Origin: Burkholderiales bacterium
GTDB lineage: Bacteria; Pseudomonadota; Gammaproteobacteria; Burkholderiales; SG8-41
NCBI GenBank assembly: GCA_019751125.1
Contig: JAIENU010000074.1
Span: 10,464 to 74,463, forward strand
DNA: 64,000 bases
Direction: 5' to 3'
The position numbers and the translations under genes were made by a program. The notes below the pieces were generated by a model. That model had not been told where the DNA came from. It ran no database searches and saw only the letters and a list, made by a program, of their open reading frames with translations. This document shows, one piece after another, positions 1 to 64,000 of this stretch. How positions within the stretch are numbered: the stretch's first letter is position 1; the number at the start of each line of letters is the position of its first letter.

Positions 1-13
1 CGCCGAGCGCTAT

Positions 14-877
14 TTGCATGAGGCGCTCCTGGCCGATCCCCGCCGCCCTGTCAGTGGCGACGAGCTTGCGGCGCTGGCCGATGCCGACGCCCGGGACAAT
101 TACCAGATTCTGCTGCGGTTCCGGGACCGCCTGCTCGAAGCCGGCACCCTGGAGCATTTCTACTCGACACTGTTCCAGGCGGATGTCGCGGTACCTCCGC
201 AGTTTGTGCATTACACCGTCGAGGTCATCCTGCGCGGCCTGCTCGATGGTGTGAAGGACGGCCTGTGCCTGCGTGCCGCCGAGATTTTTTTCAGGGAGCA
301 GCGGGTCACCATCAACGAAGGCGCGGTGATGCTGGCCGATGCGGAGACGGTTCGCAGCCATGCCGATGACGGTGGTCTGGGCAATCTCGGCCGCATGCTG
401 CTGCAGGTCAATGCGCCACTGAAGAGCGCCGAACTCGATGTACTCGACCGCGACAACCATGAGCAGTATTTTCGCCGCGACAGTCGCCGCGATACCGTGC
501 TGCAGATCAACCCCGGCACCCCCGGATCGCAGGCGATTGCGCAGGTGATCGAGCGCTGGGTGTTGCATTTTCACGGCCTGCAGGTCCGGGTTACTCCGAT
601 CCGCGAGATCGACGACGAAGAATGGCTGTGGCATGTCGGCCTCGATGTCGAGGCGACCGCGCTGCTCAACGACATTTATGCCGGCGCCGAAGTCGATGAG
701 GCCCGGATGAAACGGGTGATCGGCCTGTTCCGCATGGATTTCGGGGATGCCGGCGCGCTGCGGCCCGAACTCGCCGGAGCGCCGGTATTTCTGGCGCTGG
801 CGATGACCCCCGAGGGCCGCCTGCGCATGAAGCCGCAGAACCTGCTGACCAACCTTCCCCTGGCAGACCGCACATGA
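14..877 (+). CDS. conserved hypothetical protein (frame stays open to the window edge, so it may be 5' truncated)
   Basis: 287-aa ORF with the GC-rich codon pattern of the window. Its stop overlaps the next start (ATGA at 874-877), which suggests translational coupling. No family recognised by eye. Confidence 0.55.
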   Translation: MHEALLADPRRPVSGDELAALADADARDNYQILLRFRDRLLEAGTLEHFYSTLFQADVAVPPQFVHYTVEVILRGLLDGVKDGLCLRAAEIFFREQRVTINEGAVMLADAETVRSHADDGGLGNLGRMLLQVNAPLKSAELDVLDRDNHEQYFRRDSRRDTVLQINPGTPGSQAIAQVIERWVLHFHGLQVRVTPIREIDDEEWLWHVGLDVEATALLNDIYAGAEVDEARMKRVIGLFRMDFGDAGALRPELAGAPVFLALAMTPEGRLRMKPQNLLTNLPLADRT

Positions 878-1764
878 GCCAGGCACAAATCAGTCCGGCC
901 GGGCAGGGCAGGGTCTCACCGGAGGCGCGCGCCGCTCAGGAGTGGCGGCGCATCGCAGCGATGCGCGACGAGGATGTGTCGCTTGCCGAGGGTGCGTTGT
1001 GGATTGCCGCGAGCGAATATCCGGATCTGGTGATCAGCGATTATCTGGCACGCATCGACGCCATGGCGGCCACGCTGCGCGGCCGGCTGCGTCCCGACAT
1101 CGCCACTGCGGACAAGCTGCTGGCCCTCAACCATTACCTGTTTGACGAGCAGGGTTTCAGCGGCAACAACGACGATTTTTATGATCCGCGCAACAGCTTT
1201 CTGAACGAGGTGCTTGAGCGCAGGCTGGGTATTCCGATCACGCTGGGCGTGATCTATATCGAAATCGGCAGGCGCATCGGGCTGGGGCTGCATGGCGTGT
1301 CCTTTCCCGGCCACTTCCTGGTGAAATGTGCCTTGCGCGACGGTGTCGTGGTGCTCGATCCCTATGGAGGCGGGATTTCCCTGGGGGTCGATGAGCTGCA
1401 GCAGAGATTGCGGGTTGCCGGGGCGCCCGACGATGTCGATCAGTCTCTCTTGAGCCATCTGCTCAGTGCCGCACCCTGCAAGGAAATCCTCGGCCGCATG
1501 CTGCGCAACCTGAAGGGCATTTACGTTGAACAGGGCGACTGGCTGCGCGCGCTGGCCGCCAGCGAGCGGGTGATCGCACTGTGTCCCGATGACGCCGGCG
1601 AGGAATACCGCGACCGCGGCAGCATCTATCTCCAGCTCGAGTGCATCCGCGCGGCGATGGGTGATTTCAACACCTATATCAGGCAGCGTCCCGGCGCCGA
1701 GGATGCGGATGGAGTGCGCGCAAAGATCGCGGAACTGCAGCCACTGGTGGCGCGGATGAACTGA
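874..1764 (+). CDS. SirB1/YchA-like transglutaminase-like protein with TPR-like C-terminus
   Basis: The blocks EGALWIAASEYPDL, FYDPRNSFLNEVLERRLGIPITLGVIYIEIGRRIGL and GVSFPGHFLVK match the SirB1-type family as I remember it. Confidence 0.7.
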   Translation: MSQAQISPAGQGRVSPEARAAQEWRRIAAMRDEDVSLAEGALWIAASEYPDLVISDYLARIDAMAATLRGRLRPDIATADKLLALNHYLFDEQGFSGNNDDFYDPRNSFLNEVLERRLGIPITLGVIYIEIGRRIGLGLHGVSFPGHFLVKCALRDGVVVLDPYGGGISLGVDELQQRLRVAGAPDDVDQSLLSHLLSAAPCKEILGRMLRNLKGIYVEQGDWLRALAASERVIALCPDDAGEEYRDRGSIYLQLECIRAAMGDFNTYIRQRPGAEDADGVRAKIAELQPLVARMN

Positions 1765-1774
1765 ATGAACGGGA

Positions 1775-2587
1775 TTGTTTGAGCGGAATGAGCCGGTGAG
1801 CGCACCAGCACGCTGCGTTGTCAGAAAGGCGGTAAAGCGCCGTGGTCTGCCGCTGCTGTTCGTACATGGTGCTTATGTCGGTGCCTGGTGCTGGGAGCGC
1901 CACTTCCTCGATTATTTTGCGGCACTGGGCCATGACAGCCATGCGGTCGATTTGCGTGGCCACGCCGCAGGTGAATCCGGCAACGACCTGAGTTCGATCG
2001 ACGATTACGTCGCCGATGTCCTGCTCGCAGCGGAGTCGCTGGATGAACCGCCGGTGCTGATCGGGCATTCCATGGGGGCAGTGGTGGTGCAGCGCGCCTG
2101 GCGGCGCGCCCGGGCACCCGGTTTTTCGCTGCTGGCGCCGGTGCCGCCACAGGGGCTGCTTGCCAGTAGTGCCATGCTGTCGCTCAACAGCCCTGAAATA
2201 TTCAATGAAATCAATGGCTTGCAGATTAGCGGCTATTATCACGGGTCACCAGCGCTGCTTCGCCAGGCGATTTTCTCGCCGACACTGGCTGAAGATGAAG
2301 CCATGGCCAGTCTGCGCCGCATGCGCCATGAGTCGCAGCGCGCGCTGATTGATCTGTCATGGCCGCAGTATTTCTGGATCGACAAGGCTGACGGCCGGGT
2401 GCCGGTTCAGGTCATTGGTGCTGCCGATGATCTGCTGTTTCCGCCGCCACTGGTCGAGACGGCGGCAGCCCTGCATGGCATTGAAGCCGAGATCCTGCAG
2501 GGCATCGCCCATGCGATGATGCTCGATACCCGATGGCGCGATGCAGCAGCCAGCATCGAGCGCTGGCTGAAATCCTTTGCATCATGA
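1775..2587 (+). CDS. alpha/beta hydrolase
   Basis: LLFVHGAYVGAWCWE oxyanion region and GHSMGA nucleophile elbow. Start uncertain (TTG 1775 or GTG 1796). Confidence 0.8.
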   Translation: MFERNEPVSAPARCVVRKAVKRRGLPLLFVHGAYVGAWCWERHFLDYFAALGHDSHAVDLRGHAAGESGNDLSSIDDYVADVLLAAESLDEPPVLIGHSMGAVVVQRAWRRARAPGFSLLAPVPPQGLLASSAMLSLNSPEIFNEINGLQISGYYHGSPALLRQAIFSPTLAEDEAMASLRRMRHESQRALIDLSWPQYFWIDKADGRVPVQVIGAADDLLFPPPLVETAAALHGIEAEILQGIAHAMMLDTRWRDAAASIERWLKSFAS

Positions 2588-2698
2588 CTACGGGGTTCCG
2601 GATTACGGTACCTGAAACATCCGTTGCTGATCACCCGCCGGCCCGGGCCGGCCTTATCATGCAGTCTGCGCATCCGCGCTGGCCGAAGAGGTGAGTGG

Positions 2699-3118
2699 AT
2701 GGACATGTCCTTGTGGTGGGCGATCGCAGGCATCCTGCTGATCATCGTCGAAATGCTGACCGGCACTTTTTACCTGATGGTGCTGGGTATTGCCGCGCTG
2801 GGCGCGGCGGCTGCGGCCTGGGCCGGGTATTCGTTCTGGGTGCAGGCGGTGGTGACCGCTGCGCTGGCCGTTGTCGGCGTGATCCTGATCAAGCGCTATC
2901 GTGGTACCGGCACCAGATCCACGACGCAGTCACTCGATATCGGTCAGCCGGTGACCGTCGAATCGTGGATCAGCGAGGCTGACGGCATCGCGCGTGTCAG
3001 CTACCGCAACGCGCAATGGGAAGCCCACATCGTTGGCGAGCGTGCGCCCGGCGGCAAGCTGTTCTATATCCGCGCCGTTGACGGCAACACGTTGACCGTA
3101 TCGGCACAACGTCCGTAA
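2699..3118 (+). CDS. NfeD-family membrane protein
   Basis: Two N-terminal hydrophobic helices (WWAIAGILLIIVEMLTGTFYLMVLGIAALGAAAAAWAG) followed by a soluble beta-rich C-terminus. It sits directly upstream of an SPFH gene, the classical NfeD-stomatin pairing. Start trimmed to the internal ATG at 2699. Confidence 0.75.
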   Translation: MDMSLWWAIAGILLIIVEMLTGTFYLMVLGIAALGAAAAAWAGYSFWVQAVVTAALAVVGVILIKRYRGTGTRSTTQSLDIGQPVTVESWISEADGIARVSYRNAQWEAHIVGERAPGGKLFYIRAVDGNTLTVSAQRP

Positions 3119-3166
3119 CGACGCGGCATCAGCGGCGCCGTCTCATTTCAGTCCAAAGGAGTCTCC

Positions 3167-4192
3167 ATGTTTCCGAAACTGGTCATCGTATTGTTCATCA
3201 CCGGCGTGCTGGTGGCGCTCGACCAGCGCTCGCTGGCGGTGCCGTTTTTTGTCGTCGCGCTGGGCGTGGTGGTTGCCATCGAGTCGATACGCCAGGTGCC
3301 GCAGCAGATGGCCTGGGTGGTCGAACGGCTGGGCAAATTTCATTCGGTACTGGAGCCGGGTCTGAACGTGATCGTGCCCTTTCTTGATCGTGTCGCCTAC
3401 CGGCATTCGCTGAAGGAAACATCACTCGATGTGCAGGAGCAGGTGTGCATCACCCGCGACAACACACAGCTTGGCGTCGACGGCATCATCTACTATCAGG
3501 TCACCGATCCCAAGCTCGCGTCCTATGGATCGTCCGATTATGTGTCGGCGGTCACCCAGCTGGCACAAACCACACTGCGCTCGGAAATCGGCAAGATGGA
3601 GCTCGACAAGACTTTCGAGAGCCGCGACGAGATCAACCGCCAGGTGGTGTCGGTGCTCGACGAAGCGGGGCGCACCTGGGGCGTCAAGGTGCTGCGCTAC
3701 GAGATCAAGAACCTGACGCCACCGGAAGCCATCCTGCGTGCGATGCAGGCGCAGATCACCTCGGAGCGCGAGAAGCGTGCGCTGATCGCCAAGTCCGAGG
3801 GCCAGCGCCAGGAGGAGATCAACCTGGCCGATGGCGAGAAGCAGGCTGCAGTGCTCAAGTCCGAGGGTGACAAGACCGCAGCAATCAATCGCGCCCAGGG
3901 CGAAGCTGCAAGAATCCAGCTGATTGCTGAAGCCACTGCAGGCGCGATCAGCACCGTGGCCCAGGCACTGAACAGCCCCGGCGGCAATCAGGCTGCGAAC
4001 CTTGAGGTGGCCAAGCAGTACGTCAATGCCTTTGCCCACCTGGCACGCACCAACAACACACTGATCGTGCCGGCCAACGTCGCCGATGTGGCGACGCTGG
4101 TCAGTTCCGCGATGGCGGTGATGGACAACGTGAAGAAGGCTGTGCCCGCAGGCACTGCGGGTGGCACTGCAACCGGTGCCACCGGCGGCTGA
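3167..4192 (+). CDS. SPFH/band-7 (stomatin/QmcA-like) protein
   Basis: N-terminal TM segment, SPFH core (VPQQMAWVVERLGKFHSVLEPGLNVIVPFLDRV, TRDNTQLGVDGIIYYQV, LRSEIGKMELDKTFESRDEIN) and a coiled-coil tail. Confidence 0.9.
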   Translation: MFPKLVIVLFITGVLVALDQRSLAVPFFVVALGVVVAIESIRQVPQQMAWVVERLGKFHSVLEPGLNVIVPFLDRVAYRHSLKETSLDVQEQVCITRDNTQLGVDGIIYYQVTDPKLASYGSSDYVSAVTQLAQTTLRSEIGKMELDKTFESRDEINRQVVSVLDEAGRTWGVKVLRYEIKNLTPPEAILRAMQAQITSEREKRALIAKSEGQRQEEINLADGEKQAAVLKSEGDKTAAINRAQGEAARIQLIAEATAGAISTVAQALNSPGGNQAANLEVAKQYVNAFAHLARTNNTLIVPANVADVATLVSSAMAVMDNVKKAVPAGTAGGTATGATGG

Positions 4193-4206
4193 TTGCCGCC
4201 CGGGAA

Positions 4207-5103
4207 TTACTGCGGAACGTAGACCGGTGTCGTAACCGTTGTCGCTTCGATGGCGGGGGGGCGCTGCAGCGTCTCTGCCTCGGCCGGTGTCAGTTGCAGC
4301 GGATCGGCCGGCAGCAGCGGCGTTGCCAGTTGCACAGTCGAACGCAGATTGACGCCATGCGGCCGGGTTTCGCCGACATCGGCGCCATCAAGCTTCTCGC
4401 GCGGCGGGTTGCCGTCATAAATCAGGTTGCGCCGGCGCTGCAGGTAGGCGTCGCGCAGGAATTCATAGGGGTCGATTGCCGCGGTTTCCAGCACCTTGCT
4501 CGCGCCGAGCAGGTTGGCGCGATCGGAGATCAGGCGCAGGGCGGCCACCTGGTTGCGGTCACGCGGCGGATCGATATGGCTGATCGGATCCACTGCCACA
4601 TAGACCACAGTGCCGGCCGCATCACGCAGCGTGCGCGGGCCGAGGAAGGGCAGCATCAGGTAGGGGCCGTCACCGACGCCCCAGTAACCCAGTGTCTGGC
4701 CGAAATCCTCGTCGTTTTTCTCGAGGCCGATCTTGCTCGCCACATCAAAAAATCCGAGCACGCCGACGGTGCTGTTGACGATGACGCGGCTGACATCGGA
4801 GCCGGCGGCATTGACCTTGCCCTGCAGCAGGTTGTTCAGCGCGACGATGATGTCGTTGACGTTGGAAAACATGTTGCTGATGCCGCTGCGGATGAATTCC
4901 GGCACCACACCTTCATAGATGGTGGCGAGCGGCTTGATCAGCACCGTGTCCAGGCCTTCGTTGAAGGTATAGACCGCGCGGTTCATCGGCTCCAGCGGGT
5001 CACGCGGATCACCGGCACCGGTGGTGGCGCAACCGGTGGTCAGGACCAGTCCGGCGAGGGCGCATACGGTGAGCAGGCGGAGGCGGCTGAGCAGGCGAAA
5101 CAT
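4207..5103 (-). CDS. mlaA: MlaA/VacJ-family outer-membrane lipoprotein
   Basis: Signal peptide with lipobox LVLTTGC, then PLEPMNRAVYTFNEGLD and GISNMFSNVND blocks typical of VacJ/MlaA. Confidence 0.9.
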   Translation of the reverse strand: MFRLLSRLRLLTVCALAGLVLTTGCATTGAGDPRDPLEPMNRAVYTFNEGLDTVLIKPLATIYEGVVPEFIRSGISNMFSNVNDIIVALNNLLQGKVNAAGSDVSRVIVNSTVGVLGFFDVASKIGLEKNDEDFGQTLGYWGVGDGPYLMLPFLGPRTLRDAAGTVVYVAVDPISHIDPPRDRNQVAALRLISDRANLLGASKVLETAAIDPYEFLRDAYLQRRRNLIYDGNPPREKLDGADVGETRPHGVNLRSTVQLATPLLPADPLQLTPAEAETLQRPPAIEATTVTTPVYVPQ

Positions 5104-5408
5104 TTGCGGTTCCTTGTCTGGGCTTACGGCGGGCGGCTGCGTTGTAAGGCCTTGTTATGACGCTTAAAAACAACGTGCCAGAAAACGGTAAGGATTATAT
5201 ACAAAGCACCCGGCAGGCTGCAGGACTTTTGCCGCGTTGCGGCGGCGGTATTGGTCGGGGATTGGTCGAGGGGGCTTTGTTATACTCGCCCGCGCTTTGC
5301 CGGCGGCAATCCGGCTGATTTTGCTGACCGGTTTTGCTGTCTGTTTGCCGCCTGTTTTTGGCGTTCGTTTTTGTCGACTGTCACTACTGACCGCAGAAGG
5401 AGTTAGCC

Positions 5409-6890
5409 ATGCTGCAGCAAGTCAAACCCGGGGTGGAACTGAAGGACATGAGCCTGTTCCGCCAGCAGTGTTATATCGATGGCACCTGGGTGGATGCCGA
5501 CGACAAGGCGACGCTGAGTGTCATTAATCCGGCCACCGGACTGCCGGTCGGCACCGTGCCCAAAATGGGGGCTGCCGAAACCCGCCGCGCGATCGAGGCC
5601 GCCAATGCCGCCTGGCCGGCCTGGCGCGCCAAAACCGCCAAAGAGCGCGCCAACATCCTGCGCAAGTGGTTCGACCTGATGATGGCCAACCAGGAAGACC
5701 TGGCCAGGCTGATGACCGTCGAGCAGGGCAAGCCGATTGCCGAGTCGCGCGGCGAGATTGCCTATGGCGCCTCGTTCATCGAGTGGTTCGCCGAGGAAGG
5801 CAAGCGCATCTACGGCGACACCATCCCGACCCATGCGCCGGACAAGCGCATCGTGGTCATCAAGCAGCCGATCGGTGTCTGCGCAGCCATCACGCCGTGG
5901 AATTTCCCCAACGCGATGATCACGCGCAAGGCCGGTCCGGCACTGGCCGCCGGCTGCACCATGGTGATCAAACCCGCCTCGCAGACACCGTACTCGGCGC
6001 TGGCGCTGTGCGAACTGGCCGAGCGTGCCGGCATTCCCAAGGGTGTGCTGTCGGTGGTCACCGGTTCCGCCGGCCCGGTCGGCAAGGAGCTGACCACCAA
6101 TCCGATCGTGCGCAAGTTCACCTTCACCGGCTCCACAGAAATCGGCAAGCTGCTGATGCAGCAGTGTGCGAGCACCGTGAAGAAGGTGTCGCTGGAGCTG
6201 GGCGGCAACGCGCCGTTCATCGTCTTCGACGATGCCGACCTGGCCTCGGCGGTGGAGGGTGCGCTGGCTTCCAAATTCCGCAACACCGGACAGACCTGTG
6301 TCTGCGCCAACCGCATTTTTGTGCAGGACGGCGTCTACGAGAAATTCTCGAAGATGCTGGCAGACCGCGTGTCGCAGATGAAGGTCGGCAACGGCCTCGA
6401 GGACGGCAATCTGCAGGGGCCGCTGATCGACATGAAGGCGGTGGAGAAGGTCGAGGAGCATATTGCCGACGCGCTGGAAAAAGGCGCGAAGGTGCTGACC
6501 GGCGGCAAGCGCCACGAGAAGGGCGGACAGTTTTTCCAGCCGACCGTGCTCGCCGGCGTCACCACCGAGATGAAGGTCACGCATGAAGAAACCTTCGGTC
6601 CGGTGGCGCCGCTGTACCGCTTCAAGACCGAGGACGAGTTGCTGAAGCTCGCCAACAACACCGAATACGGTCTGGCTTCCTACTTCTACAGCCGCGACAT
6701 CGGCCGCATCTGGCGCATCGCCGAAGGCCTGGAGTCGGGCATCGTCGGCATCAATGTCGGCATCATCTCCAACGAGATCGCGCCCTTCGGCGGCATGAAG
6801 GAATCGGGCATCGGCCGCGAGGGCTCGAAGTACGGTATCGACGAATTTGTCGAGGTGAAGTACCTGTGCATCGGTGACGTGAATAAATAA
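5409..6890 (+). CDS. gabD: NAD(P)+-dependent succinate-semialdehyde dehydrogenase
   Basis: Full-length aldehyde dehydrogenase with ELGGNAP and catalytic-Cys context GQTCVCANR. The N-terminus and overall sequence are strongly GabD-like. RBS GAAGGAG lies before ATG 5409. Confidence 0.9.
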   Translation: MLQQVKPGVELKDMSLFRQQCYIDGTWVDADDKATLSVINPATGLPVGTVPKMGAAETRRAIEAANAAWPAWRAKTAKERANILRKWFDLMMANQEDLARLMTVEQGKPIAESRGEIAYGASFIEWFAEEGKRIYGDTIPTHAPDKRIVVIKQPIGVCAAITPWNFPNAMITRKAGPALAAGCTMVIKPASQTPYSALALCELAERAGIPKGVLSVVTGSAGPVGKELTTNPIVRKFTFTGSTEIGKLLMQQCASTVKKVSLELGGNAPFIVFDDADLASAVEGALASKFRNTGQTCVCANRIFVQDGVYEKFSKMLADRVSQMKVGNGLEDGNLQGPLIDMKAVEKVEEHIADALEKGAKVLTGGKRHEKGGQFFQPTVLAGVTTEMKVTHEETFGPVAPLYRFKTEDELLKLANNTEYGLASYFYSRDIGRIWRIAEGLESGIVGINVGIISNEIAPFGGMKESGIGREGSKYGIDEFVEVKYLCIGDVNK

Positions 6891-6905
6891 ATCAATAAAA
6901 ACAAT
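6891..6905 (-). repeat. AT-rich intergenic motif copy a (ATTGTTTTTATTGAT on the minus strand)
   Basis: Reads ATCAATAAAAACAAT on plus, immediately after the gabD TAA stop. One of five strong copies in the window. Confidence 0.7.
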
Positions 6906-6961
6906 GGCTTATAACGGACTCCGCCGCAGCATCCCTGCGGCGGTTCTGTTTGGAGCGGGGC

Positions 6962-7372
6962 ATGTTCAGCATCCTTGGCCTTGATCATGTCGTGCTGCGC
7001 GCCGTCAATGTGGCGCGCATGCAGCGTTTTTATTGCGAGGTGCTGGGCTGCACGCTGGAGCGTGAGCGCGAGGATCTGGGGCTGACGCAGCTTCGCGCCG
7101 GCAGCGCGCTGATTGACCTGGTTGATGTCGAGGGGGCGCTCGGCCGCAAGGGTGGCGCGGCTCCGGGACGCGAAGGCCGCAACCTGGATCACCTGTGCCT
7201 GCGCATCGAGCCCTTCGATCCCGGCGCATTGACCGCACACCTGCTGCGTCACGGCGTGGTGCCCGGCGAAATCAAGCCGCGTTTTGGTGCCGATGGGCAG
7301 GGGCCGTCGCTGTATATCAACGATCCCGAGGGTAATGTGGTCGAACTGAAGGGGCCGCCGGTCCGCAACTGA
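6962..7372 (+). CDS. VOC-family (glyoxalase/bleomycin-resistance/dioxygenase fold) protein
   Basis: LDHVVLRAVNVARMQRFYCEVLGC N-terminal VOC module and a C-terminal LYINDPEGNVVEL block. GGAG lies 6 nt before ATG 6962. Confidence 0.8.
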   Translation: MFSILGLDHVVLRAVNVARMQRFYCEVLGCTLEREREDLGLTQLRAGSALIDLVDVEGALGRKGGAAPGREGRNLDHLCLRIEPFDPGALTAHLLRHGVVPGEIKPRFGADGQGPSLYINDPEGNVVELKGPPVRN

Positions 7373-7382
7373 GCTGTGCTGC

Positions 7383-8090
7383 TCAGGCGCGGCGTTTGCG
7401 CGGTGCTGACTGACCCTGTTGCGCCGCTTTTTCCTCCACCACCTGCACTGCGACATCGCGGCGCAGCCGGGAGTTTTCCCGTGCCACCTGTTCGGCGCGA
7501 ACTTCGTCACCATCGCGGATGGCCTCGAGCAGTGCGCGCCAATACCGCGCCGACTCGACGCGGCGCTGCGCCTCGCTCAAGCCGAGGCGGGTGTAGCGCG
7601 CGGTCTGCAGCGTCAGCGACTGCAGCGTGCCGCGCAGCCAGGGATTGTCGATGCGGTCGTTCAGCGCGCGATTCAGCGCGATGGCCTTGTCCGCGTAGTC
7701 CTTGCCGGCGGCCGGATCGGCTGCCAGGCGCTCGAGTTCACTGACAGCGAGCTCCATGTCCTTGACGAGTGTTTCGCGTGCGGGATCACGCGCCGCCTGG
7801 CGCGCGCGCAGGCCGACCAGTGCCTCGCGCACTTCGTACATCTGCCGCACGTCCTCGGTGGAGAGTTCGGTGACCTGCGCGCCGCGGTAGGGCTGGATGG
7901 TGACCAGACCCGATTGCTCGAGCAGGCGCAGCGCGTCGCGTACCGGGCCGTGGCTGACGCCGAACTCGGCGGCGATCACCGCCTCGGTCAGGCGCTGTCC
8001 CGGCGCATAACTGCCGTCGATGACCCGCTCGCGCAGCACTTCAGCGATGCGGTCGGGTATTTTCTGGGTGGTAAAGGCGGGGCGGTTCAT
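7383..8090 (-). CDS. GntR-family transcriptional regulator with FCD domain
   Basis: wHTH LTEAVIAAEFGVSHGPVRDALRLLEQSGLVTIQPYRGAQV followed by an all-helical FCD-like C-terminus. Start uncertain (ATG 8090 or TTG 8111). Confidence 0.85.
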   Translation of the reverse strand: MNRPAFTTQKIPDRIAEVLRERVIDGSYAPGQRLTEAVIAAEFGVSHGPVRDALRLLEQSGLVTIQPYRGAQVTELSTEDVRQMYEVREALVGLRARQAARDPARETLVKDMELAVSELERLAADPAAGKDYADKAIALNRALNDRIDNPWLRGTLQSLTLQTARYTRLGLSEAQRRVESARYWRALLEAIRDGDEVRAEQVARENSRLRRDVAVQVVEEKAAQQGQSAPRKRRA

Positions 8091-8142
8091 CGAATGATGG
8101 TTATCAATCAATTAAACTAATCAATTAAATTCAATGGCTTAT

Positions 8143-8160
8143 CTTATCTGATCAGTTAAG
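8143..8160. promoter_or_regulatory. near-perfect 18-bp palindrome CTTATCTGATCAGTTAAG (candidate operator)
   Basis: 16 of 18 positions are self-complementary, with a perfect CTGATCAG core. It abuts the -35 box of the putative TauD promoter in the divergent GntR/TauD spacer. Confidence 0.4.
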
Positions 8161-8162
8161 GC

Positions 8163-8191
8163 TTGACAATAGATTATAAATTATTAATAAT
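8163..8191 (+). promoter_or_regulatory. putative sigma70-type promoter (TTGACA, 17 nt, AATAAT)
   Basis: Perfect -35 hexamer at 8163-8168, a 17-nt spacer, then AATAAT at 8186-8191, about 75 nt upstream of the TauD start. Confidence 0.4.
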
Positions 8192-8266
8192 TTGGTCAGC
8201 CTGCTGAGCCCTGTGGCATTACAAGGCCGGCAAGAAACCCTCCGCCATCCAAGCCCGGGAGACACC

Positions 8267-9172
8267 ATGACCGCCGCAGTTGCCCTGAAGTCCACGCAAA
8301 ACGCCAATCACATCACCGTCACGCCGCTGACCGGCGCGATCGGAGCCGAAATCGCCGGTGTCGATCTGTCGCAGCCGCTGACCGATGCCGAATTTGAAGT
8401 CATCCACGATGCGTGGATGCAACACCTGGTGCTGCGCTTCCGCGGCCAGACGCTCGACAAGGACCTGCTGCTCGCTTTCAGCCGCCGCTTCGGCAAGCTC
8501 GACAAGGCGCCGATCAACCCGACCGGCAAGAGCTGGATCGACGGCTACGGTGAACTCGCGGTGATGTCCAACATCAAGCAGGACGGCAAGCCCGTGGGCA
8601 GCCTCGGCGATGGCGAAGCAGTGTGGCACACCGACATGTCGTACCAGGAAGTCACGCCTTCGGCGGCGCTGCTCTACGGCGTTGAAGTGGTGCAGAAGGA
8701 GGGCGGCGAGACCGGTTTCACCAGCATGTACCGCGCCTATGACCTGATGCCCGAGGATCTGAAGCAGGCGATCGCCGGCAAGCAGATCAAACACGATGCC
8801 AGCTACAACTCTGCCGGCCAGCTGCGCAAGGGCTTCAAGGAAGTGACCGATCCGCGCGAGGCGCCTGGCGCGGTGCACCCGATTGTGATCAAGCACCCGG
8901 TGACCGGCCGCAAGGCGCTGTTCCTCGGCCGCCGCCCGCATGCCTATGTGATGGGCCTGTCGCTGGAAGACAGCGAGGCACTGCTCGACCGCCTGTGGAC
9001 CTATGCACTGGGCCATGCCGAGCGCGAAAACTGGTTCCAGAAATGGAAGGTGGGCGATCTGCTGATGTGGGATAACCGCTGCACCATGCACATGCGCACC
9101 GCCTTCGATCCCGCGGAGCGCCGTTATCTGCTGCGCACCACCATCATCGACGGCAAGCCGCAGGCTGCCTGA
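8267..9172 (+). CDS. TauD/TfdA-family Fe(II)/2-oxoglutarate-dependent dioxygenase
   Basis: VTPLTGAIGAEIAGVDLSQPL N-terminus, a WHTDMSY His-x-Asp iron motif and a distal His in LMWDNRCTMHMR. Start trimmed to ATG 8267 (GGGAGA RBS). Confidence 0.85.
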   Translation: MTAAVALKSTQNANHITVTPLTGAIGAEIAGVDLSQPLTDAEFEVIHDAWMQHLVLRFRGQTLDKDLLLAFSRRFGKLDKAPINPTGKSWIDGYGELAVMSNIKQDGKPVGSLGDGEAVWHTDMSYQEVTPSAALLYGVEVVQKEGGETGFTSMYRAYDLMPEDLKQAIAGKQIKHDASYNSAGQLRKGFKEVTDPREAPGAVHPIVIKHPVTGRKALFLGRRPHAYVMGLSLEDSEALLDRLWTYALGHAERENWFQKWKVGDLLMWDNRCTMHMRTAFDPAERRYLLRTTIIDGKPQAA

Positions 9173-9194
9173 GTGGTATCCGCGGCAGCAAAAG

Positions 9195-9222
9195 AAAAAG
9201 CCCCGCAGCAGCGGGGCTTTTT
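9195..9222. terminator. bidirectional rho-independent terminator
   Basis: Hairpin AAAAAGCCCCGC-AGCA-GCGGGGCTTTTT between convergent genes. Confidence 0.8.
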
Positions 9223-9239
9223 AATTGCAGTAAAGAAAT

Positions 9240-10295
9240 TTACAGCGCGGCCACCAGATGTTGGGCGAAGGCCTGGGTGCCGAGTTTGCCGCCGAGGTCG
9301 GCGGTGCGCGTCGCCGGCGACTGCAGTGCGGCATCGATTGCGGCATCAATCGCCTTCGCCGCTTCGGCAAAGGCCGGCAGCTTGTGGCGCTGGGCCAGCC
9401 AGTCGAGCAGCATGGTTGATGACAGCAGCAGCGAGGTCGGGTTGGCCTTGTCCTGGTCCTGGATGTCGGGGGCTGAGCCGTGCTGGGCCTGCGCGCAGCA
9501 GGCGTTGTCGCCGGTCATCGTCGAGCCGGCGAGGCCGAGGCTGCCGGAAATCTCGGAGGCTTCGTCGGACAGGATGTCGCCGAACATGTTGCCGGTGACG
9601 ATGCAGTCAAACTGCGTCGGGTTGCGCACCAGCAACGCGGCCATTGCGTCGACGATTTTTTCATCGAGTTCGACGTCCGGATATTTTTTGGCGACGGCGC
9701 GCACTTCGCGCAGGAACAGGCCGTCGGACATGTGCAGCACATTGGCCTTGTGCACGGCGGTGACTTTCTTGCGGCGCTTGCGCGCCCACTCGAAGGCGAC
9801 TTCCGAAATGCGGCGGCACTGCTTCGCGGTGACCTTGCGGATGGCGATCGCCACATCCTCGGTCGGCATGAACTCGCCGCGGCCCATGAACATGTTGCGG
9901 TCGCCGTAAAACCCCTCGGTACATTCACGGAAGATCACCAGATCCACCGGCTTGCCGGTGAGGCCGACGCCCATGCGCGATTTTGCGGGGCGGATGTTGG
10001 CGAACAGGTCGAGCTGCACGCGCAGCCAGCCCGAAGGGTTGATGCCGCCTTTCTCCTTGTCCGGGTAATCGAGGTGCGACACCGGGCCGAGGATGATGCC
10101 TGGTGCCTGGCGCGCGGCTTCCTGCACCTCGACCGGCAGCGTGCTGCCCTGCGACTTCAGCGTCTTCAGGCCGATGTCGCGGATATCCCATTCCAGGCCG
10201 AGCTTGAATTTGGCGCTGGCGCGGTCGAGCACGGCCAGCGTGGCTCGGGTGATTTCGGGGCCGATGCCGTCACCGGGAAGGACGAGTAGCTTCAT
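9240..10295 (-). CDS. isocitrate/isopropylmalate dehydrogenase-family oxidoreductase (tartrate-dehydrogenase-like)
   Basis: N-terminus MKLLVLPGDGIGPEI, plus the NIRP, NMFGDILSDEAS and GSLGLAGS motifs of the beta-decarboxylating dehydrogenase family. Confidence 0.85.
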   Translation of the reverse strand: MKLLVLPGDGIGPEITRATLAVLDRASAKFKLGLEWDIRDIGLKTLKSQGSTLPVEVQEAARQAPGIILGPVSHLDYPDKEKGGINPSGWLRVQLDLFANIRPAKSRMGVGLTGKPVDLVIFRECTEGFYGDRNMFMGRGEFMPTEDVAIAIRKVTAKQCRRISEVAFEWARKRRKKVTAVHKANVLHMSDGLFLREVRAVAKKYPDVELDEKIVDAMAALLVRNPTQFDCIVTGNMFGDILSDEASEISGSLGLAGSTMTGDNACCAQAQHGSAPDIQDQDKANPTSLLLSSTMLLDWLAQRHKLPAFAEAAKAIDAAIDAALQSPATRTADLGGKLGTQAFAQHLVAAL

Positions 10296-10316
10296 TGCAA
10301 TTTCCTTATAAAAATG

Positions 10317-10330
10317 CCAATAAAAACAAT
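10317..10330 (-). repeat. AT-rich intergenic motif copy b (ATTGTTTTTATTGG on the minus strand)
   Basis: Lies between the GntR stop (10346) and the dehydrogenase start (10295), 22 nt upstream of that start. Confidence 0.6.
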
Positions 10331-10345
10331 CGGTTGTGATGAACT

Positions 10346-11281
10346 TCAGAGTTGTGCGGTGACCGTGCTGCGCGGCGTGGAGACGGCTTTGTCCTTGTCC
10401 ATGCCGGTCTTGCGTTCGCGCACCACGTCGAGGTGGCGGCGCAGGAATTCGGCTGCTTCCTGGCGGGAACCCTGTTCCAGCAACTCCAGCAGGTGCAGGT
10501 GTTCACGGCACTGGTCGGTGATGCGCTCGCGGTCGAACTTGGCGCGGTATTCGAGCAGGCGGCGCATGGCATTGACGCGGTGGATCGCATCGATCATGAA
10601 GCGGTTGTTGGAAAAACCGATGACCGTGTTGTGAAAGTCGGATCCCAATTCAAAGAGGCGGGCGCGTGACAGTCGCATCAGGCCGCCGTCCAGCAACATC
10701 TGCTGGTCCCGGCGCACGCGTTCAAGCTCACTCTTCACCAGGCGGAAGCCCGGTTCGAGCAGCGAGGCGGGTTCGAACAGCATGCGAAAGCGGTAACTCT
10801 GGGCATGTGCTTCCAGCGAGTCCGGCATCTGCACGAACATCCAGCCGTGGCCGGGCTTGCGCTCGATCCAGCCTTCCTTTTCCATCCGGTGCAACACACG
10901 CTGCAGTTCGCGCCGCGGCATGCCGTAACGGCGCATCAGCGCGGTTTCGGTGACATGTTCCTCGAGTTTGCCGGCGAGGCGGTCATCGGCAATCTGCAGA
11001 TACCGTTCCTCGGCAAGACCGGCGCCGTCAACCAGGGCGGGTCGCACACTGGCAGGCGGCAGTTTGCGCAGGAAATAACCGCGGTTCGGCTCCTGCACCA
11101 CCACGCCCATCTCCGCGAGCACGGCCAGCGCGCGGCGCACCGGTGTGCGTGACACCTTGAGTTCGTCAGCGAACTGCTGCTCGGCGAGGTGGGCGCCGAT
11201 CGCGATACCACTGCGGCGCAGATGGTCGGCCATGCGCAGCGCAAGCTGCTGGGCAAGTTCGGAAGCGTCGTTGCGGCTCAT
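10346..11281 (-). CDS. GntR-family regulator with two tandem wHTH modules plus an FCD-like domain
   Basis: First wHTH: LAEQQFADELKVSRTPVRRALAVLAEMGVVVQEPNRGYFL. Second wHTH: VTETALMRRYGMPRRELQRVLHRMEKEGWIERKPGHGWMF. A helical FCD-like C-terminus follows. Confidence 0.8.
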   Translation of the reverse strand: MSRNDASELAQQLALRMADHLRRSGIAIGAHLAEQQFADELKVSRTPVRRALAVLAEMGVVVQEPNRGYFLRKLPPASVRPALVDGAGLAEERYLQIADDRLAGKLEEHVTETALMRRYGMPRRELQRVLHRMEKEGWIERKPGHGWMFVQMPDSLEAHAQSYRFRMLFEPASLLEPGFRLVKSELERVRRDQQMLLDGGLMRLSRARLFELGSDFHNTVIGFSNNRFMIDAIHRVNAMRRLLEYRAKFDRERITDQCREHLHLLELLEQGSRQEAAEFLRRHLDVVRERKTGMDKDKAVSTPRSTVTAQL

Positions 11282-11302
11282 GGCGTGCGCAGTTCTCGGT
11301 GT

Positions 11303-12271
11303 TTATTCCGGCTTGATGTTCTGCGACTTGATCACGCCGGTCCAGCGTGTGATTTCGGCGCGGATGTGCTTGTCCAGCTCTTCCGGCGTGGTGCCGCGCG
11401 GCACGAAGCCCATGCCGGCGAAACGTTCCTTGCTGTCGGCCGACTGCACCACGCGGTTGATCGCCTGGTTGAGGCGGTCAACGATGGGGCGGGGCGTGTT
11501 TGCCGCGCTGACGATGCCGAACCAGTTGACCACCTCGAAATCGGTGACGCCGCTTTCGGAAATCGCCGGCACGCCGGGCAGCAGCGGCGTGCGTTCCGCC
11601 GCGGCAACGCCGATGACGCGGATGCGCTGCGTGCCGAGCATGGACTGCAGCGAACCCAGCGCGGCGAACATCACCGACACCTGGCCGCCGACCAGTTCGG
11701 TCAGCGAGATGTTCGCGCCCTTGTACGGGATGTGCACCATGTCGGTCTTGGTCTTGGCCTTGAAGAACTCCATCGCGAGGTGGGTGATCGCGCCGGTGCC
11801 GGATGAGCCGTAGTTGATCTGCCCGGGTTTTGATTTCGCCAGTGCGATCAGGTCGCGCGCCGAGCGCAGCGGCATCGAGGGATGCACCACCAGCACCTGC
11901 GGTGACACCGCCATCAGCGTGATCATCGAGAAGTCGCGCACCGGGTCATAGGGCGTCTTCGGCTGCAGCGCCGGATTGATTGCATTGGGTCCGGGATTGG
12001 CGAGCAGCAGCGTGTAGCCGTCGGGCTGTGATTTCGCCACCAGATCCGCACCGATCGCACCGCCGGCGCCGCCGCGGTTGTCCACCAGCACCTGCTGGCC
12101 CAGCGGTTCCACCAGGCGCTGTGCCACGACACGCGCGATGACATCGTTGGCGCCGCCGGGTGCGAAGGGCACCACGATGCGCACCGGTTTCACCGGAAAA
12201 TTCTGTGCTGCGACCGGTGCTGCGAGCAGTGCTGCGCAGGCCGCGGCGAGCGGCAGGTTGATGCGGTTCAT
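11303..12271 (-). CDS. Bug/TctC-family periplasmic solute receptor (tripartite tricarboxylate transporter SBP)
   Basis: Signal peptide MNRINLPLAAACAALLAAPVAAQ, then FPVKPVRIVVPFAPGG and the YGSSGTG, VPYKG and NWFG family blocks. GGAGGAA RBS; start trimmed to 12271. Confidence 0.9.
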   Translation of the reverse strand: MNRINLPLAAACAALLAAPVAAQNFPVKPVRIVVPFAPGGANDVIARVVAQRLVEPLGQQVLVDNRGGAGGAIGADLVAKSQPDGYTLLLANPGPNAINPALQPKTPYDPVRDFSMITLMAVSPQVLVVHPSMPLRSARDLIALAKSKPGQINYGSSGTGAITHLAMEFFKAKTKTDMVHIPYKGANISLTELVGGQVSVMFAALGSLQSMLGTQRIRVIGVAAAERTPLLPGVPAISESGVTDFEVVNWFGIVSAANTPRPIVDRLNQAINRVVQSADSKERFAGMGFVPRGTTPEELDKHIRAEITRWTGVIKSQNIKPE

Positions 12272-12315
12272 GGCTGGGTTCCTCCGGGATATGGACTGCC
12301 TGATTTTATTGCATT

Positions 12316-12336
12316 TTGTGTGTTCAAGATACACAA
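12316..12336. promoter_or_regulatory. inverted repeat TTGTGTGTTCAAGATACACAA (candidate GntR-type operator)
   Basis: TTGTGT/ACACAA arms in the divergent Bug / dehalogenase-like spacer. Half-sites resemble GntR-family TTGT..ACAA operators. Confidence 0.35.
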
Positions 12337-12386
12337 TGATGGGGCGCTTGGCAACGGCCGGCGGGCATCAGATCACGGAGGAGAGC

Positions 12387-13355
12387 ATGGCAGGATTGCA
12401 GATCATGGCGGCAGCCACGGCCGCTGATTATGCGCGTGACCCGACGCGCTGGGGCAGCGCGGAAGTGGCCGCGCATTTCCCGTGCTTCGAACATGTGGAC
12501 GTGCGCACGTCCGGCGCGGTGATCCGCCTGCGCCACGGCGGTTCCGGACCGCCGCTGCTGCTGGTCCACGGCAATCCGCAGAACCATACCTGCTGGTACA
12601 AGATCGCGGCGCAGCTGGCGAAGCGTTACCACGTGATCCTGCCCGACCTGCGCGGCTACGGCGACAGCTCGCTGCCTGATGCGGGTGACAACCACATCAA
12701 CTTCAGCTTCCGCGCGATGGCGCAGGACCTGTTGGAGATCATGGACCAGCTCGGCTACGACAAATTCTTTGTCGCCGGACATGACCGTGGCGGGCGCACC
12801 GTGCACCGCCTGTGCATGGATCATCCGCAGCGCATCCGCAAGGTGTGCCTGATGGACATCATTCCCAACCACTATGTGTGGAACAACATCACCAAGGCCT
12901 GGGCGGTCGGCACCTGGCACTGGGCCTTCATGGCGCAGCCCGAGCCTTTCCCGGAGCGGCTGATCAGCGCGGTGCCGGCGGAATACTTCATCAAGAGCCG
13001 CATGGCGATCCGCGGCGGTACCGGCCTCGGTTTCCTGACTGATGGCGCGCTCGCCGAATACATCCGCTGCTATACGCTGAAGACGATCAGCGGTTCCTGC
13101 CGTGATTACCGCGCGACGGCCACCTGCGATTTCGAGATGGACACGGCCGACAAGGACAAGAAACTGGCGATGCCGCTGATGCTGCTGTGGGGCGCACGCG
13201 GCCATTCGCCGGAGCGCGCGCAGCGTTTTGTCGAAATCTGGAAGCAGTACGCGTCAAACATCCAGATTACCGATCCGCTGGAGGCCGGGCATTACATGCA
13301 GGAGGAAATGCCTGAGCGTATCCACGACCGTTTTGTCGAGTTTTTCCGGGATTGA
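12387..13355 (+). CDS. haloacetate (fluoroacetate) dehalogenase-like alpha/beta hydrolase, paralog 1
   Basis: LLLVHGNPQNHTCW, LPDLRGYGDS, Asp-nucleophile motif GHDRGGR, WHWAF, CRDYRA and GHYMQEE. RBS GGAGGAGAG lies before ATG 12387. Confidence 0.8.
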   Translation: MAGLQIMAAATAADYARDPTRWGSAEVAAHFPCFEHVDVRTSGAVIRLRHGGSGPPLLLVHGNPQNHTCWYKIAAQLAKRYHVILPDLRGYGDSSLPDAGDNHINFSFRAMAQDLLEIMDQLGYDKFFVAGHDRGGRTVHRLCMDHPQRIRKVCLMDIIPNHYVWNNITKAWAVGTWHWAFMAQPEPFPERLISAVPAEYFIKSRMAIRGGTGLGFLTDGALAEYIRCYTLKTISGSCRDYRATATCDFEMDTADKDKKLAMPLMLLWGARGHSPERAQRFVEIWKQYASNIQITDPLEAGHYMQEEMPERIHDRFVEFFRD

Positions 13356-13373
13356 GCGGGTCGCATCTTAAGT

Positions 13374-13389
13374 AATTGTTTTTATTGAT
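13374..13389 (+). repeat. AT-rich intergenic motif copy c (AATTGTTTTTATTGAT)
   Basis: 18 nt after the paralog-1 stop and 36 nt before the paralog-2 start. The extended match AGTAATTGTTTTTATTGA..ATATTTA is shared with copy e. Confidence 0.7.
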
Positions 13390-13424
13390 AAATATTTAAC
13401 ATCCCGGAGCGGAGGAGCAAACCC

Positions 13425-14309
13425 GTGTTCGAAGGTTTCAAGCTGACCCAGATCCAGACCAGCGACCCCGAGGTCAGGATCAACCTGCGTTACGGCGGCA
13501 ACGGCCCGCCGATCCTGCTGATCCACGGCAATCCGCTGACCCATGTGCACTGGCACCTGGTGGCGCCACGGCTGGCGAAGAACTTCACTGTGGTGGTCAC
13601 CGACCTGCGCGGCTATGGCGACAGCGGCAAGCCGCGCGGGCTTGAAGACCACAGCAACTATTCCTTCCGGCGCATGGCGCTCGATCAGGTCGAGGTGATG
13701 CAGGCGCTCGGCTTTGAAAAATTCTGCGTCGCCGGCCACGACCGTGGCGGGCGCGCGGCGATGCGCATGGCGCTGGATCATCCGGACAAGGTGAAAAAGC
13801 TCGCCACCTTTGACATCCTGCCCACGCACCATGTGCTGACCCACACGACCTGGCAGTGGGCACTCAATTCCTACCACTGGTTTTTCATGGCCCAGCCCTA
13901 CGACATTCCGGAAAAGCTGATGGAAGGCAAGGAGGACTACTACATCCTGAAGAAGCTGACCAAGATGGGCATCGGCAAGGGCGGTTTTTCAGAGGAGACG
14001 CTGAAGGAATACGCGCGCTGCTGCACGCCGGAGAACCTGCACGCGGTCTGCGAGGACTATCGCGCCGCAGTGACGGCGGATATGGCAATGGATACCGAGG
14101 ACTTCAATGCCGGGCGCAAGGTGCAATGCCCGGCGGCGATCTACTGGGGTGAGCTGAGCCACACCAACAAGTTCTTCGATCCGTTCAAGGCCTGGCCGCA
14201 GTACGTCGCGGACATCCGCCGCATCAAGCCCTTGCCCTGCGGCCACTACCCGGCGGAGCAGGTGCCGGATCAGGTGGTCGAGGAACTGGATTCGTTTTTC
14301 AGGGATTAG
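13425..14309 (+). CDS. haloacetate (fluoroacetate) dehalogenase-like alpha/beta hydrolase, paralog 2
   Basis: MFEGF N-terminus (the same as characterised fluoroacetate dehalogenases as I recall them), GHDRGGR, FDILP, YHWFF, CEDYRA and CGHYP. GTG start with GGAGGAG RBS 7 nt upstream. Confidence 0.85.
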   Translation: MFEGFKLTQIQTSDPEVRINLRYGGNGPPILLIHGNPLTHVHWHLVAPRLAKNFTVVVTDLRGYGDSGKPRGLEDHSNYSFRRMALDQVEVMQALGFEKFCVAGHDRGGRAAMRMALDHPDKVKKLATFDILPTHHVLTHTTWQWALNSYHWFFMAQPYDIPEKLMEGKEDYYILKKLTKMGIGKGGFSEETLKEYARCCTPENLHAVCEDYRAAVTADMAMDTEDFNAGRKVQCPAAIYWGELSHTNKFFDPFKAWPQYVADIRRIKPLPCGHYPAEQVPDQVVEELDSFFRD

Positions 14310-15157
14310 GCGGCAAGGTTCGTTACAAGCTTCCAGCCCAGCCAATCGCAAAGCCCGCGGCCCATCACCCATTCGAGGTCCTCGCCTTTGAGCCAGGGCA
14401 GCTCTTCGGTGTACAGGGTGACCGCCTGACGGTAGCTGCAGGCGAGTTTGGTCATGTCGGTACCCCAGAACATGCGGCGCGGGCCGAAGGCGTCGAAGGC
14501 CGCGCGCAGCGGTGCGTGCAGGCTGGGGAAGGGGTAGGCATCGGTGGCGAAGTGCGGGATGCCGCTGGCCTTCACTGCGACGTTCGGATATTTCGCCAGT
14601 GCCAGCAGCATAGGCAGGTCGGCAAAGGCCACATCGGCACCTTTGCTGCCCTTGGGCACGGCCATGTGGTCGATGATCAGCCGCAGCTGCGGATGGCGCT
14701 CGGCAATCGTCGCGATCTTCGGCGCGAGACGCTGGTTGATCAGCACCATCAGCGGCAGGCCGGCGCGTTCGGCTTCAGGCCAGATCCAGTCGGCGCTGCC
14801 ATCATGCAGCATGGGTTCGAACTGCGGCGTATGGAAGGTGAAGCGCAGTCCGAGCATGCCCGGCTGCTCCTTCCAGCGCGCGAACCGGCTGCGTGACTGC
14901 GGGTCGCGCGGATCGAGCCGGCCCATCACTGCAAAACGCTGCGGGTAAGCCTGTGCGGCGGCAAGCACCAGATCGTTGCGTTCACCCTCCCATGACGGCG
15001 GCACCAGCACCGCGCGATCAACACCGGCTTCGACCATCTCGCGCAACAGGTCTTCAGCGGTGAAGGATCCGGGGCGGTGCGGCGCATGCCGGGCCGGCCA
15101 CGGGCGTTCGGGCGTGCTCTCGGCCCAGATGTGGATTTGTGCGTCGACGAGTTTCAT
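14306..15157 (-). CDS. amidohydrolase-2 family metal-dependent hydrolase
   Basis: N-terminal metal-binding signature VDAQIHIW and a TIM-barrel-type sequence. Its stop codon overlaps the convergent dehalogenase stop. Confidence 0.8.
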   Translation of the reverse strand: MKLVDAQIHIWAESTPERPWPARHAPHRPGSFTAEDLLREMVEAGVDRAVLVPPSWEGERNDLVLAAAQAYPQRFAVMGRLDPRDPQSRSRFARWKEQPGMLGLRFTFHTPQFEPMLHDGSADWIWPEAERAGLPLMVLINQRLAPKIATIAERHPQLRLIIDHMAVPKGSKGADVAFADLPMLLALAKYPNVAVKASGIPHFATDAYPFPSLHAPLRAAFDAFGPRRMFWGTDMTKLACSYRQAVTLYTEELPWLKGEDLEWVMGRGLCDWLGWKLVTNLAA

Positions 15158-15287
15158 GAGTGGTGATCCCGAGTGTTGCGATTGCCCACAACTTTAGCCG
15201 AGAACGGCAGGGCCGCGGTGCCGAAGTCTGCATTGAGGGCTGTGCTATCTTTTCCGGGACTTCTTAATTCTTTGATCGCCATCCGTC

Positions 15288-16079
15288 ATGCCCCACATCG
15301 TCGCCCTATACCGTTATCCGCTCAAGGGTTTCACGCCCGAACCCGTGCAAAGCCTGACCATCCTGCCCGACGGCCGCGCCTCGGGCGACCGTGTGCTCAA
15401 TCTGCGTTTTGCCGATGCGCCGGCGGCCGACGATGCCTGGTGCCGCAAGTATGCGGGCGTGGTGCTCGCCAACACGCCGGGGCTGGCGCGGCTGAAAACC
15501 ACCTATGACCACGAGACGCAGCAACTGAAAATCATGCACGGTGAGCGCGTGCTGGTCGATGAACGGCTGGAAGGCGCCGGCCGCCAGCGCATCGTTGACG
15601 CCCTGACCGCCTATGTGGATGACCTTGAAGAGAATCCCCTGCGCGGCCGCCCCGAACGCCTGCCGCTGAAGCTGGTCGGTGACGGCATCACGCCGCGCTA
15701 CCAGGATAACGACGCCGGGCAGGTCACGCTGCACAGCCGCGAGACCATCACCTCGGCGGCGCAGGCGCTGGGCGATCCGGATCTGAATGACCACCGCTTC
15801 CGTCACAACATCGTGATCGAAGGTGTCACGGCCTGGGAGGAGCTGTCGTGGCTGGGCAAACGGCTGCGCATCGGCGCGGTGGAGATGGATGTGGTCAAGC
15901 CGAAGACACGCTGCCTCGCCACCCACGCCAATCCGGCGACCGGTGAGCGCGACCTGATGGTGATGCAGGGGCTGGTCAAGCATTTCAGGCAGGAGCAGCC
16001 GACGCTGGGCATCGGCATGCTGACGCATGGCGCCGGCGGCGTGGTGCGCATCGGTGATGAAATCAGCGTGATCTCCTGA
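15288..16079 (+). CDS. MOSC domain-containing protein
   Basis: N-terminus MPHIVALYRYPLKGFTPE (MOSC_N beta-barrel type) and a C-terminal MOSC block with a conserved Cys (KPKTRCLATHANP). Confidence 0.8.
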   Translation: MPHIVALYRYPLKGFTPEPVQSLTILPDGRASGDRVLNLRFADAPAADDAWCRKYAGVVLANTPGLARLKTTYDHETQQLKIMHGERVLVDERLEGAGRQRIVDALTAYVDDLEENPLRGRPERLPLKLVGDGITPRYQDNDAGQVTLHSRETITSAAQALGDPDLNDHRFRHNIVIEGVTAWEELSWLGKRLRIGAVEMDVVKPKTRCLATHANPATGERDLMVMQGLVKHFRQEQPTLGIGMLTHGAGGVVRIGDEISVIS

Positions 16080-16126
16080 ACAAACGGCTTGCGGCATCGC
16101 GCCGCTGAAACTAGAATCCGATTACT

Positions 16127-16310
16127 CGCAGGAGAGTGAACCCTTGGTCATATCGGGGTTCCGCCGAAGGCGCAATCCCTCATGATCGCTCAGGCAAACA
16201 TACTGCGGGTGGTAACAGCCGATCTGGAGAGCGGTCACGCGATTCTGCGGTGACCCACCGAAGGGGCACACGGGCCCAGGCCCGTAAAACTCTCAGGTAA
16301 ACGGACAGGG
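16127..16310 (+). promoter_or_regulatory. tandem glycine riboswitch (two aptamers)
   Basis: Aptamer 1: CGCAGGAGAG...CGCCGAAGGCGCAA...CUCAGGCAAA...CUGCG. Aptamer 2: CUGGAGAG...CACCGAAGGGGCA...CUCUCAGGUAAACGGACAG. Both carry the invariant GGAGAG, CCGAAGG.GCA and CUCAGG cores of the glycine riboswitch in the canonical tandem arrangement. Confidence 0.9.
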
Positions 16311-16394
16311 AGGGCGGCGCGGAGTGAAAGCTCCGTCTGCTCATTCACTGTTCGAGTCCCTTGAATGCAAAACTTCGGGGTCTGAGAGGTCATC

Positions 16395-17660
16395 ATGCGA
16401 GTCATCGTACTCGGTGCCGGCGTTGTCGGTACCGCGGCGGCGTGGTTTCTTAGCCGCGCCGGCCATGAAGTCAGCGTCATCGATCGACAACCCGCCGCAG
16501 GCATGGAAACCAGCTACGCCAACGGCGGGCAGATTTCCGTCAGCCATGCCGAGCCCTGGGCCAATCCTTCAGCGCCGTTCAAGGTATTGAAGTGGTTGTT
16601 CCGCGAGGACGCGCCGCTGCTGTTCCGGCCGCGTCTCGACTGGGCGCAGTTGCGCTGGTGCCTGGGCTTCCTGCGCGAATGTACGCCGGCGCGCACGCGC
16701 CACAACATCATCCAGATCGTCAACCTTGGTCTGTACAGCCGCGCCACCCTGCGGGCGCTGCGTGCGGAGACCGGCATTGCCTATGACCACCTTGCGCGCG
16801 GCATCCTGCATTTCTACACCAGCCGGCAGGAGTTCGATGCCGCGCAGGAGCCGGCGCGTCTGATGCGTGAGTTCGGCTGCGAGCTCGACATGAAAACGCC
16901 GGAGGAGTGCGTCGCGATCGAGCCGGCGCTCGCCAGCGCGCGTGATCTGCTGGTCGGCGGCAGCATGACGCCTTCGGACGAATCGGGCGACGCGCACCAG
17001 TTCACACAGCGCCTTGCCGCGCTGTGCGCCGGGCGCGGCGTGCGTTATCACTACGACACCACGATCCTCGCGCTGGACGCCGCAGGCAGGCGCATCGAGG
17101 GCGTGCGTGTGCGCGACCGCGAAGGCTCGCGCCTGCTCAAGGCAGACGCCTATGTGCTGGCGCTGGGCAGTTACAGCGCGGGTCTTGCCGCGCGGCTGGG
17201 TCTGCGCCTGAACATTTATCCGGCCAAGGGTTATTCCGTGACCATGCCGGTGAGCGATCCGGCGCGCGCGTACCAGGTCAGCCTGACCGACGATGAATAC
17301 AAGCTGGTGTTTTCCCGGCTCGGCGACCGGCTGCGCATCGCCGGCACCTGCGAGCTGAACGGCTACGACACCCGGCTCAACGACGTGCGCTGCCGGGCTA
17401 TTGTCAAACGCACCGGTGAATTGTTTCCGGGCGGTGGCGACACCACTAAAGCCGAGTTCTGGACCGGTCTGCGGCCGGCGACGCCATCGAACCTGCCCTA
17501 CATCGGCGCTACGCGATATCCGAATCTGTTTCTGAACACCGGCCACGGTACGCTGGGGTGGACACACGCCTGCGGCTCGGGACAGGCCATCGCCGACATC
17601 GTGTCGGGGCGACGGCCGGAGGTGGATTTTGCGTTTTGTGCGGCGGCATGGCGGCAATAG
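16395..17660 (+). CDS. dadA: D-amino-acid dehydrogenase-like FAD oxidoreductase (DadA family)
   Basis: Collinear with E. coli DadA as I recall it: MRVIVLGAGVVGTAAAWFL, ETSYANGGQIS, YPAKGYS, FWTGLRPATP and NTGHGTLGWTHACGSG. Confidence 0.85.
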   Translation: MRVIVLGAGVVGTAAAWFLSRAGHEVSVIDRQPAAGMETSYANGGQISVSHAEPWANPSAPFKVLKWLFREDAPLLFRPRLDWAQLRWCLGFLRECTPARTRHNIIQIVNLGLYSRATLRALRAETGIAYDHLARGILHFYTSRQEFDAAQEPARLMREFGCELDMKTPEECVAIEPALASARDLLVGGSMTPSDESGDAHQFTQRLAALCAGRGVRYHYDTTILALDAAGRRIEGVRVRDREGSRLLKADAYVLALGSYSAGLAARLGLRLNIYPAKGYSVTMPVSDPARAYQVSLTDDEYKLVFSRLGDRLRIAGTCELNGYDTRLNDVRCRAIVKRTGELFPGGGDTTKAEFWTGLRPATPSNLPYIGATRYPNLFLNTGHGTLGWTHACGSGQAIADIVSGRRPEVDFAFCAAAWRQ

Positions 17661-17701
17661 GGGCGGGAGCCGGCAGGTCGGGGCTGCCGCAGTTGCGGTA
17701 A

Positions 17702-17722
17702 ATTGTATACACTGCATACAAT
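17702..17722. promoter_or_regulatory. inverted repeat ATTGTATACACTGCATACAAT (candidate GntR-type operator)
   Basis: ATTGTAT/ATACAAT arms lie about 75 nt upstream of the TauD-GntR-Bug-enolase gene string. Half-sites match the TTGTAT/ATACAA type known for GntR-family operators. Confidence 0.45.
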
Positions 17723-17796
17723 AAGCTTCTCGCGGCAAACATGCCGCACCGGCCGCCGGCGGCGATCCGGCTGATCCCACAAAACGGAAGACAAAC

Positions 17797-18744
17797 ATGG
17801 AAACAGCGCAACGCCAGTCACAACATCCGGTCAACCAGCCCGGCCAGGTGCAGGTGATCCCCAGCGGTGCCGCACTCGGTGCGGAAATCCGTGGCGTCGA
17901 TCTGTCGCAGCCGGTGCCTGAAGAGACCAAGGCACTGTTGCGCAAGGCCTGGGCGGATCATCTGGTGATTTACTGGCGGGGACAGAACCTGCCGGACGAG
18001 GCCCTGCTTGGTGCCGCGAAGATTTTCGGCGAAACCAAGGAACCGGCGGCGCGCAAGTACCAGGTGGCCGGCGGCTACAACATCGGCGGCAAGATCGTGC
18101 CGCTGCATCCCCACCTGACGCTGATCAGCAACCTCGACGAGAACGGAACGCCGGTCAAGGACAACGGCGCACTGGGCAGCTATGAGGTGGTGTGGCACAG
18201 CGACAATTCCTATGTGCAGGTGCCGCCAGCGGGCAGCATGCTCTACTCGGTGGTGCTGCCGGTGAATGGCGGGGGCGATACCTGGTTCAATAACCAGTAT
18301 CAGGCTTACGAGGAACTGCCGGATGACCTGAAGGCGGCGATCAAGGGCAAGTCGCAGATTCATGATGCGAGCCGCAACAGCGCAGGCGTGTTGCGACCGA
18401 CGGTCAAGATGCCGACGAAGCCCGAAGAGGTACCGGGTCCTGCACATCCACTCGTTCGTGTTCATCCGGTCACCGGCAAGCGCGCGCTGTACCTCGGCCG
18501 CCGTCGCGACTGGCCTTCGAACTACATCATCGGCATGTCCAACGAGGACAGCGAGGCCCTGCTCGACAAGCTGTGGGCACATGCCACACAGGTCAAATAT
18601 GCGTGGAAACACAGCTGGCAGGTCGGCGATCTGGTGCTGTGGGACAACCGCTGCGCGATGCATTACCGCTCCGAGGTCGATCCGAAGCAGCCGCGCGTCC
18701 TGCATCGCACCGTGATCAACGGCGAAGCCGTGATCGCGGGCTGA
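17797..18744 (+). CDS. TauD/TfdA-family Fe(II)/2-oxoglutarate-dependent dioxygenase, second copy
   Basis: VIPSGAALGAEIRGVDLSQPV, the WHSDNSY His-x-Asp motif and LWDNRCAMHYR. Confidence 0.85.
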   Translation: METAQRQSQHPVNQPGQVQVIPSGAALGAEIRGVDLSQPVPEETKALLRKAWADHLVIYWRGQNLPDEALLGAAKIFGETKEPAARKYQVAGGYNIGGKIVPLHPHLTLISNLDENGTPVKDNGALGSYEVVWHSDNSYVQVPPAGSMLYSVVLPVNGGGDTWFNNQYQAYEELPDDLKAAIKGKSQIHDASRNSAGVLRPTVKMPTKPEEVPGPAHPLVRVHPVTGKRALYLGRRRDWPSNYIIGMSNEDSEALLDKLWAHATQVKYAWKHSWQVGDLVLWDNRCAMHYRSEVDPKQPRVLHRTVINGEAVIAG

Positions 18745-18751
18745 GCGGTCG

Positions 18752-19531
18752 ATGGCGCCACGCAGCCGTTCAAAACGGCCGGCTCGCAGCAGCAGCCCCG
18801 ATGACTCCGCCCTGCAGCGTATTGCCGCACGCAGCGTTCCTGCGGGTGGCAATGCACGTTCGCTGGCTGAAGTCGCCTGCGACGAAATCCGCAGGGCGAT
18901 CAGGGAGGGCAGGGTTGCCACCGGAGCACACCTGACCGAGGTTGATCTGGCCGCGTGGCTGGGCATGAGCCGTACGCCGATACGAGAGGCGATGCGGCGG
19001 CTGCAAAGCGAGGGGCTGCTGCTCAACCAGCCGTTCCGCGGTGCGCTGGTGATGCGCCTTGATGCCGATGACATGCGGCAGATGTTCGCCGTGCGTGAAC
19101 TGCTGGAGCCGGCTGCTGCTGCAGCCTGTGCCGTTAACGCGGGTCCGGCCGACATTGCGGCGTTGAGGGCAATCCTCGACGAGGAAGCCGTGAAACTGGA
19201 TAATCCCGCAGCGCTGATTCCGCTGAACCGTCAGTTTCACGACATCATTCTCGAAAGCGCGCGCAACCAGTTCCTGAGCAAGGCCATTGCGGGCGTCTAT
19301 TCGCTGATTCCACTGCTGGGCGATTCGAATCTGCTGAACGGGCGTCACGCCCGGGAGGCCCATGCCCAGCATCAGGAAATCGTTGACGCTATCGAGCACC
19401 GCGATGCCGCGCGTGCAGAAGTTCTGGCGCGTGAACATGTGCGGGCTTCATTGCGGACCCGATTGGCCCGCATCGCGGACAATGTGCCGCAGGATTTCAT
19501 AAAAAAAACCACCAAAACGAGGAAGAAATAA
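18752..19531 (+). CDS. GntR-family transcriptional regulator with FCD domain
   Basis: wHTH LTEVDLAAWLGMSRTPIREAMRRLQSEGLLLNQPFRGALV and an FCD-like helical C-terminus with His residues. Confidence 0.85.
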   Translation: MAPRSRSKRPARSSSPDDSALQRIAARSVPAGGNARSLAEVACDEIRRAIREGRVATGAHLTEVDLAAWLGMSRTPIREAMRRLQSEGLLLNQPFRGALVMRLDADDMRQMFAVRELLEPAAAAACAVNAGPADIAALRAILDEEAVKLDNPAALIPLNRQFHDIILESARNQFLSKAIAGVYSLIPLLGDSNLLNGRHAREAHAQHQEIVDAIEHRDAARAEVLAREHVRASLRTRLARIADNVPQDFIKKTTKTRKK

Positions 19532-20503
19532 ATGCATCAATACTTCAGCGCGATCCTGCTGTGCGGCCTCAGCTGCCTGCCGATGACGGTGGCGGCGCAG
19601 GCGCCCGGCGGATATCCCTCGAAACCGGTGCGCATGCTGGTGCCGTTCGTGGCTGGCGGCGGCACCGATGTTGTCGCCCGTGCTGTCGCACAGAAACTGG
19701 CTGACCGCACCGCGCAGCAGTTCGTTGTTGACAACCGTCCCGGCGCCGGCGGGCGCATCGCCCTGGAAACCACCAAGATGGCTGCACCCGACGGCTACAC
19801 CATCACCATGATTTCCGGAACGACCACGGCCAGCAGCAACCTGCACAAGAACCTGCCTTACGATTTTGCGAAGGATTTTGCGCCGATCACCCAGGTCACC
19901 GAGCAGCCCTATGTGGTGCTGGTGCACGCTGCCTTGCCGGTCAAATCCATTCCGGAACTGGTCGCACTGGCCAAGGCCAAGCCGGGCGCGCTCAACTATG
20001 GTTCCTCTGGCACCGGTGGCATGCAGCATCTGTCCGGAACGCTGCTGTCGCAGAAGGCCGGCATTTCGATGGTGCATATTCCGTTCAAGGGCGGCGGGCA
20101 GGTGGTTGTTGATCTGGTTGCAGGGCAGATCCAGCTGGCCTTCCTGAATCCGCTGGGCGCGCGTCCCCATATCACTGCCGGACGTGTGCGCGGCATTGCG
20201 GTGACCACGCGCAAACGGGCGCAGGCTTTCCCCAATCTGCCTGCCGTGGCGGAAACACTGCCCGGTTTCCATGTCAGCAACTGGTATGGCCTGGTGGCGC
20301 CGGCAAAAACCCCGCAGCCGGTCATCCAGTTCCTCTACAAGAACGTGGTGGCGGCCCTGGCCGACGCCGAGCTGCGCGAGCGACTGGAAAAGGAAGGCTC
20401 CGAGCTGCTCGGCAGCACCCCCAGGGAGTTCGGCACCCACATCGTCAATGAGGTGCAGATGTGGGGCAGGGTCATCCGCGAGGCCGGCATCCAGGCCAAT
20501 TGA
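19532..20503 (+). CDS. Bug/TctC-family periplasmic solute receptor
   Basis: Signal peptide, then YPSKPVRMLVPFVAGGGTD and the YGSSGTG, IPFKGG and NWYG blocks. The start abuts the GntR stop. Confidence 0.9.
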   Translation: MHQYFSAILLCGLSCLPMTVAAQAPGGYPSKPVRMLVPFVAGGGTDVVARAVAQKLADRTAQQFVVDNRPGAGGRIALETTKMAAPDGYTITMISGTTTASSNLHKNLPYDFAKDFAPITQVTEQPYVVLVHAALPVKSIPELVALAKAKPGALNYGSSGTGGMQHLSGTLLSQKAGISMVHIPFKGGGQVVVDLVAGQIQLAFLNPLGARPHITAGRVRGIAVTTRKRAQAFPNLPAVAETLPGFHVSNWYGLVAPAKTPQPVIQFLYKNVVAALADAELRERLEKEGSELLGSTPREFGTHIVNEVQMWGRVIREAGIQAN

Positions 20504-20541
20504 TCCGTCTTTATCAGTATCCGATCACAGAAGAGGTTCCA

Positions 20542-21660
20542 ATGACTGCAAAGATCAGCAAGGTTGAAGTATTCAGCATCGGCATGCCCCTGGTGGGAAC
20601 CTTCACCAGCGGCGGTGTTTCCAAAAGCGTCACCAAGTGCGTGGTGGTGCGGGTCACCGACAAGGACGGCGCGACGGGCATCAGCAGCATCGACCCCGCA
20701 TCCACGGCCAAGTCGCCGCATACCGGACCGGAGCTGGCAATGGCCATCCGCGACCGAATTGCGCCGGTGCTGATCGGGCAGGATCCGGGCAACATCAACC
20801 ACATTCTCGAGATGGCCTCCAAACTGACACCGACGCAGCCCGGTGCGGTTGTCGGCGTGGAACTGGCCTGCATCGAACTGGTCTGCCGGCGCAGGGGCAT
20901 AGCGCTGCATGATTTTGTCGGAGGTGCCGTCCTTGACCGTGTGCAGTTCAACGGCTGGGTCGGTGAACTGCCGCCTGACGAGGCGGTGACCGAGGCGCTG
21001 CGCTGGAAAAATGCCGGATTCCGATCGATGAAGATCAAGGTCGGCAACGATGTGGCCAAGGACAGCGCCCGGGTGATCGCGGTGCGCGAGGCCGTCGGCA
21101 AGGATATCCAGCTGCGCATGGATGCCAACATGCAGTGCACCGTGGAGCAGGCGTTGGCACTGTGCAAGGCGGTCAAGTCCTGCGACATGCAGCTGTTTGA
21201 GCAACCGGTGCAAAAGGATGACCTTCAGGGGCTGGCACGGATCCGCCGCGAAGGCGGCATTCCGATCATGGCCGACGAATCGATCAGCGACCACCAGAGC
21301 CTGATCCGGGTGATCAAGGCCGACTGCGCTGATTACGTCAAGTTCGGCATCAAGCAGGCCGGCGGCCTGCTGCAGGCCTCGCGCATGCTCGCCACCGCGG
21401 AGGCCGCAGGACTGCCGGTGGTGCTCGGGCATGGATTCGGGCTCGATCTCAGCACGATGGCGGAGATCATGCTCGGCGCCACTTCCCGCAACGTTGTGCC
21501 GGGGCTGGAATGCGTGGGTCCGCTGAAAGTGGTCGACACCGTGGCAAAAACCCGGCTCGACATCAGCAGTGGCAGCGTGGCGCTGCCGTCCGGGCCCGGA
21601 CTGGGGATCGAACTGGACGAGGAGAAGCTGAAGCGTTACGGCCTGCCGATGGATCACTGA
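20542..21660 (+). CDS. enolase-superfamily enzyme (mandelate racemase/muconate lactonizing enzyme family)
   Basis: KIKVG, metal ligands in RMDAN, FEQP and MADES, and a C-terminal barrel. Start trimmed to ATG 20542. Confidence 0.85.
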   Translation: MTAKISKVEVFSIGMPLVGTFTSGGVSKSVTKCVVVRVTDKDGATGISSIDPASTAKSPHTGPELAMAIRDRIAPVLIGQDPGNINHILEMASKLTPTQPGAVVGVELACIELVCRRRGIALHDFVGGAVLDRVQFNGWVGELPPDEAVTEALRWKNAGFRSMKIKVGNDVAKDSARVIAVREAVGKDIQLRMDANMQCTVEQALALCKAVKSCDMQLFEQPVQKDDLQGLARIRREGGIPIMADESISDHQSLIRVIKADCADYVKFGIKQAGGLLQASRMLATAEAAGLPVVLGHGFGLDLSTMAEIMLGATSRNVVPGLECVGPLKVVDTVAKTRLDISSGSVALPSGPGLGIELDEEKLKRYGLPMDH

Positions 21661-21670
21661 TCGGCATCCG

Positions 21671-21708
21671 CAGCAAAAACGGCGCACCCTGGTGCGCCGT
21701 TTTTGCTG
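21671..21708. terminator. bidirectional rho-independent terminator
   Basis: Perfect 17-bp stem CAGCAAAAACGGCGCAC / GTGCGCCGTTTTTGCTG with a 4-nt loop, between convergent genes. Confidence 0.85.
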
Positions 21709-21721
21709 GAGCAGCGACGAT

Positions 21722-22648
21722 TTACGACAGGCCGTACAGCAGCTTGCCGGCCACCGGCATTTTTGCGGTGAGGATGTCGCCCGACAGCGATTCAGTGATG
21801 TAGATGGTCTTGCGATCCGGGCCGCCGAAGGCGAGGTTGGCCAGGTGGTGGTGCTTGTGGTCGGTGGAATGCACCAGGTGCGTGGGCAGCATGTTCGAGT
21901 CGAAGCGCCAGATGCCGACGCCGAGCTGGCACACCAGCAGGCCGTTCTCCGAATCCATCTCGATGCCGTCCGGGCCGCCGACGCCGCCCGAGAGCTGGAT
22001 TGCCACGCCTGTCTTCGACACCGAGCCGTCGGCCATCACCGGCAGACGCCACACCGAGTTCGAGCGGGTGACGCCGACATAGACATGTTTTTCCACGGTG
22101 GTTATGGTGATGCCGTTGGGGCTGGGCGCATTGTTGACCAGCTTGCGCAGGTCGCCGTTGGCCTTCAGGCGGAACACCGCGCCGGTCGGGTCGGCGATGC
22201 CGGTCTGGCCCTGGTCGGTGAAGTAAAGGTCGCCATCCTTGGTGAAGTGCAGGTCATTGAGGCCCTTGAAGCTTTCGCTGTAGGCGGTACGCAGCACGTT
22301 TTCCAGTTTGCCGGTTTTCGGATCGAGGGTCAGCAGGCCTTCCTTGTAATCGCAGATGAACAGGCGGCCGTCCTTGTGGAATTTCATGCCGTTGGGCCAG
22401 CCGTCGTACTGGGTCACCAGGTCCCAGTTACCTTTGGGGTCGATGCGGAAAATGCGGCCGAAGGGGATGTCGCAAATCCACAGGTTGCCTTCGCGGTCGA
22501 AGGACGGGCCTTCGAGAAAGCACTCCACTTCCGCGTTCTGCCGGTTCGGATCGGACCAGGCGCTGCGGCTTTTCTTGCGGAACTTGGCGGGCAGCGAGGT
22601 GAAGACTTCGGTGGTGATGTGCTCGAGCGGCTTGAACGGGTTGTACAT
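21722..22648 (-). CDS. SMP-30/gluconolactonase/LRE-family lactonase
   Basis: Six-bladed propeller-type repeats (EGPSFDREGNLWICD, WPNGMKFHKDGRLFICD, LNDLHFTKDGDLYFTD, PNGITI, GPDGIEMD). Start trimmed to 22648. Confidence 0.85.
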   Translation of the reverse strand: MYNPFKPLEHITTEVFTSLPAKFRKKSRSAWSDPNRQNAEVECFLEGPSFDREGNLWICDIPFGRIFRIDPKGNWDLVTQYDGWPNGMKFHKDGRLFICDYKEGLLTLDPKTGKLENVLRTAYSESFKGLNDLHFTKDGDLYFTDQGQTGIADPTGAVFRLKANGDLRKLVNNAPSPNGITITTVEKHVYVGVTRSNSVWRLPVMADGSVSKTGVAIQLSGGVGGPDGIEMDSENGLLVCQLGVGIWRFDSNMLPTHLVHSTDHKHHHLANLAFGGPDRKTIYITESLSGDILTAKMPVAGKLLYGLS

Positions 22649-22850
22649 GGCGCGGCATTCCTCAAACTTAAGCTGTTGAATGAAGGGTTTTTTCTGCGCC
22701 GGCAACAACCGAAAGAAAAGCAACGGCGCCCGAAGAGCCGCGATGTTAGCACCAGCTTGCGCGTTTTTGCATACGGTGCACCCCTGTGACCGTGGAGTGG
22801 GTTAGCATCGGCGCTCCCGGCTCAAGGTGAAAGTTCAAGGAGGCAGCACA

Positions 22851-23750
22851 GTGGAAGTGTTCGAAGGTTTCAAGGATTTCAAGCTGACCCAGATCCAGAC
22901 CAGCGACCCCGAGGTCAAGATCAACCTGCGTTACGGCGGCAACGGCCCGCCAATCCTGCTGATCCACGGCAATCCGCTGACCCATGTGCACTGGCACCTG
23001 GTGGCGCCGCGGCTGGCGAAAAACTACACCGTGGTGGTCACCGACCTTCGCGGCTACGGCGACAGCAGCAAGCCGCGCGGCAGGGAGGACCACAGCAACT
23101 ACACCTTCCGCCGCATGGGCCAGGACCAGATCGACGTGATGGCCGCACTCGGCTTCGACAAGTTCTGCGTGGCCGGCCACGACCGCGGCGCGCGCACCGC
23201 CTTCCGCATGGCGCTGGATCACCCCGAGAAAATCCTCAAGTTCGCCAGCTTCGACATCCTGCCGACCCACCACCTGCTGACCCACGCCACCTACCAGTGG
23301 GCGATGCATTCCTCGCACTGGTTTTTCATGGCCCAGGCCTATGACATTCCGGAGAAGCTGATCGAGGGCAAGTACGACTATTACATCAAGCAGAAGCTGA
23401 CCAAGCTCGGCATCGGCAAGGGCGGCTTCACCGAGGCGACGCTGCGCGAATACGCGCGGGTCTGCACTGCCGAGAACATCCATGCCGTGTGCGAGGATTA
23501 CCGCGCCGCGGTGACGCTGGACATGGAAATGGACACCGCTGACTTCAAGGCCGGCCGCAAGATCCAGTGCCCGACCGCGGTGTACTGGGGCGAGCAGAGC
23601 CACACCGAGAAACATTTCGACCCGCTGAAGGCGTGGCCGCAGTACGCCGCCGACATCCGCCGCATCAAGCCGTTGCCCTGCGGCCATTACCCGGCGGAGC
23701 AGGTGCCGGATATGGTGTTCGAGGAGATCAACGCGTTTTTCAGCTACTGA
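22851..23750 (+). CDS. haloacetate (fluoroacetate) dehalogenase-like alpha/beta hydrolase, paralog 3
   Basis: Close paralog of 13425..14309, with GHDRGAR, FDILP, SHWFF, CEDYRA and CGHYP. AAGGAGG RBS lies 7 nt before GTG 22851. GTG 22857 is the position homologous to the paralog-2 start. Confidence 0.85.
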   Translation: MEVFEGFKDFKLTQIQTSDPEVKINLRYGGNGPPILLIHGNPLTHVHWHLVAPRLAKNYTVVVTDLRGYGDSSKPRGREDHSNYTFRRMGQDQIDVMAALGFDKFCVAGHDRGARTAFRMALDHPEKILKFASFDILPTHHLLTHATYQWAMHSSHWFFMAQAYDIPEKLIEGKYDYYIKQKLTKLGIGKGGFTEATLREYARVCTAENIHAVCEDYRAAVTLDMEMDTADFKAGRKIQCPTAVYWGEQSHTEKHFDPLKAWPQYAADIRRIKPLPCGHYPAEQVPDMVFEEINAFFSY

Positions 23751-23767
23751 TCAAGAGTTGTGGCGGC

Positions 23768-23796
23768 AAAAAGGCGCTCCGCGGAGCGCCTTTTTT
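23768..23796 (+). terminator. rho-independent terminator
   Basis: AAAAAGGCGCTCCGCGGAGCGCCTTTTTT palindromic GC stem followed by a T-tract, just after the dehalogenase stop. Confidence 0.85.
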
Positions 23797-23954
23797 ATTG
23801 GCCATGCATCCATGGCCGGGCTCTGAAAAGATGCCAGATGCACGATGTTATGATCCTTGCGGATCTTTTTCAGATGGATGCGGTCTTTCCAGGGCAAGTG
23901 GCCAGGCACCAGACAAGAGCCCCCCTTCAGCCGCATCGTTTTCCGCATTTCTCC

Positions 23955-25184
23955 ATGAGTTCCCACATTTCCGACGACGAACAGCGCTACCCCTATTGGC
24001 GCAGCAACCGGCGTGTGTTGCCGCTGGCCAACCTGATCTGTGGCCTCGGTTTCAACCTGGCCTGGCCGTTTGTGCCGCTGATGGTGCGCGGGCTCGGCGT
24101 GCGCGAAAACCTCGAAACCTGGGTCGGCAACATGCTGATGGTGTTTTACATCGTCAGCTTCGTCGTGAGCCCGTTGTGGGGCGGTATTGCCGACCACTAC
24201 GGCCGCAAGCTGATGGTGCTGCGGGCGATGCTGGGCATCGGCATTTCGATGCTGTTGATGCCTTTTGCCGGATCGCCGCTGATGTTCGCGGCCCTGCTGA
24301 TGCTGATCGCGGTGTTCAACGGTTTCACGCCGGCCGGGGTGTCGCTGCTGGTCGCCAATACGCCGCCGAACCGTATTGGCAGTGTGGTGGCGCTGGCGCA
24401 GACGGGGGGATTGGTCGGTCAGGCCCTCGGTCCGGCACTGGGGGCCATGCTGATCGCCCTGTTTGACCACCAGCACCGGATATTCTGGGTCAGTGCCGCG
24501 CTGATGTTGTCCGGCGGCATGCTGGTCGCCCTGTTCGTGGGCGAGGTCAAGCATCTCGCGGCCGGCCCCTGGCGCGTGCGCTGGATCGGCGGCCTGCGCG
24601 ACCTGCTGGCAGTGCCGCGCATCGGCCTGCTGTACCTGCTCGGATTCCTGTTCATGATCATGTGGTACGGCGGCGTCACGGTGATCACGGTGTTCATGAT
24701 GCAGATCATGGAGGTGCGGGGTGCCGATGCCGCCGAGGAGGCATTCTGGGTCGGCGGGGCGGCCATGGCGATGGCCGTCGGCACCGTGATTGCATTGCCG
24801 TTCTGGGGACGCATCCTGGACCGCATAGGGCCGGCGCGGGTGCTGGTGTATGCCTCGATTGCAACCATCGTCACCCATCTGCCGCTGCTGTTCATAGATA
24901 CACCGCTGCAGGTGGTGATCGCGCGCGCGGCGTTCGGCCTCAGTGCCGCGGCCATGCCGACGGCGATTGTGCAATTGATCCGGATGCATGCGCCTCCTGG
25001 TACCGATGCGCGCGCGATTTCCTACTCGACGGCATTCCAGTTTTTTGCGATGGGCATCGCGCCGTTTGCCGCGGGCCTGATCGGACCGCTGCTGGGGCTG
25101 CGCTTTTATTTCGCGCTGACCATACTCGGCATGGCCGGCGGGTTGCTGCTGTGGTTGCGGGCCGTCCGCGCCGAAACGCGATAA
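23955..25184 (+). CDS. MFS transporter
   Basis: About 12 predicted hydrophobic segments and the loop 2-3 motif GGIADHYGRKLM. Start trimmed to ATG 23955. Confidence 0.8.
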   Translation: MSSHISDDEQRYPYWRSNRRVLPLANLICGLGFNLAWPFVPLMVRGLGVRENLETWVGNMLMVFYIVSFVVSPLWGGIADHYGRKLMVLRAMLGIGISMLLMPFAGSPLMFAALLMLIAVFNGFTPAGVSLLVANTPPNRIGSVVALAQTGGLVGQALGPALGAMLIALFDHQHRIFWVSAALMLSGGMLVALFVGEVKHLAAGPWRVRWIGGLRDLLAVPRIGLLYLLGFLFMIMWYGGVTVITVFMMQIMEVRGADAAEEAFWVGGAAMAMAVGTVIALPFWGRILDRIGPARVLVYASIATIVTHLPLLFIDTPLQVVIARAAFGLSAAAMPTAIVQLIRMHAPPGTDARAISYSTAFQFFAMGIAPFAAGLIGPLLGLRFYFALTILGMAGGLLLWLRAVRAETR

Positions 25185-25196
25185 CCGAAGCCGGCT

Positions 25197-26183
25197 TCAG
25201 TTCGGCTTGAGATTGGCCGCGCGGATCACCTTGCCCCATTTCGCCGTTTCGCTGCGGATGTAGGCAGCGAATTCATCGGGGCTGGAACTGGTGGCATCGA
25301 CGCCCCGTGTGGCCAGCGTGTCGCGCAGGTCGGGGATGTTCATCACCGCGACGACATCCTTGTGCAGGCGGTCAACAACCGGTTTTGGCGTGCCGGCAGG
25401 CGCCATCAGGCCATACCAGTTGCTCGCTTCATAACCCTTGAGGGCTGCGGTTTCGGCAATGGTCGGCACCTCGGGCAGGGCAGGGGTGCGTTTGGCACCG
25501 GTCACGGCGAGGGCGACGGCGCGCCCGTTTTTCACCACCGGCACGCCGGTGGAGATCACCGCGACAAATACCGGCACCTGGCCGCTGACCAGATCGCCCA
25601 GTGCGGGGGCGCCGCCCTTGTACGCTATATGCATCATGTCGATTTTGGCCATGCTCTTGAGCAATTCACCGGCGAGGTGGCCGGGACTGCCCAGTCCTGA
25701 ACTCGCGTAGTTCAGCGTTCCCGGCTTTTGCCGGGCGAGGGTGATCAGTTCCCCGACTGATTTGGCGGCCACGGTGGGGTGCACGATAAAAATGTTCTGG
25801 AGCTGCACGGCCAGCGAAATCGGCAACAGGTCGCGCTGCGGGTCGTAGGACACCTTGGTGATGGCAGGGCTGATCACCAGCGCGCCGAGGGTGCCCAGAT
25901 GGAGGTTGTAGCCGTCGGGCGTGGCCTGGCTGGCGAGTTCGGCGGCAATGGTGCCGTTGGCACCGGCGCGGTTGTCGATAACCACTTGCTGCTTCAGCGC
26001 GTCACCGAGGCGCGGCGCGATCACGCGGGCGACAAGGTCGGTGGCGCCACCCGGCGGGAAACCGACAATGATGCGCACCGGCCGGTTCGGGAATTCTTCG
26101 GCAGCCGCGGCGGGCAGGGCGCCAGCAAGCGAGGCCGTGCAGGCCATGGCGATCCGGCAAAGATGTCGGGAGCGTCGGTTCAT
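25197..26183 (-). CDS. Bug/TctC-family periplasmic solute receptor
   Basis: Signal peptide, then FPNRPVRIIVGFPPGGATD and the YASSGLGSPGH, IAYKGG and NWYG blocks. GGAGGAA RBS. Divergent from tcuA. Confidence 0.9.
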   Translation of the reverse strand: MNRRSRHLCRIAMACTASLAGALPAAAAEEFPNRPVRIIVGFPPGGATDLVARVIAPRLGDALKQQVVIDNRAGANGTIAAELASQATPDGYNLHLGTLGALVISPAITKVSYDPQRDLLPISLAVQLQNIFIVHPTVAAKSVGELITLARQKPGTLNYASSGLGSPGHLAGELLKSMAKIDMMHIAYKGGAPALGDLVSGQVPVFVAVISTGVPVVKNGRAVALAVTGAKRTPALPEVPTIAETAALKGYEASNWYGLMAPAGTPKPVVDRLHKDVVAVMNIPDLRDTLATRGVDATSSSPDEFAAYIRSETAKWGKVIRAANLKPN

Positions 26184-26424
26184 GCTCGGTTCCTCCGGCA
26201 GCGGCCAATGGTTTATTCCACGGCTCAGATCATGGCGCGGATTATACCGGTGACCGGCTGTTGCCGAGCGCCATCCACAATATGCAAGGGTCGGGTTTCG
26301 GCGACGGGGCCGCAGGTGCTGCGGTGCTGTTCAACATATGACCCGAAGCGGCGGTTCCAGCAGGGTGGCGGGGTATAATCCGCGCACTTTTTTCAACACA
26401 GATCGATAGCCGAAAGCCCTGCCC

Positions 26425-27822
26425 ATGCTGGATACCAACAAGACCTGGGATTTGCTCGTCGTCGGCGGCGGCAACGCGGCGCTGTGCGCGGCGCTGATGG
26501 CCCGCGAAGCCGGCTGCAGCGTGATCCTGCTCGAGGGCGCTCCCAAGCCCTATCGCGGCGGCAACAGCCGACATACCCGCAACCTGCGCTGCATGCACGA
26601 GGAACCGCAGGACATCCTGCTCGATGCCTACCCGGAAGAGGAGTACTGGCAGGACCTGGTCAAGGTCACCGGCGGCCTCACCAACGAGCGCCTGGCGCGG
26701 ATGATGCTGAAGCACACCTCGAGCTGCCGGCCGTGGATGGTCAAGCACGGCGTGCGTTTCCAGCCGCCGCTGGGTGGCACGCTGCACCTGTCGCGCACCA
26801 ATGCGTTTTTCCTCGGTGGTGGCAAGGCCCTGGTCAACGCCTATTACGATTCGGCCGAGCGCCTCGGCGTGTCGATCCACTACGAAGCCAAGGTCACCGA
26901 CATTGAAATGGAGGGCGACACTTTCAAATCGGCGACCTTCACCTACCAGGGCGCCACCCACCAGGTGCGCGCCAAGGCAGTGGTGGTGGCCTGCGGCGGC
27001 TTTCAGGCCAACCTCGAATGGCTGGAAGAGGCCTGGGGTCCGGCAGCGAAGAATTTCCTGGTGCGCGGCACGCCGTACAACCGTGGCGACATCCTGAAAG
27101 TGCTGCTGGCCAAGGGCGCCAAGCAGATCAGCGACCCGCTGCAGGGCCATTGCGTGGCGATCGACGCGCGCTCGCCGAAGTACGACGGCGGCATCATCAC
27201 CCGTGTGGATGCGGTGTCGCTGGGCATCGTCGTCAACAAGAATGCCCGGCGCTTTTATGACGAGGGCGAGGATTTCTGGCCCAAGCGTTACGCGATCTGG
27301 GGTCGCCTGGTGGCGGGCCAGCCAGACCAGATCGGCTACTCGATTGTTGACGCCAAGGTCATGGGCAAGTTCATGCCGCCGGTGTATCCGCCGATCCGTG
27401 CCAAAACGCTGCGCGAGCTGGCTCAGAAGCTGGAGATTGATCCGGACGCGCTGGAGCAGACCGTGGCCGAGTTCAACGCCGCGGTGCGCCCGGGCACCTT
27501 CGACCACACCATCCAGGATGACTGCGCGACCATTGAGCTGACGCCGCCGAAGACGCACTGGGCGCAGAAAATCGATACCGCGCCGTTTTTCGGCTATCCG
27601 CTGCGGCCCGGCATCACCTTCACCTATCTCGGGGTCACCGTCGACGACAAGGCGCGGATGATCCTGCAGGACGACAAGCCCTGCAAAAACATATTTGCAG
27701 CCGGAGAAATCATGGCAGGAAACGTATTGGGCAAGGGGTACCTGGCGGGCATCGGCATGTCCATCGGCACCGTGTTCGGGCGCATCGCGGGCGAGGAGGC
27801 GGCGAAACATGTACGCGGCTGA
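26425..27822 (+). CDS. tcuA: FAD-dependent tricarballylate dehydrogenase
   Basis: WDLLVVGGGNAALCAALMAREAG dinucleotide fold, RGGNSRHTRN, and length and blocks typical of TcuA. It is coupled to a TcuB-like gene. Confidence 0.8.
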   Translation: MLDTNKTWDLLVVGGGNAALCAALMAREAGCSVILLEGAPKPYRGGNSRHTRNLRCMHEEPQDILLDAYPEEEYWQDLVKVTGGLTNERLARMMLKHTSSCRPWMVKHGVRFQPPLGGTLHLSRTNAFFLGGGKALVNAYYDSAERLGVSIHYEAKVTDIEMEGDTFKSATFTYQGATHQVRAKAVVVACGGFQANLEWLEEAWGPAAKNFLVRGTPYNRGDILKVLLAKGAKQISDPLQGHCVAIDARSPKYDGGIITRVDAVSLGIVVNKNARRFYDEGEDFWPKRYAIWGRLVAGQPDQIGYSIVDAKVMGKFMPPVYPPIRAKTLRELAQKLEIDPDALEQTVAEFNAAVRPGTFDHTIQDDCATIELTPPKTHWAQKIDTAPFFGYPLRPGITFTYLGVTVDDKARMILQDDKPCKNIFAAGEIMAGNVLGKGYLAGIGMSIGTVFGRIAGEEAAKHVRG

Positions 27823-28957
27823 AGACAAACCGATGTCCCTCGACGAGCTGATTGAGGACGCGCAGCGCGTGCTTAGGGTGTGCAATGCCTGCCGCTACTG
27901 CGAAGGCTTCTGCTCGATGTTCCCGGCGATGGCGCGCCGTCTTGAGTTCACCGAGAACGATGTCCATTACCTCGGCAACCTCTGCCACAACTGCGGTTCC
28001 TGCCTCTACGCCTGCCAGTTCGCGCCGCCGCACGAATTCATGGTCAACGTGCCGCGGCTGATGGCCAAGGTGCGCGGCGAAACCTACCGCCAGTACGCCT
28101 GGCCGGGTTTCCTCGGCAAGCTCTACAACAACAACGGCGTCGCGGTGAGCCTGATCTCGGCATTCAGCATTGCGCTGCTGTTCTGGGTGGCCGGCGCTCT
28201 GAATAATCCGGAGCGCTTCTTCGCAGCGCACAGCGATGCGCAGGGTTCCTTCTATGCGCTGATGCCGCACAACCTGATGGCCGGCATGTTCGGTGCGGTG
28301 TTTGCGTTCGCGATGGTTGCGCTGTTCATGGGCTTCATCCGCTTCTGGCCGTATATGGGTGAGGAACTCTCGGACTTCTTCAAAAAACCGCTGGCTGAAG
28401 GCCTGCATGACGCCTTTACCCTGAAGAACCTGGGCGGCGGTGTCGAGAACGAAGGCTGCACCTATCCCAACGAACAGAAGTCGCTGGTGCGGCGGGTGTT
28501 CCATCACTTCACCTTCTACGGCTTCATGTTGTGCCTGGCATCAACCAGCGTAGCCACGGTCTATCACTACGTGCTCAATTATCCGGCGCCATATCCGTAC
28601 ACCAGCCTGCCGGTGATCCTCGGCACCCTCGGCGGCATCGGCCTGCTGATCGGGCCCGCGGGCCTGTTGTACCTGAAGTCGCAGCGCGATCCGGAACTGG
28701 CCGCCACTGATCAGACCGGCATGGATGCCGGCCTGCTGGTGCTGCTGTTCATGATCAGCCTGACCGGCCTCGGCCTGATGATCTGGCGTGAAACCGGCGC
28801 GATGGGCACCTGGCTCGCGATCCACCTCGGCTTTGTGCTCGCGCTGTTCCTGACCATGCCCTATGGCAAGTTCGTGCACGGCATGTACCGCCTGATGGCG
28901 CTGGTGCGCTGGCATGTCGAGCGGCGGCGCCCGGTGCCGGGGGTTGCGCCCGAGTAA
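27809..28957 (+). CDS. tcuB: tricarballylate utilization membrane Fe-S protein
   Basis: Two Cys clusters (CNACRYCEGFC and CHNCGSCLYAC) followed by about six TM helices. The start overlaps the tcuA stop by 14 nt. Confidence 0.8.
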   Translation: MYAAEDKPMSLDELIEDAQRVLRVCNACRYCEGFCSMFPAMARRLEFTENDVHYLGNLCHNCGSCLYACQFAPPHEFMVNVPRLMAKVRGETYRQYAWPGFLGKLYNNNGVAVSLISAFSIALLFWVAGALNNPERFFAAHSDAQGSFYALMPHNLMAGMFGAVFAFAMVALFMGFIRFWPYMGEELSDFFKKPLAEGLHDAFTLKNLGGGVENEGCTYPNEQKSLVRRVFHHFTFYGFMLCLASTSVATVYHYVLNYPAPYPYTSLPVILGTLGGIGLLIGPAGLLYLKSQRDPELAATDQTGMDAGLLVLLFMISLTGLGLMIWRETGAMGTWLAIHLGFVLALFLTMPYGKFVHGMYRLMALVRWHVERRRPVPGVAPE

Positions 28958-28980
28958 GCCGCGACAGTTGTTGTCATCCC

Positions 28981-29016
28981 GCAAAAGGGCCGCTGCTGCG
29001 GCCCTTTTGCTTTTTT
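28981..29016 (+). terminator. rho-independent terminator
   Basis: 13-bp stem GCAAAAGGGCCGC / GCGGCCCTTTTGC, a 4-nt loop and a T6 tract after tcuB. Confidence 0.9.
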
Positions 29017-29061
29017 GATGGCGGCATTCAACCGCCTCATCTCCCGGCTCATTATGCAGAC

Positions 29062-29083
29062 TTGTATCGCGATGTGGATACAA
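29062..29083. promoter_or_regulatory. inverted repeat TTGTATCGCGATGTGGATACAA (candidate GntR-type operator)
   Basis: Perfect 7-bp arms TTGTATC/GATACAA, about 95 nt upstream of the first gene of the GGT-bracketed operon. Confidence 0.4.
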
Positions 29084-29176
29084 CATGGCGGCGCCCGGGT
29101 GATGCTGCTATCGTTCGTAACAGACTGATGCCAACGGCGCTGCCACTGCGCCAGTCCTTTTTCCGGGGTTCATATC

Positions 29177-30895
29177 ATGGCCGGCAAACGCATGACCATC
29201 ATGGGCACCCGCCACGTCGTGGCGGCGGGGCACTATCTTGCGGCACATGCCGCATTCGAAATTCTTGAAGCCGGAGGCAATGCCATTGATGCCGGCGTTG
29301 CTGCAGGCCTGGCAATCGGCGTGCTGCAGACCGACAAGGTCAACATCGGCGGTGTCGCGCCGCAGATCATCTACACCGCGAAAGACCGCAAGGTGCATTC
29401 GATCGACGGCCTCGGCGTGTGGCCGGCGGCGGTGACGCCGGATTATTTTCGCGACAACCACGGCGGCAAGATTCCGCAGGGGGTGCTGCGCTGTATCGTA
29501 CCGGCGGCGCCTGATGCCTGGATCACCGCGCTGTCGCGCTTCGGCACCATGAGCTTCGGTGAAGTGGCCTCCGCCGCGATCCGCTTCGCGCGGGAAGGCT
29601 TCCCGATGCACCCGATGATGTCGAAATTCATCACCGAGCGCGTCGACATGTACAAGCGCTGGCCGTCGAGCAAAAAAGTGTTTCTGCCCGGCGGCAAGCC
29701 GCCGCAGGTGGGGCAGGTGTTCGTGCAGTGCGAACTCGCCGCTACCCTGCAATACATGGCCGACCAGGAACGCCGTGCCGCGCGCAAGGGCCGCAAGGCC
29801 GGGCTGCAGGCGGCACGCGACGCCTTCTACAAGGGTGACATTGCCAGAACCGTTGCCGACTGGATCACCCGCCAGGGCGGGCTGATGCGTTATGACGACT
29901 TTGCCAACTTCAAGGTCAATTTCGAGCCCACGGTGAAGTCGCGCTTCGGCGACCTCGAACTGCACGCCTGCGGTCCCTGGTCGCAGGGACCCGCGTTGCC
30001 GCTGGCGCTGAACATCCTGAAGGGCTTCGACCTGAAGGCGATGGGGCACAACACGCCGCAGTACATCCACACCCTGGTCGAGGCGCTGAAGCTCGCGTAT
30101 GCCGACCGCCACCAGTATTTCGGCGATCCGAAATTCGTCAAGGTGCCGATGGCGGGGCTGATGTCGCAGCGTTATGCCGACTGGCGGCGTTCGCTGATCC
30201 GCGGTGATCGTGCCTGTCCCGGCATGCCGCCGGCAGGTGATCCGAAAACGCTGCAGGAAGTGGCCAGCATCTGCATGCCGGCGCCCACGCTGCACGAGGG
30301 CCCCAAACCCGGCGACACCTCCTATCTCTGCGTGATGGACCGCCATGGCAATGCCTTCTCCGCGACACCTTCGGACGGCTCCGACAAGACACCGATCATC
30401 CCCGGCGTCGGCATCCTGTGCTCGGGACGCGGCACGCAGTCCTGGTCCGACCCCTCGCACCCGTCTTCGGTGGCGCCAGGCAAACGGCCGCGGCTGACCC
30501 CCAATCCGGCACTGGCACTGAAGGGCGGCAAGGCCTATATGCCTTTCGGCACGCCGGGTGGTGATGTGCAGATCCAGGCAATGATCCAGGTGTTCCTCAA
30601 CATCCAGGTCTTCGGCATGGCGGTGCAGGACGCGGTGGAGGCGCCGCGTTTCGCCAGCTACAGCTTTCCCGGTTCCTTCGAGCCGCATGAGTATTTCCCG
30701 GCACGGCTCAATCTCGAGCCGGCGATGGGGGAGGTCACCGGCAAGGCGCTGGCGGCGATGGGGCATGACGTGTACTGGTGGGATGACATGACATCCACCG
30801 CGGGTTCGGTCTGCACCATCGTCAAGGATTTCCGCAACGGCGTGCTGCATGGCGGCGCCGACCCGCGGCGTCCGGCGTATGTGCTGGGCTGGTAA
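29177..30895 (+). CDS. gamma-glutamyltransferase-family Ntn hydrolase, paralog 1
   Basis: GGNAIDAGVAAG N-terminal block, autoprocessing/nucleophile context PGDTSYLCVMDRHGNAFSATPS and a FGTPGG block. Confidence 0.85.
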   Translation: MAGKRMTIMGTRHVVAAGHYLAAHAAFEILEAGGNAIDAGVAAGLAIGVLQTDKVNIGGVAPQIIYTAKDRKVHSIDGLGVWPAAVTPDYFRDNHGGKIPQGVLRCIVPAAPDAWITALSRFGTMSFGEVASAAIRFAREGFPMHPMMSKFITERVDMYKRWPSSKKVFLPGGKPPQVGQVFVQCELAATLQYMADQERRAARKGRKAGLQAARDAFYKGDIARTVADWITRQGGLMRYDDFANFKVNFEPTVKSRFGDLELHACGPWSQGPALPLALNILKGFDLKAMGHNTPQYIHTLVEALKLAYADRHQYFGDPKFVKVPMAGLMSQRYADWRRSLIRGDRACPGMPPAGDPKTLQEVASICMPAPTLHEGPKPGDTSYLCVMDRHGNAFSATPSDGSDKTPIIPGVGILCSGRGTQSWSDPSHPSSVAPGKRPRLTPNPALALKGGKAYMPFGTPGGDVQIQAMIQVFLNIQVFGMAVQDAVEAPRFASYSFPGSFEPHEYFPARLNLEPAMGEVTGKALAAMGHDVYWWDDMTSTAGSVCTIVKDFRNGVLHGGADPRRPAYVLGW

Positions 30896-30940
30896 CAGGT
30901 TCAATCAGCGATTCAACCGTTCAACAGGGAGGTGCCGCAG

Positions 30941-31927
30941 ATGATCACCACGACCGGGCAGTCCATCCGATTTGCTGCAAGTCTGATGTTTGTATTGGCT
31001 GCGGTGGCTGCAACGCCGGCCGCTGCGCAGTCCTTCCCCAACAAACCGATCAAGCTTTACGTCGGCTTCCCGCCGGGCGGCGGTTCCGATGCGCTGGCGA
31101 GGCTGGTCGGCGGGGCCATGCCGGGCCGCCTCAACCAGCAGATCGTCGTCGACAACAAGCCTGGTGCAAATACCATTCTTGCCACCGAATACGTCAAAAG
31201 CCAGCCGGCTGACGGTTACACACTGCTGTTTGTTTCGGCCTCGTTTGCGATCAACCCCAGCCTGTATAAGCTGAGTTATGACATTGAAAAGGACCTGACA
31301 CCGGTGGGGCTGGTGGCAATGGTGCCGCTGTTGATGGTGACCTACCCCGGTTCGGGTGTGGGCAGCGTCAATGAGCTGCTGGCGATGGCGAAAAAACAGC
31401 CGGGCAAACTGACCTTTGCCTCCTTCGGCACCGGCAGTGCCGCGCACCTGGCCGGTGAAATGCTCAACAGCATGACCGGCAGCGATCTGCTGCATGTGCC
31501 GTACAAGGGCAGTGCACCAGCGCTGGCCGATGTGATGGGTGGGCGCATCACGATGATGATGCCGGGCATCGGCTCGGCGATAGCCCTTGCGCGCGAAGGC
31601 AAGCTGCGCGCACTGGCGGTATCGACCGCAAAACGTGCCTCCGGTGCTCCTGAAATTCCCACCGTGGCCGAATCCGGTGTGCCCGGTTTTGATGTAGGCA
31701 CCTGGGAGTCGATCCAGGCGCCGGGCGGCACGCCGCCGGATGTGGTGTCCCGGCTCAACACCGCGCTGCGCGAGGTGACCGCCAATGCCGAGATCCGCGC
31801 CAAGATGGTGGCGATGGGTTTTGAGCCCGAGGGTGCGCGCTCCCCGGCGGAAACCGTGGCCTTCATCCGCAATGAACGCAACAAGTTCGCCAAGCTGGTC
31901 AAGGAACGAAATATCAAGGCGGAGTAA
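30941..31927 (+). CDS. Bug/TctC-family periplasmic solute receptor
   Basis: Signal peptide, then FPNKPIKLYVGFPPGGGSD and the FASFGTGSAAH and VPYKGS blocks. RBS AGGGAGG lies 9 nt before ATG 30941. Confidence 0.9.
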   Translation: MITTTGQSIRFAASLMFVLAAVAATPAAAQSFPNKPIKLYVGFPPGGGSDALARLVGGAMPGRLNQQIVVDNKPGANTILATEYVKSQPADGYTLLFVSASFAINPSLYKLSYDIEKDLTPVGLVAMVPLLMVTYPGSGVGSVNELLAMAKKQPGKLTFASFGTGSAAHLAGEMLNSMTGSDLLHVPYKGSAPALADVMGGRITMMMPGIGSAIALAREGKLRALAVSTAKRASGAPEIPTVAESGVPGFDVGTWESIQAPGGTPPDVVSRLNTALREVTANAEIRAKMVAMGFEPEGARSPAETVAFIRNERNKFAKLVKERNIKAE

Positions 31928-31934
31928 ATCGATT

Positions 31935-33194
31935 TTGACTCCGGCCGCATTGAACAAGCCCTCGGTCACCGTGGTCGGCGCCGGCATAGTCGGCGTCTGC
32001 TCGACCCTGTGGCTGCAGCGCGCCGGCTTTGAGGTGACGCTGGTTGACAGCGGCGGTGTCGGCGAAGGTGCATCCTTCGGCAACGCCGGCAACATCAGTC
32101 CCGGTGCGGTGGTGCCCTATCTGATTCCCGGCATCTGGAAGGAGGCACCGGGCTGGCTGCTCGATCCCGAGGGTCCTCTTGCGGTACGCCCCGGTTATTT
32201 CCTGAAAGCATTGCCCTGGCTGATGGCTGCGGTGCGTTCGGCCGGCGAAGAGGCCGCGCTTCGCACTTCACGTGCAATGCATGCGATACACAGCAGCACG
32301 CTGGATGATTACGCCGAGCTGACCCGCGGCACCGCGGCAGCCGACCTGATCGAACTGTCAGGCCAGCTGTATGTGTCGGAGAAGCCGGGTTCTGCACAGG
32401 GCTCTGCGCTGGCGCAGCGCATGCGCACCGAATTCGGCGTCGAGGCCGTGGCACTGGACTGGATGGAAGTGCGCGAACTGGAGCCCTGTCTGGCGCCGAT
32501 ATTCAAAAGCGGCCTGCTGCTGCCGAAAAACGGCCGCACCAAGAATCCGCACCACCTGGTCACCGCGCTGGCTGACATCGCGCAACGCAACGGTGCACGG
32601 GTGCTGCGCGGCAAGGTCGATGGTTTTGTCACCGAAGGTGCTGCGGTGAAGGCGTTGATCATTGACGGCCAGACCCAGGCCGCCGAGCGGGTGGTGATTG
32701 CCGCGGGTGCTGCCTCGCGCGACCTGGCTGCGCAGCTCGGCAGCAAGTTGCCGCTGGAGGCCGAGCGTGGCTACCACATCACCATCAGCAATCCCGGCGT
32801 GATGCCGCGGATGCCGGTGACCAATACCGATGCCAAATTCGCCTGTGCGCCGATGAATGTCGGGCTGAGGCTGGCGGGCACCGCGGAGTTTGGCGGGCTC
32901 AAGGCTGAACCGAACTGGCAGCGCACCGAAGTGCTCAAGCGCCAGGCGCAGCGCATGTTTCCGGGTGTGAACCTCGAATCGGTTTCAACCTGGAGCGGTA
33001 ACCGGCCGAGCCTGCCCGATGGCCTGCCGGTGCTCGGCGCCGCGCCGAAATTCAACAATGCCTGGTTTGCCTTCGGCAATTCGCACTTCGGCATGTCGGC
33101 GGGGCCGGTGATGGGCAAACTTGCAGCCCAACTGGTGGCCGGGCAGCGCAGCAGTGTCGATATCACGCCTTTCCGCCCGGAACGGTTTAAGTAA
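31935..33194 (+). CDS. FAD-dependent oxidoreductase (DAO/D-amino-acid dehydrogenase-like)
   Basis: VTVVGAGIVGVCSTLWLQRAGFEVTLVD Rossmann motif, GNAGNISPG and a C-terminal DAO block. No ATG is available, so the start is provisionally TTG 31935 (low certainty). Confidence 0.75.
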   Translation: MTPAALNKPSVTVVGAGIVGVCSTLWLQRAGFEVTLVDSGGVGEGASFGNAGNISPGAVVPYLIPGIWKEAPGWLLDPEGPLAVRPGYFLKALPWLMAAVRSAGEEAALRTSRAMHAIHSSTLDDYAELTRGTAAADLIELSGQLYVSEKPGSAQGSALAQRMRTEFGVEAVALDWMEVRELEPCLAPIFKSGLLLPKNGRTKNPHHLVTALADIAQRNGARVLRGKVDGFVTEGAAVKALIIDGQTQAAERVVIAAGAASRDLAAQLGSKLPLEAERGYHITISNPGVMPRMPVTNTDAKFACAPMNVGLRLAGTAEFGGLKAEPNWQRTEVLKRQAQRMFPGVNLESVSTWSGNRPSLPDGLPVLGAAPKFNNAWFAFGNSHFGMSAGPVMGKLAAQLVAGQRSSVDITPFRPERFK

Positions 33195-33208
33195 TTCAGG
33201 ATCAGGAC

Positions 33209-34606
33209 ATGCTCGCGCAACAACTCGCTGAACGTATCGTCGCACTGCGTGATGCCGAACATCCGGCCGCGGCATATGAGGCTTCGCGTGTCGCGGTTGA
33301 AGACACGCTGGGCTGCATGCTTGCCGGTGCGGCAGAGCCGGCGACGACCATGGTTGCCGCGACGGTTGCCGGCAGCGACGGTCCCTGCACCTTGCTCGGT
33401 ACGGGGCGCCGCACCACTCCCCTGGATGCCGCGCTGGTCAATGGCACCGCGGCACATGCCCTGGATTACGACAATGGCAGCAACAGCATGGGTGGCCATG
33501 CCTCGGCAACCATGGTGCCGGCGCTGCTCGCCGCGGCCGAGGCCTTTGGTGGCAGTGGCCGCGACCTGATGGTGGCGCATACCGTCGGCTTCGAGGTCGG
33601 CACGCGCATCGGACTCGGCGTCAACTTCCATCACTACGAAAAGGGCTGGCATCCGACTTCGACCCTGGGCACCTTCGCGGTGGTGGGGGCCTGCGCCTCG
33701 TTGCTGAAGCTGGATGCGGCACAGACTGCAACCGCACTGGCCATCGGTGCCTCGCTGGCCTCGGGCATCAAGGCCAATTTCGGCACCATGACCAAACCGA
33801 TGCATGTCGGCCACTGCGCGCGCAACGGGCTGTTCGCGGTGCTGCTTGCGCGCGAGGGCTTTACCGCGAGTGCGGCAGCCTTTGAACACAAGCAGGGTTT
33901 TTTCGAGGTTTACAACGGCGCCGGCCATTACGACGCGGCGCGCATTCTTGAGGACTGGGCCTCGCCGCTGCAGATCCTGCAGCCGGGGGCCGGATACAAA
34001 CAGTATCCCTGCTGCGCGGCGACCCATTCAGCGCTGGATGCCACGCTGGCCATCGTGCGGGGTGAGGGCGGGCGCATCGACCCGCGGCGCATAGCAAAAA
34101 TCGAAACCTGGACACCGGCGCGGCGCCTCGTGCATACCGACCGCCCTGATCCGAAAAGTAATCTTGATGCCAAGTTCAGCGTGCAGTACTGCGTCAGCCG
34201 CGCGGTGATCGATGGCCGCATCGGCATCGAGCATTTCGAAGGCGAAACCTGGCGCGATCCGGCAGTGCGCGAGCTGATGACGCGGGTGCGCTCAACGGTG
34301 CATCTGCCGGGACAGTTTCCGGCGGACAACCACTTCGGCGCTGAAGTGAAGATCACGCTCGATGACGGCCGCGTGTTGTCCGATCGCGTCGACATCCAGC
34401 TCGGCCGCACCGCGAACAATCCGATTCCGCCGGCACAGTTGCGCGGAAAATTTCTCGACTGCGCCGGCCGTGCCTTGCCGGCGGTCCGCGTCACGCAACT
34501 CGCGCAGCAGCTCGACACGCTGCAGACCTTACCCGATGCGGCCCGGCTGATGGCTGCTGCGGCTGAAGATACAGAAAATTATCAATTAAAACAAGGGGTT
34601 AAGTGA
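33209..34606 (+). CDS. MmgE/PrpD-family protein (2-methylcitrate-dehydratase-like fold)
   Basis: DTLGCMLAGAAEP, GWHPTSTLGTFA and KPMHVGHCARNG blocks of the family. Confidence 0.85.
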   Translation: MLAQQLAERIVALRDAEHPAAAYEASRVAVEDTLGCMLAGAAEPATTMVAATVAGSDGPCTLLGTGRRTTPLDAALVNGTAAHALDYDNGSNSMGGHASATMVPALLAAAEAFGGSGRDLMVAHTVGFEVGTRIGLGVNFHHYEKGWHPTSTLGTFAVVGACASLLKLDAAQTATALAIGASLASGIKANFGTMTKPMHVGHCARNGLFAVLLAREGFTASAAAFEHKQGFFEVYNGAGHYDAARILEDWASPLQILQPGAGYKQYPCCAATHSALDATLAIVRGEGGRIDPRRIAKIETWTPARRLVHTDRPDPKSNLDAKFSVQYCVSRAVIDGRIGIEHFEGETWRDPAVRELMTRVRSTVHLPGQFPADNHFGAEVKITLDDGRVLSDRVDIQLGRTANNPIPPAQLRGKFLDCAGRALPAVRVTQLAQQLDTLQTLPDAARLMAAAAEDTENYQLKQGVK

Positions 34607-35607
34607 TGACTTCCGCTGCGCTGTGTTGTTGCTCCCGCTTTTCTCTGGCCGGTTTGCTGATGGCATTGCCGCTGACCGTGCCGGCGGCACAGTCCCCGAA
34701 AGGTGGTGATGTTGCCTATCCCACGCGTCCGGTGCGGATGATCGTGGCGCAGGCGGCGGGTGGGCCCACCGATGTCGCAGCGCGGGTGTTTGCAACACGC
34801 CTGTCAGACATCATGGGCCAGCAGGTGGTGGTGGATAACCGTCACGGTGCCGGTGGCAGCGTGGCTGGCGAGATTGCAGCGCGGGCGCCGGCTGACGGCC
34901 ACACCGTGCTGGTTGCCGCCAATGGCACGGTGGCTGTGGCGCCGCATTTGATCAAGCTGCCGTTCAGCATACGCACCGATTTCGTGATGACGGCGCTGAT
35001 CGGCAACAGCCCGCTGGGTGTGATGGTGGCGCCCAACCTGCCGGCGAATTCGGTGAAAGAGTTGCTGGCGCTGGCCAAATCACGGCCGGGCAAACTCAAT
35101 TTCGGTTCCTCGGGGCAGGGCGCCACTTCGCATCTGGCCGGCGAACAGTTGAAAATGCTTGCCGGCATCAACATCGTGCATGTGCCGTACAAGGGCGCGG
35201 GCCCGGCGCTGATCGGACTCGTCGGCGGCGAGATCGACATCCTGATTTCCGGGTTGTCGAGCGCGCTGCCTTTCGTCAAACAGAAGCAGCTCAAGCTGCT
35301 GGCGGTGAGCAGCGCGAAGCGCACGGCCCTGATGCCCGAGCTGCCCTCGATGGCGGAGACGGTGCCCGGTTATGACGTCGGTTCCTGGTATGGCGTGTTG
35401 ACCACGTCGGGGACGCCGCGGCCGGTGATCGAGAAGCTGCACGCGATGTCCAACCGCGCGCTGGGGGCGCCGGATATCGTGGCCAAGCTGATTTCTCTGG
35501 GCATCGACCCCGAGCTGATGACACTGCCGCAGCTCTCGGACAAGCTCAACTCCGAATACGAGCGCTGGGGCAAGGTGGTGAAGGCGGCCGGCATCAAGGC
35601 CAACTGA
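34606..35607 (+). CDS. Bug/TctC-family periplasmic solute receptor
   Basis: Signal peptide, then YPTRPVRMIVAQAAGGPTD and the FGSSGQGATSH and VPYKGAG blocks. The start overlaps the PrpD-like stop (GTGATG). Confidence 0.9.
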   Translation: MTSAALCCCSRFSLAGLLMALPLTVPAAQSPKGGDVAYPTRPVRMIVAQAAGGPTDVAARVFATRLSDIMGQQVVVDNRHGAGGSVAGEIAARAPADGHTVLVAANGTVAVAPHLIKLPFSIRTDFVMTALIGNSPLGVMVAPNLPANSVKELLALAKSRPGKLNFGSSGQGATSHLAGEQLKMLAGINIVHVPYKGAGPALIGLVGGEIDILISGLSSALPFVKQKQLKLLAVSSAKRTALMPELPSMAETVPGYDVGSWYGVLTTSGTPRPVIEKLHAMSNRALGAPDIVAKLISLGIDPELMTLPQLSDKLNSEYERWGKVVKAAGIKAN

Positions 35608-35617
35608 GGCACTCACG

Positions 35618-36739
35618 ATGAGCAGCAGGGATGCCGATGTTCTGGTACTCGGCGGTGGCCTGGTCGGCACCGCCGTGGCCTATGGGCTGGCGCGGCTGGG
35701 CCAGCGCGTACTGGTACTCGACGAGGGTGACATCGCGCATCGTGCCTCGCGCGGCAATTTCGGACTGGTGTGGGTGCAGAGCAAGGGTTTCGGCGTGCCC
35801 GAATACCAGCGCTGGACACGGCGTTCGGCCGACGATTGGGCTGATTTTTCCGCGGAGCTTCTGAGCGAAACCGGCGTCGCCAGCGGCCACGAGCGGCCGG
35901 GCGGGGTGACGATCTGCCTGAATGAAGAAGAGCTTGAACGCCGGCGCAAACGCATGGAGCAGCTGCACCTGGAGGCGGGCGAGACGCAGTTCCAATACGA
36001 AATGCTCAACCCCGCCGAGCTGAAAAAACTGATCCCCGCGATCGGTCCCGAAGTCGTCGGCGCCTCGTTTACGCCGTACGACGGCCATGCCAATCCGCTG
36101 TACACGCTGCGTGCGCTGCATGCGGCGCTGCTCAAGCATGGCGGCCGTTACCAGCCCAATGCGCGGGTGACCGCGGTGGATGCCAGGCCCGGCGATTTCA
36201 GGGTCAGTGCCGGCGGCCATAGTTATGCCGCGCCGAAGGTGGTACTCGCCGCGGGCCTCGGCAACAAGGAGCTGGGGGCCATGGTCGGGCTCAATGTGCC
36301 GGTGCGTCCGGTGCGCGGGCAGATCATCGTCACCGAGCGCATGCAGCCGGTGCTGCCGATGCCGACACTGATGATCCGCCAGACCGTGGAAGGCACGATC
36401 ATGATCGGTGAATCGCGCGAGGAAAGCGGTTTCGACGACACGACTTCGCCGGAAATCGTGCACACGCTGGCCCAGCGCGCGGTGAAAACCTTTCCCTTCC
36501 TGCGCCATGCACGCATCGTGCGCAGCTGGGGCGCGCTACGCGTGATGTCGACCGACGGCCTGCCGGTGTATGAGCAGTCGGTGCAGTTTCCGGGTGCCTT
36601 TGTCTGCACCTGCCACAGCGGCGTCACCCTGGCCGCGGCGCATGCCCGCCATTACGCGCGTTATGTCGTCGAAGGCGCCTTGCCGGCGGAGCTGGCGCGT
36701 TTTTCCACGGGACGGTTCAATGTTCAAGCTGCTGCCTGA
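35618..36739 (+). CDS. FAD-dependent oxidoreductase, beta-type subunit of an opine/D-hydroxyproline/HCN-synthase-like heteromeric flavoenzyme
   Basis: DVLVLGGGLVGTAVAYGLARLG Rossmann motif and DAO-family blocks. It is followed by a small 2Fe-2S subunit and an HcnB/OoxA-like subunit. Confidence 0.75.
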   Translation: MSSRDADVLVLGGGLVGTAVAYGLARLGQRVLVLDEGDIAHRASRGNFGLVWVQSKGFGVPEYQRWTRRSADDWADFSAELLSETGVASGHERPGGVTICLNEEELERRRKRMEQLHLEAGETQFQYEMLNPAELKKLIPAIGPEVVGASFTPYDGHANPLYTLRALHAALLKHGGRYQPNARVTAVDARPGDFRVSAGGHSYAAPKVVLAAGLGNKELGAMVGLNVPVRPVRGQIIVTERMQPVLPMPTLMIRQTVEGTIMIGESREESGFDDTTSPEIVHTLAQRAVKTFPFLRHARIVRSWGALRVMSTDGLPVYEQSVQFPGAFVCTCHSGVTLAAAHARHYARYVVEGALPAELARFSTGRFNVQAAA

Positions 36740-37022
36740 AAGTAATCCACTGGCGCCGGCCGTCACGGTGGTCGTCAACGGGCGCAGCGTCGCGGTGCCG
36801 CAGGGCTGCAGCGCGGCGGCGGCGATGCTGATGCACGGCGGCGGCAGCACGCGCACCACGCCGGTCAGCGGCGAAGCGCGCGCGCCGTACTGCATGATGG
36901 GTTTGTGTTACGAATGCCTGATGGAAATCGACGGCGAACCCAACCAGCAGGGCTGTCTGGTGATCGTGCGCGAAGGCATGCACATCAATCCCCAGCTCGG
37001 CAAACCGGGAGTGAAGCCGTGA
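36720..37022 (+). CDS. (2Fe-2S)-binding small subunit (HcnA/opine-oxidase gamma-like)
   Basis: 100-aa protein with the Cys cluster PYCMMGLCYECLMEIDG. It overlaps the upstream gene by 20 nt. Confidence 0.75.
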   Translation: MFKLLPESNPLAPAVTVVVNGRSVAVPQGCSAAAAMLMHGGGSTRTTPVSGEARAPYCMMGLCYECLMEIDGEPNQQGCLVIVREGMHINPQLGKPGVKP

Positions 37023-38443
37023 TGCAGACCGATCTCGCCATCATCGGCGCCGGGCCTGCAGGGCTGTCGGCTGCAATCAGTGCGACGGCGGCAGGGCTCA
37101 AGGTGGTGGTGCTTGACGAGCAGCCGGTGCCCGGCGGGCAGATCTACCGCAATATCGAAACACTGGCGGCAACACGGCCCGCGCATCTGCAATGGCTGGG
37201 GCCCGACTACGCGGCGGGCCTGCCGCTGCTGCGCCATTTCCATGAATGTGCTGCAACGTATCTGCCGATGGCGCAGGTGTGGCAGGTCGGTCACGACGGG
37301 CGCGTGTATTACCGCCGTAATGTCGCAAATGAAGGCGCGGTGGGCATAGTCCATGCACGCAAGGTGTTGATTGCCACCGGTGCAATGGAGCGTCCGCTGC
37401 CGGTGCCGGGCTGGACGCTGCCCGGCGTGATGAGCTGCGGTGCTGCGCAGACCCTGCTCAAGGCCAGTGGCCTCGCGCCTGATGGCCGTTTTGTTCTTGC
37501 GGGTAGCGGCCCCTTGCTGCTGTTGCTCGCGGCGCAACTGATCCGCGCGGGCAGGCCGCCGGCGGCGATACTCGAGACTTCCTATGATTTCTGGGGCGCC
37601 CTGCCGCATCTGCCCGGCATGCTCGGTCTGCCCGGCTATCTGCTGAAGGGCCTTGGGCTGCTGCGCGAGATTCGTGCCGCTGCGCTGCCGTTTTACCGCG
37701 GCGTGACGCGGCTGGAGATCAAGGGCAGGGAACGCGCGCGGGAAATCGAGTTCGAGGTGGACGGCCGCAGCTTCATTGAGGCGGTAGATCTGGTCTTTCT
37801 GCACCAGGGTGTAGTGCCCAACGGCAACCTGGCGCTGTCCACCGACATCCGCCATCACTGGGACGATCTGCAGAAGTGTTTCCGGCCCGAACTCGATGCC
37901 GCGGGCCGCAGTTCCAGCGACATGGTGCGTGTGGCTGGTGATGCCGGCGGCATTGTTGGTGCGGTTGGCGCTGCGGCGATGGGCGAAGTGGCGGGGCTGG
38001 CAGCCGCTGCCGACCTTGGCAGTATTGATGCGGCCGAATTTGAAAGCCGCGCAGCTGCTGCGAGGCAATTGCTGACACGGCACCGGGCGGCGCGGCCATT
38101 TCTGGATCGCTTGTATCGCCCGCGGCAGCAGTGGGTGGCGCCCACCGATCCCGACACGGTGATCTGCCGCTGCGAGGAAATTCGCGCCGGTGATGTGCGC
38201 CACCTCGTTGCCGCACAAAATTGCCCCGGCCCGAACCAGATGAAATCCTTCATGCGCTGCGGCATGGGTCCCTGCCAGGGGCGGCTGTGCGGCTTGACCG
38301 CGGTCGAGCTGATCGCTGAAACCCGTGGCCAGACCCCGGCTGAGATCGGTTATTACCGGATCCGCGCCCCGATCAAACCTGTCACCCTCGGTGACATGGC
38401 GGCCCTTGATGTGCCGAGCCGCCATGACGCCGTCAATCCCTGA
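37022..38443 (+). CDS. NAD(P)/FAD-dependent oxidoreductase, alpha-type subunit (HcnB/OoxA-like)
   Basis: DLAIIGAGPAGLSAAISA fold and a C-terminal BFD-like Cys motif ICRCEEIRAGDV...MRCGMGPCQGRLC. The start overlaps the upstream stop (GTGATG). Confidence 0.8.
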   Translation: MQTDLAIIGAGPAGLSAAISATAAGLKVVVLDEQPVPGGQIYRNIETLAATRPAHLQWLGPDYAAGLPLLRHFHECAATYLPMAQVWQVGHDGRVYYRRNVANEGAVGIVHARKVLIATGAMERPLPVPGWTLPGVMSCGAAQTLLKASGLAPDGRFVLAGSGPLLLLLAAQLIRAGRPPAAILETSYDFWGALPHLPGMLGLPGYLLKGLGLLREIRAAALPFYRGVTRLEIKGRERAREIEFEVDGRSFIEAVDLVFLHQGVVPNGNLALSTDIRHHWDDLQKCFRPELDAAGRSSSDMVRVAGDAGGIVGAVGAAAMGEVAGLAAAADLGSIDAAEFESRAAAARQLLTRHRAARPFLDRLYRPRQQWVAPTDPDTVICRCEEIRAGDVRHLVAAQNCPGPNQMKSFMRCGMGPCQGRLCGLTAVELIAETRGQTPAEIGYYRIRAPIKPVTLGDMAALDVPSRHDAVNP

Positions 38444-38474
38444 ACTGAAACCAAACCTCAAAGTGAGCTGACTC

Positions 38475-40187
38475 ATGGCTGTCTACCGTCCCACCATCAC
38501 CGGCGAACGCCACATGATTTCCGCCGGTCATTATTCGGCCACCCATGCCGGTTTCAAGATCCTCGAGGCCGGCGGCAATGCCATCGACGCCGGTGTGGCT
38601 GCAGGCATTGCGCTGGGCATCCTGCAGACCGACCGCGTCAATTTCGCCGGTGTCGCGCCGATCATGATCTGGCTTGCCGACAGGCAGCAGGTGGTCAACA
38701 TCGACGGCCTGGGCACCTGGCCGAAGGCGGCGTCGCTGGAGCATTTCCACAAACACCACGAAGGCAAGATGCCGCCGGGCCTGCTGCGCGCGGTGATGCC
38801 GGCGGCACCGGCATCCTGGCTCGCTGCACTCGAGCGCTACGGCACGATGAGTTTCGGCGAAGTTGCGGCGGAAGCGACGCGGCTTGCGCGGGACGGTTTC
38901 GCGATGCACGAATTCATGGCCGACTACATCAAGGACAACGAGGCGGGTTACCGCCACTGGCCCTCGAGCACCGCGGTGTTCCTGCCCAAGGGCAGGCCGC
39001 CGGAAGTCGGCGAGCGTTTTATCCAGTCGGAACTTGCGGCCTCGCTGCAGTACATGATTGACGAGGAGGCGGCGCACAAGGGCAAGGGCAGGGCGGCCGG
39101 CCTGCGCGCGGCGCGTGATGCCTTCTACAAGGGCGATATCGCGCAGAAGATCGCCAGATACCATCGCGAAAACGAAGGCTGGGTCACTGCCGAAGACCTC
39201 GCCGCTTACGAAGTCAGCTTTGAAGATCCGGTACACACGCGTTTTCATGGGGTTGATCTCTATGCCTGCGGCCCGTGGTCGCAGGGGCCGGTGCTGCCGC
39301 AGACACTGAACCTGCTGTCGGGTTTTGACCTGAAGGCGATGGGCCATAACTCGCCGCAGTACGTGCACACCATCGTCGAATCCCTGAAGCTGTCCTTCGC
39401 CGACCGCCACCGTTATTACGGCGATCCGAAATTCGTCAAGGTGCCGATCGATATCCTGCTTTCGCCGGCCTATGCCGACGAGCGGCGCAAGCTGATCAAT
39501 GCCGATGCCGCCGCACCGGGCATGCCGGAGGCGGGTGATGTGATCGGCTTCGCCAAGCTGCACAATCTGCCGCCGCCGACGCCCGGCGAGCCGAATCCGC
39601 CGCCGGACACTTCTTATGTCTGTGTTGTTGACCGCCACGGCAATGCCTTCTCGGCCACGCCCAGCGACGGCTCCAGCGCGATGCCGGTCATTCCCGGCAC
39701 GGGGCTGTGCCCGTCCTCGCGCGGCTCGCAGTCGTGGACCGATCCGAAAATGCCGGCAGTGATGGCGCCGGGCAAACGGCCGCGGCTGACGCCGAATCCG
39801 GCGATGGCACTGAAGGACGGCAAGCTGCTGATGCCTTTTGGTTCGCCCGGCAACGACATCCAGCCGCAGGCGATGACCCAGGTTTTTCTCAACATCGTGG
39901 TGTTCGGCATGGAGCCGCAGGCCGCGGTCGAGGCGCCGCGCTTCGCCACCTACAGCTTCCCCAGTTCCTCGGAGCCGCACGCCTATCACCCGGGGCGGAT
40001 CAATCTCGAATCGCGTTTTGAAACAAAGACGGTTGAACAGCTCGCGAAGCTGGGCCACACCGTCGCGGCGTGGCGCGAAATCGAATGGCGCGCCGGCGCG
40101 GTGTGTGCGGTGCGTGTGAATCGCGACAACGGCCTGCTCGAAGGTGCTGCCGATCCGCGGCGGCCCTGTTATGCGATGGGGGTTTGA
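38475..40187 (+). CDS. gamma-glutamyltransferase-family Ntn hydrolase, paralog 2
   Basis: Collinear paralog of 29177..30895, with GGNAIDAGVAAG, PPDTSYVCVVDRHGNAFSATPS and FGSPGN. Confidence 0.85.
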   Translation: MAVYRPTITGERHMISAGHYSATHAGFKILEAGGNAIDAGVAAGIALGILQTDRVNFAGVAPIMIWLADRQQVVNIDGLGTWPKAASLEHFHKHHEGKMPPGLLRAVMPAAPASWLAALERYGTMSFGEVAAEATRLARDGFAMHEFMADYIKDNEAGYRHWPSSTAVFLPKGRPPEVGERFIQSELAASLQYMIDEEAAHKGKGRAAGLRAARDAFYKGDIAQKIARYHRENEGWVTAEDLAAYEVSFEDPVHTRFHGVDLYACGPWSQGPVLPQTLNLLSGFDLKAMGHNSPQYVHTIVESLKLSFADRHRYYGDPKFVKVPIDILLSPAYADERRKLINADAAAPGMPEAGDVIGFAKLHNLPPPTPGEPNPPPDTSYVCVVDRHGNAFSATPSDGSSAMPVIPGTGLCPSSRGSQSWTDPKMPAVMAPGKRPRLTPNPAMALKDGKLLMPFGSPGNDIQPQAMTQVFLNIVVFGMEPQAAVEAPRFATYSFPSSSEPHAYHPGRINLESRFETKTVEQLAKLGHTVAAWREIEWRAGAVCAVRVNRDNGLLEGAADPRRPCYAMGV

Positions 40188-40207
40188 GAAGGGGAATTGT
40201 TGTAAAT

Positions 40208-40223
40208 AATTGTTTTTATTGAA
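40208..40223 (+). repeat. AT-rich intergenic motif copy d (AATTGTTTTTATTGAA)
   Basis: 20 nt after the GGT-2 stop and 46 nt before the MFS start. The 19-nt TAATTGTTTTTATTGAATA is identical to copy e. Confidence 0.7.
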
Positions 40224-40268
40224 TAATTTATAGAGCGGCGACAAGCCGTCCGGGGGGCAAAAGCAATC

Positions 40269-41513
40269 ATGAAATTCCTGCGCATCCAGGGCATCCATCG
40301 CGCCTGGATCATTCTTGCTGCAGCCTGTGTGCTGGGTGTGGTGAGCCGCGCCGACTCGGCGTCGTTTGCCGTGCTCGTCGATCCGCTGGTTGAAAAATTC
40401 GGCTGGAAGCGCGGCGACATCGGCCTCGCCTATTCGCTGGCCTTTTTGTGCAGCATGCCGGCGATGCTGGTCTTCGGCTGGCTGGGGGATCGATACAGCG
40501 CGCGCACGCTGATGCTCGGCTCGTCGCTGATGATTTCAGTGGGCACCGTCATGCTCGGCATGATCCAGGAGCTGTGGCATCTGCATGTCATCTACGGCGT
40601 GTTTGTCGGCGCGCTGGGCAACGCGGCTTTTGTCGTGCTGCTGCCGGTGATCATCACCCGCTGGTTCAACCACAAGATGGGGCTGGCACTGGGCATCTAC
40701 TGGGCGGGGCTGGGCATGGGTCCGGTGGTGTTTGCGCTGCTGTTCCGCTGGATGATCGAGAATCGCGGCTGGGAGCCGGCATTCATGGTGTTCGGCATCG
40801 CCTTCGGTGTGGTGCTGCTGTTTTTCTCCTGGTTCATCCGATCCAGTCCAGCCGAAATGGGGTTGACGGCCTATGGCGCTGATGAGGCGGACAAGGAAAA
40901 GCAGGCCTCGGGCCCGACGGTCAGCTTGAAGTCGGTGTTTTCCAGCCGGCCGGTGTGGCTGCTGATGGGCTGCCATCATCTCGGTTGTGCGGGGCATGCG
41001 GTGATCCTTGCGCATGGCGTGTCGATGGCCACCCACCACGGCATCCCCGGCCTGCAGGCGGCGGGTGTGCTCAGCACCATCGCCGGGGTATCGATTTTCA
41101 GCCGCTTCAGTTTCTCACTGCTCACCGAGCGTTTCGGTGGTCGCACCATCCTGTCCGGCGCGATCTTCGGGCAGAGCCTGTCGGTGCTGATGCTGCTGTT
41201 CGCAAGCGAGGCCTGGCACTTCTACATCTTCGCCGTCATCTTCGGCATCTGCTACGGCGGCGAGATGGTCGGATTCCCGATCATCAACCGCCAGATGTTC
41301 GGCCCGAAGGCACCCTTGAGTTCGATTTTTTCATTCCAGATGATCGGAGGCACCACCGGCATGGCGCTCGGCGGCTGGCTGGGCGGGGCGTTGTTTGATC
41401 ATTCTGGCAACTACACGGCGGCCATTCTGGTGGCGTCGGGGATTGGCTTTTTGGCGGTGCCGTTGGCGCTTTGGTTGCCGAGGCATCGGCACAAAGCTGT
41501 GGCGCAGGTGTGA
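40269..41513 (+). CDS. MFS transporter
   Basis: About 12 hydrophobic segments, with GWLGDRYSARTLM in loop 2-3. Confidence 0.8.
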   Translation: MKFLRIQGIHRAWIILAAACVLGVVSRADSASFAVLVDPLVEKFGWKRGDIGLAYSLAFLCSMPAMLVFGWLGDRYSARTLMLGSSLMISVGTVMLGMIQELWHLHVIYGVFVGALGNAAFVVLLPVIITRWFNHKMGLALGIYWAGLGMGPVVFALLFRWMIENRGWEPAFMVFGIAFGVVLLFFSWFIRSSPAEMGLTAYGADEADKEKQASGPTVSLKSVFSSRPVWLLMGCHHLGCAGHAVILAHGVSMATHHGIPGLQAAGVLSTIAGVSIFSRFSFSLLTERFGGRTILSGAIFGQSLSVLMLLFASEAWHFYIFAVIFGICYGGEMVGFPIINRQMFGPKAPLSSIFSFQMIGGTTGMALGGWLGGALFDHSGNYTAAILVASGIGFLAVPLALWLPRHRHKAVAQV

Positions 41514-41550
41514 TGATAGTGACTGGTGATCTTATTTTTTTGAAGTGATT

Positions 41551-42837
41551 TCAGAGTTTCATGCTTTCTCGATATTGCTCTGCTGATGGCTCGTGAATCA
41601 AATCAAAAACCTTGTCGTAATTTTCTCGGATAACTTTTTCAATTTCTTTGATATCGGCCTTGAAAAACTCTTTTCTCGTGTTGACCTTGTTCACCCTTGA
41701 TTGAGTGAAATGGGCGTGAATTTTTGCTTCTAATTCTGGGGCGTTGTCTGAAAAAATCATGGCATGCAAGTCAAATTCAAAAGGTACGGATGCATCTCCA
41801 AGTTCATCAACCCGTTCTAGTGGCTCGAGCCTTCTGGTCATGCCAATTTTGTATATGTTGTGACCAAATGCCCCTATGTTCGAGACGATATAGATATAAC
41901 CCGCTTTTGCATTTTTCTCGCGGTAATCAATTTGTTTTTCTTCGCTGTCAAGAGCATTAATTTGGGAGCTAACCTCGTTTAATTTTTCTTCAATCTCTTT
42001 TTTCTCTTGCTCATCTTTGGATGCAGCCAGTTTTTGTTGAAGATTTTTAATGGCAGCAGAAAAATGCTTTCTTTCCTTTTCTATTTTTTCGCGAGCTTGC
42101 CTTATTTCTCGCTCTATTTTTTGCTGCTCTCTTAGCTCCTCCCTTGCTTTTCTTTGCTCATCTTTTTCTTCTTGTTTTTTGATCTGATATTCAAAGGCTA
42201 GTTGTAGCTCTGAAATTTTTAGATTTTTATATTGCGTGGTTACTTTGGCACTTAATATTCGTCCTAATTTTTCCAATGCTTTAAATGATTTTTCAATGCG
42301 CTCTTCAAAGTTTTCGATATTGTTAAATTTAACGTTATCGACGCAATAGTCACATTCATTGTTGAACGACCTGAGAAGAAGCCTTTTCATGTCGTTGACC
42401 ATCTTTTTTCCTTCTGCCTTGCTGCCATTAACGGTCCAATTTTCATCGGCGATAACGGCTTTACCTTCCTTGATAAGTAGTTTTTGTTCTTCTCTGATTT
42501 GGTCGAGTTTTTCTTTGTGTGATGCGCTGTTGCTGAATGGAAATTTCGGTTTATAAAGCGCGAAAGACTCGAGAAGTATTTCATCATCGAGGGAAATAAT
42601 TTGTAATTTTCTTTCGGCTATTTCTTGTTCTAGGGAATTTTTTTGCAATGCCAGTGCCTTCAAGTCCCTCTCGATTTCACTGCATTTTTTTAGGTAGATT
42701 TCTAGTTTGGCATGTACTTTTTCTACTTCATCTGCACCAATTTCCCGCATCAGATCCCTTAGTCGATTGAGATCATCAGTCAGTTTTTCGTTTTCTTTTC
42801 GAATCTCAGATACTCTAAAAATGTCGAAAATGCTCAT
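41551..42837 (-). CDS. DUF4041 + T5orf172 (MUG113/GIY-YIG-like) domain protein, candidate phage-defence nuclease
   Basis: Strongly AT-rich gene. Coiled-coil N-terminus, a DUF4041-like core (NWTVNGSKAEGKKMVNDMKRLLLRSFNNECDYCVDNVKFNNI) and a C-terminal GYIYIVSN...YKIGMTRRLEPLERVDELGD...EFFKADI T5orf172 signature. Confidence 0.8.
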   Translation of the reverse strand: MSIFDIFRVSEIRKENEKLTDDLNRLRDLMREIGADEVEKVHAKLEIYLKKCSEIERDLKALALQKNSLEQEIAERKLQIISLDDEILLESFALYKPKFPFSNSASHKEKLDQIREEQKLLIKEGKAVIADENWTVNGSKAEGKKMVNDMKRLLLRSFNNECDYCVDNVKFNNIENFEERIEKSFKALEKLGRILSAKVTTQYKNLKISELQLAFEYQIKKQEEKDEQRKAREELREQQKIEREIRQAREKIEKERKHFSAAIKNLQQKLAASKDEQEKKEIEEKLNEVSSQINALDSEEKQIDYREKNAKAGYIYIVSNIGAFGHNIYKIGMTRRLEPLERVDELGDASVPFEFDLHAMIFSDNAPELEAKIHAHFTQSRVNKVNTRKEFFKADIKEIEKVIRENYDKVFDLIHEPSAEQYRESMKL

Positions 42838-42889
42838 TTTTATATCTCTTGATCGGGTAAAGTTGACTTATTGAGAGGAGATTTTCGCT

Positions 42890-43216
42890 TTAAGCGGCTG
42901 CTGCGTGTAGCTTTACACCAAGTGCCCTAGCAACTCTTAGAACCGTCGCAAAACTCGGATTCCCATCCTCACTGAGTGCGCGGTAAAGACTTTCGCGTGA
43001 CAGGCCCGTCGCCTTGGCAACCTGTGTCATTCCTTTGGCGCGAGCTATGTCACCCAGCGCCCGCGCAATACCTGCTGCATCCTCCGGAAAATCACTAAGC
43101 CAGGCATCAAGGTAGGCAGCCATTTCCTCTGGCGTCCGGAGTTGAGCCGCGACGTCGTAGGGCAGGGTTTTGGTTTTCGCTGGTTTTTTGGCTGAAGTTC
43201 GTGTCATGTCATTCAC
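42890..43216 (-). CDS. HTH (XRE-type) addiction-module antidote protein (HigA-like antitoxin)
   Basis: 108-aa protein with AAYLDAWL..., MTQVAKATGLSRESLYRALSEDGNPSFATVLRVARALG. Overlaps the toxin stop by 4 nt. Confidence 0.85.
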   Translation of the reverse strand: MNDMTRTSAKKPAKTKTLPYDVAAQLRTPEEMAAYLDAWLSDFPEDAAGIARALGDIARAKGMTQVAKATGLSRESLYRALSEDGNPSFATVLRVARALGVKLHAAAA

Positions 43217-43506
43217 TCCTGAAAATCACGTGCCAGTTCGGTGGCGCGTTTGATGTCTCGTTCCTGCGTGGTTTTATCGCCGCCTGCCAGCAGCAGGATC
43301 AAGCGGGTTCCGCGCTGCATGTAATACACGCGATAGCCGGGACCGAAGTCGATTTTTAATTCGGATACACCGCCGGTCAGGTTGCGATGTTGGCCGGGGT
43401 TGCCGTGCACCAGCCGATCCACACGCACCTGTATCCGTGCGCGGCTCGCGGTGTCCCGCATGCCGTTGATCCACGCTCGATAGACTTCGGTCTCTTCGAC
43501 GCGCAT
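43213..43506 (-). CDS. RelE/ParE-superfamily addiction-module killer protein (HigB-like toxin)
   Basis: 97-aa protein with VSELKIDFGPGYRVYYMQRGTRLILLLAGGDKTTQERDI, typical of the killer-protein family. Toxin-first gene order. Confidence 0.85.
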   Translation of the reverse strand: MRVEETEVYRAWINGMRDTASRARIQVRVDRLVHGNPGQHRNLTGGVSELKIDFGPGYRVYYMQRGTRLILLLAGGDKTTQERDIKRATELARDFQE

Positions 43507-43514
43507 GAGCTAGT

Positions 43515-43530
43515 GTAGCCTATAGGCTAC
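43515..43530. promoter_or_regulatory. perfect 16-bp palindrome GTAGCCTATAGGCTAC (candidate TA operator)
   Basis: Fully self-complementary and located 9 nt upstream of the toxin start codon. Confidence 0.6.
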
Positions 43531-43582
43531 GTCAATAAAAGGATGGTTTGATCCTGGATGAACAGGCTATTTTTAAATAAGT

Positions 43583-43598
43583 AATTGTTTTTATTGAA
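43583..43598 (+). repeat. AT-rich intergenic motif copy e (AATTGTTTTTATTGAA)
   Basis: 4 nt from the stop of the minus-strand amidohydrolase gene, at the right edge of the AT-rich islet. Confidence 0.7.
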
Positions 43599-43601
43599 TA
43601 T

Positions 43602-44600
43602 TTATTTCATCCCCAACAAACCCACCACGTTCTTCCACAGAATCTTTTCCTTCTCCTCTGCCGACAGCAGGTCATTACGCTGCAGCCATTCCACCGGGGA
43701 GGGGTGCCATTCGACGAAGGGCCAGTCGCTGCCCATGACCACGTGGTCGATGCCGATCTGGTCGATCAGGAAGCGCAGTTCGGCTTCGCTGCCGACAGCC
43801 GAGTCGTAGTAGATCTTTTTCAGGTAGTGGCTCGGAGGCTTGGGCGTGCTGCGGGTGTTGGGGCGATCCTGCCAGGTGCGTTCGAGGCGGCCCATGGTGT
43901 AGCAGGCGGTGCCGCCGCCGTGGGCGATGCAGACCTTGAGGTCGGGGCAGTGCTCAAGCACGCCGCCGCAGACCAGCACCGCAGTGATGATGGCGTCGTC
44001 GAGGATCACGCCGAGGCTGTTGCTGAGGCCGTGGCGCTTGATGCGGTCAACGAGGAAGTTGTTCTGCGGCTGCGGGTGGTAGAACAGCAGCGCGCCCATC
44101 TGTTCCGCGGCCTTGAAAAAGGGCAGGAATTTGGGATCATCCCACTGCTCGCCGTTGACGCTGGTGTCGAGCGATGCACCCTTGAGCCCGAGCTTGGTCA
44201 CCGCACGTTCGAGTTCGCCGATGGCGAGCTTCACATCTTGCATCGGTACCGTGGCCAAGCCTGCCAGCCGGGTCGGGTTGGCTTTTGCGGTATCGGCAAG
44301 TTCGTCGTTGAATTCGCGTGACAGCGCGAGCCCGCGTTCGGCTTCCAGCTGGTAGCCGGCAAAGGGGGTGTGGATCGACAGCACCTGCATGTCGACCTTC
44401 TGCGCGTCCATGTCCTTCAGCCGTTCCTCGACCGTGTATTTCACCTTGTTCGAGGTGAACACGGTGCGCATGCCGCAGCCGACCATGGTGCCGAGGCCCT
44501 GGCCGGGTTCGTGTTTGAAGCCGTGCCACTCCTGTTTGCCGGATACCGCCCGCCACAGGGATTCGGGAACGATGTGTGCGTGGATGTCGATGTTTTTCAT
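43602..44600 (-). CDS. amidohydrolase-2 family protein (ACMSD-like decarboxylase/hydrolase)
   Basis: N-terminal IDIHAHIVP metal motif and length and blocks like the ACMSD/amidohydrolase_2 family. Confidence 0.8.
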   Translation of the reverse strand: MKNIDIHAHIVPESLWRAVSGKQEWHGFKHEPGQGLGTMVGCGMRTVFTSNKVKYTVEERLKDMDAQKVDMQVLSIHTPFAGYQLEAERGLALSREFNDELADTAKANPTRLAGLATVPMQDVKLAIGELERAVTKLGLKGASLDTSVNGEQWDDPKFLPFFKAAEQMGALLFYHPQPQNNFLVDRIKRHGLSNSLGVILDDAIITAVLVCGGVLEHCPDLKVCIAHGGGTACYTMGRLERTWQDRPNTRSTPKPPSHYLKKIYYDSAVGSEAELRFLIDQIGIDHVVMGSDWPFVEWHPSPVEWLQRNDLLSAEEKEKILWKNVVGLLGMK

Positions 44601-44638
44601 GGGAGGTCTTGTTCAAAAAATAATCACGCTTGCTGCAA

Positions 44639-45832
44639 TCAGGCACTGGCGGTGACGCCACCGGCCTTGAGTCTGGCAATGTCCTCGGCACTGTAGCCGT
44701 ATTCCTTGAGGATTTCGTCGGTTTCCGCGCCCTTGTCTGGTGCGGCGTTTCTGACGGTGAACGGTGTCTTCGAGAAGTTGATGCCGTTACGGACTACGCC
44801 GATGTCGCCCAGCTTGTAGTGTTTTGCCGGCGCCGACAGGCCGAGGTGCTTGACCTGTTCGTCGGCGAAGACCTCGCTCATCTTGTAGATCGGGCCGCAG
44901 GGTACGCCGGCCTTGTTCAGTGATTCGATCCATTCCGCCGAAGTTTTGGTTTCAATCTGCGCGGCAATGATCTTGTTCAGGGCGTCGCGGTTCTTGGAGC
45001 GGATCTTGGAGTTGGAATAATCGGGATTCTTCGGGATGTCGGGCAGGCCGATCGCCTTGCACAGGCGCTCGAAGAGCTGGCCGGAGCCGGCGATGTTGAT
45101 GTGGCCGTCCCTGGTCTTGTAGGTGCCGGTGGGGATCGCCGTGGGGTGGTTGTTGCCCGCCTGGCCGGCGACTTCCTGCGCCACGGTCCAGCGCGCGGCC
45201 TGGAAGTCGGTCATCGCGATCAGTGCCTGCAGCAGCGAGGTGTGCACCCATTGCCCTTCACCGGTGTGCTCGCGATCGAGCAGCGCGGTGACGATGCCGA
45301 AGGCGAGGAACATGCCGGCACTGGAGTCGCCGATGGCGATGCCGGCGCGCACCGGGCCCTGGCCGGGCAGTCCGGTGATCGACATCAGGCCGCTCATGCC
45401 CTGTGCCACCTGGTCGAGGCCGGGGCGGTCGGCGTAGGGGCCGTCCTGGCCGAAGCCGCTGATGCTGGCGTAGACGATGCGCGGATTGATCGCGCGTATC
45501 GACTCGTAATCGATACCGAGGCGGTGTTTCACTTTCGGCCGGTAGTTTTCGACGATGACATCGGCGGTGGCGGCCATTTTCTTGAACACGGCCACACCTT
45601 CGGGCGATTTCAGGTTCAGTGTCAGGCTGCGCTTGTTGCGGTGCAGGTTCTGGAAGTCAGGGCCGTGGCGTTTGTCGAAGGGGCTGCCATCACCATCCTG
45701 TTCGCCGAGTTCTTCAACCTTGATCACCCTGGCGCCCCAGTCGGCGAGCTGGCGCACGGCTGTCGGGCCGGAGCGGGCACGGGTGAGGTCGAGGACGGTG
45801 AATCTTGAGAGAGGGCCGGTGTTGTTGGGCAC
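44639..45832 (-). CDS. family III CoA-transferase (CaiB/BaiF type)
   Basis: FTVLDLTRARSGP, VIVENYRP and ISGFGQDGPYADRPGLDQVAQGMSG. Start set to GTG 45832 (GGAG 8 nt upstream), because no ATG gives a family-typical N-terminus. Confidence 0.8.
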   Translation of the reverse strand: MPNNTGPLSRFTVLDLTRARSGPTAVRQLADWGARVIKVEELGEQDGDGSPFDKRHGPDFQNLHRNKRSLTLNLKSPEGVAVFKKMAATADVIVENYRPKVKHRLGIDYESIRAINPRIVYASISGFGQDGPYADRPGLDQVAQGMSGLMSITGLPGQGPVRAGIAIGDSSAGMFLAFGIVTALLDREHTGEGQWVHTSLLQALIAMTDFQAARWTVAQEVAGQAGNNHPTAIPTGTYKTRDGHINIAGSGQLFERLCKAIGLPDIPKNPDYSNSKIRSKNRDALNKIIAAQIETKTSAEWIESLNKAGVPCGPIYKMSEVFADEQVKHLGLSAPAKHYKLGDIGVVRNGINFSKTPFTVRNAAPDKGAETDEILKEYGYSAEDIARLKAGGVTASA

Positions 45833-45875
45833 GGTGAAAGCTCCGGTTAAGTCAGTGATGAGTGATGAATAAAAG

Positions 45876-46859
45876 TCAGAGCGGCGTGATGCCGGCGGCC
45901 TTGACCACCTTGCTCCATTTTTCGATCTGCTTGCGCGCGAAGTCCCACAGTTCCTCGGGCGTGCTGCCGATGGGAATGGCACCGTTCTGGATCATGCGCT
46001 CGCGCATCGCCGGCTGGTTGATCACGGCGCCGGCTTCGCTGTTCAGGCGCTTGAGTATTGCGGGCGGTGTTTTCGCGGGGGCGACCAGGCCTTGCCAGGC
46101 CGTGGTTTCGAAACCGGGCAGCCCCGATTCGGACAGCGTCGGCAGTTCAGGCAGCAGCGGGAAACGCCGGTCGCTGGTGACCGCGATAGCGTTGAGCTTG
46201 CCGGCGCGGATATGCGCGATCGCGCTGGGCAGGCTGGCGAAGGACATCGAGATGCGGCCGCCGATCAGGTCGATCATCGCCGTGGCTGCACCCTTGTAAG
46301 GCACATGGACCATGTCGGTGCCGGTCATCAGTTCGAACAGCTCGCCGGCAAGGTGCGGAGAGCCGAGGTTGCCCGAGGAACCGTAGGTGAGTTTGCCCGG
46401 GCTGGCTTTGGCGGCCTTGATCAGGTCGGCCACCGACTTGATCGGCAGCGAGGGGCCGACCACCAGCACATTGGGTGCGCTGGCGACATGGGTGATCGGC
46501 GCCAGGTCGCGCAACTGGTCGTAGGGCAGCTTGCGGGTGACGGCCGGGTTGACGCCGAAGGAGCTGGGCACCAGCAGGATGGTGTAGCCGTCGGCGGTGG
46601 CGCGGACCGTCATCTCGGTGGCGATGATGCCGCTGGCGCCGGGCCGGTTGTCGGCCACCACATTCTGGCCGAGGCGCTCGGCCATGCCTTCGGCCAGCGC
46701 GCGGGCGATGATGTCAGCGTTGCCGCCCGGAGCCTGGGCAATCAGCAGGCGGATCGGACGGTCGGGATAGCCGCCTTTGGCCTGTGGCTGCGCGGCCTGT
46801 GCTGCGGTGGCGACCAGCAGCGCGGCAAGGCTGCAAACCGCGTATTGCGCGACGGACAT
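45876..46859 (-). CDS. Bug/TctC-family periplasmic solute receptor
   Basis: Signal peptide, then YPDRPIRLLIAQAPGGNAD and the YGSSGNLGSPH and VPYKGA blocks. Start trimmed to 46859. Confidence 0.9.
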   Translation of the reverse strand: MSVAQYAVCSLAALLVATAAQAAQPQAKGGYPDRPIRLLIAQAPGGNADIIARALAEGMAERLGQNVVADNRPGASGIIATEMTVRATADGYTILLVPSSFGVNPAVTRKLPYDQLRDLAPITHVASAPNVLVVGPSLPIKSVADLIKAAKASPGKLTYGSSGNLGSPHLAGELFELMTGTDMVHVPYKGAATAMIDLIGGRISMSFASLPSAIAHIRAGKLNAIAVTSDRRFPLLPELPTLSESGLPGFETTAWQGLVAPAKTPPAILKRLNSEAGAVINQPAMRERMIQNGAIPIGSTPEELWDFARKQIEKWSKVVKAAGITPL

Positions 46860-47055
46860 GATCAAGCTCCTCTCCAGTTTCCGTTCAACGGGTGGCCGCA
46901 TGCTTGTTTTTTGCGCCCGGCCGCGGCCGGCCTTGGCGCCTGGTTCGCAGTATTGCACCGGTGCGTGATGCCGGCACGGCAATGCCCACATATTGGCGTG
47001 CCGCGAGGGGCGGTCGCGGTATCATGCCGGCACCCATAAAAAGGAGGAGAAGCCC

Positions 47056-47838
47056 ATGAATACCCGGTTCTTCATGTTGCTGCCGGCGCTGCTGCTGACC
47101 GCGGCCTCGGCCCTTGCCGCAACACCGGCGGTGAAGCAGCCCCAGGTCGATACCCCGAAGCGCGTGCTGTTCGTCGGCAACAGCTATCTCTATTACAACA
47201 ACAGCATGCACAACCACGTGCGCATGCTGGCGGTGGCGGCGGATCCCGCTGCGGCCAAGGCCTTCGAGTACAAGTCCGCGACCATCGGCGGCGCGACGCT
47301 GGACCACCACAACATGGACCACCTGACCGCGCCCGGCCGTATCGGCGTGAAAGAGCCCTTCGAACTGGTGATCATGCACGGCAACAGCACGGATGGCCTG
47401 GCTGATGCGCGCCGTTCGGCCTTCCGCGCCACGGCCGTGGAGTACAGCAAGCTCATCCAGAGCCGTGGAGCCAAAGTTGCCTTGTACATGACCCCGGCGC
47501 ACACCAAGCCGAGCCGGGCGGCTGCGCCTGACATGATGGCGAAAACCGCGGACCTGTATGTGTCGGTCGGCAACGAGATCAATGCGCTGGTGATTCCGTC
47601 GGGGCTGGCCTTCGAGGAGGCTTACCGCCGCCGGCCCGACATCAAGCTGCACATCCACGATGGCAGCCATCCGACGCTGATCGGCACTTATCTCGCGGCC
47701 TGCACCATTTACGCTACGGTCTATAACAAGCCCTGCAGCGGCAACAGCTATGACGCCTACGGCGAGGTGTCAAAGGCCGATGCCGCCTTCCTGCAGCAGG
47801 TGGCGGATGACACCGTGAAGAAGTTTTTTGGCCGCTGA
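47056..47838 (+). CDS. secreted SGNH/GDSL-like hydrolase-fold protein
   Basis: Signal peptide MNTRFFMLLPALLLTAASALA, block I-like VLFVGNSY and block V-like DGSHP. AAGGAGGAG RBS. Confidence 0.65.
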   Translation: MNTRFFMLLPALLLTAASALAATPAVKQPQVDTPKRVLFVGNSYLYYNNSMHNHVRMLAVAADPAAAKAFEYKSATIGGATLDHHNMDHLTAPGRIGVKEPFELVIMHGNSTDGLADARRSAFRATAVEYSKLIQSRGAKVALYMTPAHTKPSRAAAPDMMAKTADLYVSVGNEINALVIPSGLAFEEAYRRRPDIKLHIHDGSHPTLIGTYLAACTIYATVYNKPCSGNSYDAYGEVSKADAAFLQQVADDTVKKFFGR

Positions 47839-48245
47839 TGGGCGGATTGCCACCGATCCTGCGCCCGCATCCCGGCGTCGAGGTGTTCATTGACGAGGGT
47901 TGCCACATCCTCGAACTCGCCAATGACGAGAACGACCCGGCGATGTCGATTGCAAGGGCGCGGGTGGAGCCGGGCGTCACCACTGCCTGGCACCGCGTGC
48001 GCGCCACCGTCGAGCGTTATGTGATTCTTGATGGCAGCGGTCGCATGGAGGTGGGCGACCTGCCGCCGCAGGAGGTGCAGGCCGGCGACGTGGTGCTGAT
48101 TCCGCCATCGGTGAGGCAGCGCATCGCCAACACCGGTGACGTTGATCTGGTGTTTCTGGCGATCTGCACGCCGCGCTTCAAACCTGAAAATTACGAGGAT
48201 GTTGATGGCAAAGATGCGGGCGAAGATGCAGGCGATACCCGCTAG
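47838..48245 (+). CDS. cupin-domain protein
   Basis: Cupin motifs (TTAWHRVRATVERYVILDGSGRMEVG and GDVVLIPPSVRQRIANTG). The start overlaps the upstream stop (TGATG). Confidence 0.75.
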   Translation: MGGLPPILRPHPGVEVFIDEGCHILELANDENDPAMSIARARVEPGVTTAWHRVRATVERYVILDGSGRMEVGDLPPQEVQAGDVVLIPPSVRQRIANTGDVDLVFLAICTPRFKPENYEDVDGKDAGEDAGDTR

Positions 48246-48702
48246 TCTCGGACTCATGCTGCTGGCCGTGGTTGGTGGCGCACAAGCGCAGCAGGTCGGC
48301 ATGGGCATGGAGGATGTGCCGCTGCGCCCGAGTGAGCTGAAGCTGTTGCAGCGGATCACTGCTGTCGATCCTGCATTCCGCCACGGCGATCGCGTCAAGC
48401 GTTACTACCGCACCCATCCAACGACCAAGAACCGGATTCCCCTGCGGGTCGAGGTCATCGCGCCGAAAAGCGGCGGGCTTTTTTTCGGCGAGTTCATCAG
48501 CTACAACATGGTCATCGACGAACCGGCCGGGCTGGTGACTTATGACTACGACGCCGGCACCGCCAACCGCGGCCGCGGCACGGTGCTGGTGACGCCCAAA
48601 GAAATCATCAAGACCGAATACAGCTGCGGCATTTCGAGCTGCAGCACCAGGGTTGAACGCAATGGCCGGCCGATGCGCGAGGGCGCTCAGGCGCAGAACT
48701 AA
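48205..48702 (+). CDS. hypothetical secreted protein
   Basis: Signal-peptide-like N-terminus MAKMRAKMQAIPASLGLMLLAVVGGAQA. No family recognised. Start chosen among several in-frame ATGs. Confidence 0.5.
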   Translation: MAKMRAKMQAIPASLGLMLLAVVGGAQAQQVGMGMEDVPLRPSELKLLQRITAVDPAFRHGDRVKRYYRTHPTTKNRIPLRVEVIAPKSGGLFFGEFISYNMVIDEPAGLVTYDYDAGTANRGRGTVLVTPKEIIKTEYSCGISSCSTRVERNGRPMREGAQAQN

Positions 48703-48754
48703 TTATTTAATAAAATCAAATAGTTGGTAAATTATGCCGAGCGGCCGCTGAGGC

Positions 48755-49732
48755 TCAGTTGGCTTCGATCCTGGCCTTGCGGATCACCGGCACCCAGCGC
48801 TCGGTTTCGGCGCGGATGAACTTGACATAATCGGCGCCGGTGCCGGGAGCGGCGTCGATGCCGCGTTCCTTCAGCTGCTTCACCACATCGGGTGCGTTCA
48901 GCGCGGCGTTGAATTCCCTGTTCAGGCGCGCAATGATCGCCGGCGGTGTTTTTGGCGCTGCTGACAGGCCGTACCAGTTGATAGCGAGATAACCCTTCAC
49001 GCCGGCCTCGGCGATGGTTGGCACATCCGGCACGGCCTCGGCACGTTTGCCGCCGGTGACACCCAGCGCTCGCGCCTTGCCCGACTGCACATGCGGCACC
49101 GCGGTGGAAATCACCGCCATGAACGACGGAATATGTCCGGCGATGAGGTCGGTGACCGCCGGACCGCCGCCCTTGTACGGCACATGATTCATCTGCGCGC
49201 CGGTCATGCTCTCGAGCAGCGCCATCGCGAGGTGACCGGGGCTGCCGATGCCGGAGGTGGCGTAGTTGATCTTGCCCGGCTGGCTTTTTGCGCTGGCAAT
49301 GAACTCGGCCAGGTTTTTCGCCGGCACCGAAGGATGCACGATCAGCATGTTCTGCAGCGACACCAGCATGCCGAGGTGGGTGAAATCCTTGATCGGGTCG
49401 TAGCCGGTTTTCTGGATCGCCGGGCTCACCACCATCGAACCGATATGCGACATGCCGACGCTGTGGCCGTCGGGCTCCGAGCGCGACAGGATCTGCATCG
49501 AGATCACGCCGTTGGCGCCGGGCCGGTTATCGACGATGACCTGGTTGCCGAGGCTGGCCGCGAGCTTGGGCTGCAGGAAACGCGCGACAAGGTCGGTGGC
49601 GCCACCGGGCGGAAAGCCAACGATGAAGCGCACCGGCTTGGTCGGGCCCCAATCTGCGGCGGATGCCGGGATGGAGAACAGGGCCGGGGCGAGGGTGGCG
49701 AGTGCAACGCCGCATCTGAGCAGGGTGTTCAT
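48755..49732 (-). CDS. Bug/TctC-family periplasmic solute receptor
   Basis: Signal peptide, then PTKPVRFIVGFPPGGATD and the YATSGIGSPGH and VPYKGGG blocks. Start trimmed to 49732. Confidence 0.9.
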   Translation of the reverse strand: MNTLLRCGVALATLAPALFSIPASAADWGPTKPVRFIVGFPPGGATDLVARFLQPKLAASLGNQVIVDNRPGANGVISMQILSRSEPDGHSVGMSHIGSMVVSPAIQKTGYDPIKDFTHLGMLVSLQNMLIVHPSVPAKNLAEFIASAKSQPGKINYATSGIGSPGHLAMALLESMTGAQMNHVPYKGGGPAVTDLIAGHIPSFMAVISTAVPHVQSGKARALGVTGGKRAEAVPDVPTIAEAGVKGYLAINWYGLSAAPKTPPAIIARLNREFNAALNAPDVVKQLKERGIDAAPGTGADYVKFIRAETERWVPVIRKARIEAN

Positions 49733-49803
49733 CCCAATTCCTTTGCAAGGGTTGACCGGAGGGCGGCCGGAGCCGGCATGACGGAGTGATTGTGCCAAAA
49801 ACA

Positions 49804-49840
49804 AAGACCGCAAGGCGGCTGCCTTGCGGTCTTCTTTTTC
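49804..49840. terminator. rho-independent terminator-like hairpin
   Basis: AAGACCGCAAGG / CCTTGCGGTCTT stem flanked by A-rich and T-rich tracts, between two same-strand Bug genes. Confidence 0.7.
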
Positions 49841-49882
49841 AGCACTGGATTTAGATTGTCTAAATCAACGCGGCTGCTGTGA

Positions 49883-50857
49883 TCAATTGCTGTGATACAA
49901 GCCTGCCGCCTTGATCACCTTCTCCCACTTGTCCTTTTCCGACTTGATGTAGGCGCCGAACTGCTCGGGTGTGGTCGGTGCGGCATCGAGGCCGGAAGCG
50001 AACAGGATCTTGGTCACATCGGGCATTTTCAGCACGGTGACAATTTCCTTGTTCAGGCGGTTGATGATCGGACGCGGGGTCTTGGCCGGCACCAGCACGC
50101 CGTACCAGTTGTTGGCGTCAAAACCCTTCACGCCGGCTTCGGCGATGGTCGGCAGGGCCGGAACCAGCGCAGAACGCTTGGCGGTGGTCACACCCAATGC
50201 GCGCAGCTTGCCGGTGTTGATGTGCGGCACGGCACTGGCGGCGGTGGCGAAGATCAGGTGGATGTTGCCGGCGACGAGATCGACGATCGAGGGGCCGCCA
50301 CCCTTGTACGGCACGTGGACGATCTTGGTGCCGGTCTGCAGGTTGAACAGCTCCAGCGCGAGGTGGCCGGCGCCGCCGACACCCGATGAACCGCCGTTGA
50401 GCGGCTTGGCCTTGGCCAGCGCGACCAGTTCGGTGACGTTTTTGGCGGCGACCGAGGGGTGAACCACCAGGATATTGGTCGAATCCACGGCCTGCGACAC
50501 CGGCAGCACATCCTTCAGCGGATCAAAGCCCAGTTTTTTGTAGAGCGCGGGGTTGATCGCCAGCGAGGCGATGGTACCCATCAGCACCGTGTAGCCGTCG
50601 GGCGCGGCGTTGGCGGTGATTTCCGTGGCGATATTGCCTGAGGCGCCCGGACGATTGTCGATGATGATCTGCTGGCCGAGCAGCTCACCCAGCTTGTTGC
50701 CCATCGCGCGTGCGGTGGTGTCGGTGCCGCCGCCGGGGGCAAAGCCCACCAGCATGCGGATCGGTTTGTTGGGCTGCCATTCCTGCGCAGTGGCCGGTGC
50801 GGCAAAGGCCGCGCAAAGTGCGCCGGCGACGGCGCAGGGGATCAGTTTGCGAATCAT
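49883..50857 (-). CDS. Bug/TctC-family periplasmic solute receptor
   Basis: Signal peptide MIRKLIPCAVAGALCAAFAAPATA, then PNKPIRMLVGFAPGGGTD and VPYKGGG. GGAGGAAAG RBS. Start trimmed to 50857. Confidence 0.9.
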   Translation of the reverse strand: MIRKLIPCAVAGALCAAFAAPATAQEWQPNKPIRMLVGFAPGGGTDTTARAMGNKLGELLGQQIIIDNRPGASGNIATEITANAAPDGYTVLMGTIASLAINPALYKKLGFDPLKDVLPVSQAVDSTNILVVHPSVAAKNVTELVALAKAKPLNGGSSGVGGAGHLALELFNLQTGTKIVHVPYKGGGPSIVDLVAGNIHLIFATAASAVPHINTGKLRALGVTTAKRSALVPALPTIAEAGVKGFDANNWYGVLVPAKTPRPIINRLNKEIVTVLKMPDVTKILFASGLDAAPTTPEQFGAYIKSEKDKWEKVIKAAGLYHSN

Positions 50858-50942
50858 GGGCTTTCCTCCGTTTTTACGTTGTTGTAATGACTTGCCGCCA
50901 TTGCTGAGACTGCGGTCACGCGCTGCAGTTCCTGGCCCGGGT

Positions 50943-51983
50943 TCAGGCTGCGGCGCTGGCTGACTTGGCCGCCTTGCGGCCGGCAGCCATGCGCGCGGCC
51001 AGCGTGAAAGCATGTTCCATCGCACCGGGATCAGCCTTGCCCTGGCCGACGATGTCGTAGGCGGTGCCGTGGGCCGGGGTGGTGAACACCGATTTCAGTC
51101 CGGCGGTGACGGTGACGCCCTTGTTGAAGCCGAGCAGTTTGGTCGCGATCTGGCCCTGGTCGTGGTACATCATCACCACGCCGTCGTAATTGCCTTTGAG
51201 CGCCTGCAGGAAGATCACGTCCGACGAGATCGGGCCGCTGCAGTTGATGCCGCCGGCTTTCAGCTTGTCCACGGTCGGGCGGATGATGCGGATTTCCTCG
51301 TCGCCGAACAGGCCGTTTTCACCGTTGTGCGGATTCAGCGCGGCGACCCCGATGCGCGGCTTGGTTTTGCCGGCGGCGGTGAGCGTGTCGTTGGCGAGGT
51401 TGACCGCGGCGGTGATGCGCTCCGGCGTGATCATCGTCACCGCTTCGCGCAGCGCGACGTGCGAGGTCACGCGGAAGGTGCTGAACTGGTCGATCACGTT
51501 CATTTCGCCGAAGAAGCCGCTGTGGTTGAGCAGGCTGGCGAACATCTGGTGCTCGTCATTGAATTTCCAGCCGCCGCGGTTCATCGCGCCCTTGTTCAGC
51601 GGCGCGAAGCAGATGCCGTCGAGCTTGCCGGCGGTGGCGAGGTCGATCATCACCTTCAGCGTGTCGCCGGCGATCTTGCCGGCTTCGTCGGACGACACAC
51701 CCTGCGGGTATTTAGCCGGATCGGTGTTGCCGAGGTCGAGCAGGGGATAGTCCTCGCGCGGCCAGCGGATGTCCTCGATGCTGCGGTACACGGTATGCGG
51801 CACCTTGACGCCGGCATTGCGCATGCCGAGTTCAAGCACGCGCTGGTCGCCGATGATGATGACTTCGGCCTGTTCGCGGGGTTTGCCCGAGGCCAGCAGT
51901 TTTGATGCGATTTCAGGGCCGATGCCGGTGACATCGCCGAGCATGAATCCGATGCGGGGGAGAGTGTTCGATGCGTTGTTCAT
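50943..51983 (-). CDS. PdxA-family NAD(P)-dependent 4-hydroxy(phospho)acid dehydrogenase/decarboxylase homolog
   Basis: LGDVTGIGPEI, ALNPHNGENG and MMYHDQGQ motifs of the PdxA family. Confidence 0.8.
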   Translation of the reverse strand: MNNASNTLPRIGFMLGDVTGIGPEIASKLLASGKPREQAEVIIIGDQRVLELGMRNAGVKVPHTVYRSIEDIRWPREDYPLLDLGNTDPAKYPQGVSSDEAGKIAGDTLKVMIDLATAGKLDGICFAPLNKGAMNRGGWKFNDEHQMFASLLNHSGFFGEMNVIDQFSTFRVTSHVALREAVTMITPERITAAVNLANDTLTAAGKTKPRIGVAALNPHNGENGLFGDEEIRIIRPTVDKLKAGGINCSGPISSDVIFLQALKGNYDGVVMMYHDQGQIATKLLGFNKGVTVTAGLKSVFTTPAHGTAYDIVGQGKADPGAMEHAFTLAARMAAGRKAAKSASAAA

Positions 51984-52013
51984 TGGGACCTCCAGGGAGC
52001 CTGCGATTTTAAT

Positions 52014-53447
52014 CTATTTCGAGCGGCCGGACCGCTTTGCCGCCGGGGTAATGACCAGCAACCGGGTCAGGTCGCGGCTGCGTTTGAGCTGCTCGAGGCT
52101 GAACACCATGTCGATGACCTTCTCGATGTTCTTCGCCGGCAGTCCACCCCAGTCCGCGCATTCGCGGAATTTGTCGGCGACCTCCTTGTCGCTCATCGGA
52201 TTGGCCGGGCTGCCCTTGCCGAAATCGGCGCGGCCGCTGACTCGGCGGCCATCGCTGAGTTCGATGTCGATGATGGTGGTCATCTTCTCGTAACCGGCGG
52301 CTTCGGCCTCGGGGTGAACACCGAAATCGATCTTTTTCATCATCCGCTGCACATCGGCGCGGTTGACCACGGCATCGGTGAACTGGGCCAGTCCCGCTTT
52401 GCGCTCCAGCAGCAGTATCGCCATGCAGAACTCCATGCTGAATTTGGCCTGCAGCTCGGTTTTCGGATTGCGATGGATCAGCGTGTTCGGCATGTGGCGG
52501 TTGGTGCCGACGCGGACCTTGCGCACCTGTGCCGGGCGGATGTCATGGGCCTGGATCAGCGCCAGCATCTCTGCCATGCCGGGATGGGTCAGCGAACCGC
52601 TGGGATGCGGCTTGATCGACACGCCGGGCATGGCAAATGTCCAGGGTTTGCCCAGTTTGCCGTGGATGGCGCTGGCGTCGTAGCCACCGCCGGCGGCGTT
52701 GAAAAAGCCGCGCTTGGCCTCAATCGCATTCGGTGCCGCGCTCCAGCCGAGGCGGATCAGTTCCGCGGCCAGCACGCCGGATTCGGCGGATCGGCCGGGG
52801 TGGAAGGGCTTGGTCATGGTGCCGAAGTTTTCACGCAGTCCGGCGGCCTGGGTGGCGCCGAGGCTCAGCGCCTGCGCGGTCTGCGCGTCGTCGAGCCCGA
52901 GCAGGCGCGCGGCACCGGCCGCCGCACCGATCGCGCCGAAGGTTGCGGTGGAATGAAAACCATCGGAGTAATGCCGCGGGTTGATCGCCTCGGCGAGCTT
53001 GGTCTCGACTTCAACGGCGATCTGGTAGGCCGCCAGCAGGTCAAGGCCGGAGCGGTTGTCCTGTTCGGCCAGCGCCAGCACCGCGGGCAGCGCCGGCGCA
53101 GTGGGATGCGTCAGCAAGCCGTACACGCGGTCGCTGGCCACGGCGAGCTGGGTGTCATCGTAATCGTCGGCATGGATTGCCACGCCGTTGGCGAAGGCAG
53201 CAAAACGCGGCGGCACCTTCATTCCGGTGCCGATCACCGTGGCACCGCGGTCCAGCGGCAGGCCCAGGGTTTTCAGGTAATCACGCACGACATGGCCGGA
53301 CTCTGCCTTGTTGCCCGCGAGTGCGAGGCCGAGGCCGTCGAGCAGGGAACGTTTGCCGTGATGCATCACGTTTTTCGGGATGCGGGCGGCGGCGGTGCGG
53401 GTGACAAAGCGGGCGATTTCTGCGGTGAGGGCGAGGTCTTTGGTCAT
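52014..53447 (-). CDS. MmgE/PrpD-family protein, second copy
   Basis: LLDGLGLALAG, DGFHSTATFGAIGA and KPFHPGRSAESG blocks. Confidence 0.85.
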   Translation of the reverse strand: MTKDLALTAEIARFVTRTAAARIPKNVMHHGKRSLLDGLGLALAGNKAESGHVVRDYLKTLGLPLDRGATVIGTGMKVPPRFAAFANGVAIHADDYDDTQLAVASDRVYGLLTHPTAPALPAVLALAEQDNRSGLDLLAAYQIAVEVETKLAEAINPRHYSDGFHSTATFGAIGAAAGAARLLGLDDAQTAQALSLGATQAAGLRENFGTMTKPFHPGRSAESGVLAAELIRLGWSAAPNAIEAKRGFFNAAGGGYDASAIHGKLGKPWTFAMPGVSIKPHPSGSLTHPGMAEMLALIQAHDIRPAQVRKVRVGTNRHMPNTLIHRNPKTELQAKFSMEFCMAILLLERKAGLAQFTDAVVNRADVQRMMKKIDFGVHPEAEAAGYEKMTTIIDIELSDGRRVSGRADFGKGSPANPMSDKEVADKFRECADWGGLPAKNIEKVIDMVFSLEQLKRSRDLTRLLVITPAAKRSGRSK

Positions 53448-53584
53448 GGTGTAGGGGGAAATTGGCGGGTTTCACAGACGGCGAGGCCGCGCATTATCGC
53501 ATCGTGGATGCTTCCTTGCCGCTGTGCCTGCCGCGGAGTAATCTCGCCGCCCGCCTGTTCATTCCCTGGTGTTCGACACATTCC

Positions 53585-54355
53585 ATGAAAAATCCGATAC
53601 GTGCCCGCCTGCAGCGTGGCGAAACCGTCACCGGCCTGATCCTGTTCAGCGGCAGCCCGATGATCACCGAGCTGGCCGCCGCGGCCGGCATCGACTTCGT
53701 GATCATCGACATGGAGCACAGCGCGCTCGACCTGAACACCTGCGCCCATGTCGTGCGCGCCGCCGACGCCGCAGGCATCACGCCTTTTGTTCGGGTGCCC
53801 GAGGTGGATGCCAACCTGATCCTGAAGCTGATGAACATGGGTGTCGCCGGCATTGCGCTGTCGCATGCCACCACGGAGAACTGTGCCAAAGCCCTCGATG
53901 CCGTGCGTTACGCGCCCGAGGGCAGCCGCGGTGCCTGCGCCATCGTGCGTTCCGCGGGGTATGCACCGGATGACTGGAATGTGCATGTCCGCCGCAGCAA
54001 CGACGAGCTGATGGTGATTCCGCTGATCGAGGACACCGCGACGCTTCAGGATTTTGAAACCATGGCGGCGATGCTGGGGCTGGAAGTGTTTTTCATCGGC
54101 CCGACCGACCTGTCGATCGCGCTGGGTGTGCCGCACGCCACCTTCGATGAACCGAAAATGTCCGCCGCGCTGGAGAAAGTGGTGGCCGCCGCGCGCAAGC
54201 ACGGCAAGTATGTGATGACCACCATCGGCAACAAACCCGATCCGGTGTACGGCAAGGCGGTGCGCGCCCGCGGCGTGCAGGCCATCGTGCTCGGTACCGA
54301 CGGGCACCTGTTTCTGGATGTGTGCCGCCGCGTCAATACCGTCAAGCAGCCCTGA
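53585..54355 (+). CDS. HpcH/HpaI-family aldolase
   Basis: DFVIIDMEHSA, VRVP and a YAPEGSRG-type loop. Start trimmed to ATG 53585. Confidence 0.8.
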   Translation: MKNPIRARLQRGETVTGLILFSGSPMITELAAAAGIDFVIIDMEHSALDLNTCAHVVRAADAAGITPFVRVPEVDANLILKLMNMGVAGIALSHATTENCAKALDAVRYAPEGSRGACAIVRSAGYAPDDWNVHVRRSNDELMVIPLIEDTATLQDFETMAAMLGLEVFFIGPTDLSIALGVPHATFDEPKMSAALEKVVAAARKHGKYVMTTIGNKPDPVYGKAVRARGVQAIVLGTDGHLFLDVCRRVNTVKQP

Positions 54356-54374
54356 AACCGGAGTCCTGAATACC

Positions 54375-55256
54375 GTGACCAAAAAACTCATCATCACCGT
54401 GCGCGTCAATGAATACATGTCGCGTGACATCAACCGCAACGTGCCGTTCACGCCGGACGAGATCGCCGAAACCGCGGCGGAATGCCGGGCGGCCGGCGCC
54501 TCGATCATCCATTTCCACGCGCGCACGCCGGATGGCGGCAAATGCCACGAGCCCGAGGTCTATGCCGAGATCGTTGCCAAGATACGCGAGAAGACCGACA
54601 TCCTGATCGATTCGACGCTGGGTCAGATCACCGTCAACGAGGACGAGAACCGCCTCGCCCACATCAAGCTGATGGGGCAGAAGAGCAAGACCCGGCCCGA
54701 CTTTGCCGCAGTTGACACCGGCAGCAGCAACATCGACGCCTATGACCCGGCGCAAAAAAAGTTTCTGACCACCAACAAGATCTACAAGAACAGCACCGAG
54801 ACCTGCCTGTTCCTGGCCAGGGGCATGACCGATGCCGGCGTGAAGCCGCATCTGTCGGTGTGGGCGGTGCCCTTCGTGCGCATGGTCGAAGCCTTCCTCG
54901 ACATGGGTGCGGTGAAAGAGCCGGCCTATGTGCAGTGCGTGCTGGCCGAAGGCGGCATCGTCGGTGCGCATCCCTGCACCACGCGCGGGCTCGAAGCGCT
55001 GATCGATTTCATGCCCCCGCAGCGTCGCATCGAATGGACGGTGGCCTGCAAGGAAGGCAATCTGTTCAACGTCGCCACCACTGCGCTGGACCGTGGCGGC
55101 CACCTCGCGCCGGGCATTGGCGACTATCCCTATCCGGAAATCGGCTGCCCGACCAATGCCGAGCTGGTGCGGCGTTTCGCGGAGCTGGGGCGCGCGGTGG
55201 GGCGTGAGCCGACGACTACAGACGAGGCGAGGGTGCTGCTGGGCATTGCGAAGTAG
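54375..55256 (+). CDS. BKACE-family (3-keto-5-aminohexanoate cleavage enzyme-like, DUF849) protein
   Basis: KLIITVRVNE N-terminus and an IIHFHAR His pair typical of BKACE Zn ligands. GTG start at 54375. Confidence 0.75.
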   Translation: MTKKLIITVRVNEYMSRDINRNVPFTPDEIAETAAECRAAGASIIHFHARTPDGGKCHEPEVYAEIVAKIREKTDILIDSTLGQITVNEDENRLAHIKLMGQKSKTRPDFAAVDTGSSNIDAYDPAQKKFLTTNKIYKNSTETCLFLARGMTDAGVKPHLSVWAVPFVRMVEAFLDMGAVKEPAYVQCVLAEGGIVGAHPCTTRGLEALIDFMPPQRRIEWTVACKEGNLFNVATTALDRGGHLAPGIGDYPYPEIGCPTNAELVRRFAELGRAVGREPTTTDEARVLLGIAK

Positions 55257-55392
55257 GCGGATCGCGTCGCGGGACGGCGTTATCCTGTAAGCTGAATAAT
55301 AAAAAAAAGCAGGAAAAAGGCGGGGCGCAATCGCCGACGCCTTCCGGGATGATCATCCACCGGCCTCTCCCGGGCGGCCAAGGGAGGGGAAC

Positions 55393-56541
55393 ATGCTGAA
55401 CAAGGCAGGCGTTGTCGTTTTGCTTGCGGCGGCCGTGACGCTGCAGGGCTGTGCTTCATCTTCCACCGGCGGTGCCGGCGGTCTGGTCACCACGGATAAT
55501 TTTGTTCCGCACACTTCCACGCTGCAGCAGATCAAGGGGCAGCGGGTCGGCCTGTTCGTGCGCCAGATCGCGCCGGCGCAGGCCCCGGCTGACATGAAAG
55601 GCCGGGTGGTGCTGTTTGTGCATGGCGCAACAGTGCCTTCGGTGCCGGATTTTGCGCTGGAGCACGGCGATTACAACTGGATGGGTTTTCTCGCCAGGGC
55701 AGGTTTCAACACCTACTCGATGGACCTGTCCGGCTATGGCGGTTCGCCACGGCCGATGATGGACGATCCCTGCAACGTCAATCCGAAGCAGCAGAACCTG
55801 ATCGCCGGCAAACCGCTGCGCGCAAACTGCGCGCCAAACCATGCCCGTGACTTCAACACCATCCGCGATGACTGGGCGGAGATGGACGCGGTGGTTGACC
55901 ATCTGCGCAAGGTCAACAAGGTCGATCGCATCCACATCATCGGCTGGTCCGCAGGTGGACCCCGTGTGGGCGGCTATGTGTCCCAGAACCCGGAAAAGAT
56001 TGACCGGGTGATGCTCTATGCACCGAGCCCGGTGATCAAGGGGCCGATACCGGAGCAGCCGGGCCCCGGCTTCCCGGTGCAGCTGCAGACCCGTGATGAC
56101 ATGGAGCGCCTGCGCTGGGATCCCGATGTGCGCTGCCCCGGGCAGATCGAGCCCGGCGTGCGTGATGCGGTGTGGAAATCCATCATGCAGTGGGACCGTG
56201 TTGGCGAAAGCTGGGGCAAGGACGGCGCAATGCGCGGTCGTACCGCCACCGGCTTTGGCTGGACCGAGGCGCTGTCCCGCAAGGTGGTATCACCGACGCT
56301 GGTGGTGGTTGGTGAGTTCGACCGGCTGGCGGAACGCCGCACCGTGTACGAGCAGATTGCTTCACAGGAAAAAGTATTCCTCGATGTGGCCTGTGCTTCG
56401 CATTTCATGGTCTGGGAGAAGCAGTACAAGGTGCTGCACGAGTCCTCGCTGCAATGGCTGCGCGACGGGCATGTGAAAGGCGTCAAGCGGGGTGAGTTCC
56501 GGGTTGAATATGACGGGCGATATTTGCCTGCGGGAAAGTAA
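55393..56541 (+). CDS. alpha/beta-hydrolase lipoprotein
   Basis: Lipobox VTLQGC, VLFVHGATVP and the nucleophile elbow IIGWSAGG. Confidence 0.75.
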   Translation: MLNKAGVVVLLAAAVTLQGCASSSTGGAGGLVTTDNFVPHTSTLQQIKGQRVGLFVRQIAPAQAPADMKGRVVLFVHGATVPSVPDFALEHGDYNWMGFLARAGFNTYSMDLSGYGGSPRPMMDDPCNVNPKQQNLIAGKPLRANCAPNHARDFNTIRDDWAEMDAVVDHLRKVNKVDRIHIIGWSAGGPRVGGYVSQNPEKIDRVMLYAPSPVIKGPIPEQPGPGFPVQLQTRDDMERLRWDPDVRCPGQIEPGVRDAVWKSIMQWDRVGESWGKDGAMRGRTATGFGWTEALSRKVVSPTLVVVGEFDRLAERRTVYEQIASQEKVFLDVACASHFMVWEKQYKVLHESSLQWLRDGHVKGVKRGEFRVEYDGRYLPAGK

Positions 56542-56551
56542 TTTTTGACTT

Positions 56552-57307
56552 ATGGCTAACAAGTCACTCGAATTCAAACGAGAGCTTGAGGTATTTCGCA
56601 CTGAAGGAGATGCGGCTGTACAGTTCTTTTACATATGGCAGACCGTCAATATCGTAGCCAGCAAGGATCGGTCCGTGTATCGAGCTCTGAATCAAGCACC
56701 ATTGTTCTGGAACACCAGTCTCGGTGCGCTTCAATCAGCTACTCTAGTTACACTGGGGCGTGTGTTTGACCCGGATCCGAACAACCACAGCATCACGCGA
56801 TTACTTGGTATCGCTCATCGCAACTTAGACATTTTCTCGAAGGATGCGCTTGCTGAGCGAAAGCGGGAGCTGAGTACCAACGCTGACCAATGGCTTCCCG
56901 AATATCTTAAGAGTGTTTATGTCCCTGACGGCGAGGATTTTAGGCGGCTCAAGCGACATGTTGCGATTCGTCGTCGCATCTACGAAGAAAGCTATAGGCC
57001 ACTTCGTCACCAGGTCTTTGCTCATCGCAGTGCATCGGACAGCTTTGACGTCTCTGCGTTATTCGCGAAGACGAACATCCGAGAACTTCAGCTGTTGCTG
57101 GTATTTTTGCGTCGAATGCATGAGGCACTTTGGCAGCTATTCTTCAACGGACTTAAGCCAACTCTCAGGCCTGCGCGCTACTCCGTTAACCAAATAAGAG
57201 AGCAGCCATCATCCTCGATACGCCAATCGCAACTTCAAGAGCGATTGACACATGAGGCTGAGAGCGTTGTTCGCTCGCTTGGAAAAAATGCGCCACCCAA
57301 TACTTGA
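56552..57307 (+). CDS. hypothetical protein, possible HEPN-domain (AbiU2-like) abortive-infection protein
   Basis: Lower-GC gene. Contains RHQVFAH, which fits the HEPN Rx4-6H motif, within an all-helical context (LGALQSATLVTLGRVFD ... YRPLRHQVFAHRSASD ... IRELQLLLVFLRRMHEAL) resembling AbiU2-type HEPN proteins as I remember them. The CDS call is solid. The function is tentative. Confidence 0.6.
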   Translation: MANKSLEFKRELEVFRTEGDAAVQFFYIWQTVNIVASKDRSVYRALNQAPLFWNTSLGALQSATLVTLGRVFDPDPNNHSITRLLGIAHRNLDIFSKDALAERKRELSTNADQWLPEYLKSVYVPDGEDFRRLKRHVAIRRRIYEESYRPLRHQVFAHRSASDSFDVSALFAKTNIRELQLLLVFLRRMHEALWQLFFNGLKPTLRPARYSVNQIREQPSSSIRQSQLQERLTHEAESVVRSLGKNAPPNT

Positions 57308-57396
57308 TTGGTGCCAAGCAGTTTGGCAGCTGCTTGGTGCCAGAGCATTTATTGCGTCCGCTCAATCGCGACGTTAGCAACTTTCAGGAGGCTCCC

Positions 57397-57783
57397 TTGT
57401 CGTTTGGTAAAAACTTACGAATCCTTTGCTCGGCCGTGGCTTTTTTTGTGTCATTTTCGGCTCAAGGCGCAACAATCAGCTACACATGCGAGTTCTCGCT
57501 CGAAGCTACGCCTAAGGGGCTATCCAAGCAGCCGAAGCCTTTTGAGTTGCGCTACGTGGTCGATACCGGTACTAAGAAAGCCTATTTAATGGGTAATGCG
57601 GGTTCCTCAGAGGTCGAGATCATTCCAAATACTGATGGAATTTCGTTCGTGGAAATCACTCGCTCTGGAAACGTGATGGTCACTGCTGTAACCAAGAGCG
57701 GCGAAGCCGTTCATAGCCGCAATGGAATTTTGTTTAAAGAGCTTGTCCCAAGCCAGTTCTACGGAAAGTGTGCTGTGCGATGA
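57397..57783 (+). CDS. small hypothetical secreted protein
   Basis: AGGAGG RBS lies 5 nt before TTG 57397. Signal peptide LRILCSAVAFFVSFSAQG. No family recognised. Confidence 0.5.
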   Translation: MSFGKNLRILCSAVAFFVSFSAQGATISYTCEFSLEATPKGLSKQPKPFELRYVVDTGTKKAYLMGNAGSSEVEIIPNTDGISFVEITRSGNVMVTAVTKSGEAVHSRNGILFKELVPSQFYGKCAVR

Positions 57784-57796
57784 CCCCTCCGGCGCG

Positions 57797-57891
57797 GTAG
57801 GGCGGATAAGCCGCATAGCGGCGCCATCCGCCGTATGCAATGCCGCTGATCATCCGGCGGATAACGTCGCTTCGCTCCTCATCCGCCCTAC
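57797..57891. repeat. REP-like composite palindromic element
   Basis: The terminal inverted repeats GTAGGGCGGAT...ATCCGCCCTAC enclose two GGCGGATAA...ATCCGCC hairpin units. The design mirrors enterobacterial REP/BIME-type GTAGG-CGGATAAG sequences. Confidence 0.65.
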
Positions 57892-57993
57892 AAACCATTC
57901 CGGGGTCTTGACACTCCCGAAGCCCAGCCCCTATCGTCACTCCGAGGCCTGATTCATAACAACAACAGGGCCCGCCAAACCCGGAGGGGAGTG

Positions 57994-59001
57994 ATGATCA
58001 AGTCCCGTATTGTTATGCGTGTCTGGAGTGTCGCCTGCGCTGCTGCGCTGATGGCTGTGGCCTCACCGGTTCTGGCGCAACCCGCGTGGAAACCCGACAA
58101 GCCTGTCGAGCTGATCGTCGGCTCCGCGGCCGGCAACAGCAACGACCTGATGCTGCGCCTGATTTCCCAGGTGACCCAGGAAAAACGGCTGCTCGACGTG
58201 CCGATGAATGTGATGAACAAGCCCGGCGGCGGCAACACCGTGGCCTGGAACTATCTGCAGCAGCGTGCCGGGGATGGCCATTACCTGATGATGGCCAACC
58301 TCAACCTGTCGGTGGGACATCTGACCGGCACCACGACCTTCAGCTACCGCGATTTCACGCCGGTGTGCCTGCTCTATGACGAGTATGTGGTGTTCGTGGT
58401 GCGCAATGAGTCACCAATCAGGACCGGGCGGGATTTGCTGGAGCGGCTGAAAAAGGATCCGGCTTCACTGAGTGTTGCGTTCTCCTCGGTGGCAGGCGGG
58501 GCCAACCACATTGCTGCGGGCCTGGTGTTCAAGGCCTCGGGCATTGATGTCCGGAAGGTGCGCTCGGTGGTGTTCGACTCCGCCGGCAAGGCGATCACCG
58601 CGGCGCTGGGTGGGCATGTTGATTTTGTATCGGCCAGCGCTTCATCGGCAGTGCAGCACCTGAAGTCCGGCACGGTGCGGGTGATCGGCATTACCGCACC
58701 GAAACGCATCGGCGGGGTGTTTGCCGACGTGCCGACCTTCCGCGAGCAGGGCGCCAATACTTCATTTTCAAACTACCGCGGCCTGATCGCCGGCAAGGCG
58801 CTGCCTGCCAACCAGCTGGCTTTCTGGGAGCAATTCTTCGCCAACCTGGACAAGGATGCGAGTTGGCGCGGCCACCTCGACAAGAACGAGTGGGAGCCCA
58901 ACTACACCAACAGCCGCGATACCCGCAAATACTGGGACGAACTGGATGCGCAGATGCGCAGCACGCTGGACGATCTCGGACTTCTGAAGAAAGGCAGTTG
59001 A
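57994..59001 (+). CDS. Bug/TctC-family periplasmic solute receptor (divergent, TctC-like)
   Basis: Signal peptide, then PDKPVELIVGSAAGNSND and family-length collinearity. GGAGGGGA RBS before ATG 57994. Confidence 0.85.
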   Translation: MIKSRIVMRVWSVACAAALMAVASPVLAQPAWKPDKPVELIVGSAAGNSNDLMLRLISQVTQEKRLLDVPMNVMNKPGGGNTVAWNYLQQRAGDGHYLMMANLNLSVGHLTGTTTFSYRDFTPVCLLYDEYVVFVVRNESPIRTGRDLLERLKKDPASLSVAFSSVAGGANHIAAGLVFKASGIDVRKVRSVVFDSAGKAITAALGGHVDFVSASASSAVQHLKSGTVRVIGITAPKRIGGVFADVPTFREQGANTSFSNYRGLIAGKALPANQLAFWEQFFANLDKDASWRGHLDKNEWEPNYTNSRDTRKYWDELDAQMRSTLDDLGLLKKGS

Positions 59002-59004
59002 TTC

Positions 59005-59781
59005 ATGGACCTGCGCATCAAGGGCAAGACCGCGCTGATTACCGGCGGCTCGCGGGGCATCGGGCTGGGTGTGGCAAGACTGCTGGCCGAGGAGGGTTGC
59101 AAGCTGCATCTGGTGTCGCGCAAGCCGGAGAACCTTGAAGCTGCACGGGCACAGATTGCCACTGAATTCGGCGCAGAGGTGCGTTGCCATGCCGTCGATC
59201 TGTCGAAGCCGGAGTTGGCCGGCAAGCTGGCGCATGAGCTGCGCGATGTCGATATCCTGATCAACAATGCGGGTTCGATTCCGCAGGGTGCGCTGGCGAA
59301 GATTGACCAGGCGGCGCTGGAAGCGGCGTGGTCCCTGAAGCTGTTCGGCTTCCTGAATGTCGCGCGCGAGGTCTACAGCGCGATGTGTGAACGTAAACGC
59401 GGCGTCATCGTCAATGTCATCGGCGCTTCCGGCGAACGTCCGCGCGCCGACTACATTGCCGGCAGCATGGCCAACGCCGCGTTGGTCGCAATGTCGCGCG
59501 CGCTGGGTGCGGAAAGCCCGGCGCATGGCGTACGTGTGGTCGGCCTGAATCCGGCGGCCACCGAAACCGAGCGCCAGCGTGTGCGCTGGGAGGCGCGCGC
59601 GGAAAAGGAGCTGGGGGATGCGCAGCGCTGGCGTGAACTGACCAAGGGATATCCCTTCGGGCGGCTCGCCACCGTGGATGAAATTGCCAGCGCCATCGTG
59701 TTCCTGGCTTCGGGGCGGGCCAGCTATATCAGCGGCACCATTCTGACTGTTGATGGCGGGCGTTCCTATCGCGACAAGTAA
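59005..59781 (+). CDS. SDR-family oxidoreductase
   Basis: TGGSRGIG cofactor motif, NNAG, and classical SDR length. Confidence 0.85.
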   Translation: MDLRIKGKTALITGGSRGIGLGVARLLAEEGCKLHLVSRKPENLEAARAQIATEFGAEVRCHAVDLSKPELAGKLAHELRDVDILINNAGSIPQGALAKIDQAALEAAWSLKLFGFLNVAREVYSAMCERKRGVIVNVIGASGERPRADYIAGSMANAALVAMSRALGAESPAHGVRVVGLNPAATETERQRVRWEARAEKELGDAQRWRELTKGYPFGRLATVDEIASAIVFLASGRASYISGTILTVDGGRSYRDK

Positions 59782-59859
59782 TTGCGACGTTAGCGATTCC
59801 GCGGCGGTTTGATATAGTGGTTCCGCGGTTCAAAAACAAAACAACATCAGCGGTGGCCG

Positions 59860-61935
59860 GTGGCGAGCAGTTCGGCAGGGGAATTCGGCGACATTGAACA
59901 TCAGCCGTGGACCACGGCTGACCTGCTTTGGCTGCTCGGCAGCCTGTGCCGGCTGCAGCGCAAGCCTTTTGATGCCGGACTGATTGCCCGCCAGTATCCG
60001 CCGCCGCATGCCCTGCATACCCTGATCGAGGCTGCAGCCACGCTGGGCCTGAACCTGAGCCGCGGTCCATTTGGCGCCAACAACGAAGGACAATCCTGTA
60101 TCGCCTTCGCCCGCGCGGATAAACGTGCCGCGCTGGTTGCCCGCATCGAAGCGGAACGGGTGCTGTTTTTCCCGGCGGGTACCCAGTCCGCCGAAACGTT
60201 GACGGTCGAAGAGTTCACGCAACGGTTCGCGCCGCAGGTGCTGTGGGTGGCTGCAGCCGTGGAGGAGGGTGAGACGCAGGATGCCCTGGCGCCGCCACGT
60301 TTCAGCTTTCGCTGGTTTTTCCCCGAGCTGCTCAAGCACAAGCGCCTGTGGCGCGACGTGCTGCTGACCTCACTTGCGCTTCAACTCACCGCGCTGGCGA
60401 CGCCGTTGTTTACCCAGGTCATCATCGACAAGGTGGTGGTGCACCAGACGCAGAGCACGCTGCTCGCGGTGGCGGCGGGACTGCTGCTGTTTCTGGTGTT
60501 CAACGCCGGGCTGACCTGGCTGCGCCAGTACCTGGTACTGCATACCGGCAACCGTATCGACGCGGTGCTCGGCACCACGGTGTTCCGCCACCTGCTGCGC
60601 CTGCACCTGCGTTATTTCGAGCACCGGCCCAGCGGCACGCTGATCGCGCGGCTGCACGGCATTGAAACCATTCGCCAGTTTGTCAGCGGCGCCGCGGTGA
60701 CGCTGTTCCTCGATCTGCCTTTCCTGTTTGTGTTCCTCGGCGTGATGTTCTGGTACAGCTGGCAGCTGTCGCTGATCGCGGTGGCCACCGTGCTGCTGCT
60801 CACCGGCCTCAGTCTGCTGGTGACGCCGCTGCTGCGCGAACGTGTCAACGAGCAGTTCCTGAAAGGCGCGCGCAACCAGGCTTTCCTCACCGAATATGTC
60901 GCCGGCATGGAGACGGTGAAATCGCTGCAGCTCGAGCCGCACCTCGAACGCCGTTACCAGGAGCTGCTGTCGGATTTCCTGAAGGCGGGTTTCCGCGCGC
61001 GCCAGTTGAGCAACACCACCAACACCGCGGCGACCACCATCGAGCAGGCGCAGACGCTCGCCGTACTCTGCGCCGGCGCGCTGCTGGTGATGCAGAACGA
61101 GGGCTTCACCATCGGCATGCTGGTGGCTTTCCAGATGTTTGCCAGCCGCATGGCGCAGCCGATGCTGCGCCTCGCTTCACTGTGGCAGGAATTCCAGCAG
61201 GCCGACATCGCGGTGCGCCGCCTCGGCGACCTGATGGATGCACCGGCCGAGCCTTATGCACTGCTGCCTTCGCGCGCACCGGGTGGCGCGGGTGCCCTGC
61301 GCCTGCTCGACGTGGCTTTCCGTTATGGTGAAACCTATCCCTGGCTGTATCGCGGCCTTAACCTCGAACTGCCGCCGGGCAGCCTGACCGTGGTTACCGG
61401 TCCTTCGGGTTGCGGCAAGAGCACGCTGGCCAAGCTGCTGCAGGGCTTCTATCCGGTGATGGAAGGGCGCATCGAAATCGACGGTCGCGACATCCGCCAC
61501 CTTGCCGCCAACGAACTGCGCCAGCATTACGGCGTGGTGCCGCAGGAGACCGTGCTGTTTGCCGGCAGCGTCTATGAAAACCTGGTGATGGCGAATCCGC
61601 ACACCAGCTTTGACGAGGTGGTGCAGGCCTGTCGTTATGCCGGCATTCATGACGTGATCGAGGCGCTGCCCCAGGGCTACCAGACGCCGCTCGGCGAGCA
61701 TGGTGTCGGCCTCTCCGGCGGGCAGAAGCAGCGGCTGGCGATTGCTCGCGCCTTGCTGAAACGGCCACAGGTGCTGATATTCGACGAGGCCACCAGCAGC
61801 CTTGATGCGCAGACTGCCGAACAGTTTGCGCAGACCGTGAACCGGCTGCGCGGCCAGGTCACAGTGCTGTTCATCGCCCACCAGATTCCCGCCGGCCTGC
61901 AGGTGGACGCGCGCTTCGATCTCGGTGCGCTTTAA
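59860..61935 (+). CDS. HlyB-type type I secretion ABC transporter (C39-like domain + TMD + NBD)
   Basis: N-terminal C39-like domain of about 130 aa without an obvious catalytic Cys-Gly context, six TM segments, Walker A GPSGCGKST, signature LSGGQKQRLAIARAL and Walker B VLIFDEATS. Confidence 0.85.
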   Translation: MASSSAGEFGDIEHQPWTTADLLWLLGSLCRLQRKPFDAGLIARQYPPPHALHTLIEAAATLGLNLSRGPFGANNEGQSCIAFARADKRAALVARIEAERVLFFPAGTQSAETLTVEEFTQRFAPQVLWVAAAVEEGETQDALAPPRFSFRWFFPELLKHKRLWRDVLLTSLALQLTALATPLFTQVIIDKVVVHQTQSTLLAVAAGLLLFLVFNAGLTWLRQYLVLHTGNRIDAVLGTTVFRHLLRLHLRYFEHRPSGTLIARLHGIETIRQFVSGAAVTLFLDLPFLFVFLGVMFWYSWQLSLIAVATVLLLTGLSLLVTPLLRERVNEQFLKGARNQAFLTEYVAGMETVKSLQLEPHLERRYQELLSDFLKAGFRARQLSNTTNTAATTIEQAQTLAVLCAGALLVMQNEGFTIGMLVAFQMFASRMAQPMLRLASLWQEFQQADIAVRRLGDLMDAPAEPYALLPSRAPGGAGALRLLDVAFRYGETYPWLYRGLNLELPPGSLTVVTGPSGCGKSTLAKLLQGFYPVMEGRIEIDGRDIRHLAANELRQHYGVVPQETVLFAGSVYENLVMANPHTSFDEVVQACRYAGIHDVIEALPQGYQTPLGEHGVGLSGGQKQRLAIARALLKRPQVLIFDEATSSLDAQTAEQFAQTVNRLRGQVTVLFIAHQIPAGLQVDARFDLGAL

Positions 61936-62027
61936 TTCGGTCGGCACACGTTCTGCGTTCCAGAACGTGGCGGGATGCATGCGGGGCGGCGCTGCAGGTG
62001 TGACAATGGCGCTCCCGATGAACGAGC

Positions 62028-64000
62028 ATGAGTAACAACATGAAATTCCGCAGCGAACTGACTGCCAGCGGTGGGCGTTACGCCTATTGCGATCTGCGCG
62101 CGCTGGCGCGTGAACCGGGCCTCGAAGGCCTTAACACGCTGCCCTTCACCTTGCGCATCCTCGCCGAGAACCTGGCGCGCCACCTGGATGCCGCCGATGT
62201 TGACCCTGTGATGCTGCAGCGGCTGGCCCGTGGCGAACGCGGTTTCGAGATGCCGTACCGGCCGGCAAGGGTGCTGCTGCAGGACTTGCTGGGCGTGCCG
62301 GTGATGGTTGACCTGGCGGCGCTGCGTGATGCCGTGGCCGAGGCGGGCGGTGATCCGCGCACGGTGAATCCGGTGATTCCGGTGGATTTTGTGATGGACC
62401 ATTCGCTGATCGCCGATGTTTCGGGATCAAAGGATGCGGCCCGGCGCAATTCCGAAATCCAGTTCGAGCGCAACCGCGAACGTTTCGCCTTTCTGGCCTG
62501 GTGCCAGCAGGCTTTCGACAATTTCCGCGTGGTTCCGCCGGACAGCGGCATCGTCCACCAGATCAACCTTGAGCGGCTGGCCCGCGGCGTGTGGACTCGT
62601 GAAGTGCAGGGGGGGCTGCCGCTGGCCTATCCCGACACACTGGTGTGCAACGACAGCCATACGCCGATGGTCAGCGGCATCGGCGTGCTTGGCTGGGGTG
62701 TCGGCGGCATCGAGGCCGAGGCGGCGATGCTGGGCCGCGCGCTGTCGATGCGCGTGCCCGAGGTGCTGGGTGTGCGCGTCAGTGGCGAACTGCCGCCGGG
62801 CGCCACGGCCACCGACCTGGTGCTCACTGTGACCGAGCGTCTGCGCCAGACCGGCGTGGTCGGCAAGCTGGTCGAGTTCTACGGTCCGGGACTGGATCGC
62901 CTGCCGGTGACGGACCGCGCGACGCTGGCGAACATGGCACCGGAGTACGGCGCGACCTGCGTTTATTTCCCCTTCGACCGCCTGTGCCTGGACTACATGG
63001 CCTTCACCGGCCGTGACGCGCGCACGCTGGCACTGGTCGAGGCCTACGCCAAGGCGCAGGGCCTGTGGCGCGATGGCGATACTGCGGAGCCGCGTTTTGA
63101 CGCGACGATCGAGCTCGACCTCGGCACGGTCGAGCGTTGTATCGCCGGTCCGCGGCGGCCGCAGGAACGTATCGCGCTACCGAATGCAGCAAAGCAGTTT
63201 GCTGCCGACCTGCCGACGCTGGCGCGCGACAAACGCAGTTCGCCGCTGCAGGACGTGGCGGTGGCGGGACGCACGCACACATTGACCGATGGCGATGTGG
63301 TGATTGCCGCGATCACCAGCTGCACCAATACTTCCAATCCGGCGAACATGATTGCCGCCGGCCTGCTGGCGCGTAATGCCGCGTCCAAAGGCCTGCGCGC
63401 GCAGCCCTGGGTGAAGACTTCATTTGCACCGGGTTCCAAGGTGGTGATGGCCTATCTCGAACGAGCGGGGCTGGTCGCGCCGCTGGAGGCGCTGGGTTTC
63501 CATCTAACCGGTTTCGGCTGCACCACCTGCAACGGCAATTCCGGTCCGATCGACGCAGGCATCGAAGCGGCAATCCGCGAGCATGAGCTGGTGTCGGTGG
63601 CGGTGATTTCCGGCAACCGCAATTTCGAGGGCCGCGTGCATCCGCATGCCCGTGCCGCCTATCTCGCATCGCCGCCGCTGGTGGTGGCTTATGCCATCGC
63701 CGGCACCATGCGACGGGATTTCGAAACCGAGGCTTTGGGCACCGGGTCTGATGGTAAGCCATTGTTTTTAAAGGATTTATGGCCCAGCCCCGAGGAGGTC
63801 GCAAATACCCTGGCGCAGTGCCTGAGCACGGAGCTGTATGTCAAAAGTTATGCGCAGCTGTTTGAAGGCAGTGCCGAGTGGCGTGCGCTGCGTGGTGAGG
63901 CGAGTGCGCGTTTCAACTGGCGCGCGGGCAGCACCTTTCTGCGCCGGCCGCCGTTTTTTGAGGATGTGCCGGCGCAGCCGCGGCCGCTACCGCCGTTCAG
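62028..64000 (+). CDS. acnA: aconitate hydratase, AcnA family (3' end outside the window)
   Basis: My own translation of the frame starting at ATG 62028 gives [62 protein letters not shown] and SGNRNFEGR. It is absent from the ORF track because there is no stop codon before the window end. Confidence 0.85.
   Translation, partial: [657 protein letters not shown]

Follow-up and report, generated by a model that had tools for sequence, protein, structure and literature searches.

Opine dehydrogenases and oxidases, such as OdhABC of Pseudomonas putida and Bradyrhizobium, NoxBCA and OoxBCA of Ti plasmids and SacEFGH of pTiEU6, are three-subunit flavoenzymes whose genes overlap in the order beta-gamma-alpha and lie in a catabolic setting, with a solute receptor and hydrolases encoded beside the enzyme. 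An asparaginase and lactam-opening enzymes are among these neighbors on pTiEU6, where an amidase and enzymes that open lactams accompany the Odh-type enzyme in the breakdown of succinamopine (PMC6733357). The MmgE/PrpD family includes iminodisuccinate epimerase of Agrobacterium tumefaciens BY6 (PDB 2HP0/2HP3) as well as methylsuccinate isomerase; the substrates of its characterized enzymes are C2-substituted C4-dicarboxylates, which react by way of an enolate intermediate (PMC12290011). Finally, the LmbA/Ant6-type actinomycete homologues of gamma-glutamyltransferase (GGT) are cytoplasmic proteins with an Asp-Thr autoprocessing site that do not keep the gamma-glutamyl recognition residues; LmbA functions in antibiotic biosynthesis, where it cleaves a C-C bond in a pyrroline intermediate. 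Here, we compare these systems with a gene string from uncultured water and soil Burkholderiales that, unlike the opine systems, is chromosomal.

The window, that is, the whole 64-kb stretch of DNA analyzed, was annotated from open reading frames and Pfam/NCBIfam profile matches (Table 1). A preliminary description had proposed a ten-gene operon without a regulator of its own; the positions it gave for all ten genes, for the terminator upstream of them, for the inverted repeat and for the AT-rich spacer are confirmed, and no regulator gene was found inside the string. A comparison of the string with Rfam families gave no match. From GGT1 to GGT2 the spacing ranges from a 20-base overlap to a 45-base gap, and the nine genes may well be co-transcribed. 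The two GGT homologues are 58% identical to each other, and the two Bug receptors 38%. The window as a whole has no fewer than seven genes for Bug receptors and two for MmgE/PrpD-family proteins.

Table 1. Features of the gene string and its borders (positions in the window).
Feature	Position	Strand	Description
Intrinsic terminator	28981-29010	+	After tcuB; 13-pair stem (9 G-C), then T-run; upstream operon boundary
Inverted repeat	29062-29083	.	TTGTATC-N8-GATACAA; candidate operator/promoter region
GGT1	29177-30895	+	GGT-homologue Ntn hydrolase; Asp-Thr processing site, non-canonical pocket; predicted cytoplasmic
BugA	30941-31927	+	Periplasmic TTT (TctC-family) solute receptor with signal peptide; ORF opens at GTG 30932, likelier start ATG 30941, preceded by GGGAGG
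DadA-like FAD dehydrogenase (DAO)	31935-33194	+	TTG start; 419 aa
MmgE/PrpD-family protein	33209-34606	+	Closest to iminodisuccinate epimerase
BugB	34603/34606-35607	+	Second TTT receptor; start overlaps PrpD stop codon
Beta subunit	35618-36739	+	Catalytic; DAO fold; GxGxxG and RSW motifs
Gamma subunit	36720-37022	+	Fer2_4; 2Fe-2S, C-X4-C-X2-C-X12-C; 20-base overlap with beta
Alpha subunit	37019/37022-38443	+	Pyr_redox_2, Fer2_BFD and SO_alpha_A3; GxGxxG, BFD-type Cys cluster; overlaps gamma
GGT2	38475-40187	+	Second GGT homologue; predicted cytoplasmic
AT-rich spacer	40188-40268	+	81 bases before MFS gene; promoter-like TTGTAA-16-AATAAT
MFS transporter	40269-41513	+	Monocarboxylate/oxalate-formate-like

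[quoted passage not shown] Characterized members of the family share the same identity range (PMC4575208), and every FAD, FMN and 2Fe-2S motif named in that study is present in the heterotrimer. The subunits are also nearly identical in size to the opine enzymes (373/100/474 aa here versus 372/97/472 aa). Because of the identity to NoxBCA (38-41% for beta and alpha), the complete motif set and the same overlapping gene order, placement of the heterotrimer with the Nox/Oox/Odh opine dehydrogenases is supported, and so is the opine-like interpretation offered earlier. The second flavoenzyme, the DadA-like dehydrogenase, is without the R-x-W motif of the beta subunits. The surroundings of the heterotrimer differ from those of characterized opine clusters. 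Those clusters encode an ABC opine permease, whereas the receptors here are of the TTT/Bug type, which counts against an opine reading; and their partner enzymes are arginase, ornithine cyclodeaminase or hydantoinase-type proteins rather than GGT homologues and PrpD-like and DadA-like proteins.

The preliminary description had also pointed to cleavage of gamma-glutamyl or related amide bonds by the GGT homologues. In a classical gamma-glutamyl salvage pathway, GGT1 and GGT2 would be true hydrolases of imported gamma-glutamyl peptides or amides, releasing an amine or amino acid together with glutamate, possibly in its D form, and the flavoenzymes would oxidize the products. Consistent with this, both proteins match Pfam G_glu_transpept strongly and retain the catalytic Thr nucleophile in the alignment, and related plasmid genes for cytoplasmic GGT-family proteins lie within peptide-type ABC transporter operons. 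Canonical E. coli Ggt shares with them the fold, this nucleophile, the first glycine of the oxyanion pair and approximately 31% identity, but differs in its signal peptide, none having been found in GGT1 or GGT2, in its equivalog score and in five residues of the gamma-glutamyl-binding pocket. R114, N411, Q430, D433 and S462 of the E. coli enzyme are all replaced in both proteins, whose NCBIfam gamma-glutamyltransferase scores of 291 and 298 bits fall under the equivalog cut-off of 358. AlphaFold models the loops of the GGT2 pocket poorly (residues 412-438, pLDDT <50), and therefore the pocket argument is drawn from the alignment. The closest solved structure is that of LmbA2991 (PDB 6J3A; 33% identity, TM-score 0.88), a GGT homologue characterized as a C-C hydrolase; it reportedly shares the Asp-Thr processing site and has no gamma-glutamyl transfer or hydrolysis activity (PMC6085292; PMC5519988). 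These observations weaken the gamma-glutamyl proposal: both bracketing proteins are probably not gamma-glutamyl enzymes, and we regard the salvage pathway as unlikely. The window proteins differ from LmbA, in turn, in being apparently catabolic and in adjoining Bug receptors.

The likeness to LmbA2991, which works on a pyrroline intermediate, raises a second alternative, a cyclic imino-acid (proline- or hydroxyproline-like) pathway in which the heterotrimer would resemble D-hydroxyproline dehydrogenase and a GGT homologue would carry out an LmbA-like hydrolysis of the pyrroline-carboxylate product. D-hydroxyproline and L-proline dehydrogenases with the same subunit genes do belong to the flavoenzyme family (PMC4575208), and one variant locus (L087) adds DHDPS-family and D-serine-dehydratase-like genes. 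The beta-gamma-alpha set of that locus, however, is only 44-58% identical to the window set and thus not orthologous to it. Moreover, hydroxyproline epimerase, a DHDPS-type deaminase and ketoglutarate-semialdehyde dehydrogenase are all absent from the operon, and beta and alpha are as near to NoxB and NoxA as characterized opine enzymes are to one another. An imino-acid pathway is accordingly improbable.

The best PDB match of the MmgE/PrpD protein is iminodisuccinate (IDS) epimerase (E 1e-65), and H97 and Y143 correspond to the His/Tyr pair, H99 and Y145, proposed as acid/base residues of that enzyme. Iminodisuccinate is a polycarboxylate with a secondary amine, as would suit an enzyme that partners an opine-type dehydrogenase; the known iminodisuccinate route, however, uses a C-N lyase rather than a flavin dehydrogenase, and identity to the epimerase is just 34%. 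Many unrelated contexts contain PrpD homologues whose identity is 58% or lower, and therefore the family assignment does not fix the reaction; the sequence does not reveal whether this is an epimerization, a dehydration or a decarboxylation.

Gene-neighborhood comparison recovered the string from GGT1 to GGT2 (29177-40187) in L001-L003, L085 and L175, at 73-95% amino-acid identity. These carriers, all uncultured, represent four lineages of Burkholderiales/Betaproteobacteria, and in L175 the nine genes lie amid unrelated flanks and without tcuAB. By its conservation, the string is judged a genuine functional unit. Because the MFS gene is missing from the full nine-gene copy of L175 and from every partial version, the co-inherited unit comprises nine genes rather than the ten first proposed. 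The operon is better described as two fused modules, in both of which a Bug receptor is combined with a flavin dehydrogenase and a GGT homologue: module A (GGT1, BugA, the DadA-like dehydrogenase and the iminodisuccinate-epimerase-like MmgE/PrpD protein) and module B (BugB, the beta/gamma/alpha opine-dehydrogenase-type enzyme and GGT2). Bug-beta-gamma-alpha-GGT2 is free-standing in L177 and L088. PrpD-beta-gamma-alpha-GGT2 occurs in L004 with BugA-DAO adjoining, and PrpD-beta-gamma-alpha runs up to the contig end in the shorter contig L093. L087 has PrpD-DAO-Bug next to beta-gamma-alpha, L107 groups LysR, beta-gamma-alpha, GGT, porin and MFS genes, L089 has a GGT2 orthologue divergently oriented to a distant beta-gamma-alpha set, and in Bradyrhizobium (L079) PrpD neighbors a GGT1-like gene. 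In other genomes, no gene accompanies beta-gamma-alpha more consistently than GGT2; in the wider family a GGT homologue adjoining beta-gamma-alpha is rare (one of 80 metagenome loci), a point against the pathway proposed below.

The borders of the string are less widely conserved. The inverted repeat occurs once in the window (chance expectation 0.07 matches even with two mismatches allowed), inside a block of approximately 60 bases (about 29055-29116) that is almost invariant in two related assemblies while its flanks diverge; a third assembly with different flanks, L175, has a degenerate copy. The promoter-region repeat proposed earlier thus stands as part of a conserved block, but only in some of the lineages. 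The AT-rich spacer is conserved only in L001, and the MFS gene is probably its own transcription unit. The genes 5' of the terminator score as true TcuA/TcuB equivalogs, and the hairpin core of the terminator is kept in L001 and L085, where tcuA/tcuB with their own Bug receptor likewise lie directly upstream. This arrangement could indicate breakdown of a tricarboxylic-acid amide (a citrate- or tricarballylate-type conjugate, for example a carboxylate siderophore) coupled functionally to tcuAB. The MmgE/PrpD family does include tricarboxylate dehydratases and decarboxylases, and L071/L074 and L079 encode TcuA-like flavoproteins beside PrpD homologues, together with a GGT-like protein or a DAO-family member. 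This coupling is nonetheless very unlikely, given the strong terminator between tcuB and GGT1, the L175 string and partial versions without tcuAB, and the identity of only 32-33% between window TcuA and the TcuA-like proteins of L071 and L079; the conserved unit excludes both tcuAB and the MFS gene, which adjoin it in particular lineages only. A chance run of Bug-associated paralogues without a common pathway, a kind of array abundant in Burkholderiales genomes and suggested by the paralogues within the window and the very common adjacency of PrpD and Bug genes, is already disfavored, and indeed highly improbable, since order and orientation persist across four lineages and differing flanks, stop and start codons overlap, and the same enzyme families are paired repeatedly in unrelated genomes.

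A literature search found no published pathway with this gene combination, in agreement with the preliminary description. Of its proposed sequence of uptake, amide hydrolysis and oxidative C-N cleavage, the opine-like interpretation is supported, uptake via two different Bug receptors is plausible, and gamma-glutamyl hydrolysis is the weakened part. We propose that periplasmic BugA and BugB bind one or two related carboxylate-rich N-substituted amino acids, opine- or aminopolycarboxylate-like and probably containing an amide or other acyl bond, which would be imported through TTT membrane proteins encoded elsewhere. The cytoplasmic GGT homologues would then hydrolyze an acyl bond other than the classical gamma-glutamyl one, for example the side-chain amide of an N2-substituted Gln or Asn, or a lactam. 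The PrpD-like enzyme may invert a stereocenter on a C4-dicarboxylate (aspartate-like) moiety, the beta/gamma/alpha enzyme would oxidize the secondary amine to yield an amino acid and a 2-oxo acid, and the DadA-like enzyme would oxidize a D-configured or N-substituted product. A nine-gene, two-module catabolic operon for opine-like or aminopolycarboxylate-like N-substituted amino acids is the best explanation of the locus as a whole, one in which our confidence is evenly balanced; most likely, the operon would enable these uncultured Burkholderiales to import and degrade a carboxylate-rich, N-substituted amino acid.

The nine genes from GGT1 to GGT2, two γ-glutamyltransferase-family paralogues at the ends of the operon, form what is probably an opine-dehydrogenase-centred catabolic cluster, a known kind of system in an apparently undescribed combination. 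Neighbouring genes along this string overlap by up to 20 bases or lie at most 45 bases apart. The two GGT paralogues are 58% identical to each other, and the two TctC-family periplasmic (Bug) receptors, BugA and BugB, 38%. Consecutive GenBank entries from an uncultured Burkholderiales bin, identical to the window proteins, are named in the database at family level only (MBY0265973, GGT1; MBY0265976, the MmgE/PrpD protein; MBY0265981, GGT2).

Features of the operon and its flanking DNA in the window
Feature	Coordinates	Strand	Basis or remark
Terminator hairpin, 13 pairs + T-run	28981-29010		after tcuB
Inverted repeat TTGTATC-N8-GATACAA	29062-29083		one copy in window
GGT1	29177-30895	+	ORF, Pfam, NCBIfam
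BugA	30941-31927	+	ORF opens GTG 30932; ATG 30941 preceded by GGGAGG site
DadA-like FAD dehydrogenase	31935-33194	+	TTG start, GGAG before it
MmgE/PrpD protein	33209-34606	+	ORF, Pfam, NCBIfam
BugB	34603/34606-35607	+	ORF, Pfam, NCBIfam
beta	35618-36739	+	ORF, Pfam, NCBIfam
gamma	36720-37022	+	ORF, Pfam, NCBIfam
alpha	37019/37022-38443	+	ORF, Pfam, NCBIfam
GGT2	38475-40187	+	ORF, Pfam, NCBIfam
AT-rich spacer with promoter-like hexamers			81 bases, 5' of MFS gene
MFS transporter	40269-41513	+	ORF, Pfam, NCBIfam

Other assemblies contain the complete string from GGT1 to GGT2: L001-L003, from one drinking-water/activated-carbon population (78-95% amino-acid identity), L085 (75-91%) and L175 (73-88%). 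The L175 locus has other flanks, namely an Iso_dh (isocitrate/isopropylmalate dehydrogenase-family) gene on the upstream side and, downstream, a GST gene and a transposase fragment. Both tcuAB and the MFS gene are absent there, so that nine genes make up the co-inherited unit. The preliminary description had proposed a ten-gene operon, and its gene content, order and tight spacing are borne out by the gene calls; the gene-neighbourhood comparison it suggested found the string kept in these loci, and the tenth gene, encoding the MFS transporter, falls outside the unit at L175. Inclusion of tcuAB was rejected on the terminator that follows tcuB and on the same locus. The genes 5' of this terminator encode true TcuA and TcuB equivalogs, scoring well above the equivalog cut-offs, and belong to a complete-looking tricarballylate unit (23760-28957) with an MFS transporter and a divergent Bug receptor, which appears to replace Salmonella TcuC in uptake. 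Some copies show signs of decay: the GGT2 gene of L003 falls into two ORFs (10852-12565), and Bug and beta are fragmented in L088 (6595-8298). No named cultured carrier of the cluster was found among the matches listed in a genome-collection scan with the PrpD alignment, and the operon is so far carried by uncultured bacteria only.

Parts of the string also occur in other arrangements. L177 has just the sub-module Bug-beta-gamma-alpha-GGT2, as does L088 in a decayed version, while L004 carries PrpD-beta-gamma-alpha-GGT2 with BugA-DAO on the opposite strand and the 4-kb contig L093 carries PrpD-beta-gamma-alpha up to the contig end. A GGT2 orthologue (75%) is divergent from a distant beta-gamma-alpha set and a Bug gene in L089; L107 combines LysR, beta-gamma-alpha, a GGT (49%), a porin and MFS, and L087 has PrpD (65%), DAO (48%) and Bug adjoining beta-gamma-alpha. 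In Bradyrhizobium (L079), GntR, TcuA-like, PrpD (50%) and GGT1-like (60%) genes lie together. As background, a metagenome scan with the alpha alignment listed 80 loci of the general alpha family (39-68% identity), among which beta-gamma-alpha order is the rule and an extra beta paralogue 3' of alpha is common; a GGT gene lies near just one of the 80. PrpD paralogues (at most 58% identity) are mostly without other operon partners among the matches listed in the genome-collection scan. The association of GGT, PrpD and beta-gamma-alpha is thus specific to this clade, where several arrangements of it have arisen or been retained, a signature of functional coupling.

The terminator, inverted repeat and AT-rich motif listed in the preliminary description are all found in the sequence, and the gene calls confirm that no regulator is encoded inside the gene string. 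The inverted repeat would be expected 0.07 times in the window by chance, even at a tolerance of two mismatches. It sits in some 60 bases that are near-invariant in the window, L001 and L085, whereas the adjoining intergenic DNA diverges; L175, with its other upstream gene, has a degenerate repeat only (TTGTGT...ATACGA) and a similar stretch downstream. The AT-rich spacer is common to the window and L001 only, the L085 spacer being unrelated and 275 bases long. From these patterns of conservation we consider the repeat a probable operator and the MFS gene a unit separate from the nine-gene operon. No family was matched in an Rfam scan of the operon and leader, and a known riboswitch is therefore unlikely. 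The nearest regulator, a GntR/FCD protein (18752-19531), is encoded 10 kb upstream, and no link between it and the inverted repeat could be shown. It lies within another candidate amino-acid/organic-acid cluster (16395-21660), which also includes a DAO-family oxidoreductase, a TauD-family dioxygenase, a Bug receptor and a mandelate-racemase/enolase-family protein. Directly 3' of the MFS gene is a low-GC island (41551-43506, minus strand; 38% GC against about 64% for the window) that encodes a DUF4041/T5orf172 protein with a PD-Lambda-1 anti-phage defence model match at E 6e-145, as well as a toxin and an antitoxin resembling HigB and HigA (Gp49 and HI1420-downstream families); L001 and L085 hold other genes at this position, so the island looks like a recent insertion.

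The subunits of the three-subunit flavoenzyme, compared directly and at full length with NoxB, NoxC and NoxA of pTiC58, show identities of 38% (beta), 37% (gamma) and 41% (alpha), with 373, 100 and 474 residues against 372, 97 and 472, and their genes are tandem and overlapping, as in noxB-C-A. GGGLVG occurs at residue 12 of beta and RSW (R-x-W) at its residue 302, GxGxxG lies at residue 10 of alpha, and the C-X4-C-X2-C-X12-C 2Fe-2S motif of gamma reads CMMGLCYECLMEIDGEPNQQGC; all five NoxA cysteines (C383, C385, C402, C419, C424) align with cysteines of alpha. The motifs are those defined for the family as GxGxxG, R-x-W, C-X4-C-X2-C-X11-12-C in gamma and C-X-C...C-X4-C in alpha (PMC4575208), although the cysteine spacing of alpha and of NoxA alike differs from the X15-20 given in that source. 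Characterised Nox, Oox and Odh subunits share 36-48% mutual identity and are encoded by overlapping beta-gamma-alpha genes (Watanabe et al., PMC4575208). Every motif listed in that study is found in the window proteins, whose identity to the Nox subunits falls within the range seen among members; unlike characterised opine clusters, however, this operon encodes no ABC opine transporter components and has two TctC-family receptors instead.

Two relatives of the heterotrimer are set apart by gene order and gene content. The hcnABC genes run in the order small 2Fe-2S protein, alpha-like, beta-like, whereas the window order is beta-gamma-alpha, and it is this gene order that distinguishes the set from HcnABC. 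Gene content distinguishes it from LhpBEF, since the D-hydroxyproline companion genes are absent: no hydroxyproline epimerase, DHDPS-type deaminase or semialdehyde dehydrogenase is encoded in the operon or adjoining genes. Five loci of gamma-alpha-beta order (L135, L149, L158, L163, L167), with beta subunits 26-33% identical to that of the window, are probably an HcnABC-type branch of the family.

Aligned with MG1655 Ggt, GGT1 and GGT2 keep the invariant catalytic Thr391 of the E. coli enzyme, and their predicted autoprocessing site, between D and T, reads D-T-S-Y, the same site as in LmbA2991. Relative to E. coli Ggt neither has an N-terminal extension, and both lack a signal peptide. In the E. 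coli enzyme the γ-glutamyl moiety is bound through its alpha-amino and alpha-carboxyl groups by R114, N411, Q430, D433 and S462. In both paralogues and their homologues R114 is replaced by Leu, N411 by Gly, Q430 by Arg, S462 by Leu and D433 by Gln or Ser, at positions that the neighbouring invariant stretches I111-D112 and K458-R459-P460 fix in the alignment; GGT2 also has Asn in place of the second glycine of the oxyanion pair. The paralogues score 290.8 and 298.3 bits with TIGR00066 (NCBIfam), below its cut-off of 357.85. Their closest match in sequence and predicted structure is LmbA2991 (PDB 6J3A/6J3I; 33% identity, TM-score 0.88); the AlphaFold model of GGT2 (pTM 0.85), with pLDDT below 50 in pocket loops 412-438, was used for fold matching only. 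LmbA-type proteins are GGT homologues that self-process between Asp and Thr and reportedly lack γ-glutamyl activity and hydrolyse a C-C bond (PMC6085292, PMC5519988). Given the replaced residues, the missing signal peptide, the sub-cut-off scores and the LmbA2991 match, the "γ-glutamyl" label looks doubtful for GGT1 and GGT2 and should not be transferred to them. Of the substrates first suggested, γ-glutamyl or opine-like N-substituted amino acids, the sequence and structure comparisons uphold the second, through the Nox match with its full set of motifs, and call the first into question.

These proteins belong to a Betaproteobacterial cytoplasmic clade of about 570 residues (at least 68% identity) with thousands of metagenome members. 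A plasmid search with GGT2 found relatives of at most 52% identity and no related cluster around them; these plasmid-borne cytoplasmic GGTs sit in peptide-type ABC operons, a context consistent with hydrolysis of imported amide compounds.

The MmgE/PrpD protein matches both Pfam domains of its family (E 5.5e-58 and 4.9e-32) and scores 21-35 bits with PrpD equivalog models whose cut-offs are 458-950. Among solved structures it is closest to iminodisuccinate (IDS) epimerase (34% identity, E 1e-65), whose proposed bases H99 and Y145 have their counterparts in H97 and Y143, both invariant or nearly so in 20 homologues. According to a 2025 study, characterised MmgE/PrpD enzymes act on C2/C3-substituted C4-dicarboxylates by a common enolate mechanism and include two epimerase/isomerases (PMC12290011). 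A PrpD-like epimerase beside an opine-type dehydrogenase would be chemically coherent because iminodisuccinate is a secondary-amine tetracarboxylate, the type of reaction not being readable from sequence. A second MmgE/PrpD gene lies at 52014-53447 on the minus strand of the window, and one 509-residue PrpD homologue (P0031, 65% identity) has a DAO Pfam match, explained by a DAO-PrpD fusion or by a gene model extending into an upstream DAO gene. In L079 (7506-13275), L071 (7422-13212, 13214-16105) and L074, a TcuA-like flavoprotein extended by about 70 residues at its N terminus, 32-33% identical to window TcuA, is encoded directly upstream of a PrpD homologue; 3' of the pair are a GGT1-like gene in Bradyrhizobium and a pipecolate-oxidase-like DAO with alpha-gamma-beta in Thalassospiraceae and Rhodospirillales bins. 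These loci may represent a separate uncharacterised pathway.

Both Bug receptors match TctC (Pfam E 4e-63 and 1e-64) and have visibly hydrophobic N-termini, and no TctA or TctB family match was found among the window ORFs scanned. Bug receptor genes number at least seven in the 64-kb window, others lying at 19532, 25197, 45876, 48755 and 49883. The DAO-family protein scores 212.8 bits with NF001933 against a cut-off of 383 and, judged by this profile, is DadA-like only, not a curated DadA. That it might be a second beta-type subunit sharing alpha and gamma, like OdhB2 of Bradyrhizobium, is unlikely, as it is without R-x-W and 26% identical to beta.

Everything beyond family assignment and conservation is what we infer from these data. 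BugA and BugB would capture two related carboxylate-rich N-substituted amino acids for import, the GGT homologues would deacylate or deamidate the imported compounds, and the PrpD-like enzyme would adjust their stereochemistry; the opine-type dehydrogenase could then cleave the secondary amine, and the DadA-like enzyme could remove a D-configured or N-substituted product. Succinamopine catabolism on pTiEU6, which joins an Odh-type enzyme with amidase and lactam-opening enzymes, offers a precedent (PMC6733357). A fuller proposal, which we regard as speculative and rather improbable as a whole, is that the operon serves a so far undescribed route by which aminopolycarboxylates, whether natural or synthetic, or amide-type opines are oxidised. 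Its candidate substrates would be N-substituted aspartate, asparagine or glutamine compounds, for example iminodisuccinate, EDDS-like or aspergillomarasmine-like chelators, succinamopine and heliopine. This is a route in which GGTs with remodelled pockets perform a new, non-γ-glutamyl hydrolysis, an IDS-epimerase-like enzyme feeds the right stereoisomer to the flavin dehydrogenase, and the TTT/Bug receptors act as specific sensors. The gene combination had not been recognised as a described pathway, and literature searches found no published description of the nine genes together; a search on 6J3A was also empty.

The operon is one of many uncharacterised catabolic clusters and contradicts nothing known, and it is a good starting point for finding new enzymes in three large families that are under-characterised, with the Bug receptors as easy targets for ligand screening. 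If the proposed mechanism holds, it would provide a function for a large, nearly uncharacterised clade of cytoplasmic GGTs in Betaproteobacteria, and functions for some members of the MmgE/PrpD and Bug families, which are very large and consist mostly of orphans. It could also give a lead to how secondary-amine polycarboxylates, including biodegradable chelators and metallophores, are degraded, and, if true, flavin-containing opine dehydrogenases would reach beyond plant-tumour opines into the Burkholderiales of water and soil.
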